Assembly: GCF_044647545.1 (NCBI RefSeq)
Contig: NZ_CP172818.1
Length of the DNA stretch: 64,000 bases
Strand: one strand, 5' to 3'
Origin: Escherichia coli
GTDB taxonomy: Bacteria > Pseudomonadota > Gammaproteobacteria > Enterobacterales > Enterobacteriaceae
The translations under genes were made by a program, and so were the position numbers. Of the stretch, positions 1 to 64,000 are shown piece by piece; positions within the stretch are counted from its first letter, which is position 1, and every line of letters begins with the position of its first letter. The notes under the pieces were generated by a model. The model did no database searches and had not been told where the DNA came from. It worked only from the letters and a program-made list of their open reading frames with translations.

Positions 1-45
1 CAGGCCACAAGGCCAATGAGATAATGAGGCCCTTTAGTCGATTGA

Positions 46-3294
<3,249 letters not shown>

Positions 3295-3322
3295 AGGCAG
3301 TACATTAAAACAAGGAGCGGCA

Positions 3323-4234
3323 ATGTATTACGGGTTTGATATTGGTGGAACAAAAATTGCGCTAGGCGTGTTTGATAGCGGTCGGCAGTTGCAGTGGGAA
3401 AAGCGGGTGCCGACACCGCGTGACAGCTATGACGCATTTTTAGATGCAGTGTGTGAGCTGGTAGCTGAAGCTGACCAACGTTTTGGCTGTAAAGGCTCTG
3501 TCGGCATCGGTATTCCGGGAATGCCGGAAACAGAAGATGGTACGCTGTATGCCGCCAATGTCCCCGCTGCCAGCGGTAAACCGCTGCGTGCCGACCTGAG
3601 CGCACGTCTTGATCGCGATGTACGCCTTGATAACGATGCCAACTGTTTTGCCCTTTCAGAAGCCTGGGATGATGAATTTACTCAATATCCACTGGTGATG
3701 GGGTTGATTCTCGGCACCGGCGTTGGCGGTGGGCTGATTTTCAACGGCAAACCGATTACCGGTAAAAGCTACATTACCGGCGAGTTTGGCCATATGCGTC
3801 TGCCGGTTGATGCGTTAACCATGATGGGGTTGGATTTCCCGTTACGCCGCTGCGGCTGTGGTCAGCATGGCTGCATTGAAAATTATCTGTCTGGTCGCGG
3901 TTTTGCGTGGCTGTATCAACACTATTATCATCAACCGTTGCAGGCTCCTGAGATCATTGCGCTTTATGATCAAGGCGATGAGCAGGCAAGGGCGCACGTT
4001 GAGCGTTATCTGGATTTATTAGCGGTTTGTCTGGGAAATATCCTGACCATTGTTGACCCTGACCTGGTCGTCATTGGTGGTGGCTTATCGAATTTCCCGG
4101 CAATCACAACGCAACTGGCGGACAGGCTGCCTCGTCATCTCTTACCTGTAGCTCGTGTTCCGCGCATTGAACGCGCGCGCCACGGTGATGCGGGGGGAAT
4201 GCGTGGTGCGGCCTTCCTACATCTAACCGATTAA
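3323..4234 (+). CDS. nagK: N-acetyl-D-glucosamine kinase (ROK family)
   Basis: ATG at 3323 ([15 protein letters not shown]) gives 303 aa; ROK-type glycine-rich ATP motif and Cys-rich zinc motif CGCGQHGC. Confidence 0.85.
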
Positions 4235-4249
4235 TCAACAGAGGTTGCT

Positions 4250-5071
4250 ATGCTGTCGCGTCGGGGTCATCGGTTAAGTCGTTTTCGTAAAAATAAACGC
4301 CGTCTGCGCGAGCGTTTGCGTCAGCGTATTTTTTTCAGAGATAAAGTGGTGCCGGAAGCAATGGAAAAACCAAGAGTACTCGTACTGACAGGGGCAGGGA
4401 TTTCTGCGGAATCAGGTATTCGTACCTTTCGCGCCGCAGATGGCCTGTGGGAAGAACATCGGGTTGAAGATGTGGCAACGCCGGAAGGTTTCGATCGCGA
4501 TCCTGAACTGGTACAAGCGTTTTATAACGCCCGTCGCCGACAGCTGCAGCAGCCAGAAATTCAGCCTAACGCCGCGCATCTTGCGCTGGCTAAACTGCAA
4601 GACGCCCTCGGCGATCGCTTTTTGCTGGTGACGCAGAATATCGACAACCTTCATGAGCGTGCCGGTAACACCAATGTTATTCATATGCATGGGGAACTGC
4701 TGAAAGTTCGTTGTTCACAAAGTGGTCAGGTTCTCGACTGGACCGGAGACGTTACCCCAGAAGATAAATGCCATTGCTGCCAGTTCCCGGCACCCTTGCG
4801 ACCGCACGTAGTGTGGTTTGGCGAAATGCCACTCGGCATGGATGAAATTTATATGGCGTTGTCGATGGCCGATATTTTCATTGCCATTGGTACTTCGGGG
4901 CATGTTTATCCAGCGGCTGGGTTTGTTCACGAAGCGAAACTGCATGGCGCGCACACCGTGGAACTGAATCTTGAACCAAGTCAGGTCGGTAATGAATTCG
5001 CCGAGAAATATTACGGCCCGGCAAGCCAGGTGGTGCCAGAATTTGTTGAAAAGTTGCTGAAGGGCTTATAA
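4250..5071 (+). CDS. cobB: NAD-dependent protein deacylase (sirtuin) CobB
   Basis: 273-aa ORF; sirtuin motifs [21 protein letters not shown], zinc Cys pairs; GAGG SD-like motif 5 nt upstream; basic Arg/Lys-rich N-terminal extension. Confidence 0.85.
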
Positions 5072-5084
5072 AGCGGGAAGCATT

Positions 5085-5183
5085 GCCTGATGCGCTACGC
5101 TTATCAGGCCTACAAGGGGACGCAATTAATTGAATTTGCGGGTTTTGTGGGCCAGATAAGGCGTTCGCGCCGCATCCGGCATA
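5085..5183. repeat. REP/BIME-type extragenic palindromes (two inverted REP units)
   Basis: gcctgatgcgctacgcttatcaggcctac and gccagataaggcgttcgcgccgcatccggcat between convergent cobB and ycfZ. Confidence 0.6.
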
Positions 5184-5208
5184 ATAGACGCACACTTTAC
5201 TGCCTCTT

Positions 5209-5997
5209 TTACCGTTTACTCGTCAATAACAACGCGGCAATAAACGTACAGACACCAATCAGCCCTGCCCAGAGCGGCGATATTCTGGTAATTGCAAAGC
5301 TATTATCGATATACAGGCATAAAGCCTGATAGCCCATATTGGCAACAGTCATCGCCACTGCAAACTTTAATGCATAATTAAGGCGCGTCGTGTAGTTAAA
5401 AAATGCCGTAAAGACGATGAATGCAACCGCCCAGGCAAAAAGGCCTAATGTCGTGGTACTGCCGGGAGGATCATTCTCCTGCTGTTGTCCGGGATGCGGA
5501 TAATATGTCAGTGGCGGCGTCGGTTGTTTTAATATCTGTGCTTGTAAAACAGCCAATGCATTATTGATTCCCTGATACCAGAGATCTACATGTAAATAAG
5601 CCAGAGTGTGATTTTCTACCAGAAGGCCGAGATGTTTATCGTCCATACTGCTTTCGACCTGGCCGTTGGTTATCATAATTAACCGTGGCTCGCGGGTAGT
5701 AAAGAGTAACAGAACACTTCCTTTTACATTACTCATTGAAGATGCCGCATGCGCCAGCATCGCTTTGCCATTTTGCCTGAGACTGGCTTCATTATTAATG
5801 TCGGGTAAAACCACAATAAACGGTACAACTCCGGTTTGTTGGCGAAAAAGTTCGGCTTTATGCGCGATCTCTTCAGCATCTGGTACAGTACCGGTAACAT
5901 CCGTAAAAAGTGTCTTCATTATTGGAATTAAGGGCTTACTGATTGCCGTCAGAGGCAGGAACATCAGTAAACTGAGCAGTATCATGATTTTTTTCAT
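5209..5997 (-). CDS. ycfZ: inner membrane protein YcfZ
   Basis: 262-aa ORF with N-terminal signal/TM and C-terminal TM segments. Confidence 0.75.
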
Positions 5998-6455
5998 GGG
6001 CGGGACTTCCGTTTCCTGCGTGTCTTTTTAGAGGAGGGCATACTGATTAATAAACCGACGGCGATAAAAATAACGCCCATAATGCCGATAAACCCCCATT
6101 TAAAAAAATTAACCCACGGGTTATTTATCTCAGCCTTTTCAGGATGTCCTGGAGAATAATAAACATTAACTTTATCGCCTTCGCTGTCTTCATAAAAATC
6201 GCTGCCAATACTCGAATTGAAAATTAGCGTGTAATCTGGCGTCGGACGAAAGGCAACGACGGGATACCACGAACCATTTTTACCCGTGCGATGAGAATGA
6301 CTGGAGTGCCAGACGGTATCAACAATGACGCCTTCAGTATGAATCGCGTCTTTGCTATAGGTGAACTGGTTATAAAAGATAACAACAGAAATGAGGATCA
6401 GTACCAGACCGATACCGAAGAATATACGAAAGAAAACTTTACTGTCCTGACTCAT
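5994..6455 (-). CDS. ymfA: inner membrane protein YmfA
   Basis: ORF 5994..6497; start at MSQDSK (6455) preferred because AGGA lies about 8 nt upstream; 153 aa; overlaps ycfZ start. Confidence 0.7.
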
Positions 6456-6512
6456 TAGCCACATCCTTGCTAAATAAAAAACGGGCGGTAATACCACCGC
6501 CCGCTTGCTGAA

Positions 6513-7559
6513 TTAACGTCCTGCTTTCAGCTTCTGATAATACTCTTCATAAATGCTGCTGGCTACGCCAACGTCATTCTGCCATTCACCATTTTTAATG
6601 GTTTCAGCATCCGGGTAGAGCGTTTTATCGTTCGCCACTTCCGGACTTAACAGCTTACGCGCCGCAAGGTTTGGCGTTGGATAACCGATAGTTTCAGCAA
6701 CCTGTTTTGCCACATCCGGGCGCAGCAGGAAGTTGATCAATTTCAGCGCGCCTTCTTTGTTTTTGGCATTTGCCGGGATCGCCAGGCTGTCCATCCAGAA
6801 AATGCCGCCTTCTTTCGGCCACACCACGTCAATTGGCGTACCCGACTGCCGTGCAACGAAAGCAGAACCGTTCCAGATCATGCCGAGGTTAACTTCGCCT
6901 TCCATATACGGGTTAGCGGGGTTATCGGAGTTAAACGCCGCGACGTTTGGCATCAGTTTTTTCAGCTCGTTGTATGCAGCTTCAATCTCTTTCGGATCGG
7001 TGGTGTTACCGGAGTAGCCTAGCTTACGCAGCGCCATCTGGAACACTTCACGGGCATCGTCGGTCAGCAGCAGGCTGCCTTTGTACTCAGGCTTCCACAG
7101 ATCGGCCCAGCTGGTAACGGATTTCGGATCTACCGCATCACCGTTAACGCCAATCGCCGTCGCCCCCCAGATATACGGAATGGAGTAATCGTTATTCGGG
7201 TCAAACGGCTTATTGAGCATGTCTGGATCGAGATTGCTGAAGTTCGTTAACTTCGACTTGTCGATCTTCTGGATCATCCCTTCTTTACGCATTTTATCGA
7301 CGTAATAGGTTGAAGGAACCACCAGGTCATAGGCACCGTCTTTGTACGTTTTCAGCTTGGCATACATGGTTTCGTTCGACTCGTAAGTCGAATAGATAAC
7401 CTTAATACCGGTTTCTTTGGTGAACTGTTCAAGCAGTCCTGGCGGCACGTACTCGGTCCAGTTGTAGAAATACAGCGTGTTGTTGTCATCGGCGTGAGCG
7501 GCGCTCATGCCCAGTGCCAGAGCACCCGCCGCGAGCAGGTGGCGTGACCATTTTTTCAT
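6513..7559 (-). CDS. potD: spermidine/putrescine ABC transporter periplasmic binding protein PotD
   Basis: 348-aa ORF with signal peptide; last gene of potABCD operon on the minus strand. Confidence 0.9.
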   Translation of the reverse strand: MKKWSRHLLAAGALALGMSAAHADDNNTLYFYNWTEYVPPGLLEQFTKETGIKVIYSTYESNETMYAKLKTYKDGAYDLVVPSTYYVDKMRKEGMIQKIDKSKLTNFSNLDPDMLNKPFDPNNDYSIPYIWGATAIGVNGDAVDPKSVTSWADLWKPEYKGSLLLTDDAREVFQMALRKLGYSGNTTDPKEIEAAYNELKKLMPNVAAFNSDNPANPYMEGEVNLGMIWNGSAFVARQSGTPIDVVWPKEGGIFWMDSLAIPANAKNKEGALKLINFLLRPDVAKQVAETIGYPTPNLAARKLLSPEVANDKTLYPDAETIKNGEWQNDVGVASSIYEEYYQKLKAGR

Positions 7560-8350
7560 TTAACGTCCCCTGTGTTACCTTTCGTTTTATCACGAGCAAT
7601 AAGCTGGCTGGCAATTACCATCACCAGCGACAGCACCAGTAATATGGTTGCCAGCGCGTTAACTTCCGGCGATACGCCGACTTTGACCATCGAATAAATT
7701 TTTAACGGCAGAATTTCATAACTCGGCCCGGTGACAAACGAAGAAACTACTACATCGTCCATCGACAGGGTAAAGCTTAACACCCAGCCCGCCGCTACCG
7801 CTGGCATTGCCAGTGGCAGAATGATTTTTCGCAGAATGGTAAATTCGCTGGCACCGAGATCTTTCGCCGCTTCCAGCATTCGCACGTCAAAACCTTTCAG
7901 GCGCGAATACACTGTCACTACCACAAATGGCAGGCAGAAGGTGATATGCGAGAACAGCAGCGACCAGAAGCCAAGCTGAATACCCAGCAGCATAAACAGC
8001 ACCAGCAGCGAAATCGCCATCACGATATCTGGTGACATCATCACCACAAACAGCATTCCGCTAACGAACGGCTTACCACGAAAGCGATAACGGTACAGCG
8101 CAACTGCCGTCAGTGAACCGATAAGCGTAGCAAACGTCGCCGAAAACACCGCCATTGTTAGTGAATGCTGCGCTGCCTGTAACAGGCTGTCGTTGTTCAT
8201 CAGCAGGCTATACCATTTGGTGGTAAAACCTTGCCAGTTGATGCCAAAGCGCGAGCTGTTAAAGGAGTTCACAATCAAAATAATGATTGGGATATACAGG
8301 TACGCGTAGATAGCGGTCATAAAACCGCCGCGAAGCAGTCGACCGATCAT
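7556..8350 (-). CDS. potC: spermidine/putrescine ABC transporter permease PotC
   Basis: 264-aa multi-TM ORF, overlapping stops/starts with potB and potD. Confidence 0.9.
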   Translation of the reverse strand: MIGRLLRGGFMTAIYAYLYIPIIILIVNSFNSSRFGINWQGFTTKWYSLLMNNDSLLQAAQHSLTMAVFSATFATLIGSLTAVALYRYRFRGKPFVSGMLFVVMMSPDIVMAISLLVLFMLLGIQLGFWSLLFSHITFCLPFVVVTVYSRLKGFDVRMLEAAKDLGASEFTILRKIILPLAMPAVAAGWVLSFTLSMDDVVVSSFVTGPSYEILPLKIYSMVKVGVSPEVNALATILLVLSLVMVIASQLIARDKTKGNTGDVK

Positions 8351-9204
8351 TCGAGTTCCACCTTCTTATTCAGCAAACGAGAAGCGCGCCAGTAAACCAG
8401 CAACATCAGGCCCATTACGATAGTCAGCGTAATGCTGGTGGCTGCACCAAACGGCCAGTCACGAATATTGAGGAACTGTACTTTGATGACGTTACCGATC
8501 AGCAGGTTTTTCGCACCGCCCATCAGGTCGGACACATAGAACAGGCCCATCGCTGGCAGCATCACCAGCAGACATCCGGCAATAATCCCCGGCATCGTCA
8601 GTGGAATAATGATGCGGATAAAAGTCTGTAACTTGCTGGCACCGAGATCGCGCGCCGCCTCAAGCAACGGCTTATCCAGTTTTTCGATACTGGAGTACAG
8701 CGGCATCACCATAAACGGCAGCAGAATGTAAACCAGACCGATAATCACCGCACTGGGCGTGAACATGATGCGAATTGGTGTATCGATAACGCCCAGCCAG
8801 AGCAAAAACTCGTTGAGATAGCCTTTGGTGCTGAGGAAAATTTTCAGCCCGTAGATACGAATCAATGAGTTGGTCCAGAACGGAACAATCAGCAGAAACA
8901 GCAGCAGCGGACGCACCTTGTGTGGCAACTTCGCCAGAAACCAGGCAAAAGGATAGCCCAGCACCAGGCAGGCGAGGGTGGCGATCAGCGCCATATTCAG
9001 CGAGTGCAATAGCACTTCAAAATAGAGCGGATCGAGCAGACGCGTGTAGTTATCCAGCGTAAAGACCATTTTGACGAAACTGGCGTCGTCGCGGGTCAAA
9101 AAGCTGGTGCCAATGATCATCAGGTTGGGCAGAAAGACAAACAACACAAGCCAACCGACAATAGTGACAATCACTACATTCTGGAACTTACTTGTGTTCT
9201 TCAT
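8347..9204 (-). CDS. potB: spermidine/putrescine ABC transporter permease PotB
   Basis: 285-aa ATG ORF; true start may be the internal GTG at 9174 (275 aa), which would remove the overlap with potA. Confidence 0.85.
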
Positions 9205-10324
9205 CAGCCAGTACGACCTCCCAGCTTTCTACCCAATTAATGGCCATTTTTTGGTCGAGAGAGTGGTCAAAGTCAGGATCGTCTTCATTGAAGAATTCGC
9301 TGACCATCACCATCTTGCCATTTTCCAGTTCAACAACCGACTCCAGCGTCATGCCTTTGTAGTTACGCTCGCGAACGTAACCAATCAGCCCTTCAGCGTG
9401 GTTGTCGTCGTTAATCTCTTCAACACGTAAGTCTTCCGGGCGCAGCAGAACATGCAGTTTTTGCCCCGGTTCAACGGCGAAGTTAACGTAGATATTACAT
9501 TCGCGGCCTTCAACGTTGGCGCGTACGCGCTGCTCGTCGAGACGTTCGATGACAGTGGCGTTAAACATATTGATTTCGCCAATAAACCCAGCAACAAACA
9601 GGTTTTTCGGCTCTTCATAGATTTCACGCGGCGTGCCGTCTTGCTCAATGCGACCATCGCGCATCACCACGATCCTGTCCGACATGGTAAGTGCTTCTTC
9701 CTGGTCGTGAGTCACGAACACGAATGTAATGCCAAGCTTACGCTGTAACGCTTTCAGCTCGTTCTGCATTTGCTTGCGCAGTTTGTAATCCAGCGCTGAG
9801 AGCGACTCATCCAGCAACAACAGACGAGGCTTGTTAACCACCGCGCGAGCAATGGCGACGCGTTGCTGTTGACCACCAGAGAGCTGATGCGGTTTGCGTT
9901 GAGCGAAGGTTTCCAGCTGCACCATCCGCAGGGCTTCCATCACGCGGGGCGTAATTTCAGCAGCGGGGGTTTTTTGCATGCGCAACCCAAAGGCCACATT
10001 TTCGAACACGGTCATGTGGGGGAAAAGTGCGTAGCTTTGGAAAACAGTATTCACATAGCGGTTTTCCGCCGGAACGTGGGTGATGTCCTCGTTATCCAGC
10101 ATGATACGTCCGGAATCAACAGTTTCCAGACCTGCAATCAGGCGAAGAACGGTTGTTTTACCGCAGCCAGAAGGGCCAAGCAGCGTGAGGAACTCGCCAT
10201 TGTTGATAGTCAGATCCAGCTGGGGAATGACCTCTTTACCATCAAAGCATTTGCGAATTCCCGCCAATTGCACCAGCGGTGAAAGCGAACTCGGTTGTTT
10301 ATTCAATTTTTTACTCTGTCCCAT
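9188..10324 (-). CDS. potA: spermidine/putrescine ABC transporter ATPase PotA
   Basis: 378-aa ORF; Walker [10 protein letters not shown], signature LSGGQQQR, Walker [13 protein letters not shown]. Confidence 0.9.
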
Positions 10325-10573
10325 GTAAACGCAACGGATGGCTTACCGATGCGGGGTTTGTGGTTAACCACCTTGGTGACTCTTAATGAGGGCGGTAATT
10401 CTACGGCAAACCGCTTGAATCGCCAATCTTTGTTGTGAATTACTGGCTTAGCTTTATATTCATTAAGGTAATGCTGATAAATATTCCCGCTTGCAGGGGT
10501 AAAAGTGACCTGACGCAATATTTGTCTTTTCTTGCTTCTTAATAATGTTGTCACAAAAAGTGAGGGTGACTAC

Positions 10574-11800
10574 ATGGATAAACTACTTGAGCGATTTTTG
10601 AACTACGTGTCTCTGGATACCCAATCAAAGGCAGGGGTGAGACAGGTTCCCAGCACGGAAGGCCAATGGAAGTTATTGCATCTGCTGAAAGAGCAGCTCG
10701 AAGAGATGGGGCTTATCAATGTGACCTTAAGTGAGAAGGGCACTTTGATGGCGACGTTACCGGCTAACGTCCCTGGCGATATCCCGGCGATTGGCTTTAT
10801 TTCTCATGTGGATACCTCACCGGATTGCAGCGGCAAAAATGTGAATCCGCAAATTGTTGAAAACTATCGCGGTGGCGATATTGCGCTGGGTATCGGCGAT
10901 GAAGTTTTATCACCGGTTATGTTCCCGGTGCTGCATCAGCTACTGGGTCAGACGCTGATTACCACCGATGGTAAAACCTTGTTAGGTGCCGATGACAAAG
11001 CAGGTATTGCAGAAATCATGACCGCGCTGGCGGTATTGCAACAAAAAAACATTCCGCATGGTGATATTCGCGTCGCCTTTACCCCGGATGAAGAAGTGGG
11101 CAAAGGGGCGAAACATTTTGATGTTGACGCCTTCGATGCCCGCTGGGCTTACACTGTTGATGGTGGTGGCGTAGGCGAACTGGAGTTTGAAAACTTCAAC
11201 GCCGCGTCGGTCAATATCAAAATTGTCGGTAACAATGTTCATCCGGGCACGGCGAAAGGCGTGATGGTAAATGCGCTGTCGCTGGCGGCACGTATTCATG
11301 CGGAAGTTCCGGCGGATGAAAGCCCGGAAATGACAGAAGGCTATGAAGGTTTCTATCACCTGGCGAGCATGAAAGGCACCGTTGAACGGGCCGATATGCA
11401 CTACATCATCCGTGATTTCGACCGTAAACAGTTTGAAGCGCGTAAACGTAAAATGATGGAGATCGCCAAAAAAGTGGGCAAAGGGTTACATCCTGATTGC
11501 TACATTGAACTGGTGATTGAAGACAGTTACTACAATATGCGCGAGAAAGTGGTTGAGCATCCGCATATTCTCGATATCGCCCAGCAGGCGATGCGTGACT
11601 GCGATATTGAACCGGAACTGAAACCGATCCGCGGCGGTACCGACGGCGCGCAGTTGTCGTTTATGGGATTACCGTGCCCGAACCTGTTCACTGGCGGTTA
11701 CAACTATCATGGTAAGCATGAGTTTGTGACTCTGGAAGGTATGGAAAAAGCGGTGCAGGTGATCGTCCGTATTGCCGAGTTGACGGCGCAACGGAAGTAA
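10574..11800 (+). CDS. pepT: peptidase T (tripeptide aminopeptidase, M20 family)
   Basis: ATG 10574 ([13 protein letters not shown]) gives 408 aa; M20 metal-binding motifs (HVDT, GADDKAG). Confidence 0.9.
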
Positions 11801-11848
11801 GCGAAAAGGGATGCGGCATGTGATGCCGCATCCGGCTTAAATCCAAAC

Positions 11849-12970
11849 TTACCCTTCGAAGAACCAGTATCCGCTATTGACCAGCGCCGCGAGCATCGCG
11901 AGGAATGACGGATCTTCCAGCGCATCGCCAAAATTCTCCGCGGTCAGCGCAATGTTGCTGGCGAGCGCATCCAGTGCCGGACGGTGCGGGGAATCGATCT
12001 TCTCACCATTGGCATACACATCGTCGCCAATGCGCAATACGCGCAGACCCCCCAGGCGCACCAGCACATCACCTTGTTTCAGCGCATCGTAGATTTCATC
12101 CGGCTGATAAGGCGGCTCTGGCGGCGCGATATCCAGTTCATGACGTGACTGGGATATAAACTCGCCAAACCATTGCTTAAAATGTTCCGGCTGGTTGATC
12201 AATTCGAGCATCATCTCACGCAGTTTATCCATCTCTTGCGGCAGAACGTCCGCAGGATGAGCGCGAGGTGGAACATCAGGATCGCTGTAGTAGTTGCCGC
12301 CCAGTTCACGTTGCAGCACATAATCGGCAAATCCACTAATCAGTTCCCGCGTATTTGGCGCGCGAAAACCTACGGAATAGTTCATCGCATTTTCCAGCGC
12401 GTAGCCTTCATGCGGGAATCCTGGCGGAATATAAAGAATATCACCAGGCTCCAGCTCTTCATCGATGATGGCTTCGAACGGATCGACCTGTAACAGATCC
12501 GGATGTGGGCAGTGCTGTTTCATTTGCAGCTTTTCACCCACTCGCCAGCGACGACGTCCGGTACCCTGAATAATAAACACGTCGTACTGATCGAGATGTG
12601 GGCCGACGCCGCCGCCAGGTACGGAAAAAGAGATCATCAGGTCATCAATACGCCAGTCCGGTAGTTCACGGAACGGTCGCATTAGCGCGGCGGTCGGCTC
12701 ATGCCAGTGGTTCACTGCCTGTACCAGTAACGACCAGTTGGTTTCACCGAGATGATCGTAGCTTTCGAACGGGCCGTGGCTGACCTGCCATTTGCCATCC
12801 TGGTGACTGACCAGTCGACTGTCGACTTCGCTTTCCATCGCCAGACCCGCCAACTCGTCTGGAGAGATCGGGTCAATAAAATTATTAAAGCCGCGTTTTA
12901 ACACCACCGGGCGTTTCTGCCAGTGACGTTCAAGAAAATCGGGCCAGTTAAGAGTGAGTTGGTATTCCAT
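11849..12970 (-). CDS. roxA: ribosomal protein L16 Arg81 hydroxylase (JmjC/cupin 2OG oxygenase)
   Basis: Start MEYQLTLNWP gives 373 aa; cupin fold with HxD...H iron motif. Confidence 0.8.
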   Translation of the reverse strand: MEYQLTLNWPDFLERHWQKRPVVLKRGFNNFIDPISPDELAGLAMESEVDSRLVSHQDGKWQVSHGPFESYDHLGETNWSLLVQAVNHWHEPTAALMRPFRELPDWRIDDLMISFSVPGGGVGPHLDQYDVFIIQGTGRRRWRVGEKLQMKQHCPHPDLLQVDPFEAIIDEELEPGDILYIPPGFPHEGYALENAMNYSVGFRAPNTRELISGFADYVLQRELGGNYYSDPDVPPRAHPADVLPQEMDKLREMMLELINQPEHFKQWFGEFISQSRHELDIAPPEPPYQPDEIYDALKQGDVLVRLGGLRVLRIGDDVYANGEKIDSPHRPALDALASNIALTAENFGDALEDPSFLAMLAALVNSGYWFFEG

Positions 12971-13045
12971 GTTAAGCATCCACAGGCTGGTATCTGCAAC
13001 CGATTATAACGGATGCTTAACGTAATGCGTGAAGTATGGACATAT

Positions 13046-14506
13046 TTATTCATCTTTCGGCGCAGAATGCTGGCGACCAAAAATCACCTCCATCCGCGCA
13101 CCGCCCATCATGCTCTCTCCGGCGACGATTTTACCCTCATATTGCTCGGTGATTTCGCGGGCTACCGCCAGCCCCACACCTTGCCCAGGGCGTAAAGTAT
13201 CAACCCGTTGACCACGGTCGAAAATGACCTCTCGCTTGCTTAATGGAATACCGGGGCCATCATCCTCGACCACAATATAGAGATGCTCGTCGGTTTGCCT
13301 TGCAGAAATTTCGACAAACTCGAGGCAATATTTACAGGCATTATCCAGCACATTGCCCATCACCTCGACAAAATCGTTCTGCTCACCAACAAAGCTGATC
13401 TCTGGCGAAATATCGAGAGAGATATTGACCCCTTTGCGTTGATACACTTTGTTCAGCGCCGAGGTGAGATTGTCCAGCAGTGGGGCGACCGGATGCAGTT
13501 CGCGGCTGAGCAATGTCCCGCCGCGCATACTGGCACGATGCAGGTAGTAGCCAATTTGCTGTGAAATGCGGCTGATTTGCTCCAGCATTACCGGCTCAGC
13601 ATCACTGACGCTCATCTTCTCACTACGCAGAGAACGCAGCGTACTTTGCAGCACCGCCAGTGGCGTTTTCAGACTATGGGTCAGGTCGGTGAGCGTTGTA
13701 CGATATTTGTCGTAACGTTCGCGTTCACTTTTTAACAATCGGTTCAGGTTTCGTACCAGACTTGTCAGTTCTCGCGTTGTGGCTGGATTGAGCAATTCGC
13801 GGTTATGTTCTTCCAGTTCGCGGACTTCTTTTGCCAGGGCTTCGATGGGGCGTAAACTCCACCAGGCGGCGACCCACAGCAGCGGGATCACTAACAGCAG
13901 ATTGGCTGAGAGCACATAGATAAACCAGCTCCAGACCATATAGGAACTTTTTAGCTCCACCGGAATGGTATCCACCACCACAATGGTTAACTTTGGCATC
14001 CGCGATGTTGCCGGGTAGACGTTTACCGCCACCGAGTGGGTCATCTCCGCGTCGTCATCATCTTCCCGCACTTCCTGCAACTGTTGCTGTATCGAATGAT
14101 CTCCACTCAGCAAGAGGCTGGTATCGTTAACATCCGCTTCAATTTCATGAAAACCATTCGATTTCAGCCAGTCAGGCTGGATCATCTTCATCAGCCAGGG
14201 CACGTCACGTTGCGCCCATAAAAGCTGCCCGTTCTCATCATAAATTAGCGTCATGGTGGGGCTTTGCTTGTCGATATTTTCGGGTAACTCGACATGCAAC
14301 TTATTGTTTTCCCACTTCGCAAGGGTATAGAACAGATTGCTCTCGCCACGTAACAGCCGAAACGTAGTTTTATCGAAACTGACGCTATAACCGATCAGCG
14401 CGACCATTCCGTAGGCAAGCGAAAGCACCAGTACTACCGCTGCCGTTGCCAACAGAAAACGTACCCGCAGCGAGAGCGGGAAAAAAAGACGCAGTAATTT
14501 TTTCAT
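13046..14506 (-). CDS. phoQ: sensor histidine kinase PhoQ
   Basis: 486-aa ORF; two TM segments, HAMP, H-box [12 protein letters not shown], ATPase domain; stop overlaps phoP. Confidence 0.9.
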
Positions 14507-15177
14507 CAGCGCAATTCGAACAGATAGCCCTGGCCGCGAACGGTGGTAATCACTTCTTGCGGATATTGTGCCTGAATTTTTTTGCGCAGACGTCCCATCA
14601 GTACATCAATGGTATGGCTTTCCCGCAGCTCCGCATCCGGGTAGAGTTGTAGCATTAACGAATCTTTGCTGACCACTTTGCCATTATTGCGTATCAACGT
14701 TTCCATAATGGTGTATTCGAACGCGGTCAGTTTGATCACTTCGTCATTAATAGATAATTCACGGCGGGAGAGATCAACCTGAAACGGTGGTAGCGAAATG
14801 ACCTGTGAAGCCAGACCGCTATTACGCCGCATTAATGCCTGCATTCGCGCCATCACCTCTTCAATATGAAACGGTTTAGTCACGTAATCATCAGCACCGG
14901 CACTTAATACTTCGACTTTGTCCTGCCAGCTTTCACGGGCGGTTAATACCAGAATCGGCAGTGAAACATCATTGCTACGCCAGCGGCGAATCAGTGACAG
15001 ACCATCCTCGTCAGGCAATCCGAGATCGACAATCGCAATATCCGGTAAATGTTCATTGAGATAATAATCGGCTTCTTTGGCATCTTCTGCGTCATCGACC
15101 TGATGACCAGCATCCTGAATCTGAACTTTAAGGTGGTGACGTAACAACGCATTGTCTTCAACAACCAGTACGCGCAT
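14506..15177 (-). CDS. phoP: response regulator PhoP (OmpR family)
   Basis: 223-aa ORF; receiver domain MRVLVVEDN and winged-helix C-terminus. Confidence 0.9.
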
Positions 15178-15237
15178 TTTTATTTCTCCCTGTCTTAATT
15201 ATTAAAATAGTGTAACGCGATTATGTGGTTATGGGGG

Positions 15238-15254
15238 TAAACATTAAATAAACC
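15238..15254 (-). promoter_or_regulatory. PhoP box (direct hexamer repeat GGTTTA-N5-TGTTTA) in phoPQ promoter
   Basis: Minus strand reads GGTTTATTTAATGTTTA about 60 nt upstream of the phoP start. Confidence 0.7.
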
Positions 15255-15345
15255 AGCGGGGGAGGGGAGGTAAAGTGAAAAAATAAAAAGCGGATAATCT
15301 TAATAAGCAGGCCGGACAGCATCGCTATCCGGCACTGATACGAGT

Positions 15346-16719
<1,374 letters not shown>

Positions 16720-17367
16720 TCACAACTCCGGGGTTAAATGAGCAAGAATTTGTTTTGCCTGAGTGGTCAGGCGATTACGAGAAAACATCAGTTGCAGACG
16801 TCCGCCGCCAACCTGGTGCCAGAGCACGGCGGCGCGAATGCCTGCCAGCAGGGTTGCGCGAACTTTCGCCTGCACTTGTGGGCTTTGCAGTACAGCAGGG
16901 GAACCGGTTACCTGAATGCGCGGGCCAAGCGGGCTAATCACATCAACATAGATAGCAGCCATCGCGCTCATCAGCGTTTCGGACTGTAAATCGAAGTGTT
17001 CGAGCTGGCGTTGCAGGCCGTTGATCCGGTTGCCCAGAGTGTCGAGCGCACCTTTCGCTGAGGAGAGTTTGCGCTCAAGCACCATCAGGCTGAGTGTGTA
17101 GCGGGTTAATTCAGCGTTTAAGCCCTGGCGACTGCTGGCATTGAGCACGCCGAGCAGGGTTTCCAGCCCGACGCGCAGGTTGGCTTCGCTGCCGCCAAAA
17201 ACCGCCAGCGTTGAGCTGGGGTTCATATCGATAATACTGTTGAGTGAGACGTGTAGCGCATCGCCATCACAATGCCCCTGGTGAGCGAGTTGTTGCACCA
17301 GGCGTGCCGACTGACAAATACCGGCCAGGGCGAGGGTGATGTCATAGTAATTCTTTGCCACGTTCAC
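16720..17367 (-). CDS. hflD: lysogenization regulator HflD
   Basis: 215-aa ATG ORF (annotated start may be the GTG two codons in); directly downstream of mnmA on the same strand. Confidence 0.8.
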
Positions 17368-17396
17368 TGCTTCCTTGTTTTAAGTAAAGATAATAA

Positions 17397-19018
<1,622 letters not shown>

Positions 19019-19027
19019 TTTGCATCC

Positions 19028-19681
19028 TTAATCTGTCGCGTCTCGCCATTCGCCATTGGCAAGATTATCCAAAGAGTAATCACCCATCGCATAGCGAATC
19101 AGTCGCAGCGTGGGGAAACCAACATGGGCGGTCATGCGGCGCACCTGGCGATTACGTCCTTCATATAAGGTGATCTTCAGCCAGCTGGTGGGAATACTTT
19201 TGCGTTCACGAATTGGTGGATTCCGCGGCCATAACCACGCGGGTTCGTCAACCAGCTCTACGCCTGCGGGCAGGGTAGGGCCATCATTTAAGGTTACGCC
19301 ATTGCGCAAGGCTTCAAGTGCGTCTTGTGTGGGAATACCTTCCACCTGCACATAATAGATTTTTCCGGTGCGTTTACCCGGCTGGGTTAAACGCGCCTGC
19401 AACGCGCCGTTATTGGTCAGCACCAGTAACCCTTCGCTATCGCGGTCAAGACGACCTGCTGCATAAACGCCCTGAACCGGGATGAATTCTTTTAATGTTT
19501 TGCGTCCGGCTTCATCGGTGAACTGCGGAAGAACATCGTAGGGTTTATTGAACAGGATCACACGCGTGGGCTGGTTTTCAGGTTTACGCTTAGTGGAGTG
19601 TTGCGAGTTTAGTCGACTAACCTGTTTTTTTCTAAAAGAAGTTTTTTGCATGGTATTTTCAGAGATTATGAATTGCCGCAT
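19028..19681 (-). CDS. rluE: 23S rRNA pseudouridine synthase RluE
   Basis: 217-aa ORF of the RsuA/RluE family with basic N-terminus. Confidence 0.85.
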
Positions 19682-19852
19682 TATAGCCTAATAACGCGCA
19701 TCTTTCATGACGGCAAACAATAGGGTAGTATTGACAAGCCAATTACAAATCATTAACAAAAAATTGCTCTAAAGCATCCGTATCGCAGGACGCAAACGCA
19801 TATGCAACGTGGTGGCAGACGAGCAAACCAGTAGCGCTCGAAGGAGAGGTGA

Positions 19853-21103
19853 ATGGAAAGTAAAGTAGTTGTTCCGGCACAAGGCAAGAAGATCACCCTG
19901 CAAAACGGCAAACTCAACGTTCCTGAAAATCCGATTATCCCTTACATTGAAGGTGATGGAATCGGTGTAGATGTAACCCCAGCCATGCTGAAAGTGGTCG
20001 ACGCTGCAGTCGAGAAAGCCTATAAAGGCGAGCGTAAAATCTCCTGGATGGAAATTTACACCGGTGAAAAATCCACACAGGTTTATGGTCAGGATGTCTG
20101 GCTACCTGCTGAAACCCTTGATCTGATTCGTGAATATCGCGTTGCCATCAAAGGCCCGCTGACCACTCCGGTTGGTGGTGGTATTCGCTCTCTCAACGTT
20201 GCTCTGCGCCAGGAACTGGATCTCTACATCTGCCTGCGTCCGGTACGTTACTATCAGGGCACTCCAAGCCCGGTTAAACACCCTGAACTGACCGATATGG
20301 TTATCTTCCGTGAAAACTCGGAAGACATTTATGCGGGTATCGAATGGAAAGCAGACTCTGCCGACGCTGAGAAAGTGATTAAATTCCTGCGTGAAGAGAT
20401 GGGCGTGAAGAAAATTCGCTTCCCGGAACATTGCGGCATCGGTATTAAGCCGTGTTCTGAAGAAGGCACCAAACGTCTGGTTCGTGCAGCGATCGAATAC
20501 GCAATTGCTAACGATCGTGACTCTGTGACCCTGGTGCACAAAGGCAACATCATGAAGTTCACCGAAGGCGCGTTTAAAGACTGGGGCTACCAGCTGGCGC
20601 GTGAAGAGTTTGGCGGTGAACTGATCGACGGCGGCCCGTGGCTGAAAGTTAAAAACCCGAACACCGGCAAAGAGATCGTCATTAAAGACGTGATTGCTGA
20701 TGCATTCCTGCAACAGATCCTGCTGCGTCCGGCTGAATATGATGTTATCGCCTGTATGAACCTGAACGGTGACTACATTTCTGACGCCCTGGCAGCGCAG
20801 GTTGGCGGTATCGGTATCGCCCCTGGCGCAAACATCGGTGACGAATGCGCCCTGTTTGAAGCCACCCACGGTACTGCGCCGAAATATGCCGGTCAGGACA
20901 AAGTAAACCCAGGCTCTATTATTCTCTCCGCTGAGATGATGTTACGCCATATGGGCTGGACTGAAGCCGCAGACTTGATTGTTAAAGGTATGGAAGGCGC
21001 AATCAACGCCAAGACTGTAACCTATGACTTCGAACGTCTGATGGAAGGCGCTAAACTGCTGAAATGTTCAGAGTTTGGTGACGCGATCATCAAGAATATG
21101 TAA
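19853..21103 (+). CDS. icd: isocitrate dehydrogenase (NADP)
   Basis: 416-aa ORF; the last ~53 codons lie inside the prophage-borne duplicated segment. Confidence 0.95.
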
Positions 21104-21154
21104 TTACTACATGTGTTAAATATTGTAACGGGCGTATAACACGCCCGTTGTTTT
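20943..21154 (+). repeat. attL-side copy of the 212-bp direct duplication (icd 3' end plus terminator)
   Basis: Appears identical to 36118..36329 by visual alignment at a constant offset of 15175 bp. Confidence 0.85.
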
Positions 21155-21156
21155 TT
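21127..21156 (+). terminator. rho-independent terminator of icd
   Basis: Stem aacgggcg / cgcccgtt with 7-nt loop followed by TTTTTT. Confidence 0.8.
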
Positions 21157-21518
21157 GTTAGGCTGCTAACGGTTATCAAAATTTTATCAAAAAAAGTTAT
21201 CAAAACCCCTCGGTAGTTTTGGGGTAGGCTGGCCGGTCAGGTGGTAGTTCTACTACTAGTCTCCCACATAGATATTCCTTAGCTTTTTATTATTGCTGGC
21301 GGACGCTCGTTAATATTTAAGGTCTTCATTGATTAAGACATCCCCAAAGTTAGTTATGTATTCACTGTTATTAGGACAATTATGAATTACCACTCCTTAC
21401 ACCCGCTCAAATATTGTTAAATTGCCGGTTTTGTATCAACTACTCACCCGGGACTCGCCAGGGGACAGCCAACAGGCATTGGGTGCAATCACCTTAGCGT
21501 TCAGGTACATGCGGAATG

Positions 21519-21543
21519 TAAAAAAGGCCGCGAGCGCGGCCCC
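21519..21543 (-). terminator. rho-independent terminator downstream of ymfD
   Basis: Minus strand: GGCCGCGCTCGCGGCC hairpin followed by TTTTTT, 55 nt beyond the ymfD stop. Confidence 0.65.
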
Positions 21544-21596
21544 TTCACATACATCTTTAGTACTGAGACTGTTTAACCTAGGGAATTATTATCGTA

Positions 21597-22262
21597 TTAT
21601 ATTGCATTACAACTCCCAACAGTGACATATGAACTTCCTGCTTTACTCCACGACTTTAATATTTCAAGGCCATGTGAAGAACATATTTCTTGCACTGCGA
21701 GTTCATCGAGTAATCCATAGTAAGAAACACTTTTTGAATTTTTGTAAATGTATCCGTAAAGATGTTTTCTTCCTGTTTCGTATTTTTTGAAGTATGAGCT
21801 TTTATATTGATTTACAATAAGAGTCTCACCTCCTGATTTTAGTAATCTCTTGATGCTAAGAACTATTTTGTCGATTGTATCCCGACAAGGAACGGCAGAG
21901 AGAACATTAGAGCAAAGGATGAAATCGTAACCCCCAATTATTTTGTCGACATCCTCGAAAGCAACTGTATTTGCATTTTTATAATATCGTGGGACATAGT
22001 CAATAATTTTAGTTTTAATTCCTCTAATAATTTGCTCTCTTTCAAGTTGCCTTTTCGAGTCTAGAAAAGTAACTTCATCAAATTTACTGATTAATTCATC
22101 AGAATATCTAAGTTTTCCGCAGCCAAAATCAAGGGCGTGGCCATTTTTCTCAATGCTTCTAATATACTCGCAAAGATATCTAGAGGGCATCGTATGAGGT
22201 TTTGCTGCATTCTCTGAGCGAATATTAACTCCGTGCATATTATAGTTCAAAGCAAGTACCAT
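21597..22262 (-). CDS. ymfD: putative SAM-dependent methyltransferase (prophage cargo)
   Basis: 221-aa ORF; class I MTase motif I LDFGCGK; AT-rich codon usage; start abuts the ymfE stop. Confidence 0.75.
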   Translation of the reverse strand: MVLALNYNMHGVNIRSENAAKPHTMPSRYLCEYIRSIEKNGHALDFGCGKLRYSDELISKFDEVTFLDSKRQLEREQIIRGIKTKIIDYVPRYYKNANTVAFEDVDKIIGGYDFILCSNVLSAVPCRDTIDKIVLSIKRLLKSGGETLIVNQYKSSYFKKYETGRKHLYGYIYKNSKSVSYYGLLDELAVQEICSSHGLEILKSWSKAGSSYVTVGSCNAI

Positions 22263-22976
22263 TCAATTAATGTTATTTTTAGTGAAAAATTCTTTTATTT
22301 TATCGTCCGGGATTTTTCCGACTTGACTTTCAGTTCTGGGCTTAACTGTCAAAGCAAAGATAATACCACTCACTGAGAATGATAAAATTACAAAAAAGAA
22401 TAAAGACAGCAAAGAACCTTCAACATGAAAAATATCCATTTGTTTGCAAAAAAAGATTATTAGGAAGGAAATTAATGCAATTATCGAAAATTCAAAAAAT
22501 ATCCAAAAATAGTATACTTTATTCCAGAAGAGTTCAATATAATGTTTGTCTTCAATTTTTCTTACTTCAGGGTAATATAGATTGCTCATTACATTGTGAG
22601 CTTCATCTTTATTTAATTTTCTGTTGACTCCAGCTCTCCGTGATAACGGTTTTATAATTAGATGCTTATCCCAAAGATATCGCACCCGAAGTAGTTTGGC
22701 TGCATTGTTATGTAGGTCTAACGCACCGCTAATTAAATATGCAAAAATCGCAAAAGCACAAGGTAATATACCAAAAGATAGTGCCCAATTAATAAAGCTC
22801 TCATGATCTTTAATAGGTGGGACATACTTGGTTGGTAATGTTATTAAAGGGATGTATTCGTAAATAACTAGAAGTATGCAATATATTAGCGTATTTAAGA
22901 AAGTTGCTTTATGAAGTTTAGGCAACATTTCATTATAATTTTTGGGGGGTTCGAACATATTATTCACCTGAGTCAC
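22263..22976 (-). CDS. ymfE: multi-pass membrane protein (prophage cargo)
   Basis: 237-aa ORF with about 4 predicted hydrophobic helices; very AT-rich; first gene of a two-gene minus-strand operon with ymfD. Confidence 0.7.
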   Translation of the reverse strand: MTQVNNMFEPPKNYNEMLPKLHKATFLNTLIYCILLVIYEYIPLITLPTKYVPPIKDHESFINWALSFGILPCAFAIFAYLISGALDLHNNAAKLLRVRYLWDKHLIIKPLSRRAGVNRKLNKDEAHNVMSNLYYPEVRKIEDKHYIELFWNKVYYFWIFFEFSIIALISFLIIFFCKQMDIFHVEGSLLSLFFFVILSFSVSGIIFALTVKPRTESQVGKIPDDKIKEFFTKNNIN

Positions 22977-23162
22977 GCTTTAGGATAGTGTAATGGTAAT
23001 ATTTAATTAAGTGTCATTATATACTTTTCAGTAGGTTAGTTACAATTTTTTGTATCTGTTCAGGCTGACCTAGCTTCGCTGACAGACAATATTGTGATCA
23101 GTAGCACGTATCGAGGAGGAGTAGCGCTACAAATTTGACGCTGGGTGAGAATCTGAAATTGA

Positions 23163-23234
23163 TAGAAATGAAATAATGAAATAATGAAATGATGAAATGA
23201 TGAAATGATGAAATGATGAAATGATGAAATGATG
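23163..23234. repeat. tandem octamer repeat: (AAATAATG)x2 then (AAATGATG)x6
   Basis: Directly readable perfect 8-bp tandem array in the divergent intergenic region between ymfE and lit. Confidence 0.9.
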
Positions 23235-23424
23235 ACAGAGTGTCCAGTGGGCACGGATGGTGTCTTACGACATGCTTACCTTAATCGTTCCCAGTGTGCC
23301 TATAGCAGATATTCTAAACATGTCGATAATTCATTACGCATATAGTATCGAACATAGAAAAAACTGAAGATTCATCTTATTTTGTATATACTACCTAGCC
23401 CAACAATGTAGAGGTTAACGAAAA

Positions 23425-24318
23425 ATGCGCTCACCAATTTGTCATCTTTTCTCAGCAATTAATTCATCACCATTTAAGATTGCACCAGAGAAGGAGCAAG
23501 ATCTTAAAACGATAGTTGACGACAAAAAAATTATAATTTCAGTTGTGAGTGAACCTGGTTTTAATATCCGAGTCAGGAAGAATGAGAGTAATAATTCACA
23601 TGAAATAGTTCTAACAGTAGCTTCACTTGAATATATTTGGGCATTTTCCAATTTCTTTTGGGTTTTTACGCAAGAGTACTCCAAATCTCAGAAAAATAAT
23701 GATGAGCACTTTGATTTAACAGGAAAAAATAGGCTTAAAAAGTCTGATGAACTTCTTAAATGGGCAAGGAAAAACTTGCAAACAACAGGTTGCGAATCAT
23801 GGCCTAAAAAATGTCCCAAGCCAGAAGCATATTTACAAGGAAGCGAAGACTCACAAGTTGCTAGCGAGATATTTCTTTGTGCTATTGCTTGGATTCTTCA
23901 TCATGAAATAAGTCATGTTGTTTTACAGCATCCATTGGTCACTACAGCATTCTCCACTCAAGAGGAGCGTGAAGCAGATTCACATGCTACAAAATGGATA
24001 TTAGGCAACCTGTATGAATCCGCTCCTGAATTAAAGAAACGTGCACTTGGCATTGCTACGGCAGTGCTTTGTATACAAAGCTTAGAAGTTGAAAATTACT
24101 TCTGTTTACAAAATACACACCCAGCTGCATATGAGCGTATATATTCGAATATTTCATGCTACCCTGTCGGAAATGAAGAGTTGATTGAAGCTCTATGTAC
24201 AGTGATGCTTCAATATCTTTTCCATGGCAAAAATATCAATGTGAATCTAGATGGGGAGTCCTTTTCATCGATTTTAGGTGATCTTCTCTGTGATATTTCA
24301 CGTCTTACCAGTAACTGA
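23425..24318 (+). CDS. lit: Lit cell-death zinc metalloprotease (phage-exclusion protease targeting EF-Tu)
   Basis: 297-aa ORF with HEXXH motif in ILHHEISHVVLQH; AT-rich. Confidence 0.85.
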   Translation: MRSPICHLFSAINSSPFKIAPEKEQDLKTIVDDKKIIISVVSEPGFNIRVRKNESNNSHEIVLTVASLEYIWAFSNFFWVFTQEYSKSQKNNDEHFDLTGKNRLKKSDELLKWARKNLQTTGCESWPKKCPKPEAYLQGSEDSQVASEIFLCAIAWILHHEISHVVLQHPLVTTAFSTQEEREADSHATKWILGNLYESAPELKKRALGIATAVLCIQSLEVENYFCLQNTHPAAYERIYSNISCYPVGNEELIEALCTVMLQYLFHGKNINVNLDGESFSSILGDLLCDISRLTSN

Positions 24319-24408
24319 TATGGCTGTCCGCCGCTCGCTTAAAGTGGACTTTTTAGTTTTTATCATGTGCGGTGAGAAATTCAATGTGGCGTTGAGATGC
24401 TTAAAGGT

Positions 24409-25536
24409 TCACAACGCTACTTTGCTCCATCCTTTACCTCGATCATCATGATAACGATCGGTTTGTTGTTGTGTTTTATGACCAAGTAGTTTTTGTGTGT
24501 CTAACCCCTGTTCTTTATACAGACGTTCAGATAAAGACCTTTGCTCATGGAATGTCGCAGGTGAACCCTCTCCCCAGTCAATTCTTGCTAAATCTCTCGC
24601 TTTACTAAAATTCATCGTCAATGTATTGGCTTTAACCTGCGCTCCGCGCTCTGCTTGTGAAGTTGAACGAAAAAAATGCACTAAGTATGCACTGACTGCA
24701 TAGTCACGGCAGCGGGCTACTACATCGCGTAAACTCCAGTTAATCGCATTGAGGCGAAGAGAAAGAGGAATTGCGATTTTGCTCCCGGTCTTTTCCTGAA
24801 TGACATGAAGATGATCATCCCAAATATCGCTAAATTTCATACGCGAAATATCACCTAACCGCTGACCAGTAACCAGCGCTAACAGCATGGCATTTCCCAT
24901 GTAACGATGAGTAGCGTCTGCGATATCGAAGATTTTTTTCCATTCTTCAAGGCTCAGCCGTTGTCGGGTAATTTTTCTTCTTGGTTGTTTAGTGGCTAAT
25001 GCTGGGTTATAGCCAGGAGGTACTTCTCCGTAGTGCTGCGCCTCTTTGAAAACATCAATCAGGACGGAGCGAACTACTTGTGCCATTCTTGGCCGCCCAG
25101 CGGCGATATACTCATCAAGCAATTGTGCTATATCTCTGACATCAACGGCTGAGATCAACTTCATTCCTGCTCGTTCTCTGAGCAAGGATACTGGTTTAGC
25201 TTTTTGTTTATAGGTGTTGAGTCTTATATCACCACTTTTAAGCCTGTCATCCTGGATCGCTTGATAGCGATCTAACCAGGTTGACGTTGTGATAGCCTTT
25301 CCTTTGCTGGTTGCGATCCTGTCACTGATAGCCAGAATCTGCCGGGTTCTTTGTTCAGCCAGGCGAGTGTTGGCCTCAGTGGCAATAGCGATAGCTTCAG
25401 CTTCGTTTGTTCCCAAAGCATGGAATTTTCCTGTCACTGGATGCTTATACCGCCAATAGACTTTATTTACCTTCCTACTATAAAGCGGATATAAGTTAGG
25501 GACTGAAACATTATTCTTACGCGGTCTGGCTGCCAT
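24409..25536 (-). CDS. intE: tyrosine integrase
   Basis: 375-aa ORF; C-terminal catalytic region with R..HxxR..Y (LLGHKTQQQTDRYHDD). Confidence 0.9.
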   Translation of the reverse strand: MAARPRKNNVSVPNLYPLYSRKVNKVYWRYKHPVTGKFHALGTNEAEAIAIATEANTRLAEQRTRQILAISDRIATSKGKAITTSTWLDRYQAIQDDRLKSGDIRLNTYKQKAKPVSLLRERAGMKLISAVDVRDIAQLLDEYIAAGRPRMAQVVRSVLIDVFKEAQHYGEVPPGYNPALATKQPRRKITRQRLSLEEWKKIFDIADATHRYMGNAMLLALVTGQRLGDISRMKFSDIWDDHLHVIQEKTGSKIAIPLSLRLNAINWSLRDVVARCRDYAVSAYLVHFFRSTSQAERGAQVKANTLTMNFSKARDLARIDWGEGSPATFHEQRSLSERLYKEQGLDTQKLLGHKTQQQTDRYHDDRGKGWSKVAL

Positions 25537-25762
25537 TACTCAAAATCCGTTGCAAAAGTAATGAGTCATTTTTCTTGATTACAGGTGTTACCAACTCCCC
25601 AACTAACTCGGCGTCCTCACGCACTCGCCATAACCGGCCTTGTTTCATGGCCGGTGGACAAAATAAATTCTGCTTAGCATAACGACGCAATGTGGACACA
25701 CTTGGAGGATTACTTCTGTATTTTTCAGCAGCCCATTCTTCAAGAGTTAACATTTGAAGCAT
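25517..25762 (-). CDS. xisE: excisionase (AlpA/Xis-like HTH)
   Basis: 81-aa ORF overlapping the int start; typical int-xis arrangement. Confidence 0.8.
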   Translation of the reverse strand: MLQMLTLEEWAAEKYRSNPPSVSTLRRYAKQNLFCPPAMKQGRLWRVREDAELVGELVTPVIKKNDSLLLQRILSNGSQTA

Positions 25763-26228
25763 ATGCGATCACCTTATTACTACACTAACTGCTTAGTCTC
25801 ATCATATCGACCCTGCAAGGCCGATTAGTTTCTCCACAAAACAGAGAAGAACACCTGCGGCGGCAGCCGCCCGGATGGATTGGGTTATGAGCCCGTCGTC
25901 CGGTGATGCTCTTCTCTGTTTTGTAAAAAGGACGGTACCAGCCTGAAGCAAGGGTACAAACTGGTACCGCCAGGACTACACACAGCATAAAGTTGTGGTG
26001 CCGGGTGCCTCCCGGTGCCTGGCGAAGGTTGCACACCAGACGGGTGGGTATCCACAGAAGGTCGACTGTCAGCCTCAACCTTAACCCGCGTGCGCTGAGC
26101 CGCATTCACCACAACGCTAAGGATTCTCTTTGGTTGAAAATACTTAGCTGTTATGTGCCTGTCTTTTCACCACTTCAGGCTCGGTGGTATGCTGGAGTTC
26201 TCACACAGCCAGCAAGCAAGGAAACTTA

Positions 26229-26570
26229 ATGAACCAGTTTTATGTTCACGTTCGTCTATTTGAAGACACAGCCGAACAGACCAAAAAATTTGAAGAATTA
26301 ATGCTTAACTTTCTGTACCAGAAAACAGTTAAAGAGTCTGACGATAGCTGCTGCAGACTGATTCCAGAGGGATATATCCTCAAAAGTACAATGAACTGCC
26401 AACAAATCCTTGATCAAACATTTTCAATTGCTAACAGTGCCGGTGTTGACGCAAATATATTTGTCTGTAAATTTGAACAAAGCGCATGCTTACTTCCGTC
26501 TGCTTCCTTAGTTGGTAACGATTTCGTTCATTACGATCTTACGCCTAAGCCCATCAAGCTCGATTCTTAA
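26229..26570 (+). CDS. ymfI: prophage protein of unknown function
   Basis: Start MNQFYVHVRLF gives 113 aa; no recognisable motif. Confidence 0.55.
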   Translation: MNQFYVHVRLFEDTAEQTKKFEELMLNFLYQKTVKESDDSCCRLIPEGYILKSTMNCQQILDQTFSIANSAGVDANIFVCKFEQSACLLPSASLVGNDFVHYDLTPKPIKLDS

Positions 26571-26816
26571 AGCCTTAACCATTGTGTCGTGATAAACACG
26601 GCTCACCTTCTCTCCATTGCATGGCAGAGGGGTGAGTGTGTTAGCCATGAAATTCATGAACTCGGTTCGACCAGGGGCTTGCGCCCCGCAAGTCTTTAAT
26701 GCCTGTTTTGCTAACAAAATGCGGGCCTCAGTGCCTGCATTTGGCTCTATCTGCTGCAAACGTTTAGCGTCTTCCAGCAACAATGCGATCACATGCTTCA
26801 AATTCTGCTCATTCAT
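26508..26816 (-). CDS. ymfJ: prophage protein of unknown function
   Basis: 102-aa ORF downstream of a strong promoter-like element. Confidence 0.6.
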   Translation of the reverse strand: MNEQNLKHVIALLLEDAKRLQQIEPNAGTEARILLAKQALKTCGAQAPGRTEFMNFMANTLTPLPCNGEKVSRVYHDTMVKALRIELDGLRRKIVMNEIVTN

Positions 26817-26922
26817 CTATTCTCTCCACTGAAATCATCCGCTAACGAATCATCCCGGTCTTCGTACGTACCGGGCGGGCTACTTCGTGGGCGTCCTGCC
26901 TGTTTGTTGTTTCTCTTGGGTA

Positions 26923-26951
26923 CATTATGTATCTCAAAGGTACATTGTCAA
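26923..26951 (-). promoter_or_regulatory. sigma70-like promoter for ymfJ with overlapping GTACC operator half-sites
   Basis: Minus strand TTGACA, 17-nt spacer, ATAATG; tGTACC motifs overlap both hexamers. Confidence 0.5.
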
Positions 26952-26952
26952 G

Positions 26953-26978
26953 TATAAAAAAACCTGCCGAAGCAGGTT
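26953..26978 (-). terminator. rho-independent terminator of cohE
   Basis: Minus strand AACCTGC-ttcg-GCAGGTT followed by TTTTTTT, 13 nt after the cohE stop. Confidence 0.75.
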
Positions 26979-26990
26979 CATAAACATTGA

Positions 26991-27665
26991 TTAGGCTTTG
27001 ATTTTGTATCTTCTTGGTTTTCCTGAGAAAATCACAGTACCAATTATAGAGCAATTACCGTTGATCTTAATGTAAGGCTCAGGCCAGTTTGGGTTTAACG
27101 CTTTGAGATAACGCTGTGTCCCATCTTCTATCAACCTTTTGAAGGTGGTTTCACCTGTATCGTGCATCAATGCAATAACGTCGTCACCGTGGCAGGCAGG
27201 TACTTCAGGATCGACAAAAATCATGTCTCCCGGGCGGTACTCATCAATCATTGAATCACCTATTACCCGCAAGATATAAGTCATTTCCCCACAGGGTACA
27301 GGGCAGGGATACGTTTCTGCTGTGCTCAAATCAACCTCAGAATATCCAACTTCTTTCCATGCTCCGGCCTGTACCCATGATATGACAGGGACTAATGTGA
27401 TTTGTTTATTAGTGATTGAAACATCAGGTTTTTTTGTGATGTTCGTTGTCTGGTGTTCTTGATCGAGCCATCCTACAGGCAGGTCGAAACATTTTTCGAT
27501 GTGTCGTGCCATGCTGTCACCGATATTTTTAGTAGCACCATCTCCCATAAACCTGCTGGTCTGGGTTGGCTCGCGATCAATCATAGTGGCAAAGGAAGAA
27601 TTCCCGCCAACACCATCTCTCAGTTTTCTGGCGTTAGACCGCCGGATGTCATGGATTGTTTTCAT
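26991..27665 (-). CDS. cohE: CI-like prophage repressor (HTH plus LexA-type S24 peptidase domain)
   Basis: 224-aa ORF; C-terminal VIGDSMIDEYRPGDMIFVDPE self-cleavage domain; divergent from cro-like gene. Confidence 0.85.
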   Translation of the reverse strand: MKTIHDIRRSNARKLRDGVGGNSSFATMIDREPTQTSRFMGDGATKNIGDSMARHIEKCFDLPVGWLDQEHQTTNITKKPDVSITNKQITLVPVISWVQAGAWKEVGYSEVDLSTAETYPCPVPCGEMTYILRVIGDSMIDEYRPGDMIFVDPEVPACHGDDVIALMHDTGETTFKRLIEDGTQRYLKALNPNWPEPYIKINGNCSIIGTVIFSGKPRRYKIKA

Positions 27666-27680
27666 AACGAAATTAAAACC

Positions 27681-27701
27681 CTTGTACCGTTAAGGTACAA
27701 G
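27681..27701. promoter_or_regulatory. operator palindrome CTTGTACC-gttaa-GGTACAAG between cohE and croE
   Basis: Perfect 8-bp inverted repeat with 5-bp spacer; related half-sites ATGTACACC/GGTACAT at 27731..27750. Confidence 0.6.
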
Positions 27702-27705
27702 TATC

Positions 27706-27734
27706 TTGAAGGTTCATTTCAATCATGTAATATG
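27706..27734 (+). promoter_or_regulatory. candidate croE promoter
   Basis: TTGAAG, 16-17 nt spacer, TAATAT, then GGAGG SD at 27741..27745. Confidence 0.4.
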
Positions 27735-27755
27735 TACACCGGAGGTACATATTGT

Positions 27756-27956
27756 ATGAAAGCGTATTGGGACTCTTTAACCAAAGAACAGCAGGGCGAG
27801 TTGGCCGGAAAAGTTGGCTCAACACCTGGCTACTTACGGCTGGTTTTCAATGGCTATAAAAAAGCCAGTTTTGTGCTGGCTAAAAAACTTGAGCAATACA
27901 CATCAGGTGCAATTACGAAATCTGACTTAAGACCGGATATCTATCCGAAAGATTAG
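27756..27956 (+). CDS. croE: Cro-like regulator
   Basis: ATG 27756 (MKAYWDSLTKEQQ) gives 66 aa; GGAGG 11 nt upstream; divergent from cohE. Confidence 0.75.
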   Translation: MKAYWDSLTKEQQGELAGKVGSTPGYLRLVFNGYKKASFVLAKKLEQYTSGAITKSDLRPDIYPKD

Positions 27957-27987
27957 CAGAACACTTTCAATTTTTAACCACAGAACG

Positions 27988-28554
27988 ATGAGGCTAATCG
28001 TGGGTAAGCATCACTGGAAAATAGAAAAACAGCCTGAGTGGTACGTGAAAGCTGTCAGAAAAACTATCGCGGCGTTGCCGAGTGGTTACGCTGAAGCGGC
28101 TGACTGGCTCGATGTAACAGAAAACGCTTTATTCAACCGCCTTCGTGCAGATGGCGATCAGATTTTCCCGCTGGGATGGGCAATGGTTTTACAGCGTGCT
28201 GGTGGCACTCACTTCATTGCTGATGCTGTGGCGCAGTCTGCAAATGGCGTCTTTGTGTCTCTTCCTGACGTCGAGGATGTGGACAACGCCGATATTAACC
28301 AGCGTCTGCTGGAAGTCATTGAACAGATCGGCAGTTATTCAAAACAGATTCGTTCAGCAATCGAAGACGGTGTAGTGGAACCGCATGAGAAGACAGCAAT
28401 TAACGACGAGCTGTATCTCTCAATTTCGAAGCTGCAGGAGCATGCAGCACTTGTCTACAAAATTTTTTGCATTTCAGAAAGTAACGCCCGCGAGTGTGCA
28501 GCTCCGGGCGTCGTGGCGTCGATTGCTTCTGGTTGTGGAGAAACTAACGCATGA
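27988..28554 (+). CDS. ymfL: prophage regulatory protein (CII-like family)
   Basis: 188-aa ORF immediately downstream of croE, early-region position. Confidence 0.6.
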
Positions 28555-28889
28555 ACAGTTTAACAACACACTACCGTCGCTCGCAACTGATTGCACTTCC
28601 TGTACCGGGTGGAAAAGCGAAGGTGGAGTATTGCTATGCAGTGAATGTACCAGGTGACAGGGAAATTGTAACCCACAGCTTTGCAGAGTGGGCTGTGGGT
28701 GATTTCAACCGGCAGAAGGAGACAGTCCTTTGCGACAAGTTAACCGCTGGTTCAAAGATCACTACGGAGTGCCCGTCAGAGTCATTCGTTGGGAGCCGGA
28801 AACACAACGGGTTATCTACCTCCGTGAAGGCTATGAACATGAATGCTTCAGTCCGGTCGAACAGTTTCGTCGTAAATTCAGGGAAATAG
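28551..28889 (+). CDS. ymfM: prophage protein of unknown function
   Basis: 112-aa ORF overlapping the ymfL stop. Confidence 0.55.
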
Positions 28890-28898
28890 AGGTCGGTC

Positions 28899-30266
28899 AT
28901 GAGCACTAAATTAACCGGCTATGTATGGGATGGTTGCGCTGCATCAGGCATGAAGTTATCCAGCGTGGCAATTATGGCCCGCCTGGCTGATTTCAGTAAT
29001 GACGAAGGTGTGTGCTGGCCATCAATTGAAACCATTGCCCGTCAGATTGGCGCGGGGATGAGTACCGTCAGAACGGCTATCGCACGGCTGGAAGCAGAAG
29101 GCTGGTTAACGCGTAAGGCGCGTCGCCAGGGTGATGGTTCATCACCCCACTGTGCGGTGGTGGATGAATATCACGAGCACGCCACCGATGCGCTTTATAC
29201 CACGATGCTTACCGGGATGGGGGCGCGACGTCAGCCACTGATGTGGGCCATCACCACCGCCGGGTACAACATTGAGGGGCCGTGCTACGACAAGCGGCGG
29301 GAAGTTATCGAGATGCTCAACGGTTCGGTACCCAACGATGAACTGTTCGGGATCATCTATACCGTTGACGAAGGCGATGACTGGACCGACCCGCAGGTGC
29401 TGGAAAAAGCCAACCCGAATATTGGCGTGTCGGTTTATCGCGAATTTTTGTTAAGTCAGCAGCAGCGTGCGAAAAATAACGCCCGTCTGGCAAACGTCTT
29501 TAAAACAAAACACCTCAATATCTGGGTGTCGGCGCGTTCGGCGTATTTCAACCTGGTGAGCTGGCAGAGCTGCGAGGATAAATCACTGACCCTTGAGCAG
29601 TTCGAGGGGCAGCCGTGCATTCTGGCCTTTGACCTGGCGCGTAAGCTGGATATGAACAGCATGGCGCGACTTTATACCCGCGAGATTGACGGTAAAACGC
29701 ATTACTACAGTGTGGCCCCGCGTTTCTGGGTACCGTATGACACGGTGTACAGCGTCGAGAAAAATGAAGATCGCCGGACAGCCGAACGCTTTCAGAAATG
29801 GGTGGAAATGGGCGTTCTGACTGTTACCGCTGGTGCGGAGGTGGATTATCGCTACATCCTCGAGGAGGCCAAAGCGGCGAACAAAATCAGCCCGGTCAGT
29901 GAGTCACCCATCGACCCCTTCGGGGCGACCGGGCTGTCGCATGACCTTGCTGATGAAGACCTGAACCCCATCACCATCATTCAGAACTACACCAACATGT
30001 CCGATCCGATGAAAGAGCTGGAAGCGGCGATTGAATCGGGGCGCTTTCATCATGACGGCAATCCCATCATGACCTGGTGTATCGGCAACGTGGTCGGCAA
30101 AACCATTCCGGGTAACGATGATGTGGTGAAGCCTGTCAAGGAGCAGGCGGAAAACAAAATCGATGGTGCGGTTGCACTGATTATGGCGATTGGCAGAGCA
30201 ATGCTGTACGAGAAAGAAGACACGCTGTCTGACCACATTGAGTCCTATGGGATCCGCTCGCTTTAA
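28899..30266 (+). CDS. oweE: fusion ORF: replication-initiator-like winged-helix N-terminus joined to terminase large-subunit C-terminal region
   Basis: 455-aa ORF; N-terminal roughly 90 aa resemble phage replication initiators, the remainder resembles a terminase large subunit C-terminal domain. Confidence 0.65.
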
Positions 30267-30277
30267 CTGAGGTAATT

Positions 30278-30445
30278 ATGATCATGCTGATTCTCCGCCT
30301 CTGGTGGGCGGCGGTGCTTTTGCTGGCGTATGGTGCCGCTCATTTATCCCCCGGGGGTTTTGTTCCCGGGGCGTTGTGCCTGTTCTGGTCGTTGCTGGTG
30401 GCGCGAATCTGTTCGACACAGTCGTCTGTCGGCGGAGGTAAATAG
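30278..30445 (+). CDS. ymfR: small hydrophobic membrane peptide (55 aa)
   Basis: ATG 30278 to TAG 30445, below the ORF-track cut-off; two hydrophobic stretches ([33 protein letters not shown]). Confidence 0.4.
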
Positions 30446-30651
30446 TGTTCTTTTCGGGATTATTTCAACGAAAAAGCGACGCACCGGTGACCACGCCAGC
30501 AGAGCTGGCGGATGCCATCGGGTTGTCCTACGACACCTATACCGGAAAGCAGATCAGCAGCCAGCGGGCCATGCGACTGACGGCGGTTTTTTCCTGTGTC
30601 AGGGTGCTGGCAGAGTCGGTCGGGATGTTGCCTGCAATCTGTATCACCTGA
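30445..30651 (+). pseudogene. beeE: portal protein N-terminal fragment
   Basis: 68-aa ORF with portal-like N-terminus; downstream region has no continuous frame. Confidence 0.45.
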
Positions 30652-30841
30652 ACGGCAGCCTGAAACAGAGAGCCACGGCGAGCGTCTGCATAGCTGATCT
30701 CCACGCATCCCAATGGCTATATGACGCCGCAGGAGTTCTGGGAGCTGGTGGTCACCTGTCTGTGCCTGCGGGAAACTTTTACGCCTACAAAGTGAAAGCA
30801 TTTGGCGAAGTGGCTGAAACTGCTGCCCGTCGATCCCGGCT

Positions 30842-31633
30842 GTGTGGTATATGCGCTGGGAAGGTGTCAGCGATGGCCTGAAGGTGACCGCCGGGAGTGT
30901 TATTCAGCGCGATGACCTGGTGCAGTACACGACAACTGACGATGCAACCAGCTCCGGTGGTGTCCTGCGCGTGCCGATCACTTGCTCAACTACAGGCGCG
31001 GTCGGTAACGCTGACGACGGTACGGCATTAATCCTGGTCACGCCGGTGAATGGTCTGCCGTCTTCCGGTGTTGCAGATACCCTGACTGGCGGATTTGATA
31101 CTGAAGAGCTGGAAACGTGGCGCGCCCGCGTCATTGAGCGGTATTACTGGACGCCTCAGGGCGGGGCTGACGGGGACTATGTCGTCTGGGCTAAAGAAGT
31201 GTCAGGCATTACCCGTGCATGGACATACCGCCACTGGATGGGAACGGGGACTGTCGGTGTGATGATTGCCAGCAGTGACCTGATTAATCCCATTCCGGAA
31301 GAATCAACGGAAACGGCGGCAAGACAACACATTGAGCCACTGGCCCCGGTGGCAGGCTCTGATTTGTATGTATTCAGGCCGGTGGCGCATAAAGTGGATT
31401 TTCATATCCGCGTGACGCCGGACACACCGGAAATACGGGCTGCCATCACCGCGGAGTTGCGTTCGTTCCTGCTGCGTGATGGTTATCCGCAGGGAGAACT
31501 GAAGGTATCGCGTATCAGTGAGGCGATTTCCGGTGCGAACGGGGAATACAGCCATCAGTTGCTTGCACCGGCAGACAATATCTCCATTGCAAAAAATGAA
31601 CTGGCGGTTCTGGGGACGATTTCATGGACGTGA
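30842..31633 (+). CDS. jayE: baseplate J-like protein (possibly truncated)
   Basis: 263-aa ORF resembling the C-terminal portion of Mu gp47/P2 J baseplate proteins; precedes gp48-like gene. Confidence 0.6.
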
Positions 31634-32208
31634 CAAACGATGATTACATCCGCCTGTTATCGGCACTGTTGCCGCCCGGTCCTGCATGGTCAGCCAGCGA
31701 TCCGGCGATTGCCGGTGCGGCACCTTCATTAACCCGCGTTCATCAGCGTGCGGATGCCCTGATGCGGGAGCTGGATCCGCGCACCACCACTGAACTGATA
31801 AACCGCTGGGAGCGTCTGTGCGGTCTGCCGGATGAATGTATTCCCGCAGGGACACAGACCCTTCGCCAGCGTCAGCAACGGCTGGATGCGAAGGTTAATC
31901 TGGCGGGCGGCATCAATGAGGATTTTTACCTTGCACAGCTTGCTGCCCTGGGCAGACCAGACGCCACTATCACGCGATACGATAAAAGCACGTTCACCTG
32001 CTCATCGGCCTGTACTGACGCAGTGAATGCGCCGGAATGGCGGTATTACTGGCAGGTCAACATGCCAGCCGCCACCAACACCACCTGGATGACATGTGGC
32101 GATCCCTGTGATTCCGCACTGCGTATCTGGGGCGACACCGTTGTCGAGTGCGTGCTTAACAAACTCTGCCCTTCGCATACCTACGTAATTTTTAAATATC
32201 CGGAGTAA
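31624..32208 (+). CDS. ymfQ: tail protein (P2 I / Mu gp48-like)
   Basis: 194-aa ORF overlapping the jayE end and followed by the tail-fibre gene. Confidence 0.6.
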
Positions 32209-32211
32209 TCC

Positions 32212-32841
32212 ATGCATCGTATAGACACGAAAACCGCGCAGAAGGATAAGTTCGGCGCGGGTAAGAACGGTTTTACCCGTGGTAACCCCCAGACCGGCAC
32301 ACCTGCCACCGATCTGGATGATGACTACTTTGACATGTTGCAGGAAGAACTTTGTAGCGTGGTGGAGGCCTCCGGTGCCAGCCTGGAGAAAGGGCGGCAT
32401 GACCAGATGCTTACCGCACTTCGTGCGCTGCTGTTAAGCCGCAAGAATCCGTTTGGCGATATCAAATCGGATGGCACTGTGCAAACGGCTCTCGAAAACC
32501 TTAGTTTAGGAGAAGGAGCAAAACTCAATGCAGCAACGGCTACATTAGGACGCACCGGTTTCATAGCTATACCGGTTATGATTGGTGGTATTGAGCAATC
32601 AGTAATCATTCAGTGGGGGTGGAATGCCGCAAAAGCATCTGCCTCTGGGGGGGATGGAAATACAGTTGTATTCCCGGTTGCGTTTAATAATGCCTGTGTT
32701 GCCGTTGTTGCAAATTATGACAATGTCAGCGCACCTATCAATGCAGTGGCAACGGGGGGATATACAACCACTTCGTTTTTATTACGGTGCGCAGCTCAAA
32801 CGGGTAGTTATTACTATAACTGGATTGCTATTGGGTATTAA
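32212..32841 (+). CDS. stfP: side tail fibre protein (constant part plus currently expressed variable part)
   Basis: 209-aa ORF; Gly/Ala/Thr-rich fibre-like C-terminus; crossover site lies inside the ORF at 32489..32514. Confidence 0.7.
   Translation: MHRIDTKTAQKDKFGAGKNGFTRGNPQTGTPATDLDDDYFDMLQEELCSVVEASGASLEKGRHDQMLTALRALLLSRKNPFGDIKSDGTVQTALENLSLGEGAKLNAATATLGRTGFIAIPVMIGGIEQSVIIQWGWNAAKASASGGDGNTVVFPVAFNNACVAVVANYDNVSAPINAVATGGYTTTSFLLRCAAQTGSYYYNWIAIGY
32489..32514 (+). other. Gin/Hin/Pin-type 26-bp recombination site (left)
   Basis: CTCTCGAAAACC-TT-AGTTTAGGAGAA fits the half-site pattern TTnTCnnAAACC / GGTTTnnGAGAA. Confidence 0.7.
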
Positions 32842-32842
32842 G

Positions 32843-33319
32843 ATGAAAATATACTGTTGCTTAAATACCGTTGGTTTTTTTATGGATGGCTGTGGCGTCA
32901 TTCCGCCAGATTCTAAAGAAATAACGGCAGAACACTGGCAGTCATTATTAAAATCTCAAGCTGAAGGAGGCGTGATCGATTTTTCTGTTTTTCCTCCTTC
33001 TATTAAAGAGGTTATCCGTACTCATGATGATGAAGTCGCAGATGCGAACTTTCAAAAGCAGATGCTTATCTCTGATGCAACTGATTTTATCAATAGCAGA
33101 CAGTGGCAGGGTAAGGCTGCATTGGGAAGACTTAAAGAAGATGAGCTGAAACAATCTGATTTGTGGGCTGGATTATCTGGACGCACTGGCGCTGGTCGAT
33201 ACCGCCAGTGCGCCGGATCTGAATGGCCTACGCCTCCGGCAGTTCAGGCCAGTAAATATCCGGTACAGTGCTGGTATCCGTTGCCATCACCGCGTCAATG
33301 TAATCCAGCACGGCGTTAA
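32843..33319 (+). CDS. tfaP: tail fibre assembly protein
   Basis: ATG 32843 (MKIYCC) 2 nt after stfP; WPTPP motif near the C-terminus; the frame stays open to 33319 (158 aa) and overlaps convergent tfaE, so the true stop is uncertain. Confidence 0.55.
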   Translation: MKIYCCLNTVGFFMDGCGVIPPDSKEITAEHWQSLLKSQAEGGVIDFSVFPPSIKEVIRTHDDEVADANFQKQMLISDATDFINSRQWQGKAALGRLKEDELKQSDLWAGLSGRTGAGRYRQCAGSEWPTPPAVQASKYPVQCWYPLPSPRQCNPARR

Positions 33320-33830
33320 GTCGGGTGTTTTCTGTCTGCGTCAGCTTCCTCCCGGCCTGCAATTTCAGTTGAATCAGACTAATTGAAGCCATTGCAGTAT
33401 CAATCAGTGACTGGCGCTGTGCTTCTGCCGCTTCTATTGCGGCACCGTATTGTGCCTCGGTATCGGTTACCCATTTCTCACCATCCCATTTATCGTATGG
33501 TGTTAACGGAGCGATAGTGGTCATATTTTCAGGGTAATCCCCTGGCGCTGTGATTTCTTTTGGTTCTCCCGTTTCGGTGCTATAAACAATTTCACCGCGA
33601 TGGTCTGGCACATATTTCCACGAGTTCAAATCCGTTGAGCGGCAAATTGCATAACCCGTTTTATGTGTACCAGGTGCATCTAAACAAGAACATGCCGGGA
33701 TACCGACACCGACAGCAAGATATTCGGTTGATGTTGAGATATATTCCTGTGTCCCATTATCATAGTTATAAACGGTAATATCCCCTGCCTTTACCGCGAT
33801 CAGCGCATCATTTAATACAGCTCCACCCAT
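33228..33830 (-). CDS. tfaE: tail fibre assembly protein (alternate orientation)
   Basis: 200-aa ORF ending in the canonical Tfa motif DIYWPELPEA. Confidence 0.75.
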   Translation of the reverse strand: MGGAVLNDALIAVKAGDITVYNYDNGTQEYISTSTEYLAVGVGIPACSCLDAPGTHKTGYAICRSTDLNSWKYVPDHRGEIVYSTETGEPKEITAPGDYPENMTTIAPLTPYDKWDGEKWVTDTEAQYGAAIEAAEAQRQSLIDTAMASISLIQLKLQAGRKLTQTENTRLNAVLDYIDAVMATDTSTVPDIYWPELPEA

Positions 33831-34390
33831 TATGCAGCCCTCACGATATAATTAAATGAAATATTTCGTGGACGTGATTCGTTACCGAATTTATCTGAAC
33901 CATCAGTATTTCTCGCTGAATATGTTTGGAGGATTGTCCCTGATGATGGATTCGCATTATATTCATTTGTTCCTGCTGGATAGTATGACATTGCACTATT
34001 GTCATCTTTGAAAACAGCAGACATCAATCCATCACCACCACTTCCGTAAGCAGTTGTAAGAAATGACGGTGATCGAAAGAAAGACTATTTTGTGCCGAAA
34101 GTAAGGGAACGACCAGAATCTACCCCGCGCCCATCATCCCAGCCACGAATAAACTCACCACGTAAATCAGGCAATTTATTTGTCGGGTAAGCCTTCGCCA
34201 GTTTTGGATATTCAACGGCAGAAAAAGCCGCACCGTTGCATTTCAGCCAGCCAGTAGGCGGTGTGGCTGAAGGCCACGGAACAGGCACACCAACGGGTAA
34301 TGCCGAACCTTCTCCCAAACCAAGGTTTATGAAAATGCGGAATAAGCGGCAAATGGCATCATTCCTGCTTTTGTCAGGGAGAGCTACCAT
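33830..34390 (-). pseudogene. stfE: alternate tail-fibre variable segment with in-frame TAG
   Basis: Two same-frame ORFs (34085..34390 and 33830..34027) separated by an amber codon at 34085..34087; N-terminal part carries a tail-collar-like motif (PVGVPVPWPSATPPTGWLKCNG...LPDLRGEFIRGWDDGRG). Confidence 0.6.
34308..34333 (-). other. Gin/Hin/Pin-type 26-bp recombination site (right, inverted)
   Basis: Minus strand TTTTCATAAACC-TT-GGTTTGGGAGAA; same TT core as the left site; adjacent to pin. Confidence 0.7.
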
Positions 34391-34941
34391 GCTTATTGGC
34401 TATGTATGTGTGTCAACAAATGACCGAAACACAAATCTACAGCGTAATGCGCTGAACTGTGCAGGATGCGACTCATTTTTGAAGACAAGATAAGCGGTAC
34501 AAAGTCTGAAAGGCCGGGACTGAAAAAACTGCTCAGGACATTATCGGCAGGTGACACGCTGGTGGTCTGGAAACTGGACCGGCTGGGGCGTAGTATGCGG
34601 CATCTGGTCATTCTGGTTGAGGAGTTGCGCGAACGTGGCGTTAATTTTCGCAGCCTAACAGATGCTATTGATATCAGCACATTCGATGGGGCGTTTTTCT
34701 TTATGTGATGGGGGCCTTGGCTGAAATTGAGCGTGAACTGATTGTTGAACGAACAAAAGCTGGACTGGAAACTGCTCGTGCACAGGGACGAATTGGTGGA
34801 CGTCGTCCCAAACTTACACCAGAACAATGGGCACAAGCTGGACGATTAATTGCAGCAGGAACTCCTCGCCAGAAGGTGGCGATTATCTATGATGTTGGTG
34901 TGTCAACTTTGTATAAGAGGTTTCCTGCAGGGGATAAATAA
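34389..34941 (+). pseudogene. pinE: serine invertase Pin disrupted by two frameshifts
   Basis: Resolvase/invertase sequence spread over three frames: 34389..34493 (MLIGYVCVSTNDRNTNLQRNALNCAGC), 34466..34708 (GDTLVVWKLDRLGRSM) and 34705..34941 (C-terminal HTH); total span 553 bp is two bases short of a 555-bp intact frame. Confidence 0.7.
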
Positions 34942-35047
34942 AGTTAAAGACACTTTGTGTACAAAAGAAAGTAAAACAACAGCAACTTGTTGCAATTTTA
35001 TCAATAAAAGTAGTATTGTCGTGAAAAATTGATTAAAGATTAATATT

Positions 35048-35881
35048 ATGCATGTTTTTGATAATAATGGAATTGAACTGAAAGCTGAGTGTTCGATAGG
35101 TGAAGAGGATGGTGTTTATGGTCTAATCCTTGAGTCGTGGGGGCCGGGTGACAGAAACAAAGATTACAATATCGCTCTTGATTATATCATTGAACGGTTG
35201 GTTGATTCTGGTGTATCCCAAGTCGTAGTATATCTGGCGTCATCATCAGTCAGAAAACATATGCATTCTTTGGATGAAAGAAAAATCCATCCTGGTGAAT
35301 ATTTTACTTTGATTGGTAATAGCCCCCGCGATATACGCTTGAAGATGTGTGGTTATCAGGCTTATTTTAGTCGTACGGGGAGAAAGGAAATTCCTTCCGG
35401 CAATAGAACGAAACGAATATTGATAAATGTTCCAGGTATTTATAGTGACAGTTTTTGGGCGTCTATAATACGTGGAGAACTATCAGAGCTTTCACAGCCT
35501 ACAGATGATGAATCGCTTCTGAATATGAGGGTTAGTAAATTAATTAAGAAAACGTTGAGTCAACCCGAGGGCTCCAGGAAACCAGTTGAGGTAGAAAGAC
35601 TACAAAAAGTTTATGTCCGAGACCCGATGGTAAAAGCTTGGATTTTACAGCAAAGTAAAGGTATATGTGAAAACTGTGGTAAAAATGCTCCGTTTTATTT
35701 AAATGATGGAAACCCATATTTGGAAGTACATCATGTAATTCCCCTGTCTTCAGGTGGTGCTGATACAACAGATAACTGTGTTGCCCTTTGTCCGAATTGC
35801 CATAGAGAATTGCACTATAGTAAAAATGCAAAAGAACTAATCGAGATGCTTTACGTTAATATAAACCGATTACAGAAATAA
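35048..35881 (+). CDS. mcrA: HNH endonuclease McrA (restriction of modified DNA)
   Basis: 277-aa ORF; C-terminal HNH motif HHVIPLSSGGADTTDNCVALCPNCHRELH; AT-rich. Confidence 0.85.
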   Translation: MHVFDNNGIELKAECSIGEEDGVYGLILESWGPGDRNKDYNIALDYIIERLVDSGVSQVVVYLASSSVRKHMHSLDERKIHPGEYFTLIGNSPRDIRLKMCGYQAYFSRTGRKEIPSGNRTKRILINVPGIYSDSFWASIIRGELSELSQPTDDESLLNMRVSKLIKKTLSQPEGSRKPVEVERLQKVYVRDPMVKAWILQQSKGICENCGKNAPFYLNDGNPYLEVHHVIPLSSGGADTTDNCVALCPNCHRELHYSKNAKELIEMLYVNINRLQK

Positions 35882-36117
35882 AATTATTTATTAAAGTCAC
35901 ATTTAAGACGTAATACCCTACAGGGTAAAAATTTTCTCTGATCTTAACTTCTGCAAATGTTAACTGCTATTTTTATGCTAAAAATGGTTATCAAAACTCA
36001 AAAACACATGTTTATAATCAATGAGTTATAGAAATGCTAAGGGCTAATGAGTTATATGCAAATTAGTAAAATTATGTTGCTATGTCAGATAGTTACGATT
36101 TAGTCATCTAACTAATG

Positions 36118-36278
36118 TACGCCATATGGGCTGGACTGAAGCCGCAGACTTGATTGTTAAAGGTATGGAAGGCGCAATCAACGCCAAGACTGTAACCTAT
36201 GACTTCGAACGTCTGATGGAAGGCGCTAAACTGCTGAAATGTTCAGAGTTTGGTGACGCGATCATCAAGAATATGTAA
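36118..36278 (+). pseudogene. icdC: icd 3' fragment (last ~53 codons) left at attR
   Basis: Sequence appears identical to icd 20943..21103 but has no upstream coding continuation. Confidence 0.8.
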
Positions 36279-36329
36279 TTACTACATGTGTTAAATATTG
36301 TAACGGGCGTATAACACGCCCGTTGTTTT
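36118..36329 (+). repeat. attR-side copy of the 212-bp direct duplication
   Basis: Same sequence as 20943..21154, including the terminator hairpin. Confidence 0.85.
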
Positions 36330-36380
36330 ATTTATGTGGGTATTATTAATAGCACATTGAGCATATTTATATGAAGCCCA

Positions 36381-36704
36381 TTACTTGAGCCCATATGGGC
36401 ATATTTTTATAATGCAACTATTATGCAAACATTTATTTGTTATTTTGCTTTCTCCTGGAGGACACTCTTGACTGCTTTTGAGTAAACTCCATAAATCCTT
36501 GTTGAATGGTGCGATGTTATAAATAGTAATAGGATATTCTTTATCCTTAAGGATAATACCAGATTTAACCGGTGTAAATATCCTGCCAGGAGGAAGAAAT
36601 ATAGTGGATTGATACCAGATGATCATTTTCATATCACCCCATATGGCTGAAAAAGATATGCCGCATGTAGGTTGAATTACCGTGTCAATTACTATCCACT
36701 TCAT
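36381..36704 (-). CDS. iraM: anti-adaptor protein IraM (RssB inhibitor)
   Basis: 107-aa ORF in a strongly AT-rich islet with a long AT-rich upstream region. Confidence 0.75.
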
Positions 36705-37148
36705 TTGTTATGTCTTATCCCACGGTGCTTAATATAGTTCATTTGGATGTTCATTTCTTGATTTTGCATATGTGTATATTACTCCCAAAAAAATAAATTA
36801 ATTAAAAATTAATGTCATTATCTATATAAAACAAAATTTAAAGCAAGGAATCTCAATAGAGATTAAACAAAATGAGATTTAGTGAAAACATTAAATTATT
36901 CACTTCGTTTTAGATTTGTTTAGCTAAAATGTTATACATTCAAATGACTGAATATTCTGTAATTAAAACATAGCCTTTATGCTACTTTGAGCCAATTTGC
37001 TAAACATTATGGTTGGCCTTTTAATATAACGATAATGATGAATATAAGCATGACCTGAGAATAAGGTTTCAATTTTTTAGTTATATAAAAATGGTTAAAC
37101 CCGTTCCTGACTAAAATACATATAATCGGATGATGACTAAACCAAAAC

Positions 37149-37197
37149 ACATGTGCGTTAAGTATTGAAACGGGCGTATGGCACGCCCGTTGGTTTT
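37149..37197 (+). terminator. degenerate third copy of the icd 3'UTR/terminator (att-like remnant)
   Basis: acatgtgcgttaagtattgaaacgggcgtatggcacgcccgttggtttt matches the icd terminator region at roughly 85 percent; hairpin plus T-tract retained. Confidence 0.6.
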
Positions 37198-48612: not shown

Positions 48613-48977
48613 CCATCAACGATTAAACTGCGCTTCGGCGCAGTTTCCGTTTACAGGATGTTAAAAGAGAAAATTCTGCGGCAAAAAAAGCCCGCCAGTT
48701 ACGGCGGGAAACCTCATCCTATGGGAGAACAATGAATAATGAAATTGCGGGGTTATCATCTCCCAGCATACCCATACTAACAATAAGGTTATTTACTCAG
48801 CCAGGTATAAACAATTTGTTCTGTGTGGGGGGAACGGCATTAAGGTGTAAAGGGGGGGAAGCAATGAGTAGCATCAGCAAGAATACTCGCCGCTCTTATC
48901 AAACGTGGATGAGGGGGATGAAAAACTCAAGGCAGAGATGACTCTGCCTTGAAGATAAATGCGCTTTTACAGCGGGC

Positions 48978-49244
48978 TTATTTCAGCTCTTCTGCTTCCG
49001 GTAAGGTCACGTTCAGCTCAAGAATAGAAATATCGCCATCTTTTTGCTCAAGCTGTACGGTTACCATCTCAGGATCAATTTGTACGTATTTACAAATGAC
49101 CTCAAGAATATCTTTACGCAACTGCGGCAGATAATGCGGTTCTGCATCGCTGCGACGGCGTTCAGCAACAATAATCTGCAGCCGTTCTTTTGCAATGTTG
49201 GCCGTGTTTTTCTTCCGCGAGAGAAAGAAATCGAGTAATGCCAT
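48978..49244 (-). CDS. minE: cell division topological specificity factor MinE
   Basis: 88-aa ORF downstream of minD. Confidence 0.9.
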
Positions 49245-49247
49245 AAC

Positions 49248-50060
49248 TTATCCTCCGAACAAGCGTTTGAGGAAGCCTTTCTTCTCTTCTTCAATGAAGC
49301 GGAAAGGACGTTCTTCTCCCAACAGACGTTCTACGGTATCTGCGTAGGCTTTACCCGCATCGGCGTTAATGTCGAGGATGACCGGTTCACCCTGGTTAGA
49401 GGCGCGCAATACTGATTGATCCTCAGGGATCACACCGACGAGTTTGATGCGCAGGATCTCCAGCACATCTTCCATGCTCAGCATGTCACCTCTGCTTACG
49501 CGGCCTGGGTTATAGCGCGTTAACAGCAGGTGCTCTTTAATAGGCTCTTCGCCATTTTCTGCGCGGCGTGATTTCGACGCCAGAATGCCTAAAATACGGT
49601 CAGAGTCGCGTACTGAGGAGACTTCCGGGTTGGTGGTAATAATGGCTTCGTCTGCAAAATAGAGTGCCATTAGCGCACCGGTCTCAATCCCTGCCGGGGA
49701 GTCGCAAACAATAAATTCAAAGTCCATCGCTTTCAGATCATCAAGAACTTTGGCGACCCCTTCACGGGTGAGGGCATCTTTATCGCGAGTTTGCGATGCC
49801 GGAAGAATATAGAGATTTTCAGTACGCTTATCTTTAATTAACGCCTGATTTAGCGTTGCATCGCCCTGAATGACGTTGACGAAATCGTAAACGACCCGAC
49901 GTTCACAACCCATAATCAGGTCGAGATTACGCAGGCCGATATCAAAATCTATCACGACAGTTTTCTTTCCCTTCTGGGCCAAACCAGTGGCGATGGCCGC
50001 GCTGGAGGTTGTCTTACCAACACCCCCTTTGCCCGAAGTAACAACAATAATGCGTGCCAT
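49248..50060 (-). CDS. minD: septum site-determining ATPase MinD
   Basis: 270-aa ORF; deviant Walker A GKGGVGKTT. Confidence 0.95.
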   Translation of the reverse strand: MARIIVVTSGKGGVGKTTSSAAIATGLAQKGKKTVVIDFDIGLRNLDLIMGCERRVVYDFVNVIQGDATLNQALIKDKRTENLYILPASQTRDKDALTREGVAKVLDDLKAMDFEFIVCDSPAGIETGALMALYFADEAIITTNPEVSSVRDSDRILGILASKSRRAENGEEPIKEHLLLTRYNPGRVSRGDMLSMEDVLEILRIKLVGVIPEDQSVLRASNQGEPVILDINADAGKAYADTVERLLGEERPFRFIEEEKKGFLKRLFGG

Positions 50061-50083
50061 AGAAATTCCTTGTTAAAAAGGGA

Positions 50084-50779
50084 TCAATTTAACGGTTGAA
50101 CGGTCAAAGCGTTTTCAACTAACTGCAGTCGTGCCGCTTTGCCATAAAATTCTGCTGGGATTTGATCACTCAGCCAGTATTCACCTGCGATGGACACCAG
50201 TTCCGCCATCAGGTTCGTACAAAATATTTGCGTTTCCCGGTTACCACTTGCCCCTGCCAGCGCACGACCGCGCATCATGCCATAGACATGAATGTTACCA
50301 TCGGCAATCAATTCGGCCCCAGCGCTAACGTGGCTTGTAACAATCAGATCACATTGTGGAGCATAAATACGCTGACCGGAACGCACCGGGGTATCTATTA
50401 AACGCGTTTTTGTGACCGGCGTTGTATTTTGCGCTGGAGCCTGCGGTGCGGGAGCTGGACGCGGCGCTTTTTCCTTTCCTTCCGTCAGGATAGGCAGCCC
50501 CATTTTTTCAATTTCGGCTTTAAGTTGCGCATCTTTGCAGCCACTTACGCCAATAACCCGCAAACCGGTTGCCGAAACCGCCTTATGCATCGCTGACCAG
50601 TTTACCGGGTCTTCCAGTGCACTGACGTTGAGTACAACGGGGGCATGTTTTAAAAATGCGGGGGCCTGAGCGATTTTGTCTTCCAGCGCCTGATGGATAA
50701 CCTTAGGTTCTGCCTCATGCAGATGAACCACAGATAAAGTGAAGCTACTGCCTTTAAGCTCGATTGGCGTGTTTGACAT
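50084..50779 (-). CDS. minC: septum site-determining protein MinC
   Basis: Start [10 protein letters not shown] gives 231 aa; minCDE operon. Confidence 0.9.
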
Positions 50780-51298
50780 CCTGGCCTTACTCAATTAGCT
50801 ATTAATCATCGCCAGCGCGCGATGATGTTCCGAAGACTATAAGGCATGTTATAGTCTGGATTATATTGAGGCAAGTCACCCTCCCATTTATTCAGAGTAA
50901 AAGTCTATTCTGTGATAAATGGCGCTGATACATAGCTTAAAAAATACCCTTGTCAATCAACCCATTGCCGTCGTACTTTTGATTGTTCTTATTTACGCTT
51001 CCTTTTTCCACACCCTAATCGTGACAGCATCTCCAGACCTGTTTAAATATCCAGTATTGAGGCAAGTGTATTTTTTCACCACGCCAGGTTTTCTTAACTT
51101 TCCATTTTTTGCGGCATCATTAAAGAACAGATACCCGTTATCTTAATATCCGCCACAGAATTGCTCTATCATAGAAACCGCAGAAGACGTCTGATACTTC
51201 TGTCAGGTCATCGTAACTCGTCCAGGTCAGCGGTTTTGATTACGGATTGATGACGAAATGAGCATAAGTGTTGTACGGTTGGATTATCAGGATGTGCT

Positions 51299-51667
51299 AT
51301 GAATATGATGCGTATTATTTATATCGGATTGTCAGGTGTGGGGATGATGTTCTCATCAATGGCGTCTGGAAATGACGCTGGCGGACTTCAATCTCCGGCG
51401 TGCGGCGTTGTTTGCGACTCGTATATTTGTGTTAACTCAGATGGCATTTCCCCAGAGTTAACAAGGAAATATCTCGGCGAAAAAGCCGCTGAAAACTTAC
51501 AATCAGTACAAGGTTACGATCCCAGCGAATTTACATTCTCTAACGGTGTATTTTGCGATGTTAAAGAAAAATTATGTCGTGATGATCGTTATTTTGGTGT
51601 AGATGGTAAGCGGAGTGGAAAAATCAATCAAACCACCACAAAGATGTTATTTATGTGTCGTGAGTGA
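51299..51667 (+). CDS. ycgJ: uncharacterised secreted protein YcgJ
   Basis: 122-aa ORF with signal peptide. Confidence 0.7.
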   Translation: MNMMRIIYIGLSGVGMMFSSMASGNDAGGLQSPACGVVCDSYICVNSDGISPELTRKYLGEKAAENLQSVQGYDPSEFTFSNGVFCDVKEKLCRDDRYFGVDGKRSGKINQTTTKMLFMCRE

Positions 51668-51769
51668 TGTCTTGTTTACATGATGTTCTATTCGTCATTA
51701 ACCTCTTGAGCGACAGAGAGGAGTGGGGCGTTAACGTTTATGACGGGGAGAGTCCCCGTCGGTTGACAT

Positions 51770-52171
51770 TTACTTAATTTGAATATCGACGTTATATTTT
51801 TTAGTTTTGTTTTTACGGGCGTCGTTTCGGGTTTGCAGCACTCGCAGCTCATATTTGCCAGAAGCAGGGAGTGCGTATTGTCCGTGACTATCGAGTTCTG
51901 GGGAATATCTGGATAAATCAACAGAATCATCGATTCCTGGCCCGAAGAGGTAAGTATCAGCGCCTTCATTAGAGATACTCACATGCACTTTCTGACCTTT
52001 TTTGGCATAGAAGGTATATGTATCGTAATCGTATCCCTTTATTTCGCCGGAGTACTGAGCGCTGCTATGGCCTTTTCTGAACTCAACATTGACATTCTTA
52101 CCCGCAGCAAAGCTCGTGGAGGTTAGCAGTGCAAGCAACAATACAGCCTTACTGATGCCCTTAATTTTCAT
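51770..52171 (-). CDS. pliG: periplasmic inhibitor of g-type lysozyme PliG
   Basis: 133-aa ORF with signal peptide [22 protein letters not shown]. Confidence 0.75.
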
Positions 52172-52378
52172 TGGTAGTCTCCTGTTCAGAATGAGTACGA
52201 TGAACTGTTATAATATAACAATTCATCACAGGAGAATTCCAGTGGCTTTCCTGCGTTCGGTTAAATCCCGGCGCGGCATTTTTGCCGGGGGATCACTTAT
52301 TAAGGGCGCATGGACTGAACAAACCGCAGAAATCTACAGCTGGCTGGCTTGTGGCGCGGGTTTCATTGATGTTAGCTT

Positions 52379-52705
52379 ATGCCAAAACCTGGCATCTTAA
52401 AGAGTAAAAGTATGTTTTGTGTGATTTATCGAAGCAGCAAGCGTGACCAGACCTATTTATATGTCGAAAAAAAAGACGATTTTTCGCGTGTTCCTGAGGA
52501 ACTGATGAAAGGTTTTGGTCAGCCTCAGTTAGCGATGATTCTGCCGCTGGATGGGCGGAAGAAACTGGTCAATGCCGATATTGAAAAGGTTAAACAGGCA
52601 TTAACCGAGCAAGGTTACTATTTGCAGTTACCGCCACCACCCGAAGATTTGCTGAAGCAACATCTTTCCGTCATGGGGCAGAAAACAGACGACACGAACA
52701 AATAA
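52379..52705 (+). CDS. ycgL: uncharacterised protein YcgL
   Basis: 108-aa ORF. Confidence 0.7.
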
Positions 52706-52776
52706 CCGACATCCGGCGGTGGCATTATCTTTGTCGGCGCGGGTTTTCATATCCACGATAAGGTGAGGGGAACGTT

Positions 52777-53436
52777 ATGTATCAACATCACAACTGGCAA
52801 GGTGCGCTGCTGGATTATCCGGTGAGTAAAGTAGTCTGTGTTGGCAGTAACTATGCCAACCATATTAAAGAGATGGGCAGCGCAGTGCCCGAAGAGCCAG
52901 TGCTGTTTATTAAACCAGAAACGGCACTGTGCGATCTGCGGCAGCCATTGGCGATCCCATCCGATTTCGGTTCAGTTCATCATGAAGTCGAACTGGCGGT
53001 ATTGATTGGCGCGACGCTGCGTCAGGCTACGGAAGAGCATGTCCGCAAAGCCATTGCCGGTTATGGCGTGGCGCTCGATCTGACATTGCGTGATGTTCAG
53101 GGAAAAATGAAGAAAGCCGGGCAGCCGTGGGAAAAGGCTAAAGCGTTTGACAACTCTTGTCCGCTTTCCGGGTTTATTCCCACGGCGGAATTTACCGGCG
53201 ACCCGCAAAATACAACGCTGGGCCTGAGCGTAAACGGCGAACAACGCCAGCAAGGTACGACTGCGGACATGATCCATAAAATCGTTCCGCTGATCGCTTA
53301 TATGAGCAAGTTCTTTACCCTCAAGGCCGGTGACGTTGTGCTGACAGGCACGCCTGATGGCGTCGGCCCGTTGCAAAGCGGTGATGAGCTGACAGTCACT
53401 TTTGATGGGCATTCTTTGACAACTCGCGTTTTGTAA
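52777..53436 (+). CDS. ycgM: fumarylacetoacetate hydrolase-family protein YcgM
   Basis: 219-aa ORF of the FAH family. Confidence 0.8.
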
Positions 53437-53512
53437 TACTTTTTGCCGCCTGAAAGCGACGGCAAAACTTGCATCGCTGTGCCAGACTGGTTATAAGGTG
53501 CGTTTTAACGTA

Positions 53513-53974
53513 ATGGCGGAACACCTGATGAGCGATGTACCTTTCTGGCAAAGTAAAACCCTGGACGAAATGAGCGATGCGGAATGGGAGTCGTTGTGTG
53601 ATGGTTGCGGTCAGTGTTGCCTGCATAAACTGATGGATGAAGACACCGACGAAATCTACTTCACTAACGTCGCCTGTCGCCAGCTCAATATTAAAACCTG
53701 TCAATGTCGGAACTACGAACGTCGTTTCGAGTTTGAACCTGACTGCATTAAATTAACCCGTGAAAATCTGCCAACATTCGAATGGCTGCCAATGACCTGC
53801 GCTTATCGCTTGCTGGCGGAAGGTAAAGATTTACCTGCGTGGCATCCGCTGCTTACTGGTTCGAAAGCGGCAATGCATGGCGAACGTATCTCTGTGCGTC
53901 ATATCGCAGTGAAAGAATCAGAAGTGATTGACTGGCAGGATCATATCTTAAATAAACCTGACTGGGCGCAGTGA
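53513..53974 (+). CDS. ycgN: UPF0260 family Cys-rich protein YcgN
   Basis: Start [11 protein letters not shown] gives 153 aa; CDGCGQCC motif. Confidence 0.7.
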
Positions 53975-54180
53975 TAAATTTAATAGATGTTGATGGGGGC
54001 TTTCTTAATATACGTCTGGATGCTCGCCATTTCGTAGCCCTGTTTTTGAAAGCGCTCTGTCATAATGAGAGTTACCCGATACCTTATTATCAACAGGTAA
54101 CTCTCAATCTTTAAAAAACGTCTGTATTTTTAAATGTGATAAACTTTATACCTTGAGTACATGGAGAGAATAATCGCTGA

Positions 54181-55092
54181 TCAGACTTCAGGTACCTCAA
54201 AGAGTGTCTTCTTACCGTGTCTTTTCTGATACTCATTACAGGTGTTAATCATTTTTTTGGCCGCTTCTTTTAGCAAAGAAAGCATTAAATCATCATAATC
54301 AACGTAGAATCTGGTTGTTTCAGTTTCCGTTTTTATCTCCCCGATGGCGGCTATTTCGGTGGTTAATTTCAATTTGGCGGCATCGATATCTTTATTCGCT
54401 TGTTTAACCGTGTTAGACAGGGTGGTAAAGAAACTCTGCACAGATTTTAACTTGTTCTTCAATTCTGGAATCAGTTTCCCTTCAACTACGCCCGCAGCAA
54501 TAGAATAGGAAATGATTAAACCAAATGGACCGGCGACGACACCGGCTGCGGCACCGGCATACGCTTCCTTCCTGATTTTATCTACCTGTGACTGGAAATA
54601 GCTGCTTTTTTCTGAAAAATCATTGGTTAACTGGCTATCTAACGCCAGCAGTTTCCCGGAAGCGTTGTTGAAACTTTGTGAGCTTACCAGCAGGGATTTT
54701 TGCGCTTCATTCAGCTTCGTGATACCGTCATCCAGTACCTTAATGAGAATGTCTTTCTGGGCGGATGCTTTCTTCTCATTGTACTCATCAAATAGCAAAA
54801 TATACGCTGCGAGCAATTGCGTCGCAACACCACACCATTCATACACTGTTTGGGTTGCTTCAAAATACTTATCCTGGCTATCCATAAGTAAGGTTTTAAT
54901 ATCGCCAACTAAAACGGAGGCTGCCTGTGAATACTCCTGTTTAAAGCGACTTAACTCTTTTATGGTTTCATCAAAGGTCTGCCAGGGGATGACCTGATCG
55001 AGATATTTATTATAAAGATCTAATGCTCCATCTGCGGTTTCGATTGCGTTTTTAACTACCTCTACCGTTTTATCTGCAACGATTTCAGTCAT
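54181..55092 (-). CDS. hlyE: pore-forming cytolysin HlyE (ClyA)
   Basis: Start MTEIVADKTVEV gives 303 aa; hydrophobic beta-tongue AGAAAGVVAGPFGLIISYSIAAGVV; AT-rich. Confidence 0.85.
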   Translation of the reverse strand: MTEIVADKTVEVVKNAIETADGALDLYNKYLDQVIPWQTFDETIKELSRFKQEYSQAASVLVGDIKTLLMDSQDKYFEATQTVYEWCGVATQLLAAYILLFDEYNEKKASAQKDILIKVLDDGITKLNEAQKSLLVSSQSFNNASGKLLALDSQLTNDFSEKSSYFQSQVDKIRKEAYAGAAAGVVAGPFGLIISYSIAAGVVEGKLIPELKNKLKSVQSFFTTLSNTVKQANKDIDAAKLKLTTEIAAIGEIKTETETTRFYVDYDDLMLSLLKEAAKKMINTCNEYQKRHGKKTLFEVPEV

Positions 55093-55424
55093 AATCATTC
55101 GCCTCTTTAAATATATAAATTGTAATGAAACTCCTGTTTTACAACTATTAAAGAATTTTACTTCATCTAATTCATAGTTAGCCGGGCGGGATGCGTCAAT
55201 GTCTTTATTTCTATTAATATGATAAATATCAAACAATGTTTAATGTCATTATGGCTGATGCTTCTATTCTATTTTTTAGCCGGGTGATATTTTTCATTTC
55301 TGCTGGATGAGCGTCGTCGCCAGAAGGCGCGTGAGCACAGGATAAGAGAACGAAAAATCAGCAGTCTATGCAGCGACAAATATTGATAGCCTGAATCAGT
55401 ATTGATCTGCTGGTAAGAACAGAC

Positions 55425-55444
55425 TACTGTATATAAAAACAGTA
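55425..55444. promoter_or_regulatory. LexA box (SOS operator) of umuDC
   Basis: TACTGTATATAAAAACAGTA, 20 nt upstream of the umuD start. Confidence 0.85.
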
Positions 55445-55463
55445 TAACTTCAGGCAGATTATT

Positions 55464-55883
55464 ATGTTGTTTATCAAGCCTGCGGATCTCCGCGAAATTG
55501 TGACTTTTCCGCTATTTAGCGATCTTGTTCAGTGTGGCTTTCCTTCACCGGCCGCAGATTACATTGAACAGCGCATCGATCTGAATCAACTGTTGATCCA
55601 GCATCCCAGCGCGACTTACTTCGTCAAAGCAAGTGGTGATTCTATGATTGATGGTGGAATTAGTGACGGTGATTTACTGATTGTCGATAGCGCTATTACC
55701 GCCAGCCATGGTGATATTGTCATCGCTGCTGTTGACGGCGAGTTTACGGTGAAAAAATTGCAACTACGCCCGACGGTACAGCTTATTCCCATGAACAGCG
55801 CGTACTCGCCCATTACCATCAGTAGTGAAGATACGCTGGATGTCTTTGGTGTGGTGATCCACGTCGTTAAGGCGATGCGCTGA
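55464..55883 (+). CDS. umuD: translesion polymerase V subunit UmuD (LexA-like S24 peptidase)
   Basis: 139-aa ORF; self-cleavage region and GDSM Ser motif. Confidence 0.9.
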
Positions 55884-57151
55884 TGTTTGCCCTCTGTGAT
55901 GTAAACGCGTTTTATGCCAGCTGTGAGACGGTGTTTCGCCCTGATTTATGGGGTAAACCAGTGGTTGTGCTATCGAATAATGACGGTTGCGTTATCGCCC
56001 GAAACGCTGAGGCAAAGGCGCTGGGTGTTAAAATGGGCGATCCCTGGTTCAAACAAAAAGATCTGTTTCGTCGCTGTGGCGTGGTTTGCTTTAGCAGCAA
56101 TTATGAGCTTTACGCAGACATGAGCAATCGGGTGATGTCGACGCTGGAAGAACTATCGCCCCGCGTCGAGATTTACAGTATTGATGAGGCATTCTGCGAT
56201 CTGACCGGTGTGCGTAATTGTCGCGATCTGACTGATTTTGGCAGAGAAATTCGCGCAACGGTGCTACAACGAACCCATCTTACTGTTGGTGTGGGGATCG
56301 CCCAGACCAAAACGCTGGCTAAGCTTGCCAATCATGCGGCAAAAAAATGGCAGCGGCAGACGGGTGGGGTGGTGGATTTATCAAATCTGGAACGCCAGCG
56401 TAAATTAATGTCTGCTCTCCCCGTGGATGAAGTCTGGGGGATTGGACGGCGGATCAGCAAAAAACTGGATGCGATGGGGATCAAAACCGTTCTCGATTTG
56501 GCGGATACAGATATCCGGTTTATCCGTAAACATTTTAATGTCGTGCTCGAAAGAACGGTGCGTGAACTGCGCGGCGAACCCTGTTTGCAACTGGAAGAGT
56601 TTGCACCGACGAAGCAGGAAATTATCTGTTCCCGTTCGTTTGGTGAACGCATCACGGATTATACGTCGATGCGGCAGGCCATTTGTAGTTACGCTGCCCG
56701 GGCGGCGGAAAAACTTCGCAGCGAGCATCAATATTGTCGGTTTATCTCCACGTTTATTAAGACGTCACCATTTGCGCTCAATGAACCTTATTACGGCAAT
56801 AGCGCGTCGGTAAAACTGCTGACGCCCACTCAGGACAGCAGGGATATCATTAACGCCGCTACGCGATCTCTGGATGCCATCTGGCAAGCGGGCCATCGTT
56901 ATCAAAAAGCGGGCGTGATGCTGGGGGATTTCTTCAGTCAGGGAGTCGCGCAGCTCAATTTATTCGATGACAACGCACCGCGCCCCGGGAGTGAGCAATT
57001 GATGGCGGTAATGGATACGCTAAATGCTAAAGAGGGCAGAGGAACACTCTATTTTGTCGGGCAGGGGATCCAGCAACAATGGCAGATGAAGCGTGCCATG
57101 CTTTCACCACGTTATACAACGCGAAGTTCTGATTTACTGCGGGTCAAATAA
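55883..57151 (+). CDS. umuC: translesion DNA polymerase V catalytic subunit UmuC (Y family)
   Basis: 422-aa ORF; N-terminus [15 protein letters not shown]; start overlaps umuD stop. Confidence 0.9.
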   Translation: MFALCDVNAFYASCETVFRPDLWGKPVVVLSNNDGCVIARNAEAKALGVKMGDPWFKQKDLFRRCGVVCFSSNYELYADMSNRVMSTLEELSPRVEIYSIDEAFCDLTGVRNCRDLTDFGREIRATVLQRTHLTVGVGIAQTKTLAKLANHAAKKWQRQTGGVVDLSNLERQRKLMSALPVDEVWGIGRRISKKLDAMGIKTVLDLADTDIRFIRKHFNVVLERTVRELRGEPCLQLEEFAPTKQEIICSRSFGERITDYTSMRQAICSYAARAAEKLRSEHQYCRFISTFIKTSPFALNEPYYGNSASVKLLTPTQDSRDIINAATRSLDAIWQAGHRYQKAGVMLGDFFSQGVAQLNLFDDNAPRPGSEQLMAVMDTLNAKEGRGTLYFVGQGIQQQWQMKRAMLSPRYTTRSSDLLRVK

Positions 57152-57196
57152 ACATAGCGGCAGGAAAAAAGCGCTCCCGCAGGAGCGCTGAATGGA

Positions 57197-57727
57197 TTAG
57201 CGACCGAACAGGTCACGTTTTTTCGCTTTAAACGGCTGGGAAATCACCACCAGCACCGCGACAATCAGGTAAGCGATAAAAATACCGAGCAACCACTGCG
57301 GCATTTCCAGACCTAAAAAATCCCACTGACGCTCGGCACAATCGCCAGAGGCGACAAACACTTGCGGCACCCATTTATCCAGCGGCAGCCATTCCGGGAA
57401 ACGAACCATAAAATCACAGGTGGCAAACGGCGAAGGATAGAGCTGAAGCATGGTGTGCTCGTAAGTTAACTGCACACCGCGGAACGCACTATACAACCAG
57501 ATAACCATCGCTACATAACGCAGTGGCGTTTTTGGGGCGATCGCGCCAATCAGCGCAGCACCCAGAACGCCGAATAATGCGCAGCGTTCATAAATACAGA
57601 GCACGCAAGGTTTCAGTAACATCACATGCTGGAACCACAGCGCCGTCAGTTCCAGTGCCAGAGCAGTAAACGCCATCAACAGCCACGCGCCCCGGCCTTG
57701 TGAACATTGGTTCAAAAATCGCAACAT
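57197..57727 (-). CDS. dsbB: disulfide bond formation protein B
   Basis: Start [10 protein letters not shown] gives 176 aa; four TM helices with Cys pairs. Confidence 0.85.
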
Positions 57728-57872
57728 AATCATTTCCCTGCAATATGCATAGAGTGCGCAGTTTAAACCAATTCATTCGCTGCGCCACCAGGAGGCAGCA
57801 AAAATAGGACGCAATTGGACAATTATCGGGCGAAAAGGCAAACCGGGCATTTATATGCCCGGTAAGTTGTTA

Positions 57873-59414
57873 TCAAAGCGTTGCTATCCAGCCCATTTGC
57901 ATAAACCATTCGGTTACAGGGGCAAGCGTAAACTCGACGCAGAGCAGTCCGACGAGTGTCAGTACGAGGGTGTAAGGCAGGGCCATCCACACCATGCGGC
58001 CATAAGAGAGGCGAATCAATGGCGCGAGTGCAGAGGTCAGCAGGAACAGGAACGCAGCCTGACCGTTCGGTGTAGCGACAGAGGGCAGATTGGTACCGGT
58101 ATTAATGGCGACCGCCAGCAGCTCGTATTGCTTCAACGTGATAGCGCCACTTTCCATTGCCGCTTTCGCTTCGTTGATATAAATCGTCCCCACGAAGACA
58201 TTATCCGAAATGGATGACAGCAGGCCGTTAAAAATATAGAACAACGACAGCTGGGCGTGTTCCGATGCCTGTAGGACAAAATGAATGATTGGTGAGAACA
58301 GTTGCTGATCAATAATTACCGCGACGACCGAGAAAAAGACAGTCAACAGTGCGGTGAATGGCAGAGATTCGGTGAAGGCTTTACCGATAGCATGTTCATC
58401 AGTGACACCAGTCAATGATGTCGCCAGAATAATGACCGACAAACCAATCAGGCCAACCTCCGCCAGATGCAACGCCAGCGCGGTGACCAGCCAGACGCCG
58501 ATAATCGCCTGGACAATCAGACGAATTTTATCCTGACGGGTACGCTGGTGGCGACTTTGATCGTCAAACTGTTGCAGCACTTCGCGGACTTTCTCCGGCA
58601 GCGTTTCGCCGTAGCCAAAACAACGCAGCTTCTCCACCAGCAGGCAGGTCAACAGGCCACAAATCAGAACCGGAACGGTCACTGGCGACATGCGCAGGAA
58701 GAAATCGCCAAAATGCCAGCCAGCTGCTTTAGCGATGATCAAGTTCTGTGGTTCGCCCACCATGGTCATCACGCCGCCTAATGCGGTGCCAACACCGGCA
58801 TGCATCATCAGGCTGCGCAAAAAGCCACGGAACTGTTCCAGAACCACTTTGTAATGCTTGTCGATATGACTATCGTCTTGCAGGTCGGTATCTTCAGTAC
58901 GGGAAGAGGCAACACGATGATAAATACCATAAAAACCGACTGCGACGCTGATCACCACCGCCACGACGGTTAAGGCATCGAGGAACGCGGAGAGGAACGC
59001 CGCCGCCATGCAAAAAGAGAGCGACAGCAGCATTTTGGAGCGAATGCTTAGCAGCAAACGGGTAAATATGAACAGCAACAGCTGTTTCATAAAATAGATA
59101 CCCGCCACCATAAACATCAGTAACAGCAAGACTTCAAGATTCGCCGCCACCTCTTCACGAACATGTTCCGCGCTGGTCATGCCGATGAATACCGCTTCGA
59201 TAGCCAACAGACCACCGGGGAGCAGCGGATAGCATTTGAGGGCCATCGCCAGAGTGAAAATAAATTCCGCCACCAGCAGCCAACCGGCAACAAAGGGGCT
59301 GATGATGAAAATTAACGGATTAAGAATTAAGAAAATAATGAGGGCGAGTTTGTACCAGTCGGGGGACTGGCCCAAAAAATTGCGCCATAGCGCACGGCCC
59401 CAGGAGATCTCCAT
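57873..59414 (-). CDS. nhaB: Na+/H+ antiporter NhaB
   Basis: Start [10 protein letters not shown] gives 513 aa; polytopic membrane protein. Confidence 0.9.
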
Positions 59415-59636
59415 GATGGTTTCCCTTACCTTAGAAATAATCAATGATGTTTTTATCTTAGAACGCAAAGCTTAACGGTCAGGAGGGGATCGAGGCAAGT
59501 GTTGATGGTCTGGAGAAAAGAGATGTAGAAAATGAAGCCTTGATCCCTTTTTTCTTCTTTTTGTGTGCTATCAGCGTAGATAGCCCTCTGGTATGATGAG
59601 TCCAACTTTGTTTTGCTGTGTTATGGAAATCTCACT

Positions 59637-60356
59637 ATGGTCATTAAGGCGCAAAGCCCGGCGGGTTTCGCGGAAGAGTACATTATTGAAAGTATCTGGA
59701 ATAACCGCTTCCCTCCCGGGACTATTTTGCCCGCAGAACGTGAACTTTCAGAATTAATTGGCGTAACGCGTACTACGTTACGTGAAGTGTTACAGCGTCT
59801 GGCACGAGATGGCTGGTTGACCATTCAACATGGCAAGCCGACGAAGGTGAATAATTTCTGGGAAACTTCCGGTTTAAATATCCTTGAAACACTGGCGCGA
59901 CTGGATCACGAAAGTGTGCCGCAGCTTATTGATAATTTGCTGTCGGTGCGTACCAATATTTCCACTATTTTTATTCGCACCGCGTTTCGTCAGCATCCCG
60001 ATAAAGCGCAGGAAGTGCTGGCTACCGCTAATGAAGTGGCCGATCACGCCGATGCCTTTGCCGAGCTGGATTACAACATATTCCGCGGTCTGGCGTTTGC
60101 TTCCGGCAACCCGATTTACGGTCTGATCCTTAACGGGATGAAAGGGCTGTATACGCGCATTGGTCGTCACTATTTCGCCAATCCGGAAGCGCGCAGTCTG
60201 GCGCTGGGTTTCTACCACAAACTGTCGGCGTTGTGCAGTGAAGGCGCACACGATCAGGTATACGAAACAGTGCGTCGCTATGGGCATGAGAGCGGCGAGA
60301 TTTGGCACCGGATGCAGAAAAATCTGCCGGGTGATTTAGCCATTCAGGGGCGATAA
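59637..60356 (+). CDS. fadR: fatty acid metabolism regulator FadR (GntR family)
   Basis: Start [16 protein letters not shown] gives 239 aa; GntR-type HTH. Confidence 0.9.
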
Positions 60357-60375
60357 TCCCTTCCGTTTAAAAAGC

Positions 60376-60400
60376 AAACCCCTCAAACGAGGGGTTTTTG
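60376..60400. terminator. bidirectional rho-independent terminator between fadR and ycgB
   Basis: cccctc-aaac-gagggg hairpin with A-tract upstream and T-tract downstream. Confidence 0.8.
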
Positions 60401-60407
60401 GTTGTTT

Positions 60408-64000: not shown

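Follow-up and report, generated by a model that had tools for sequence, protein, structure and literature searches.

The analysed window, a stretch of 64,000 nt from an Escherichia coli genome (contig NZ_CP172818.1), contains the e14 region of the chromosome (lolCDE ... icd / e14 / iraM ...); it is 97–97.7% identical to K-12 and has the same e14 architecture. Within this region, the window sequence and an open reading frame (ORF) scan gave an ORF of 55 codons on the plus strand, from ATG 30278–30280 to TAG 30443–30445. The chimeric ORF upstream (28899–30266) stops with TAA at 30264–30266, and the gap of 11 nt that separates it from the ATG contains the stretch GAGGT, which the alignment shows unchanged in K-12, in HS-01 and in the intact prophage of E89. 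At the other end, the TAG shares one base with GTG 30445, the start of an ORF representing a portal remnant. The features of this part of the window are as follows.

28899..30266, plus strand: oweE-type chimeric ORF in which an HTH N-terminus like that of replication initiator O is joined to the C-terminal part of a large terminase
30269..30273, plus strand: Shine–Dalgarno sequence GAGGT for ymfR, 4–5 nt before the ATG, read from the sequence
30278..30445, plus strand: ymfR, damaged allele, 55 codons against a family norm of 60
30278..30346, plus strand: first hydrophobic segment, residues 1–23, from hydropathy and additive insertion free energy
~30295 (1 nt), ~30309 (5 nt), ~30337 (2 nt), ~30354–30359 (4 nt) and ~30406–30415 (3 nt), plus strand: deletions in ymfR, from alignment to other alleles
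30356..30403, plus strand: second hydrophobic segment, residues 27–42, from hydropathy; weakened in the window allele
30434..30439, plus strand: portal-gene Shine–Dalgarno sequence GGAGGT within the last ymfR codons, from junction comparison over 12 loci
30445..30651, plus strand: first open piece of a portal-protein remnant (beeE-type), 68 codons, phrog_12

Both neighbours are remnants of a phage head module. In the chimeric ORF, Pfam placed PF13730 HTH_36 at residues 23–70 and the TerL domains PF03354 and PF20441 at residues 78–436, and PHROGs gave a concordant division, with phrog_11896/391 at residues 1–81 and the terminase family phrog_9 at residues 76–447; the terminase share corresponds to the C-terminal two-thirds of a large terminase. 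Downstream, the product is similar to phage portal proteins at their N-terminus (phrog_12, E 1.7e-10), and the portal homology extends to about 30850, interrupted by further 1-nt indels; RefSeq labels the equivalent piece as an incomplete phage portal protein. The phage in the window is thus defective, with its terminase fused to a replication gene and its portal truncated and fused to a baseplate gene. Since these head genes are fused or truncated, the gene between them would be a relic with nothing left to assist.

The sequence-only reading had described the ORF from ATG 30278 to TAG 30445, its stop abutting the start of the next ORF, as well as two hydrophobic stretches followed by a polar tail, and the window sequence and the hydropathy profile (residues ~1–23 and ~27–42, with the polar tail behind them) agree with it on these points. 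It had also called the ORF unlisted; this does not hold, as RefSeq annotates the homologous position in K-12 MG1655, HS-01 and E89 as "ymfR: protein YmfR", and the ORF escaped the list used for that reading only because it fell below the length threshold. The K-12 protein (b1150, WP_000605606.1) has 60 aa and stands in UniProt as "Uncharacterized protein YmfR". In the DNA alignment, the window allele and K-12 ymfR have the start codon, the Shine–Dalgarno sequence and the stop codon in common, and they also share the locus, the oweE-type chimera upstream, the portal remnant downstream and flanking DNA that is 95–97% identical. They differ in length, with 55 aa in the window against 60 aa in K-12, and in the window allele residues 7–13 and 22–30 are scrambled and residues 43–50 altered. 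Our results therefore indicate, with a probability of roughly 0.9, that the 55-codon ORF is the e14-type prophage gene ymfR, present here as a relic and as a damaged copy in a defective prophage. To this extent the ORF was already known: the defective prophage is a familiar one, and the gene is annotated in it.

Several other differences from K-12 were observed in the e14 region. The immunity and early region on the cohE–croE–ymfL side (26800–28400) is identical to K-12, whereas divergence is 2–3% in the remainder of e14 and in the flanking chromosome, a contrast that points to mosaicism or recent recombination. An in-frame 3-nt deletion (ATG) lies at 28483, near the 3′ end of a ymfL-type ORF (27988–28554). 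The tail-fibre assembly/invertible segment on the tfaE/stfE side (33200–33900) shows 24–33 mismatches per 200 nt against K-12, a divergence far above that of the rest of e14.

Length alone would not single this ORF out, since 79 ORFs of at least 30 aa occur in 7 kb and 55 codons is unremarkable among them; it rises above chance because of its homology to a large conserved family. Of 5426 complete E. coli genomes, 1342 carry the ymfR segment, and the segment is multi-copy in many E. coli genomes (median of 2 places per genome). A profile search of public proteins yielded 942 clusters at 90% identity and 412 at 50% identity; among the matches listed, almost all members are 45–90 aa long, and across the 412 clusters the length is conserved at 50–65 aa. 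Homologues occur in the phages ST64B, phiP27, SfI/II/IV, phiKO2, PY54 and Marinobacter AS1. The only family that the intact members matched was PHROG 502, "membrane protein" (E-values of 2.5e-28 for K-12 YmfR, 2.8e-18 for phiKO2 gp3 and 1.9e-17 for AS1 gp3), which includes phiP27 L37 ("putative integral membrane protein"), ST64B Sb3, the SfI/SfII membrane protein, phiKO2 gp3 and Marinobacter AS1 gp3; searches of Pfam, NCBIfam, PDB sequences and PADLOC gave no meaningful match. These phage copies reside in complete, functional head operons, in contrast to the window copy, which resides in a deletion remnant. The sub-threshold Pfam matches (DUF1206, RseC_MucC, DUF2244 and 8xMP) are other two-TM hairpins and were set aside, as they look compositional.

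The order terL, small ORF, portal was kept in 14/14 loci examined (the window, K-12, E89, ST64B Sb3, phiP27 L37, phiKO2 gp3, YeP1, KPC2phi6.3, Marinobacter AS1, KpLi5, PY54 and the metagenomic loci L013–L016). The window ymfR has the same position, as the TerL-derived ORF ends at 30266 and the portal remnant begins at 30445. At the four metagenomic loci, a PF04860 portal lies downstream in every case, and TerL lies upstream in both members whose upstream fragment was identifiable. The hosts of this arrangement include Yersinia (YeP1), Klebsiella (ST101-KPC2phi6.3 and KpLi5) and Marinobacter (phage AS1, gp3), and the linkage spans phages and prophages with contractile tails, with non-contractile tails and with a linear-plasmid form. 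In all 12 junctions inspected, the stop of the small ORF overlaps the portal start or lies no more than 4 nt away, and in most of them the last codons of the small ORF form the portal Shine–Dalgarno sequence, which accounts for the conserved C-terminal GG[E/K/D]. In the intact E89 prophage, the genes run from a P27-family small terminase through the large terminase, ymfR and the portal to an HK97-type prohead protease and the major capsid protein. In intact members of the family, the gene is an integral and translationally coupled part of an HK97-type packaging/head operon, between large terminase and portal.

The public annotation of the family is inconsistent, as its members are called "membrane protein", "hypothetical" or "head-tail joining protein W", or carry no annotation. 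Clear YmfR homologues between terminase and portal are unannotated in PY54 (locus L010, ~2297–2490) and SfIV (2300–2483), and YmfR homologues in ON470603, ON470584, ON470580 and PQ793804 are labelled "head-tail joining protein W". Lambda gpW resembles YmfR in its position in the order terminase, small gene, portal and in its similar length. Identity with gpW was nevertheless rejected, since BLASTP gave no alignment at E ≤ 100 against the gpW sequence used; YmfR is also hydrophobic (GRAVY +1.22), whereas this gpW sequence is hydrophilic (−0.49). The "W" label on YmfR homologues is probably a positional or pipeline mis-annotation.

Among 16 sequences that are 42–80% identical to K-12 YmfR, 13 residues are invariant (I5, G11, G14, L17, G21, W23, P27, G30, G35, C38, L39, W41 and S42), and the core GAWL-x-PPAG motif is kept in far more distant homologues. 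The dN/dS values range from 0.1 to 0.56 (distant pairs with unsaturated dS), and variability is highest at the third codon position (0.46/0.32/0.64 for the three positions). Judged from this substitution pattern, the family is under purifying selection. A different reading would regard the ORF as a chance frame or a spacer that is conserved for a DNA or RNA reason, namely the portal ribosome-binding site, and whose peptide has no function. The portal signal does explain the C-terminal GG[E/K/D], chance ORFs of like length are numerous, and a K-12 ymfR knockout had no phenotype; however, the invariant residues, the motif in distant homologues, the low dN/dS, the third-position excess and the steady length across 412 clusters are what a selected protein would leave, and an Rfam search at ymfR gave no match, which together make a functionless spacer extremely improbable. 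A non-coding element or a minus-strand ORF was likewise rejected, as Rfam gave no match and the substitutions follow the reading frame of the plus strand.

The intact protein is predicted to lie in the membrane. K-12 YmfR has two segments (residues ~1–24 and ~31–46) with favourable additive insertion energy, and an AF2 model of an intact homologue shows helices at residues 2–25 and 27–56 with a break at YPPAG (pLDDT 69). Distant homologues begin with MKR or MR, and all have R/K after helix 2; by the positive-inside rule, the basic N-terminus and the basic residues behind helix 2 suggest that both ends are cytoplasmic. The YmfR family is thus predicted to form a two-helix inner-membrane hairpin with a tight YPPAG turn and both ends in the cytoplasm. 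Conservation is concentrated in the membrane helices, and the polar tail is the least conserved part.

The window allele departs from this pattern. Compared with K-12, HS-01 and E89, it carries five deletions between 30295 and 30415, with a net loss of 15 nt. The 1-nt and 5-nt deletions, and likewise the 2-nt and 4-nt deletions, together restore the frame, so that two short internal stretches are read out of frame; a translation check identified RLWWA as the +1 frame and LSPGG as the +2 frame of the intact allele. The 3-nt deletion turns WLVARYLDRT into LLVARICST. As a result, the invariant residues G11, G14 and W23 (3 of 13) are lost, the PPAG turn has become SPGG, and the core that defines intact members is broken. 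The match to PHROG 502 falls to 22 bits (E 1.6e-4, residues 13–46), compared with 98 bits and an E-value of 2.5e-28 for the K-12 allele. Transmembrane prediction, which had been proposed as a check, gave two segments in the K-12 allele, but the second is marginal in the window allele, with an additive Hessa energy of +1.5 kcal/mol against −0.8 kcal/mol in K-12. That the peptide is a frameshift-scrambled version of 55 aa of a 60-aa protein had been missed in the sequence-only reading.

The closest allele among the 5426 genomes is 91.8% identical over 241 nt, and the window allele is unique in that set. Its exact protein was found on a single NCBI contig among ~15 billion proteins, with a 53-aa version that PGAP names "hypothetical protein", and an exact 30-mer of the window-specific allele was absent from the GTDB species representatives. 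An open frame in spite of four frameshifting deletions might be taken for selection on the peptide; this idea was rejected, since random sets of deletions often stay open: the frame survived in 22% of random five-deletion sets and in 52% when the observed deletion sizes were used. On the evidence of the alignments, the window allele is a family member by descent, but a damaged one, and it is unlikely that the 55-residue peptide keeps the family function. A Shine–Dalgarno sequence and conservation in related prophages, the lack of which would have spoken against the ORF in the sequence-only reading, were both found, so that by descent the ORF counts as a gene.

The damage extends beyond ymfR and raises the question of whether the prophage has decayed or the assembly is at fault. 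Against HS-01, which holds the closest allele, the segment 30200–30922 contains about 10 indels and a few indel-adjacent changes, with zero independent substitutions, whereas its flanks contain ~3% substitutions and zero indels. Five of the indels fall in ymfR, and 1-nt events at 30630, 30675, 30691, 30769 and 30817 fall in the portal remnant. One of the changes makes a perfect palindrome, CCCCCGGGGG, at 30348–30357. A cluster of indels free of substitutions suggests either that assembly or polishing went wrong locally or that there was an unusual burst of mutation. We lean slightly towards the former, that is, the strain may well carry a normal 60-codon ymfR, and the indels in ymfR and the portal remnant may be errors made when a repeated prophage segment was assembled or polished. 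Besides the opposite patterns in the segment and its flanks, 9 of the 10 events are deletions, several of them at short homopolymers, the segment is often multi-copy (median of 2 places per genome), and the allele is a singleton among ~15 billion proteins and 5426 genomes. Nevertheless, the housekeeping genes of the window are free of such indels, so errors do not affect the assembly as a whole; the terminase part (29125–30266), which is just as repeated, is clean; and genuine decay is expected in a defective prophage. On balance, the indel-only cluster in an often multi-copy segment resembles a repeat left unpolished or wrongly polished more than it resembles ordinary divergence. The cluster in ymfR and the portal remnant calls for caution before the 55-aa peptide is treated as real, but the identity of the gene as ymfR is the same whether the indels are artefact or decay. 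Elsewhere in the prophage, the region of pinE (184 aa in K-12) at 34390–34943 has no intact ORF, since 1-nt indels split it into pieces of ~80 and ~78 aa; its best public match is just 94% identical, which favours neither artefact nor decay.

No promoter-like site adjoining the ymfR ORF was found in the window sequence. The deletion behind the oweE-type fusion places what is left of the terminase, along with ymfR and the remnants that follow it, after the early-right genes, so that ymfR could be transcribed by read-through from the early-right operon when e14 is derepressed. In K-12, the ymfR transcript was up (log2FC 4.5) together with ymfL, ymfM, ymfQ and other e14 genes in an LP-600 experiment that also induced SOS (PMC10012262). 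Given the intact Shine–Dalgarno sequence and ATG, a hydrophobic peptide of 55 residues would probably still be made from the window allele if it were transcribed. Replacement of ymfR in MG1655 gave no phenotype (PMC9145139), a result that is uninformative on function because e14 cannot build heads.

The sequence-only reading had proposed a holin-like or membrane-active peptide left over from a lost lysis/packaging region. The prediction of a two-helix membrane protein upholds its membrane part, and the gene does come from a packaging/head module; the lysis part does not hold. Class II holins and pinholins, such as S21, are small proteins with two TM helices and a basic cytoplasmic C-terminal tail, and YmfR resembles them in its size, its two predicted TM helices and its charged, basic C-terminal tail. 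It also belongs to a late operon, and small residues conserved in both helices, G11, G14, G21, G30 and G35, could mediate the helix packing or oligomerisation by which such a peptide would permeabilise the inner membrane. However, no sequence relationship of YmfR to these proteins was detected: no holin family was matched at E ≤ 1 in Pfam (16 members) or among the PHROG matches. The MIM double start is not conserved either, as homologues start with MILMIL, MFLIIL or V/MLITIL, and the gene lies beside an endolysin in none of the 14 loci examined. In E89, ymfR stays between terL and the portal while a separate lysis cassette, with a lambda-family holin, a GH24 endolysin and a lysis/spanin gene, lies 4–5 kb upstream; the idea of a lysis leftover is therefore wrong, and a holin-like role for the family is very unlikely.

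A host-directed role could also be considered: as a "moron", the gene would serve superinfection exclusion or manipulate the host at the membrane in some other way, and would have no part in head assembly. The category of PHROG 502 is "moron, auxiliary metabolic gene and host takeover", exclusion is a frequent role of small membrane proteins from prophages, and the conservation lies in the membrane helices rather than in the cytoplasmic tail. Nevertheless, the gene lacks its own promoter and terminator and sits inside a late structural operon, with translational coupling to both neighbours. It matches no defence model (PADLOC), and it has been inherited with the terL–portal pair in prophages of the myovirus, siphovirus and linear-plasmid types, even in Marinobacter, so that such a role appears improbable.

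The strict linkage and coupling to terL and portal across phage types argue that the gene belongs to the packaging/head module. By analogy, intact YmfR could possibly be a membrane accessory to portal, prohead or packaging functions, rather than a protein for lysis or for the host, although we hold this role only tentatively. More specifically, and as a speculative proposal, the hairpin of YmfR and its PHROG 502 relatives, coupled to the portal, might act at the inner membrane to tether or nucleate the assembly of the portal/prohead, or the packaging complex, and so be a functional counterpart of T4 gp40; the e14 copy would then be a fossil of such a system. In T4, the portal protein gp20 assembles on the inner membrane with the phage protein gp40 and the host YidC (PMC4493910). 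Gp40 is thus phage-encoded help for portal assembly at the inner membrane, as the position of YmfR and its coupling to the portal would suggest for YmfR; the likeness is one of function alone, and homology is not claimed. For portals of the HK97 type, we know of no assembly at the membrane. HK97 itself is not known to have such a gene between terminase and portal, so that YmfR could not be a universal requirement of HK97-type heads. Moreover, the tail, which would face the cytoplasmic portal or terminase, is the least conserved part, which argues against a specific contact mediated by it. A literature search, for ymfR or for small membrane proteins encoded between the terminase and portal genes, turned up no functional work on any family member.

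The window copy is itself of little import, being a damaged copy of an annotated gene. The family to which it belongs is widespread and strongly conserved, a predicted two-helix protein with a fixed place between terminase and portal in many temperate phages, within Enterobacterales and outside it.

Follow-up and report, generated by a model that had tools for sequence, protein, structure and literature searches.

A decayed P-segment inversion switch of the cryptic prophage e14 in Escherichia coli, most likely frozen in the stfP-tfaP orientation

The inversion switch of the cryptic prophage e14 of Escherichia coli is already known, having been described since 1985 and re-studied in 2025. The 1797-bp e14 P segment is flanked by TTGGTTTGGGAGAAGG and CCTTCTCCCAAACCAA and is inverted by PinE and also, in trans, by PinQ, which is encoded in another prophage; among 562 E. 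coli genomes, one in three has the segment in the inverted state (Kirigo et al. 2025, PMC12529663). The mechanism of inversion by the related enzymes Hin and Gin is established, and wild-type Hin requires both Fis and the enhancer for activity (PMC3798978). In a working e14 system, dimers of PinE, a small serine invertase, would bind the two 26-bp sites, and the bound sites would come together on supercoiled DNA with the enhancer, a Fis-bound element within the 5′ part of pin. Serine attack would then cut all four strands at the 2-bp core of both sites, one pair of subunits would rotate by 180 degrees, and religation would invert the segment, so that the fibre gene exchanges its C-terminal half together with the chaperone.

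The locus described here shares with the G segment of Mu (Gin) and the C segment of P1 (Cin) the 26-bp sites that consist of a half-site, 2 bp and a second half-site (the P1 core is TT/AA as well), the split of the fibre into a constant and a variable part, convergent chaperone genes, an invertase gene abutting one of the sites, and, for a putative enhancer, a position in the 5′ end of that gene. Unlike those segments, which span 3 kb in Mu and 4.2 kb in P1 and belong to viable phages with intact invertases, it is 1.8 kb long, resides in a defective prophage and is pseudogenised. By gene order and sequence compared with K-12, the locus is the P segment of e14, inserted in icd. In the window, that is, the whole 64-kb stretch of E. 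coli DNA that was analysed, the e14 gene order ymfQ-stfP-tfaP-tfaE-stfE-pinE-mcrA is matched at ~32.2-35.9 kb, and the 3′ end of icd on one side and a duplicated icd fragment on the other indicate that the prophage is inserted in icd, like e14. The original prediction of an invertible tail-fibre segment of the Gin/Hin/Pin type, about 1.85 kb in length and holding convergent tfaP and tfaE genes, was thus right: the segment measures 1847 bp with both sites (1819 bp from core to core), tfaP (plus strand) and tfaE (minus strand) converge within it, and the orientation present is stfP-tfaP, which is that of the K-12 reference. The genes of the locus are as follows.

~20.9-21.1 kb: 3′ end of icd
32212..32841, plus strand: stfP (ycfK), 209 aa, intact, 207/209 residues identical to K-12 StfP (L65M, G98S); constant part 32212-32502, variable part (within the segment) 32503-32841
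32843..33319, plus strand: tfaP, damaged; the K-12 stop is lost and the open reading frame extends to 33319
33228..33830, minus strand: tfaE, 200 aa, intact open reading frame; an allele different from that of K-12 (84% amino acid identity)
33830..34321, minus strand: stfE′, alternate variable part, pseudogene
34324..34390, minus strand: stfE leader, outside the segment, reading into the right crossover site
34389..34941, plus strand: pin′, invertase pseudogene with four 1-bp indels and Arg7>Cys; the first open reading frame ends after 34 aa
35048-35881, plus strand: mcrA
~36.1 kb: duplicated icd fragment

The resemblance to the K-12 e14/PinE system extends to the prophage itself, its site in icd, the gene order, the crossover positions, the core dinucleotide and the reading-frame logic. 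Identity to the K-12 counterparts is 99-100% for stfP with its variable part, for most of tfaP, for the 3′ third of pin and for mcrA. The relationship is mosaic: positions 32510-33155 and 34760-36000 are identical to K-12, whereas the ~1.6-kb patch between them (33155-34760) is only ~88% identical. Among the differences from K-12 e14 are a different tfaE-stfE′ allele and inactivating lesions in pin, tfaP, stfE′ and the stfE leader. Among complete E. coli genomes, the patch as a whole has no match above ~89-90% identity. The exact TfaE protein has no entry on record, and two DNA strings specific to the window were missing from the GTDB species representatives.

Judged by its sequence, this locus is a fossil and not a working switch, because the invertase cannot be made, the region homologous to the enhancer has a deletion, and the alternate half of the fibre is broken. 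It is highly probable that the e14 P-segment switch has decayed here, with the segment most likely fixed in the stfP-tfaP orientation, the term ‘locked’ being drawn here from a single assembled sequence. For annotation, this amounts to an e14 P segment with pinE and stfE pseudogenes, fixed in the stfP orientation, and has little import beyond that. The locus is also a natural example of the decay of a phase-variation switch, in which the recombinase and the silent cassette are lost before the short cis-acting sites.

That the recombinase next to the segment is dead, as had been proposed, is borne out by the alignment of pin′ with the pinE genes of K-12 and strain EC21Z, which reveals a -1 indel at codon 28, a +1 at codon 98, a -1 at codon 102 and a -1 at codon 106. 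Homology to pinE is accordingly split over three frames, with amino acid identity of 91-96% across residues 29-184 and 86% across residues 1-28. In addition to the frameshifts, pin′ carries a substitution of Arg7. In alignments, the residues of PinE pair one to one with those of Gin and are shifted by one relative to gamma-delta resolvase, such that Pin Ser9 corresponds to Ser10 and Pin Arg7 to the catalytic Arg8 of the gamma-delta and Tn3 resolvases; mutation of R8 in Tn3 resolvase greatly reduces cleavage and recombination (PMC2794168). No other serine recombinase was found in the 64-kb window. An apparent His106>Tyr change in pin′ was rejected as a by-product of a 1-bp deletion on the parsimonious alignment; Hin-H107Y is a known mutation of the enhancer-independent type, which such a change would match.

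The enhancer had been suggested to lie in the upstream region, which is the wrong place, the enhancers of the Hin, Gin, Cin and Pin systems being located within the 5′ part of the gene for the invertase. The P1 record annotates the enhancer at nt 19-90 of cin, and the title of a 1985 article by Kahmann reportedly places it within gin. At the equivalent position, pin′ has a stretch with homology to this cin enhancer, and it contains two conserved blocks that we interpret as putative Fis sites.

34407..34477, plus strand: stretch homologous to the annotated cin recombinational enhancer
34410-34424, plus strand: proximal conserved block GTGTCAACAAATGAC, intact, ~94 bp from the core
34459-34473, plus strand: distal block GTGCAGGATGCGA-CT, with a 1-bp deletion

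In Salmonella, the proximal Fis site is located ~100 bp from hixL (PMC3798978). The distal block reads GTGCAGGATGCGAGC in pinE, and a G-N13-C frame is common to pinE, gin and cin; in an alignment of pin′ with two pinE alleles, gin and cin, the 1-bp deletion breaks this conserved spacing. Given that Fis makes its only critical base contact at the G/C pair at +/-7 (PMC4784862) and that the G-N13-C spacing is lost, the distal Fis site is probably weakened. Crude scoring with a Fis motif did not single out the enhancer sites, and we relied on the homology to the cin enhancer instead.

The variable half that would be brought into use by inversion is broken as well. Compared to an intact, 99.6%-identical allele from a P2-like prophage, stfE′ has lost one base (~34056) and gained another (~34104), 48 bp apart; between them 16 codons are scrambled, and a TAG appears in frame at 34085-34087, 78 codons beyond the joint. 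In the leader of the same gene, a 1-bp deletion at 34338 puts the K-12-type start (ATG at 34359-34357) out of frame, so that translation from it would read MPFAAYSAFS followed by a stop; the upstream ATG at 34390 is the only in-frame start. In tfaP, ~18 codons of a conserved C-terminal motif are scrambled between an extra base at 33165 (+1) and a missing one at 33219 (-1), although the shifted frame still codes for LDYLDALALVDTASAPDL. Of the two C-terminal halves and their chaperones, then, the StfP variable part and tfaE are open, and stfE′ and the C-terminus of tfaP are not. The view that the architecture has been preserved thus holds for the sites and the frames at the crossover and fails for stfE′, with its frameshift pair and TAG, for the scrambled C-terminus of TfaP and for the out-of-frame K-12-type stfE start. 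Similarly, the word ‘intact’, used in the original description of the crossover sites, applies to those sites alone, given the damage to pin, the enhancer-homologous stretch, stfE′ and tfaP, and even there the left site has two private substitutions.

The tfaE-stfE′ cassette is closely related to the fibre tip (gpH C-terminus and tfa) of a P2-like prophage of E. coli FDAARGOS_497. Positions 33243-34326 are 99.6% identical to that prophage over 1085 bp, with 2 mismatches and 2 single-base gaps, and tfaE by itself is 99.6% identical at the DNA level to its tfa gene. In the P2-like prophage, the tip is part of one continuous 513-aa fibre gene with no invertase nearby, whereas the allele in the window has the two frameshifting indels. 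The homology stops 3 bp past the crossover core, and at this point the P2-like fibre gene contains a site-like 26-mer with half-sites of 11/12 and 9/12. Thus, e14 and a P2-like prophage have a fibre-tip cassette in common, and the homology ends at the crossover point.

The two crossover sites were compared with a half-site consensus that we built from gixL and gixR of Mu, cixL and cixR of P1 (annotated in the P1 record), and pixL and pixR of K-12.

32489..32514, plus strand: left crossover site (pixL-like), CTCTCGAAAACC TT AGTTTAGGAGAA; core TT at 32501-32502, half-sites 9/12 and 11/12
34310..34335, plus strand: right crossover site (pixR-like), TTCTCCCAAACC AA GGTTTATGAAAA; core AA at 34322-34323, half-sites 11/12 and 10/12

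Each site has a 2-bp core between two imperfect half-sites of 12 bp, and the two sites are in inverted orientation. The left site lies exactly where it had been placed, and the right one, originally assigned to 34308-34333, was 2 bp off: a register scan gives an inverted match between the left and right sites of 20/26 at 34310-34335 compared to 7/26 at 34308-34333. A generic inverted-repeat finder did not report this pair, which was recovered by the register scan. A search of the 64 kb with the pattern TCNNAAACCNNGGTTTNNGA, allowing up to 2 mismatches, yielded 2 matches, both at the ends of the segment and the right one perfect, against 0.22 expected by chance; 2 matches were reached in 1 of 100 shuffles. 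The four half-sites in the window match the consensus at 9-11 of 12 positions, as do the twelve reference half-sites, and the sites therefore withstand a formal comparison with the gix/cix/pix-type consensus, as anticipated for gix/hix/pix-type sites. They are not identical to those of K-12. The inner half of the left site has two G>A changes, at 32503 and 32508, and this pair is absent from all 5,426 complete E. coli genomes; in the right site, G replaces C at 34324. The core-adjacent base of the left inner half (A at 32503; T in the half-site) occurs in 0 of the 12 reference half-sites and is the sole base in the window half-sites that falls beyond the reference range, but the core-adjacent position is not invariant, and the functional right site of K-12 deviates there too.

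The cores themselves, TT at 32501-32502 and AA at 34322-34323, are the same dinucleotide on opposite strands, in accord with the original description of inverted sites with identical TT cores. In both the stfP frame (start 32212; reading ENLSLGEG) and the minus-strand frame (start 34390; reading INLGLGEG), the core occupies positions 2-3 of a CTT (Leu) codon, so both readings and the common codon phase at the crossover had been identified correctly. Inversion in silico is in frame and joins ...TALENL to GLGEGSALP.... The resulting fusion of the stfP constant part with the stfE′ part ends after 175 aa, which would make it a truncated fibre. The reciprocal product is a chimera of the leader and the StfP variable part, with its K-12-type start out of frame. 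Thus, in this copy, the sites are recognisable and compatible in phase, and could still serve as substrates, but the resident invertase cannot be made.

This situation leaves room for an invertase acting from elsewhere, and the best surviving alternative to a frozen switch, although in our judgement an unlikely one, is that the segment still switches through an enzyme of the PinQ/PinR kind or one from a Mu-, P1- or P2-type prophage. Pin-family invertases can substitute for one another, the two sites match the consensus and have identical cores, and the remainder of the genome, beyond the 64-kb window, could encode such an enzyme, as PinQ and PinR act in K-12. Overproduction of PinQ, which another K-12 prophage encodes, brings inversion of the e14 P segment to ~88%, but at native PinQ levels K-12 pinE mutants are locked (PMC12529663). 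Furthermore, the window itself encodes no second serine recombinase, the cis-acting region homologous to the enhancer has its 1-bp deletion, and both inversion products are defective, so that little selectable function would be left. The escape route by a trans-acting invertase, as originally envisaged, therefore holds to the extent that PinQ works in trans on the K-12 segment (PMC12529663), and fails in that here it would yield a truncated alternate fibre instead of a working one. For a trans-acting invertase to flip the segment, both the damaged enhancer and the mutated left site would have to allow it. The source strain, if available, might be a natural pin-null background for examining trans-acting invertases on pix sites with a core-adjacent substitution.

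The combination of the segment and the sites is also that of the PinQ/StfE2 anti-T2 defence (PMC12529663), in which respect inversion here would give the chimera of the leader and the StfP variable part; unlike in that system, the K-12-type start of the chimera is out of frame, and there is no PinQ in the window. We consider it a long shot that the sites persist amid the decay of pin, stfE′ and tfaP for a reason of their own, either as a substrate of a trans-acting invertase in a PinQ/StfE2-like defence, with the ATG at 34390 as the start, or as capture points for fibre tips. On the latter reading, the location of the cassette joint exactly at the crossover core, together with the site-like 26-mer in the P2-like gene, might reflect a second role of the sites as entry points for fibre tips captured from other phages.

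Decay of the switch would be an illusion if the frameshifts were sequencing or assembly errors and the switch were really intact, which appears highly improbable. Single-base changes make up most of the indels, several of them in short homopolymer runs. However, all 29 chromosomal flank proteins of K-12 (29/29; ~28 kb) map to the window in a single frame, free of gaps and stops, and the indels relative to K-12 are confined to the P-segment/pin patch and the ymfR/portal remnant, a pseudogene in K-12 as well. With the flank genes unbroken and the indels clustered, assembly noise is unlikely. Moreover, pin′ also has R7C, and its 5′ part reaches no more than 93.7% identity with any intact allele. 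Across the chromosomal flank, identity to K-12 is 97.5%, and the closest of the other complete E. coli genomes reaches 98.8%.

The notion that the inverted 26-mers merely reflect a conserved L-G-L-G-E-G coding motif at the joint between the constant and variable parts of the fibre, as the very similar 26-mer within the uninterrupted fibre gene of the invertase-less P2-like prophage might suggest, is hardly credible, given that the homologous K-12 positions are experimentally mapped end-points of inversion (PMC12529663) and that no fibre coding sequence extends over the outer half of the right site, which adjoins pin. Genome assemblies point the same way: a 400-bp K-12 inverted-state junction constructed in silico matches many assemblies derived from K-12 (MG1655, DH5alpha, DH1 and NEB Turbo) end to end at 100% identity, and other K-12 assemblies have the reference orientation, so that both orientations exist, with the junction exactly at the core.

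Homology between the window and the fibre gene-tfa locus of the P2-like prophage of E. coli FDAARGOS_497 (L004), at 99.6% identity, stops 3 bp beyond the crossover core of the right site, of which it takes in window 34310-34326. Because it ends there, the joint of the fibre-tip cassette coincides with the recombination point. The 513-aa uninterrupted fibre gene of the P2-like prophage contains a 26-mer resembling pix and cix, the sites of Pin and Cin, with no invertase nearby:

L004 5461-5486, full-length pix/cix-like 26-mer, TTCTCCCAAACC AA GGTATGCGAGAA, half-sites 11/12 and 9/12

Two G>A substitutions, 5 bp apart at window 32503 and 32508, both fall in the left crossover site, in its inner half-site. 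The sequence around these positions is otherwise that of K-12, and one of the two changes causes the replacement of Gly98 by Ser in the tail-fibre protein StfP. Both substitutions are absent from all 5,426 complete E. coli genomes searched, among which the best full-length match to the left-site stretch is 98.3%, that is, exactly two mismatches.

The invertase pseudogene pin' carries a substitution in the region of the dimer helix:

34728-34730 (+), pin' codon 114, Met114 to Ile

Replacement of the same residue in Gin (M114V) yields an enhancer-independent enzyme, but with pin' frameshifted, its own change at codon 114 has no bearing here. In tfaP, stfE' and pin', single-base indels that compensate each other (+1/-1 or -1/+1) form three separate pairs, the partners being 11-54 bp apart:

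33165/33219 (+), pair in the chaperone gene tfaP
34056/34104 (-), pair in the alternate fibre pseudogene stfE'
34682/34693 (+), pair in pin'

The prophage is flanked by icd sequences:

~20943-21125, icd 3' end, left prophage end
~36122-36305, icd fragment, right prophage end

These are 100% identical to each other over ~183 bp, and the same stretch shows only 91.7% identity to the K-12 right-end fragment. The mcrA product (35048-35881) is 100% identical to that of K-12, in contrast to the indel-rich ymfR/portal-remnant region (30296-30817), which differs from K-12, where it is already a pseudogene, by 11 small indels.

Follow-up and report, generated by a model that had tools for sequence, protein, structure and literature searches.

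Why does a tail-fibre reading frame in an e14-type prophage of Escherichia coli (contig NZ_CP172818.1) meet an amber codon and then stay open for a further long stretch? The stretch of DNA analysed here (64,000 nucleotides, the window) carries this frame on its minus strand, with the TAG at 34087..34085 in the fibre frame. The first-pass annotation read the TAG as a nonsense lesion in the alternate, non-expressed copy of the fibre tip, and connected it with the broken invertase beside it. Our analysis addresses what the lesion is, where the damaged cassette came from and whether the damage has to do with its silence. The lesion is very probably a compensated double frameshift in a silent P2-like cassette of the e14 invertible segment, and it belongs to general prophage decay rather than to decay specific to the silent copy.

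The fibre segment lies in the invertible region of an e14-type prophage

From potA to nhaB the window and E. coli K-12 are colinear, with about 98% identity, and the interrupted frame lies in an e14-type defective prophage at icd, within a Pin-invertible tail-fibre segment. The gene order is that of e14: a ymfN-type fused ORF, ymfR, portal and baseplate remnants, ymfQ, stfP/ycfK, tfaP, a tfaE-type chaperone, a stfE-type tip, pin, mcrA and an icd' remnant. The features that define the segment are as follows.

32212..32841, plus strand: stfP/ycfK, the currently expressed orientation; 209 aa, open, with a gp53-like C-terminal domain
32489..32514, plus strand: left crossover site (pixL-type), inside stfP/ycfK; core TT at 32501-32502; G-to-A at 32503 and 32508 relative to K-12
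33228..33830, minus strand: tfaE-type tail-fibre assembly chaperone, intact, 200 aa, PF02413 at E = 4e-32; part of the putatively imported cassette, with the last few codons e14-type
33830..34324, minus strand: silent alternate fibre C-terminal segment (stfE / Sv'-type), from the crossover-site codon CTT to TAA; disrupted by a +1/-1 frameshift pair
34310..34335, plus strand: right crossover site (pixR-type), TTCTCCCAAACCAAGGTTTATGAAAA; core AA at 34322-34323
35048..35881: mcrA

The crossover sites were located by pattern search; a generic inverted-repeat search missed both because the left site has diverged. The 16-bp repeat of the right site, CCTTCTCCCAAACCAA, is the repeat reported for K-12 (PMC12529663). 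The left site reads TTAGTTTAGGAGAAGG here and TTGGTTTGGGAGAAGG in K-12, and both G-to-A changes fall in the 16-bp inverted repeat. One of these changes adjoins the core dinucleotide, and the LGLGEG of StfP has become LSLGEG. An inverted pair of crossover sites, exact on the right and recognisable with two changes on the left, bounds the segment. In the fibre frame the two sites each encode N-L-(G/S)-L-G-E-G. An inversion would consequently fuse the N-terminus of stfP, in frame, with the silent tip, which makes the minus-strand frame followed here the one that matters biologically.

Outside the segment lies a constant N-terminal fibre part, and inside it are two opposed tip-plus-chaperone cassettes, one on the plus strand (stfP and tfaP) and one on the minus strand (the stfE-type tip with the tfaE-type chaperone). 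The adjoining serine invertase is represented only by a pin pseudogene, and the segment was assembled in a single orientation. The earlier identification of the segment as the alternate, currently unexpressed fibre C-terminal cassette of an e14-type invertible segment is thus correct.

The P segment of K-12 e14 (stfP/ycfK, tfaP, tfaE, stfE, pinE) has the same icd site, gene order and pin-proximal crossover sequence, and its fibre genes are divided in the same way, with one constant N-terminal part and two opposed cassettes of tip plus chaperone. This 1,797-bp segment is inverted by PinE, PinQ or PinR (PMC12529663). In K-12, stfE is open and encodes 178 aa with another distal tip, and pinE is intact. 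In contrast, the tip and chaperone in the window are a different allele (at least 14% diverged) with a frameshift pair, and the damage extends to a broken pin, two substitutions in pixL and a frameshifted tfaP.

In the Mu G segment (S/U, S'/U') and the P1 C segment, alternative fibre tips are inverted by Gin and Cin for host-range switching. The logic of these segments is the same, with alternative tips placed beside a Din-family serine invertase, and the same fibre-tip family occurs in P1-like, lambdoid and P2-like phages. The Mu and P1 segments are functional in viable phages, whereas the e14 prophage here is defective and all components are damaged except stfP and one chaperone.

The fibre frame continues beyond the TAG

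Translation of 34390..33830 on the minus strand gives, in a single frame, 101 sense codons, the TAG, 84 sense codons and a TAA at 33832..33830; the 101-codon frame starts with an ATG at 34390. The frame had been described as running about 80 codons from the crossover site to the TAG and 85 more to 33830. Counted from the core at 34322-34323, the first distance is 78 fibre-frame codons, and the second is 84 sense codons plus the stop, in agreement with that description. A tail-collar-like motif had also been noticed before the stop, and the Pfam search finds it as a domain.

34146..34289, minus strand: Phage Tail Collar domain (PF07484), residues 34-81 of the 101-aa upstream piece, E = 1.4e-15

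The score of this domain is 57.4 bits against a gathering cut-off of 24, which assigns the tip to the collar-type family. The 84-codon frame beyond the TAG exceeds what chance would give: when the 252-nt stretch was shuffled 20,000 times, only 0.27% of the shuffles remained open, and a length of 84 codons is reached by only 3.2% of the stop-to-stop intervals in the window. The DNA after the TAG is 100% identical to the 3' end of intact fibre genes elsewhere. No uninterrupted frame crosses the whole tip, which carries a +1/-1 pair with the TAG between. The silent tip is a pseudogene of the collar-type fibre-tip family and not a working member of it.

A further lesion lies on the other side of the crossover site. 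A 1-nt deletion near 34338 throws the K-12-type stfE start (ATG at 34359..34357) out of frame and leads it into a TAA at 34329..34327. As a consequence of this deletion, the upstream ATG at 34390 is in frame with the fibre (34327..34390). The deletion changes the short N-terminal part that makes StfE2 in K-12 after inversion.

Intact copies of the tip and chaperone are carried by P2-like prophages

The silent tip and its chaperone together form one block of nearly perfect similarity to P2-like prophages.

33243..34326, minus strand: putatively imported cassette; 99.6% identity to the tip and chaperone of the fibre in P2-like E. coli prophages

Over this block 1081 of 1085 positions are identical, and the differences are two substitutions at its very edge (33246 and 33261) and two gaps. 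The right end of the block is the crossover site and the left end lies in the last codons of the chaperone gene, where the sequence switches from P2-like to e14-type. From 33262 to 34326, two indels are the sole differences from the intact gene. The gene used for this comparison encodes a 513-aa P2-like prophage fibre (L003, 4770..6311), and the silent segment is identical to its 3' 495 nt apart from the two indels. The window follows the intact gene from the crossover-site sequence CCTTGGTTTGGGAGAAGG to past the stop, save for these two single-base changes.

When the tip only was searched, 44 complete E. coli genomes matched at 99.4% identity, and all of them carry the intact version. Gene context was opened for two of the 44, FDAARGOS_497 and ECONIH1. 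In both genomes the matching DNA forms the 3' end of a fibre gene of 513 aa that is annotated without any flag, and the chaperone gene comes next. The pair belongs to a complete P2-like tail module, which also has genes for sheath, tube, tape measure and baseplate V, W, J and I. The P2-like fibre (H-type) and chaperone (G-type) of these genomes, WP_022645430 and WP_022645431, share the 1081/1085 nt with the window from the LGLGEG-coding sequence to the chaperone end. In the P2-like prophages the tip is fixed as the 3' end of the 513-aa gene in a complete tail module, without an invertase, and is intact. In contrast, the e14 copy is a detached silent cassette with two indels.

A pattern search for carriers, which accepted all four combinations of the two indels, matched three IMG/VR viral contigs and two metagenome contigs, all intact, and found no match in species-representative genomes. 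Neither a copy with a single indel nor a second copy with both was present among the 44 E. coli genomes, the three viral contigs and the two metagenome contigs. None of 5,426 complete E. coli genomes has the same cassette beside pin, the best match being the K-12-type e14 at 89% identity. Exact-sequence look-ups with the 101-aa fragment and with the hybrid chaperone returned no record.

A +1/-1 frameshift pair surrounds the TAG

The two indels lie on either side of the TAG, in the following order on the minus strand.

34103..34104, minus strand: +1 insertion; TT in the window (CCCTTAC), a single T in intact copies (CCCTAC); the frame shifts here
34056..34102, minus strand: out-of-frame stretch of 47 nt, read as TFGTK*SFFRSPSFL; the homologous peptide LSAQNSLSFDHRHFL (HxH motif) is in the window's +1 frame
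34085..34087, minus strand: TAG, a stop hidden in the intact frame inside AAT AGT (Asn-Ser), as the last base of the first codon and the first two of the second
34055..34056, minus strand: -1 deletion; a single C in the window at 34056 (TTACAAC), CC in intact copies (TTACCAAC); the original frame is restored

Codons and peptides over this region compare as follows.

Intact frame: GGT CGT TCC CTA CTT TCG GCA CAA AAT AGT CTT TCT TTC GAT CAC CGT CAT TTC TTA CCA ACT
Intact peptide: G R S L L S A Q N S L S F D H R H F L P T
Window frame: GGT CGT TCC CTT ACT TTC GGC ACA AAA TAG TCT ... CTT ACA ACT
Window peptide: G R S L T F G T K * S F F R S P S F L T T

The indels are 47 bases apart and 16 codons are misread between them. 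The insertion is 17 nt upstream of the TAG, which sits six codons past it, and the deletion is 29 nt downstream. Exactly between both indels, the window's +1 frame gives LLSAQNSLSFDHRHFL. The reading frame is open after the TAG because the downstream deletion restores it. Judged from the alignment with the intact copies, the TAG arises from this +1/-1 pair, which exposes a hidden stop, and not from a mutated sense codon.

The bases of the TAG are unchanged in the intact copies and are split there over two codons, so there is no ancestral codon at 34085..34087. The homologue alignment proposed to identify such a codon finds only the end of an AAT and the start of an AGT. The silent fibre does contain an inactivating lesion, as first annotated, but the lesion is not a nonsense mutation, since the TAG is exposed by the +1 change and the frame is restored by the -1 change.

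Homologues read through the position of the TAG

K-12 StfE, which is open over 178 aa, reads GRSILSIQGYATEDHAHGLPS across the TAG position, and its distal tip differs. The repaired tip (164 aa) aligns without a break, over its residues 8-162, with the solved short tail fibre PDB 9cuy, and it matches T4 gp37 and gp12 at the collar and at the C-terminal NIAFNYIVR motif. At least 80% of its length is covered by each of 404 records in the phage collection, and the tip is in one piece in 25 of the 25 records listed; the matching phage records include the lambdoid HK106, the P2-like pro483 and P1-like phages. On the comparison with these homologues, the intact state is the ancestral one.

The collar domain and the C-terminal NI(A/S)FNYIVR align with tips of the T4 gp37 / gp12 type (PDB 2xgf, 1ocy and 5iv5; short tail fibre 9cuy), but this similarity is distant only (E = 1e-17 to 1e-6) and the middle of the tip is unrelated. 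A fibre that naturally ends at the TAG, followed by a separate downstream gene, had been put forward as the scenario that would overturn the first reading. It is excluded, since the 513-aa fibres, K-12 StfE, 9cuy and the phage records all read through the position.

Damage to neighbouring genes does not track the silent orientation

Two neighbouring genes of the segment are also damaged.

32843..33319, plus strand: tfaP, the expressed-side chaperone; +1 at 33165 and -1 at 33220, with 18 codons out of frame
34389..34941, plus strand: pin invertase remnant; -1 at 34472, +1 near 34683, -2 near 34700, R8C and other private substitutions

The indels in pin were counted against both the K-12 and the BS-04 pinE, and R8C adjoins the catalytic Ser10 motif. 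The closest pinE among the 5,426 genomes is 94.3% identical, and that of BS-04 is 94% identical. With three frameshift events and R8C in pin, the neighbouring invertase is indeed broken. In tfaP, the two indels are 55 nt apart. The native stop of tfaP has been overwritten where the cassette ends in the tfaP/tfaE overlap, which leaves a 24-codon extension.

The first-pass annotation had explained the lesion as decay of the non-expressed copy alongside the broken invertase. The lesion and the broken pin stand, but the tie to the silent orientation does not. On the expressed side tfaP is frameshifted and stfP is open; on the silent side the chaperone gene is intact. The damage therefore does not track the silent orientation and is part of general prophage-remnant decay. 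Like its K-12 counterpart, the e14 here lacks terminase, portal and baseplate genes in intact form, which leaves neither orientation of use to a virion. The ymfR and portal remnant (30296..30817) shows about 16 small deletions or insertions relative to K-12 and is far more decayed than its K-12 counterpart.

In K-12 the e14 P segment is inverted by each of PinQ, PinR and PinE, which gives rise to the chimeras StfE2 and StfP2 and thereby affects the adsorption of phages (PMC12529663). A broken local pin would thus not by itself lock the segment, and Pin paralogues acting in trans would lie outside the window. The tie of the lesion to the silent copy is weak because tfaP is also damaged, because e14 is a remnant and because inversion occurs in trans in K-12 (PMC12529663).

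Alternative explanations for the frameshift pair

The interior of the cassette has no substitution and two indels in 1,065 nt, 47 nt apart, against about 10 substitutions per indel elsewhere in e14. That independent neutral indels should come first and so close is improbable (roughly 0.01 x 0.09, a rough estimate). In addition, tfaP has a second +1/-1 pair with a spacing of 55 nt, and in K-12 a toxic or costly effect has been reported for StfP2 and StfE2, the products of inversion (PMC12529663). These observations would suit an origin of both indels in one event, by error-prone repair or a slippage tract at import, or a selected loss of a costly chimeric fibre. We nevertheless consider such an origin unlikely. 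No templating repeat or hairpin was found, a single locus is the whole sample, and the second indel has no benefit, as the TAG lies between the two. Templating of the indels by a hairpin or quasi-palindrome was rejected, since the DNA folds no better than shuffles and forms the same stem, equally well, in both alleles. Slightly less likely again is the broader proposal that the cassette pair and the tfaP pair are non-independent, both being products of one error-prone repair tract at import or of selection against a chimeric fibre that Pin could switch in trans.

An artefact of sequencing or assembly, in which two short homopolymers of an intact cassette were miscalled, appears improbable. It would account for the change of run length at both sites (T/TT and CC/C), for the identity of the remaining cassette to the intact copies and for a pair that is private to the window sequence. 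However, no coding indel relative to K-12 was detected over about 35 kb of housekeeping genes, including pepT, phoPQ, purB, mnmA, icd, bluF, pdeG, minCDE, umuDC and others. All the coding indels relative to K-12 are in e14 genes (ymfH, ymfL, ymfR, the portal remnant, tfaP, stfE, pin and icd'), and the others are intergenic. The confinement of indels to e14 genes and intergenic DNA indicates relaxed selection on a prophage remnant, not random base-calling error. Moreover, the runs are just 1-2 nt long, which is atypical for homopolymer error, and the adjoining pin and tfaP carry further lesions and private substitutions.

A single-base amber mutation of a sense codon in the silent fibre would also break an otherwise continuous frame, as the TAG does. 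This explanation has very little left to recommend it, because the same TAG bases are present in every intact copy, spanning AAT AGT, and only the +1 upstream and the -1 downstream differ. The 16 codons round the TAG have no similarity to homologues in frame and match perfectly in the +1 frame, and no homologue was found with a sense codon one substitution away from the TAG. Programmed recoding, by frameshifting or amber read-through to a functional variant tip, agrees with the restored frame after the TAG but is next to negligible, as the arrangement is absent from 49 near-identical copies and from more distant homologues, the out-of-frame stretch replaces a conserved HxH-containing segment, the region has no RNA family or structure, and the segment has no constant fibre part in its present orientation.

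The search for RNA families over 31500..36500 gave nothing at the fibre lesion and only a weak tpke11 match near icd'. This sRNA match is located at 36283..36353, just past the icd' remnant, and scores 26.4 bits against an Rfam gathering score of 43.

Origin of the cassette and consequences of the lesion

Fibre tips are exchanged modularly among P2, Mu, P1 and lambdoid phages. Divergence from K-12 across the prophage is mosaic: 21250..28250 is identical bar one 300-bp patch, 28250..34750 is diverged, and 34750..36000, comprising the 3' third of pin and mcrA, is identical again. The tip and chaperone block, at least 14% diverged from K-12, is essentially identical to P2-like prophages. Among the 5,426 complete E. 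coli genomes, no other one has the cassette in an e14 context, so the e14 cassette as it was before the lesion is not represented there.

For the compensated double frameshift, the following course of events may be proposed. The P2-like tip and chaperone cassette would have entered e14 by homologous recombination, the most likely route, with two conserved stretches as the probable sites of exchange, the LGLGEG-coding crossover sequence and the 3' end of the chaperone gene. The direction of transfer, from P2-like prophage to e14, is suggested by where the intact copies occur. After import, two short runs would then have changed in length, from T to TT at 34104/34103 and from CC to C at 34056. 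Of these changes, the first exposes the TAG six codons on, and the second restores the frame 47 nt on. After inversion, the fibre would stop 78 codons past the crossover, without the HxH-containing stretch and the whole distal tip.

The K-12 e14 segment has been reported as a recombinase-switched anti-phage device, in which inversion by PinQ, PinR and PinE gives StfP2 and StfE2 (PMC12529663). With a truncated StfP2-type chimera, a dead local invertase and a mutated crossover site, this anti-phage switch is probably lost or altered in the source strain.

The correct annotation of the locus is a compensated double frameshift in a fibre-tip pseudogene, neither an amber mutation nor two genes. Beyond annotation its significance is small, as it is an ordinary pseudogene in the ordinary decay of a phage remnant. 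It is, however, a clean case of a fibre-tip cassette common to a P2-like prophage and a lambdoid remnant at about 100% identity. The one oddity is the presence of two clustered indels without substitutions in the cassette interior (33262 to 34326).

Two other features were observed in the same prophage. Inside pin (34389..36000), the 5' two-thirds are frameshifted and 6-12% diverged from every pinE found, and the 3' third together with mcrA is 100% identical to K-12, with a sharp boundary between the two. In ymfH, a hyperdivergent patch of 300 bp (25800..26130) carries about 35 differences and two 1-nt insertions; the rest of the surrounding stretch of about 7 kb is 100% identical to K-12 e14. 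This patch overlaps a sub-threshold Rfam match to the STnc100 sRNA (25922..26137, minus strand; 39.5 bits against a gathering score of 47).

Follow-up and report, generated by a model that had tools for sequence, protein, structure and literature searches.

A pinE invertase gene distributed over three reading frames in an e14-type cryptic prophage of Escherichia coli

Pin-type invertases bind a pair of crossover sites in inverted orientation and, assisted by Fis bound to an enhancer, cause the intervening segment to invert, as is established for the Hin/Gin family (PMC3798978). In Escherichia coli K-12, the P segment of the e14 prophage has been reported to act as a recombinase-switched defence against phage T2 (PMC12529663). 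That segment can be inverted by PinQ of prophage Qin, with inversion creating StfE2 and so blocking T2 adsorption (Kirigo et al., Nucleic Acids Res 2025, PMC12529663). In the case of Hin, the Fis-bound recombinational enhancer is located ~100 bp from hix (PMC3798978). As for the active site of serine recombinases, the R8A, R8K and Q14R variants of Tn3 resolvase show no recombination in vivo, with cleavage rates of at most 0.0002 and 0.016 of that of the parent (PMC2794168).

The window considered here, namely the whole stretch of 64 kb of DNA that was analysed, corresponds to the E. coli chromosome from lolC to dadX, with the K-12 proteins LolC to DadX all being found in collinear order. An e14-type cryptic prophage is inserted in icd, giving the following arrangement.

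~21155..36115: e14-type cryptic prophage, inserted in icd
19853-21100: icd, intact, left of e14
36117-36275: icdC, the displaced 3' end of icd, right of e14
35048..35881, plus strand: mcrA, 277 aa, 100% identical to K-12, in the K-12-identical right end of e14

Within the prophage, the order of the genes is that of K-12 (ymfD, ymfE, lit, intE, xisE ... ymfQ, stfP/ycfK, tfaP, tfaE, stfE, pin, mcrA), with collinearity extending from ymfD to icdC. The products of intE, xisE, lit, ymfD, ymfE and mcrA share 99.6-100% identity with their K-12 counterparts, and terminase and portal are present as remnants, as in K-12. The chromosomal genes of the window are all intact, K-12-collinear in order and free of IS insertions. 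Strain ECONIH1 presents almost the same backbone, with ~1 SNP in ~46 kb outside the junction edges (99.99-100% identity), and lacks e14 at its icd site. Given the absence of IS insertions, the K-12 gene order, this backbone identity and RefSeq protein names that point to E. coli, an origin from Shigella or some other species was rejected. The prophage itself was matched by searching for an exact copy of the YcfK protein of the window. This revealed a sister sequence, CP092703.1, that shares 98.9% identity over 20.6 kb, an alignment that includes the tail-fibre region that K-12 does not match. The sister carries the same e14 variant with an intact pinE, the product of which is identical to K-12 PinE. 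That the window is a simulated mutation of the K-12 sequence was ruled out: the differences are mosaic, with 73 of 320 200-nt bins being identical to K-12, those in intact genes concern third-codon positions for the most part, and ECONIH1 has almost the same backbone.

Several other features of the backbone were noted. ECONIH1 contains a 1.5-kb insert (19645-21131) of two genes (DUF1493 and STM2901 families) between rluE and icd that is absent from the window (19622-19645), and the rluE junction gives the source genome a unique 217-aa RluE N-terminus (WP_400165224.1). The ycgH autotransporter region (44372-45959), the only backbone stretch unmatched to ECONIH1, is K-12-like (99%) and so represents a separate recombination tract. 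The only Rfam match in the window is the C0299 sRNA (55326-55404, plus strand; RF00119, 107.7 bits).

When window, sister and K-12 were compared three ways, those differences private to the window, namely those unlike both other sequences, were seen to fall in a few patches, at 30250-30700, 33000-33250 and 34250-34750. In ymfR (30295-30415), five private deletions (-1, -5, -2, -4 and -3; net -15) leave a 55-aa ORF open, the product of which has no relative at 90% identity or above among ~15 billion proteins. In the portal remnant (30632-30819), five private 1-nt homopolymer indels (30632, 30676, 30692, 30772 and 30819) are found with no substitutions relative to the HS-01 allele. The changes in ymfR and the portal remnant reflect either local decay of an unusual kind or a stretch of low-quality consensus. 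Elsewhere in e14, a 200-nt patch of ymfH (25800-26010) differs among window, sister and K-12, lies between flanks of 100% identity and splits the gene over two frames; the sister contains a run of N's in this patch. Other N's in the sister (aligned to window positions 29258-30107 and 33267-33328) are spaced in multiples of three, as are third-codon polymorphisms, which implies that its reads contained two alleles of the e14 terminase-remnant region, the source being either a paralogous copy or a culture that was mixed. Finally, HS-01 (NZ_CP172817.1) carries a much-reduced e14 (3484-10693) without the left arm and mcrA; the 3' end of its pinE is fused to an icd remnant (189 aa), and its icd is annotated as frameshifted and incomplete.

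The switch to which pinE belongs could be delimited in the window as follows.

34310..34335: right 26-bp crossover site, TTCTCCCAAACC AA GGTTTATGAAAA, identical in the sister
34308-34323: right 16-bp inverted repeat, CCTTCTCCCAAACCAA, with the sequence given in PMC12529663
32490..32515: left crossover site, inside stfP
32501-32516: left 16-bp inverted repeat, TTAGTTTAGGAGAAGG, where K-12 has TTGGTTTGGGAGAAGG
32517..34307: invertible P segment, measuring 1791 bp from repeat to repeat as against 1797 bp in K-12, in the orientation of the K-12 record compared
32212..32841, plus strand: stfP/ycfK tail-fibre gene, 209 aa, intact, 99% identity to K-12, holding the left crossover site
32843..33250, plus strand: tfaP-like tail-fibre assembly gene, with a private +1/-1 pair at ~33165 and 33219
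33228..33830, minus strand: tfaE tail-fibre assembly gene, 200 aa, intact, the exact protein being seen only in the source genome
33830..34390, minus strand: stfE', alternative tail-fibre C-terminal segment, with an in-frame stop (TAA) at 34082-34084

Both crossover sites contain a central AA/TT dinucleotide, and the two are inverted and flank a segment that lies next to the invertase gene. The original prediction had placed the invertible segment at 32489..34333, which proved right to within a few bases. In the P segment, stfP and tfaP on the plus strand and tfaE and stfE' on the minus strand provide alternative tail-fibre C-termini and assembly genes in opposite orientations. Only one orientation of the segment is seen in the window, collinear with the K-12 record. 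The left and right 16-bp repeats match at 14 of 16 positions, the mismatches being due to two G>A changes in the left copy. Both changes distinguish the left repeat from that of K-12 and are common to the sister, where pinE is intact; one adjoins the central crossover dinucleotide.

Towards the 3' end of tfaP, an inserted G (GGG>GGGG, 33165) and a 1-nt deletion (33219), 55 nt apart, shift 18 codons, after which the frame is restored. At the other end of the segment, a private 1-nt deletion at ~34343 disconnects the K-12 start of stfE (ATG 34360-34362, minus strand) from the reading frame, and an upstream ATG at 34390 (minus strand) instead opens a 101-aa ORF. Because the K-12 start of stfE is out of frame and stfE' contains an in-frame stop, it is doubtful that the source strain would generate a StfE2-like product.

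With K-12 PinE as query, a tblastn search of the window returned three collinear segments, corresponding to residues 1-34 (frame +3, 34389-34490), 29-105 (frame +2, 34472-34702) and 104-184 (frame +1, 34696-34938), with a joint E value of 7e-89. The locus had originally been described as a Pin-type serine invertase broken over three frames and spanning 553 bp, 2 bp short of the 555-bp gene. These frames, together with an ORF list that includes both of the stops quoted at the time, bear out the former point, and comparison with K-12 the latter. The pieces are laid out as follows.

34389-34941, plus strand: pinE span, a 553-bp copy of the 555-bp K-12 pinE
34389..34493, plus strand, frame +3: pinE fragment 1, catalytic-domain codons 1-28, changed by R7C, Q13R and D16N, with the catalytic Ser9 codon kept
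34472..34708, plus strand, frame +2: pinE fragment 2, catalytic-domain codons 29 to ~105, with +T at 34682, T6>T5 and T4>T3, ending at TGA 34706-34708
34696..34941, plus strand, frame +1: pinE fragment 3, codons 104-184, which comprise the last part of helix E as well as the HTH_7 DNA-binding domain

The frame +3 translation (34389-34493) reads MLIGYVCVSTNDRNTNLQRNALNCAGCDSFLKTR and then stops; beyond the 1-nt deletion at 34471/2, fragment 1 is out of frame up to TAA 34491-34493. The frame +2 ORF spans 34466-34708, its C-terminal end reading ...DISTFDGAFFFM before the stop, while the frame +1 ORF (34705-34941) opens at a GTG start and encodes the intact C-terminal 78 aa. Once the frames were repaired, the resulting 184-aa translation matched the Pfam Resolvase domain (PF00239, residues 3-135, 3.8e-43) and HTH_7 (PF02796, residues 138-181, 5.5e-14), in other words, the serine recombinase architecture of a Resolvase domain followed by a C-terminal HTH_7. 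Residues 1-181 of the same translation align with the Mu Gin structures 3UJ3 and 4M6F (E 8e-85), and an alignment with the gamma-delta resolvase structure was also obtained. A single uninterrupted frame for both domains is absent, the homology being spread over frames +3, +2 and +1 and interrupted by the stops at 34491-34493 and 34706-34708. NCBIfam offers no dedicated Pin model and gave just sub-threshold matches to other serine recombinases, and a scan for promoters upstream of pin yielded nothing useful. The locus is the known pinE DNA-invertase gene (of the Gin/Hin/Cin/Pin type) of an e14-type cryptic prophage in E. coli icd. As its sequence is written, it reads as a pseudogene of the serine invertase family and would encode no functional member.

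The original prediction had counted two 1-nt deletions. Alignment to the closest alleles instead revealed four indels in the gene (-1, +1, -1 and -1), amounting to a net loss of 2 nt.

34471/2: indel 1, -1 (G)
34682: indel 2, +1 (T)
~34697: indel 3, T6>T5
~34702: indel 4, T4>T3

The catalytic motif reads YVCVSTNDR in place of YVRVSTNDQ, as had been noted from the outset, corresponding to R7C and Q13R (CAG>CGA); D16N is found as well. The codon for the catalytic serine (S10 in Tn3 resolvase, S9 in Gin) is present as Ser9 in YVCVSTND, opposite S10 of gamma-delta resolvase in the alignment. Where gamma-delta/Tn3 resolvase has R8 and Q14, the window has Cys7 and Arg13, such that a conserved active-site arginine and a conserved glutamine are both replaced. 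If the behaviour of the Tn3 variants can be transferred to Pin by homology, then the pinE product would be inactive from R7C and Q13R even without the frameshifts. A functional Pin cannot come from the gene as written, because it combines four frame-disrupting indels with changes at two residues needed in Tn3 resolvase.

Could a full-length invertase nonetheless be generated through two programmed ribosomal frameshifts, or through transcriptional slippage at T runs? Both frame changes need a -1 shift, and the DNA near the junctions is T-rich (CATTTTTGAAG at ~34474-34484 and GCGTTTTTCTTTATG at ~34692-34706). However, neither a canonical X XXY YYZ heptamer nor a conserved structure downstream is present, the arrangement is seen in 0 relatives among 2,466 matching genomes, two sequential shifts of low efficiency would lead to negligible product, and any such product would still contain R7C and Q13R, which are inactivating in the homologous Tn3 resolvase. 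The idea is hardly credible, and programmed frameshifting was rejected on the grounds that there is no slippery heptamer, no relative with this arrangement and no escape from R7C and Q13R.

The distribution of changes along the gene is abrupt. From 34730 to ~36000, a region that includes the last 70 pin codons, the spacer and mcrA, window and K-12 share 100% DNA identity, fragment 3 being identical from 34730 on. In the three-way comparison, 54 columns private to the window were counted in 34250-34750 and 0 in 34750-36000; in the former interval, the sister has none of its own. The foreign stretch can be described in one line.

34338..34729, plus strand: recombinant patch, with 54 alignment columns unlike both sister CP092703.1 and K-12

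This patch covers the N-terminal two thirds of pinE and 50 bp upstream, and is of an allele family unlike that of the rest of the element. Its left edge lies between 34325 and 34337, within the right crossover site, with the window matching the sister up to 34337; at its right edge, the last foreign site is 34729. The original prediction of substitutions clustered in the N-terminal part and a clean C-terminal part holds as description. The contrast between 'clean' C-terminus and changed N-terminal part does not reflect graded decay, and marks a sharp recombination boundary at 34729/34730 between a foreign allele and the K-12-identical block.

This same boundary bears on the suggestion that the 78-aa C-terminal ORF (34705-34941) is kept as a stand-alone DNA-binding protein that acts on the crossover sites and modulates other invertases, an arrangement that would be compatible with either decay or artefact. 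The ORF is open and its HTH_7 domain is intact and identical to that of K-12. This conservation is, however, explained by the 1.3-kb K-12-identical block that includes mcrA, leaving no substitution from which to read selection. Moreover, a simple scan detected no promoter-like site or obvious ribosome-binding context, and the exact 78-aa product is called in no genome of the collection searched. We consider this role very improbable.

The nearest relatives of the patch are truncated 345-nt pin' remnants that adjoin prfC in other E. coli, with 95-96.7% identity over 34340-34731, the upper value being the best found over the patch among complete E. coli genomes. Homology to the remnants stops at pin nt 345, 2 nt beyond the last foreign site of the patch, and the L3Cip3 remnant shares with the window the TGT codon that specifies Cys7. 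K-12-type and remnant-type alleles differ by 20 synonymous and 9 non-synonymous codon changes, which looks like natural allelic divergence. Even relative to the remnants, the patch contains ~15 private changes, including 5-6 indels, two of which are T-run contractions. The patch may have been acquired through homologous recombination or gene conversion, with an already decaying pin copy as donor. Among the sequences sampled, the closest are pin' remnants that break off at nt 345, and R7C is already found in one of them. A prfC-adjacent remnant that could serve as donor is absent from ECONIH1, the backbone relative. Strain BS-04, which probably stems from the same project, also contains a mosaic pinE, with the same right boundary as in the window, and has one pin-like place in its genome; BS-04 shows one C-run indel relative to K-12, and the artefact-like pattern of the window is not seen there. 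A more specific course of events, in which gene conversion with a dead, truncated paralogue as donor (the pin' remnant of another cryptic prophage) inactivated a live invertase gene, with a tract running from the crossover site to the end of remnant homology and with the e14 P-segment switch being frozen in a natural isolate, strikes us as rather unlikely.

Whether these lesions exist in the organism is a separate matter. The original prediction had spoken of an inactivated invertase or a sequencing error, and this pair of options is supported by the four indels, the two active-site changes and the restriction of the lesions to one genome. The frameshifting changes were found in no other sequence among 5,426 complete E. 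coli genomes, phage records, IMG/VR, JGI metagenomes and GTDB representatives; the 80-aa frame-2 product was found in one contig among ~15 billion proteins; and two private motifs were absent from viral, metagenome and species-representative genome collections. We lean towards pinE being truly inactive, that is, towards real decay yielding a pseudogene in the organism. Support comes from the accuracy of the backbone relative to ECONIH1, from the intact chromosomal genes and from the patch being uniformly of one allele type. The in-frame stop in stfE' and the terminase/portal remnants speak for relaxed selection in e14, and a dead pinE fits a prophage that is defective throughout, with its alternative fibre segment broken as well. 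Against real decay, window and sister do not differ elsewhere over many kb, which leaves too little time for ~15 independent mutations in 392 nt, and no sampled sequence that could be the donor carries this exact set of changes.

A local assembly or consensus artefact, with the pinE of the organism being intact as in the sister, or at least unshifted, is a serious contender that we hold to be less probable than not. In the version considered, to which we give the same standing, a paralogous prophage copy confused assembly or polishing at 34338-34729 and in the other private e14 patches, resulting in a chimeric, indel-rich consensus. Consistent with such an artefact, every frameshifting change is unique to one assembly, and the private changes are confined to e14 and not seen in ~46 kb of backbone. 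They are also biased to deletions, often in short homopolymers (the five positions in the portal remnant listed above; T6>T5 and T4>T3 in pin), and some stretches of private indels have no accompanying substitutions. The ymfR variant lacks any relative of at least 90% identity among the ~15 billion proteins searched, the N's of the sister at third-codon sites (29258-30107) and in the ymfH patch point to two alleles piled up in reads of this lineage, and pinE is intact in that sister. Several observations argue the other way. At ~41 sites, the pin patch switches cleanly to one natural allele type, with no mixture, and exact identity at its edges extends over just 13 nt (left) and ~3 nt (right), too short for a k-mer or overlap chimera. 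There are no N's within pin of the sister, and ECONIH1, with the same backbone, is without the prfC-adjacent remnant. The five ymfR deletions sum to -15 and leave the ORF open, a rare outcome of random error, and the mosaic pinE of BS-04, with its same right boundary and single pin-like place, indicates that mosaics occur without a co-resident paralogue.

Assuming real decay, the consequences for the switch can be outlined. Without active Pin, the 1791-bp P segment (stfP-tfaP / tfaE-stfE') would not be invertible by its own enzyme, and would keep the orientation it has now unless inverted in trans by a paralogue, for instance PinQ. Apart from pinE, no invertase homologue that might act in trans was detected by tblastn with K-12 PinE in the 64-kb window.

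Within the first 90 nt of pin, the private changes fall into two small clusters ~45 bp apart, at 34426-34434 and 34471-34474; measured from the middle of the crossover site, they lie at a distance of ~100-150 bp. Judging from the hin, gin and cin enhancers, which lie in the 5' part of the invertase gene, this is presumably the zone of the two Fis sites. A literature search provided no coordinates for the Fis enhancer of e14 pin. Should the private clusters hit Fis sites, inversion by a trans-acting invertase could suffer too.

In terms of annotation, this part of the e14-type cryptic prophage should be entered as a pseudogene of pinE or marked as a potential assembly error. Provided that the sequence is real, the source strain, as a natural isolate in which pinE is dead, a repeat is mutated and stfE' is broken, would be a ready-made loss-of-function variant, useful for asking how often the T2-defence switch persists in the wild. 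The case of pinE also illustrates how recombination with decaying prophage remnants, or mis-assembly from them, gives sharp boundaries between 'mutated' and 'clean' parts of one gene.

The gene, the system and the mode of decay are all already known, and no new system is described here. The closest counterpart is K-12 e14 PinE (b1158; WP_000905001.1), which occupies the same locus with the same neighbours in the same order (stfP, tfaP, tfaE, stfE, pin, mcrA, icdC), is served by the same crossover sites as in the window, and is identical at the DNA level across the C-terminal 70 codons and mcrA. Unlike K-12, the window has N-terminal 114 codons of another allele family, R7C, Q13R and D16N, four indels, two G>A changes in the left inverted repeat and a stop codon in stfE'. 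The pin' remnants (in L3Cip3, FORC_082, 50EVAW, 23CRST011 and others), 345 nt in length and found beside an S24-peptidase fragment next to prfC, are unshifted within those 345 nt, lack the ~15 private changes and lie at another chromosomal locus. With Mu Gin (3UJ3, 4M6F) and the Hin/Cin/Gin/Pin subfamily, the pinE of the window has in common the Resolvase plus HTH_7 architecture, yet differs in having no continuous ORF and in replacement of the catalytic arginine and the conserved glutamine. Lastly, the P-segment switch of Kirigo et al. (PMC12529663) involves the same invertible segment and the same 16-bp repeats within stfP and stfE, whereas the window, as written, has a dead invertase at the locus, a mutated copy of one repeat, an stfE whose 5' end has lost the frame and a stop codon in the variable part of that gene.

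Follow-up and report, generated by a model that had tools for sequence, protein, structure and literature searches.

A gene identical to K-12 mcrA at the attR-proximal end of a defective e14 prophage in Escherichia coli

Introduction

The mcrA locus of Escherichia coli K-12 has been mapped to the prophage e14 (PMC2847215). Its product, EcoKMcrA (McrA/RglA), is a dimer whose HNH domains hold the two subunits together and build a single site for DNA binding and cleavage (PMC6182155). The two N-terminal domains (NEco) bind independently of each other and recognize 5mC or 5hmC in the context Y5mCGR, and the modified base is not flipped out of the duplex (PMC7145662). The residues that carry out these tasks have been defined by structural work. 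In the HNH domain, H228, H252 and H256 are the metal ligands, H229 is the water activator, N243 has a structural role, and a set of cysteines binds zinc (PMC6182155). In NEco, the pocket is built from S30, W31, G34, N119, T121 and K122 (PMC7145662). In vivo, both an M.HpaII-modified plasmid and phage T4gt are restricted by EcoKMcrA, and the mutants H228A and H229A lose restriction unless they are highly overexpressed (PMC6182155). In vitro, cleavage requires Mn2+, and the activity is weak and not strictly methyl-dependent (PMC6182155).

The literature already covers McrA, including its structure, specificity and location in e14, as well as Lit and the defectiveness of e14. More recently, the pinE gene and P segment of K-12 were reported as a phage-defence switch (PMC12529663).

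Here, we analyse a stretch of 64,000 nucleotides of E. coli DNA (contig NZ_CP172818.1), referred to below as the window, in which an earlier note, made from the sequence alone, had pointed to McrA at the right end of a prophage. Our comparison reveals that the gene equals that of K-12 base for base, and that it lies in a defective e14 whose sequence and chromosomal setting differ from those of K-12.

Results

Identity and domains of the gene

The gene is listed as follows.

35048–35881, plus strand: mcrA, 277 aa with an ATG start in the ORF listing, comprising the NEco reader at about residues 1–143 and a C-terminal HNH domain

The earlier note had described an AT-rich ORF of 277 aa with an HNH nuclease motif and had matched it to McrA, a description that our analysis bears out in each of its parts. 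The reading frame is intact over 834 bp, and its start, strand and length agree exactly with the ORF listing. The GC content of the gene is 38.4%, as compared with 47.1% for the whole window, and that of the 1-kb bin 35001–36000 is 36.1%. At the nucleotide level, 834 of 834 bases equal the gene of K-12 (MG1655, BW25113, DH5alpha and other K-12 strains), and this identity extends beyond the gene, with positions 34900–36116 being 100% identical to MG1655. Fine alignment sets the limits of the K-12-identical block at 34729–36117, that is, 319 bp upstream, the gene itself and 236 bp downstream, and the block starts inside pinE. Because 35048–35881 equals a characterised gene base for base, a chance ORF is impossible at this position.

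At the protein level, the PADLOC model PDLC03656 for type IV methyl-directed restriction enzymes (mREase_IV) is matched over its full length (6.5e-203). The crystal structure PDB 6GHC ('5-methylcytosine-specific restriction enzyme A') matches at 276 of 277 residues (E = 2.9e-190), the sole mismatch being residue 196, which is K in the window protein and E in the crystal. K196E is the EcoKMcrA variant that was used for crystallisation (PMC6182155). Residues 1–143 correspond to the NEco domain, with matches to the entries 6R64 (E = 2.5e-94 for its chain), 6T21 and 6T22, and all six pocket residues listed above are present. The HNH domain is recognized by Pfam PF01844 at residues 207–256 (E = 3.5e-15; 56.3 bits against a cutoff of 21.4). 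Its HNH (beta-beta-alpha-metal) motif is complete, with H228, H229, N243, H252 and H256 all in place, and the two CxxC motifs of the structural zinc site (C207, C210, C248 and C251) are also present.

Upstream, mcrA is bordered by the pinE pseudogene, and downstream by attR/icdC. No partner DNA methyltransferase adjoins it; e14 has a single methyltransferase-like gene, ymfD, at a distance of 13 kb. Host Dcm methylation at CCWGG does not create a McrA target, so that no partner methyltransferase is needed. Taken together, the ORF is very probably EcoKMcrA itself, a type IV restriction endonuclease that stands alone and belongs to the cargo of a defective e14, at the end next to attR.

Separately, an ORF of 95 aa on the opposite strand (35544–35831) was rejected as spurious, as it lies wholly within the identical and characterised mcrA.

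Boundaries of the e14 element

The following features define the element and its attachment sites.

21155–36117, no strand assigned: body of the defective e14 prophage, collinear with K-12 e14, with its ends taken from the empty site of MS6198
20943–21154, plus strand: attL copy of the repeat, the 3' end of the intact icd gene (exact repeat; MS6198 comparison)
36118–36329, plus strand: attR copy of the icd 3' end, with the icdC pseudogene and the icd terminator (exact repeat)
35882–36117, plus strand: AT-rich non-coding arm between mcrA and the attR core, presumed P arm of the e14 attP
24409–25762, minus strand: intE (24409–25536) and xisE (25517–25762), tyrosine integrase and excisionase, named according to the K-12 annotation

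The element is flanked by a perfect direct repeat of 212 bp (20943–21154 and 36118–36329). In strain MS6198, which represents the empty site, the repeat sequence occurs once and icd is directly followed by iraM. The inserted DNA amounts to 15,175 bp including one copy of the repeat, and icd itself is intact (19853–21103, 416 aa). At the right end, the icd-derived copy begins at about 36115–36118 and contains an icdC ORF fragment (36126–36278) and a terminator-like hairpin (36300–36326); this attR fragment is annotated in K-12 as a partial isocitrate dehydrogenase. The genes between the two repeats are arranged in the order ymfD, ymfE, lit, intE, xisE, a regulatory region, terminase and portal remnants, baseplate and tail-fibre remnants, the P segment, pinE and mcrA. 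The gene had been placed at the right end of the prophage, and this is confirmed by its being the last gene before attR, with the icd 3' copy beginning 236 bp past its stop codon.

The spacer between the mcrA stop codon and the attR repeat measures about 235–236 bp and has a GC content of 26.8%. It carries GGTTATCAAAAC at 35986–35997, a candidate Int arm-type site, as well as the direct repeat AATGAGTTATA at 36020 and 36046. The GGTTATCAAAAC motif is also found just inside attL, at 21171 and 21196 and in partial form at 21184, and it is kept in the diverged relative PEC165. The positions of the candidate arm motif GGTTATCAAAA are 21171, 21196 and 35986. Since IntE has a lambda-type arm-binding domain (Pfam Arm-DNA-bind_1, 1.2e-37, in addition to Phage_integrase, 1.4e-16), these motifs may be regarded as candidate integrase arm sites. 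If they serve as such, mcrA would lie as near to the end of e14 as the attachment-site machinery allows.

Among 5,426 complete E. coli genomes, mcrA is present in 339, most rows in a spread sample of these carriers being K-12 laboratory lines, and the attR arm is present in 336, nearly all of them with mcrA too. These counts indicate that the attR arm and mcrA travel together.

Loss of the phage core

Two scars interrupt the remnants of the phage genes.

28899–30266, plus strand: 455-aa ORF left by a 10.2-kb deletion, in which the HTH N-terminus of a replication protein is joined in frame to the C-terminal part of the large terminase
30846–30847, plus strand: junction of the portal N-terminus with the baseplate-J C-terminus, scar of a 12.7-kb deletion

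The deletions were mapped by alignment to the intact 40-kb e14-type prophage of strain XH988. In the 10.2-kb deletion, XH988 positions 17791–28035 are missing, and the loss runs from the replication gene through a methylase, RusA, the Q antiterminator, the lysis cassette and the small terminase into the large terminase. The resulting fusion ORF has Pfam matches to HTH_36, a partial TerL_ATPase and TerL_nuclease. In the 12.7-kb deletion, XH988 positions 29770–42509 are missing, and with them the head genes and most of the tail genes, including those for the protease, capsid, connector, sheath, tube, tape-measure and baseplate. Together, the two deletions took away about 23 kb with genes for replication, lysis and the virion, in agreement with the earlier claim that the morphogenetic core of the prophage is deleted. 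Both deletion junctions are common to K-12 e14 and are spanned by a collinear alignment of 17.6 kb (98.1%) to K-12.

Cargo at the left end

Three genes occupy the stretch between attL and intE.

23425–24318, plus strand: lit, encoding the Lit cell-death peptidase (phage T4 late-gene exclusion), the defence cargo of the left end
21597–22262, minus strand: ymfD, encoding a class I SAM methyltransferase with matches to generic methyltransferase families only
22263–22976, minus strand: ymfE, with a GTG start as listed; the K-12 annotation is 9 bp shorter

All three genes are identical in sequence to those of K-12, and the ymfD–ymfE–lit block was found in 282 genomes, every copy being at least 99% identical. 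Lit is full length and strongly matched by Pfam Peptidase_U49 (1.7e-112), by the PADLOC Lit model (8.5e-124) and by the NCBIfam equivalog 'phage exclusion protein Lit' (1.2e-104; 349.8 bits against a cutoff of 274). The view that the left end carries host-benefit cargo, proposed for lit and ymfED alike, therefore stands for lit. By comparison, ymfD and ymfE are present, but a role for them in defence or host benefit is unsupported. YmfD matches only generic methyltransferase families in Pfam and NCBIfam, such as Methyltransf_12 and TehB-like, with no DNA-methyltransferase family among these matches, and its methyltransferase domain gives a weak match to PADLOC mad2 (8.6e-5). YmfE has no match in Pfam, PADLOC or NCBIfam, and none of the ten papers listed in a literature search for YmfD and YmfE is a functional study. 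To call these two genes host-benefit cargo would be a guess.

The statement that defence cargo sits at both ends of a gutted prophage is supported for lit and mcrA. On our main reading, these two genes are what stays useful in e14 after the loss of about 23 kb.

A mosaic e14 in a non-K-12 chromosome

By sequence comparison, the e14 of the window is a mosaic relative to K-12. The blocks 21500–25500 (ymfD, ymfE, lit and most of intE), 26500–28000 and 34729–36117 show no differences from K-12. The blocks 25500–26000 and 28000–32500, the P segment and the 5' two-thirds of pinE are 3–10% divergent.

The host chromosome is of a different type. Outside the icd region and positions 44372–45959, it is 99.97–100% identical to that of MS6198, which we take to be an ST648 strain. 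The two copies of the icd repeat are identical to each other in the window and differ from each other in K-12, and the attR copy of the window is 86.7% identical to the attL copy of K-12. Because the host flanks are MS6198-like (ST648-type) right up to the repeats, e14 probably came by site-specific integration and not by recombination of a K-12 chromosomal fragment. It seems that an e14 that was already gutted entered an ST648-like chromosome in this way.

The excepted stretch at 44372–45959 (1.6 kb) lies in a ycgH-type autotransporter gene and has no high-identity alignment to MS6198; its core, at 44500–45500, shows zero differences from K-12.

The region directly upstream of mcrA comprises two further features.

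34389–34941, plus strand: pinE pseudogene (serine invertase), directly upstream of mcrA, its frame split into three ORFs
32501–34323, no strand assigned: invertible P segment with stfP/tfaP and tfaE/stfE remnants and with 16-bp crossover sites at its ends

Alignment to K-12 pinE reveals two 1-bp deletions in this gene, one near 34471 and the other near 34690, as well as a recombination breakpoint, placed at 34728. Upstream of this breakpoint, the 5' two-thirds of the gene are about 10% divergent from K-12. Of the 43 substitutions, 28 are at third codon positions, so that the gene looks like a natural foreign allele that was later broken by the two 1-bp deletions. In addition, the left crossover site of the P segment has two mismatches to the site sequences taken from PMC12529663. 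With pinE frameshifted and the left crossover site mismatched, the functional PinE of K-12-type e14 is not found in the window. Both this adjacent pinE/P-segment defence switch and the broken state of pinE had been overlooked in the earlier note.

Among the 5,426 complete E. coli genomes, the best match to pinE is 94.3%, and no genome exceeds 94.5% over the P-segment/pinE region. Furthermore, neither the GTDB species representatives nor the JGI metagenome contigs contain an exact 40-mer that spans the first of the two pinE frameshifts. The P-segment/pinE variant of the window is unique among the complete E. coli genomes, GTDB representatives and JGI metagenomes that were searched.

Predicted mechanism and activity of McrA

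The identity of the protein to EcoKMcrA leads to a defined model of its action. Each N-terminal NEco domain would read Y(5mC)GR or Y(5hmC)GR in duplex DNA without base flipping, S30, N119 and K122 making up one methyl pocket and W31 the other. In the HNH domain, H229 would activate the attacking water, H228, H252 and H256 would hold the catalytic metal (Mn2+ in vitro), and C207, C210, C248 and C251 would hold the structural zinc. Incoming DNA that carries 5mC in a CpG context, for instance M.HpaII-modified plasmids, or non-glucosylated 5hmC, as in T4gt, would then be cut.

Which incoming DNA matters most to the host bears on the role of the gene. It may be proposed that McrA mainly keeps out foreign DNA with CpG methylation, such as plasmids of other bacteria or eukaryotic host DNA, and is not primarily an anti-phage system. 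The escape of glucosylated wild-type T4 and of lambda from restriction fits this proposal, whereas the efficient restriction of T4gt speaks against it (PMC6182155), as does the presence of PD-T4-3, an anti-phage gene, in the mcrA slot of relatives. We consider a predominant barrier role unlikely, although it survives best among the alternatives; it is, moreover, compatible with an anti-phage role, and the molecular mechanism is shared by the two.

A second alternative concerns expression, for which the upstream spacer is relevant.

34942–35047, plus strand: AT-rich spacer of 106 bp between pinE and mcrA, identical to K-12, presumed location of the promoter and ribosome-binding site of mcrA

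The mcrA promoter may lie within 34942–35047. A promoter scan around mcrA returned only weak sigma-70-like matches (9/12), none of them convincing, which are not commoner than in shuffled sequence (10 observed versus 8.8 ± 4.1 in shuffles). AT-rich DNA is often silenced by H-NS, and mcrA and its surroundings have a GC content of 27–38%. Accordingly, one may suppose that mcrA is intact yet silent in the window strain, an AT-rich relic that hitch-hikes with e14 and provides no active defence. Such a supposition would draw on the composition of the gene (38% GC) and its flank (27% GC), on the lack of a promoter match above shuffled sequence and on the decay of the neighbouring pinE to a pseudogene. 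It is set against the equality of 34729–36117 with K-12, which shows McrA/RglA restriction from the locus on e14 (PMC2847215), and against the finding of 0 substitutions in the 834-bp gene and its 236-bp flank, as compared with about 10% in the 5' part of pinE. A silent relic is thus very improbable. Since the K-12-identical block includes the whole upstream spacer, mcrA is predicted from its sequence to be expressed and active in the window strain.

The last alternative, that the ORF is a phage housekeeping HNH nuclease (terminase-associated or homing) and not a restriction enzyme, was rejected with near certainty: e14-type phages such as XH988 do carry a small HNH endonuclease beside the small terminase gene, and the HNH core of the window protein gives weak matches to IscB, intron maturase and pyocin HNH domains, but the packaging HNH is a separate gene elsewhere that is deleted in the window e14, the full NEco modified-cytosine reader is present, and identity to the characterised EcoKMcrA effectively refutes it.

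Discussion

Our analysis identifies the ORF as EcoKMcrA, and its value lies in a clean annotation and in showing that the gene is recognisable from raw sequence; as a discovery, it carries little weight. The side observations offer a small illustration of two general ideas, namely that prophage ends are exchange points for defence genes and that defence cargo outlasts its phage. This illustration rests on the mosaic structure of e14, on K-12-exact cargo beside remnants that are 3–10% divergent, and on the alternative genes found in the same slots of relatives.

Hot spots of defence genes are a general feature of prophages, and the end slots of e14 fit this picture. We tentatively suggest, at somewhat less than even confidence, that the slots beside the att sites of the e14 family are exchangeable defence slots and that the gutted e14 is still moving between lineages. 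On this suggestion, mcrA and the attP arm, as the block 34729–36117, may move as a recombination cassette with a breakpoint in pinE. If true, a prophage remnant that is no longer infectious would still be passed among lineages, carried by its defence cargo.

The closest known system is EcoKMcrA (McrA/RglA) of K-12 e14, which has the same gene, the same upstream spacer and attP arm, and the same position between pinE and icdC. By comparison, the context in the window differs from that of K-12 e14 in its ST648-like chromosome, its frameshifted pinE and its identical icd repeat copies.

The e14-family prophages XH988, ON470584 and PEC165 share the type of integrase and excisionase, the icd site and the attR arm with the window. 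In XH988 and ON470584, mcrA adjoins the invertase as it does in the window, but both have full sets of head and tail genes. Other differences occur in the slots at the two ends. Where the window has ymfD–ymfE–lit, in the slot from int to attL, XH988 carries an AriA/GajA-like ATPase and a 188-aa ORF, and ON470584, a 'phage' record, carries a DUF262 NsnA-like protein and a 216-aa ORF. In PEC165, the right-end slot is changed, with an acyltransferase and PD-T4-3 (2.2e-140) replacing mcrA and a 143-bp remnant of the mcrA 3' end left beside the conserved arm.

More distantly, ScoMcrA of Streptomyces coelicolor (PDB 5ZMM), likewise a type IV enzyme, has a homologous C-terminal HNH domain (E = 7.2e-11; PADLOC PDLC03662, 8.2e-12). 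ScoMcrA is 561 aa long, and the match is confined to McrA residues 183–275, with nothing aligned to NEco. ScoMcrA is also reported to cleave phosphorothioated DNA (PMC3009677).

McrBC and the SRA-HNH and EVE-HNH fusions (TagI, VcaM4I) likewise combine a modification reader with a nuclease and have no partner methyltransferase. McrBC is GTP-dependent. Unlike McrA, it consists of two proteins and has a locus of its own (PMC2847215). A further difference is that the NEco reader of EcoKMcrA is not homologous to SRA domains and reads the modified base without flipping it (PMC6182155, PMC7145662).

Mosaic identity of e14 and a breakpoint within pinE

Comparison with K-12 reveals that the identity of the e14 prophage is a mosaic. 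No differences are found in 21500–25500, 26500–28000 and 34729–36117, and these blocks contain the cargo genes ymfD, ymfE, lit and mcrA as well as most of the integrase gene intE. The phage remnants lying between the K-12-identical blocks diverge by 3–10%. One boundary of the mosaic falls within the invertase gene directly upstream of mcrA, next to the segment on which the invertase acts:

32501–34323, invertible P segment of e14, with 16-bp crossover sites at both ends
34389–34941, pinE pseudogene (invertase), directly upstream of mcrA, with two 1-bp deletions at ~34471 and ~34690

The 5' two-thirds of pinE differ from K-12 by ~10%, chiefly at third codon positions, and among 5,426 E. coli genomes nothing matches this pinE above 94.3%. 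From 34729 onward, identity to K-12 is complete. The juxtaposition of this identical sequence with the diverged 5' portion indicates a sharp recombination breakpoint within pinE.

The P segment lies in the reverse of the orientation in the MG1655 record CP032667. Its left crossover site, TTAGTTTAGGAGAAGG, carries 2 mismatches, and the right site is exact. In K-12, inversion of the P segment is reported to block adsorption of phage T2 (PMC12529663). Because pinE is broken, the switch in the window may be locked, or may rely on a different Pin recombinase.

Cargo slots in related prophages

The position occupied by mcrA holds other genes in the e14-type prophage of E. coli PEC165 (L006 3296–6143), where mcrA has given way to PD-T4-3 (2.2e-140), a defence gene of the GIY-YIG type, together with an acyltransferase; 143 bp of the mcrA 3' end remains, adjoining the conserved attR arm. 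Directly after icdC, the attR-side icd fragment, PEC165 carries another prophage that encodes a separate integrase. At the opposite end, the slot between int and attL of the intact e14-type prophages XH988 and ON470584 carries other two-gene sets, not ymfD–ymfE–lit:

L005 16956–19042, XH988 int–attL slot, AriA/GajA-like ATPase and a 188-aa ORF
L004 35567–37278, ON470584 int–attL slot, DUF262 NsnA-like protein and a 216-aa ORF

An additional KAP NTPase (PADLOC PDC-S20, 4.5e-177) adjoins the lysis genes of XH988.

Sequence outside e14

Within a ycgH-type autotransporter gene, a 1.6-kb stretch (44372–45959) gives no high-identity alignment to the otherwise identical backbone of MS6198, an E. coli with an empty icd site, and its core (44500–45500) shows zero differences from K-12. 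This stretch is an allelic swap in the AT-rich passenger-domain region. In the rluE–icd gap (~19622–19645), MS6198 carries 1.5 kb more, coding for a DUF1493 protein and for a member of the STM2901 family; the same extra DNA is present in ON470584 and missing in both the window and K-12. No tRNA genes were found in the window, and a single RNA family matched:

55326–55404, + strand, C0299 sRNA (Rfam, 107.7 bits)

Attachment repeats and comparison with K-12 e14

The icd 3'-end copies around e14 form a perfect 212-bp direct repeat (20943–21154 and 36118–36329) of the host, ST648-type, allele. Just inside attL, the motif GGTTATCAAAA(C) is repeated (21171–21207), and a single copy is located in the attR-side arm (35986–35997); these copies are candidate arm-type binding sites of IntE. 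A second direct repeat, AATGAGTTATA, is found at 36020 and 36046. The body of the prophage bears two deletion scars:

28899–30266, deletion scar 1, in-frame fusion ORF of 455 aa that joins the HTH of a replication protein to the C-terminal portion of the large terminase, 10.2 kb lost
30846/30847, deletion scar 2, portal/baseplate-J junction, 12.7 kb lost

In K-12 e14, the prophage-borne and host-borne icd copies are clearly unlike, whereas the two copies in the window are identical, reflecting either gene conversion or the arrival of e14 with a host-like copy. Both deletion junctions, by comparison, are common to K-12 e14 and the window.

Follow-up and report, generated by a model that had tools for sequence, protein, structure and literature searches.

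The AT-rich DNA upstream of the RssB anti-adaptor gene iraM carries a direct repeat, CGTTTT-AGATT-TGTTTA (36906-36922, + strand; -218 to -202 from the iraM ATG), which we tentatively favour as a real, if weak, PhoP box. It is in reverse orientation to the gene and would be the distal one of two boxes in a PhoP-activated promoter. No other PhoP-like motif upstream of iraM, itself an AT-rich and horizontally acquired gene, scores as high or is conserved as well as this candidate. The repeat could be a low-affinity site for phosphorylated PhoP in the iraM control region, and its reversed orientation upstream of the core promoter would give it the place of the distal box. Phosphorylated PhoP would occupy 36906-36922, probably together with a weaker direct box at 36869-36853, and once bound would relieve silencing, bring RNA polymerase to a -10 element within 36865-36835, or do both. 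As a result, iraM mRNA would rise in low Mg2+, in acid or upon osmotic upshift, and IraM would stabilise RpoS. The analysis presented here shows the sequence of the repeat, its score, conservation and geometry, and the PhoP dependence of iraM comes from the literature; PhoP binding at the candidate, the position of the promoter and the role of each box are what we infer.

Work of Battesti from 2012 is said to have found that iraM is silenced or repressed by H-NS independently of PhoP, and an exact PhoP site would let the PhoP input be separated from this H-NS silencing. The gene shows a ca. 20-fold PhoQ-dependent induction on osmotic upshift (PMC5740661), has been named among the targets of PhoP (PMC8483737; PMC10948607) and is upregulated in mgrB mutants (PMC10746255), so that a PhoP site is expected nearby. 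PhoP control of iraM is thus already known and has been published since 2008, which makes the finding of a candidate box largely ordinary, and pinpointing one weak box would only refine the known link between PhoP and iraM. Through this link, IraM connects the stability of RpoS to the PhoQ/PhoP system, a sensor of Mg2+, acid and osmotic stress. Full-text literature searches for a PhoP site or transcription start of iraM (ycgW) retrieved no site-level description, the supplements of Harari 2010 contain no entry for ycgW, b1160 or iraM, and a consensus screen for PhoP boxes in Shigella did not name ycgW (PMC5775216).

The iraM-ymgK islet and its candidate box

The window, i.e., the whole stretch of 64,000 nucleotides that we analysed, is a segment of E. 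coli chromosome that does not come from K-12 (K-12 EMG2 is 93.7% identical over 36300-37450). Its iraM open reading frame (36381-36704, - strand, with the ATG at 36704) carries this gene name in the annotation of matching E. coli genomes, and homologues together with the Pfam assignment place the product, an RssB anti-adaptor, in the PmrD-fold family PF11183. Upstream of the candidate repeat on the iraM strand lies ymgK, a 14-codon ORF (MFSKLAQSSIKAMF; 36963-37007, - strand) whose protein accession is identical across all 11 annotated genomes fetched, and the repeat itself sits between ymgK and iraM. ymgK may be a leader ORF of iraM, like idlP upstream of iraD, and if both genes share one mRNA, the candidate box would lie inside a transcribed leader. 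The same neighbourhood holds mcrA (35048-35881, + strand) and a duplicated icd 3' fragment, with ycgX, bluR and bluF as further neighbours around the locus. Both phoP (15177-14506, - strand) and phoQ (14506-13046, - strand) are found inside the window as well, the regulator gene phoP being only ca. 22 kb away from its proposed target iraM.

Together, iraM and ymgK make up an AT-rich islet of ca. 840 bp (36327-37168) that is bordered by repeats of ca. 50 bp from the icd terminator region (AACGGGCGTATxxCACGCCCGTT; 36290-36340 and 37160-37210 of the window). An ST131 genome carries no such islet, and its icd fragment runs straight into the second repeat. By its appearance, the islet is what remains of an element that had inserted into the icd att site; when phage origin was checked, 36890-37010 gave no match in the phage collection.

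The repeat had been pointed out in an earlier note on this DNA as a weak PhoP-box-like direct repeat with a period of 11 nt. We indeed find it as described, composed of CGTTTT (36906-36911), the spacer AGATT (36912-36916) and TGTTTA (36917-36922), though the end assigned to it, 36921, drops the final A at 36922. Its placement about 200 bp upstream of iraM in very AT-rich DNA is borne out by a distance of 202 to 218 nt from the ATG and by a local GC content of 23% (23-27% in the DNA used for shuffles). Its PhoP-box reading is on the + strand, so that the repeat is reversed, or antisense, relative to iraM. It matches (T/G)GTTTA-N5-(T/G)GTTTA at 10 of the 12 hexamer positions and has both GTTT cores at 11-bp spacing, the two deviations being the initial C and the missing terminal A of its first hexamer, CGTTTT. 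The suggestion that a response-regulator site would fit a stress-regulated anti-adaptor agrees with the published PhoP dependence of iraM but has to be qualified, given that the box is reversed with respect to iraM and that a single match of this kind lies at the margin of chance.

PhoP-like sites were scored with a position weight matrix of 19 columns, for which Table 5 of PMC5775216 supplied nine PhoP boxes validated by gel shift. The phoP autoregulatory box of the window served as internal positive control and ranks first in the window at 18.8 bits. With 12.75 bits, the candidate takes rank 6 among ca. 128,000 window positions and is the top match of the iraM-ycgX intergenic region. Leave-one-out scores of the nine validated sites range from 7.8 to 21.5 bits, so that the candidate's 12.8 bits are in the range of weak real PhoP sites and well under those of strong boxes. 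At the level of the consensus, KGTTTA-N5-KGTTTA with two mismatches at most occurs 32 times in the window against 18.8 expected, the candidate being included with two mismatches, and GTTT-N7-GTTT occurs seven times against 3.4 expected, with the true phoP box and the candidate both among these matches. Upstream of iraM, the candidate is the only site with two GTTT cores at 11-bp spacing, and the matrix detects no PhoP-like box upstream of ymgK. Further away, the bluF-bluR intergenic region contains a match of 12.1 bits, ATGAATACGTTATGTTTAA (38904-38922, - strand), in direct orientation and ca. 140-160 nt upstream of the bluR start.

One match as good as the candidate turns up in dinucleotide shuffles of the local AT-rich DNA with P=0.06-0.11, and the caution of the earlier note that the match is weak and that AT-rich DNA gives chance hits was apt in this respect. 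Three matches of at least 11 bits within the region (100 bp) are reached with P=0.002-0.007 in local dinucleotide shuffles, and the AT-rich DNA found elsewhere in the window (5.5 kb, GC<0.36) has two matches of at least 11 bits and none of at least 12.75 bits. The single candidate match is hence marginal when compared to local composition, whereas the local cluster of three is unlikely to be due to chance, and the iraM upstream region appears enriched for PhoP-like motifs. It is a serious possibility, nearly as likely as the distal box that we favour, that the candidate is one of the chance matches of AT-rich DNA and that PhoP acts via the direct box at 36869-36853, via an unrecognisable site or indirectly. 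The shuffle result for the single match fits this alternative, as do the 31 other matches with up to two mismatches in the window, nearly all of which are presumably non-functional, but the clustering of three matches is improbable by chance.

The base composition and periodicity of the repeat might also be read as a site for another protein, either an OmpR-family regulator of the CpxR kind or H-NS, for which the repeat would be part of a nucleation tract. On the iraM strand the sequence reads CTAAA-N5-CTAAA with a period of 10 bp, close to the GTAAA-N5-GTAAA of CpxR, and a region with 23% GC would suit H-NS, as would the reported H-NS repression of iraM. We consider this unlikely, as both CpxR-like half-sites lack the leading G, the literature retrieved contains no link between CpxR and iraM, and PhoP accounts for the known regulatory input.

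Neighbouring boxes, putative promoters and conservation

The second PhoP-like box of the cluster, TGTTTA-ATCTC-TATTGA (36853-36869, - strand; 19-mer match 36852-36870), begins 36 nt downstream of the candidate, is in direct orientation to iraM and scores 11.8 bits. Its first hexamer, TGTTTA, is perfect and invariant among the strains compared, and its weak second hexamer is either TATTGA or CATTGA; the K-12 version, TGTTTA-ACATC-CATTGA, scores 10.6 bits. Exactly 12 nt downstream of this box, a predicted -10-like hexamer TAAATT (36835-36840, - strand) is invariant in 12 haplotypes. This spacing is that of Architecture I, in which a direct box precedes the -10 element by 12 nt (PMC3335776), and is also seen at the phoP promoter, so that the perfect first hexamer and the conserved TAAATT favour the view of the candidate as a chance match with PhoP acting from the direct box. 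This view has to contend with the poor second hexamer of the direct box, which lacks the core G, and with its lower score that falls to the said value in K-12, while the candidate has the highest score and is the only invariant box.

A third PhoP-like match, GCTTTA-AATTT-TGTTTT (36828-36844, - strand; 19-mer 36827-36845), reaches 11.0 bits in the window and probably arises by chance. It was rejected as a functional site, with only 6.8-7.0 bits in K-12-type haplotypes and L012 and a 7-bp indel just downstream. The loss of this third box and the weakening of the second one in K-12, the strain for which PhoP dependence has been shown, were counted in favour of the candidate. Likewise rejected was a K-12-specific reverse match at -61 to -43, which is missing from the window haplotype and too near to the ATG.

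Measured from the end of the reversed candidate, three -10-like hexamers follow downstream: TAAyaT at 40 nt, yATTGA, which has no T at -7, at 47 nt, and TAAATT at 65 nt. The first of these is the predicted -10-like hexamer TAATCT of the window (36860-36865, - strand), which overlaps the second box and is replaced by TAACAT or TAATAT in other strains. Among the three distances, only 47 nt falls in the published series for reverse boxes of 30, 37, 47, 48, 49 and 58 nt (PMC3335776). This series belongs to Architecture V of horizontally acquired genes, in which a reverse box precedes the -10 element by 30-58 nt, at distances of half-integral helical turns, and a second box covers the -10 element or lies downstream of it (PMC3335776). 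A scan for consensus sigma-70 promoters was uninformative in the DNA upstream of iraM, with 8 matches against 7.7 expected.

The candidate could alternatively serve the + strand, where a -10-like TACATT (36935-36940) lies 12 nt downstream of it and is kept in 12 haplotypes, though we regard such a function as quite improbable. Even less should be expected of its consequence, which would be an Architecture I promoter driving a new PhoP-activated RNA of ca. 250 nt antisense to ymgK that would end at 37169-37191 and, if true, could link the expression of ymgK-iraM in cis to the activity of PhoP. The geometry matches Architecture I and the phoP promoter of the window, the least variable block of the locus comprises this box and hexamer together with the initial 60 nt of the putative RNA, and a terminator-like hairpin with a T-run is present at 37169-37191 on the + strand. 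However, this hairpin is simply the duplicated icd terminator, no transcript, ORF of at least 40 aa or Rfam family was found in this stretch, and the fold of the putative RNA has a z-score of only -1.0. Most strains moreover carry a consensus TATAAT just 2 nt after the box, a position unfit for activation from there, and it is iraM that the locus is known to express in dependence on PhoP.

Conservation was assessed in an alignment of twelve E. coli haplotypes that are ca. 6% different overall. Both hexamers of the candidate are invariant in all of them, with a spacer SNP in one strain, and the candidate segment has the lowest diversity of the locus (pi=0.011). It is part of a block extending from ymgK through the candidate that varies less than the rest of the islet (pi 0.011-0.020; 0.036 for the iraM coding sequence). 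As the flanks of the candidate (80 nt; ymgK to the box) are conserved as strongly as the box itself, the conservation is no site-specific footprint and constitutes weak evidence, a point in favour of the chance match. Between the boxes and iraM follows a hypervariable stretch (36770-36834, - strand; pi=0.169) in which 44% of columns are variable and which contains an indel of 7 bp as well as a T-run that passes into a run of 3 to 10 G residues; the core promoter is unlikely to lie inside it. A contig scan for footprinting beyond Escherichia gave only E. albertii and a contaminant contig.

The low variation from ymgK to the box would also be compatible with a function of this block as RNA, in which case ymgK would be a leader ORF on a long mRNA of iraM, and the repeat would belong to a leader element. 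In line with this, AZT induces ymgK 96-fold together with iraM (39-fold; PMC11228462), and GCUAAACA (36925-36918, - strand) is perfectly complementary over 8 nt to UGUUUAGC in the ymgK start region (37006-36999, - strand), a pairing that is present in the minimum-energy fold. An 8-nt complement is nevertheless expected by chance in 300 nt of AT-rich RNA, and the one between GCUAAACA and UGUUUAGC is probably of this kind. In stability, the fold of the leader does not surpass those of shuffles (z=-0.67), the leader has no Rfam match, and its variation is too low for a covariation test, such that a role as RNA element appears highly unlikely to us.

Reverse boxes across the IraM family

At the sensitivity used, homologues of IraM (54-76% identity) occur in Escherichia and Shigella only. 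The paralogues found in prophages are opposite-strand morons. One type is located between the stx genes (stxAB) and nanS-p, the iraL type occupies the late region of lambdoid prophages between the antiterminator gene and DUF1737/lysis genes, and a third type lies beside nanS-p and an LpxR-family gene, while one IraM-family gene adjoins IS21 and a GGDEF gene. The closest relatives of IraM (70-74% identity) come from metagenomic contigs, where they are encoded ca. 245 bp downstream of a YmgB/AriR-family (ymgB-like) gene. Their coordinates are 999-1253 in L022 and 642-902 in L023 and L024, and this context is unlike the icd-adjacent or prophage ones.

Among the IraM-family lineages that could be fetched with enough upstream sequence, the best match to the PhoP matrix is reversed and ca. 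91-117 nt upstream of the ATG in every lineage other than iraM itself except L008. The strongest of these boxes is that of the stx-phage type (L004; 1388-1404, 19-mer CTGTTTATTCTTTGTTTAA) with 19.5 bits. The box of the iraL and E. albertii type (L002 and L006; 1389-1405, 19-mer TTGTTTATTGTTTATTTAA) scores 16.5 bits, the closest relatives (L022 to L024) share the 19-mer TGGTTT(A/G)TTCTTTATTTAT with 14.5-16.8 bits, and the one of L010 (1385-1401) is degenerate with 9.6 bits. The end of the reverse box precedes a TATACT or TATGAT hexamer by exactly 49 nt in the types of iraL, stx phage and L010, and the start of the iraL mRNA determined by 5'RACE, ACATCACCAGCAAGG... (PMC4045071), identifies this hexamer as the -10 element. 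A reverse box at this distance, as these three types have it, is the geometry of Architecture V. The iraL paper itself does not discuss PhoP (PMC4045071).

The IraM of S. flexneri M90T is 61.7% identical to that of K-12 (PMC9496106), and expression of "ycgW" in S. flexneri Sf301 falls to 0.09 of the wild type in a phoPQ deletion (PMC5775216). This "ycgW" is probably of the iraL type, with the genes of M90T and Sf301 equated as we infer, and in this case a reverse-box member of the family would be PhoP-dependent in vivo. The recurrence of reverse boxes across the gene family speaks against the candidate being a mere chance match, by analogy only, since local alignments between the iraM upstream region and the promoters of its paralogues were no better than those with shuffles; for the same reason, the mapped iraL promoter is not transferable to iraM. 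Beyond iraM, most IraM-family lineages examined have reverse PhoP boxes, among them one that neighbours stx genes and others located in the late regions of lambdoid prophages, which suggests that phage-borne or mobile RpoS stabilisers are wired into host PhoPQ signalling.

Comparison with known PhoP-activated promoters

The phoP P1 promoter of the window, the prototype closest at hand, has its autoregulatory box (GGTTTATTTAATGTTTA; 15238-15254, - strand) as a perfect match 12 nt upstream of CATAAT. Like the iraM candidate, it is a direct repeat of (T/G)GTTTA hexamers with a period of 11 bp that is found by the same matrix, but it is perfect, in direct orientation and scores 18.8 bits, whereas the candidate has two mismatches, 12.8 bits and reversed orientation with respect to iraM.

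Under the distal-box reading that we favour, iraM would resemble the Salmonella genes of Architecture V (pagC, ugtL, mgtC, pgtE, pagK and pipD), which similarly have a reverse box upstream of an AT-rich, horizontally acquired gene. The likeness extends to the second PhoP-like box, which at iraM overlaps a predicted -10-like hexamer, and the predicted -10 options of iraM at 40, 47 or 65 nt have to be set against the 30-58 nt of that class. Architecture II, in which an upstream second box is added, provides another parallel, as in virK this additional box overcomes H-NS silencing (PMC3335776). The AT-rich iraM upstream region would have a comparable layout with its direct box 12 nt upstream of the predicted TAAATT and the candidate further upstream, but differs from virK in that its proximal box is weak, with TATTGA or CATTGA as second hexamer.

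Closer to home, iraL of E. coli CFT073 and Shigella as well as its relatives are paralogous anti-adaptor genes that have a reverse PhoP box, as proposed for iraM, though the boxes of the iraL and stx types are much stronger than the iraM candidate and lie ca. 100 nt from the ATG instead of ca. 210 nt. The regulatory logic is the same at Salmonella iraP (Architecture IV), where PhoP activates an RssB anti-adaptor so that RpoS is stable in low Mg2+ (PMC5740661, PMC3335776), but iraP belongs to an unrelated protein family and its boxes are in direct orientation, unlike the candidate upstream of iraM.
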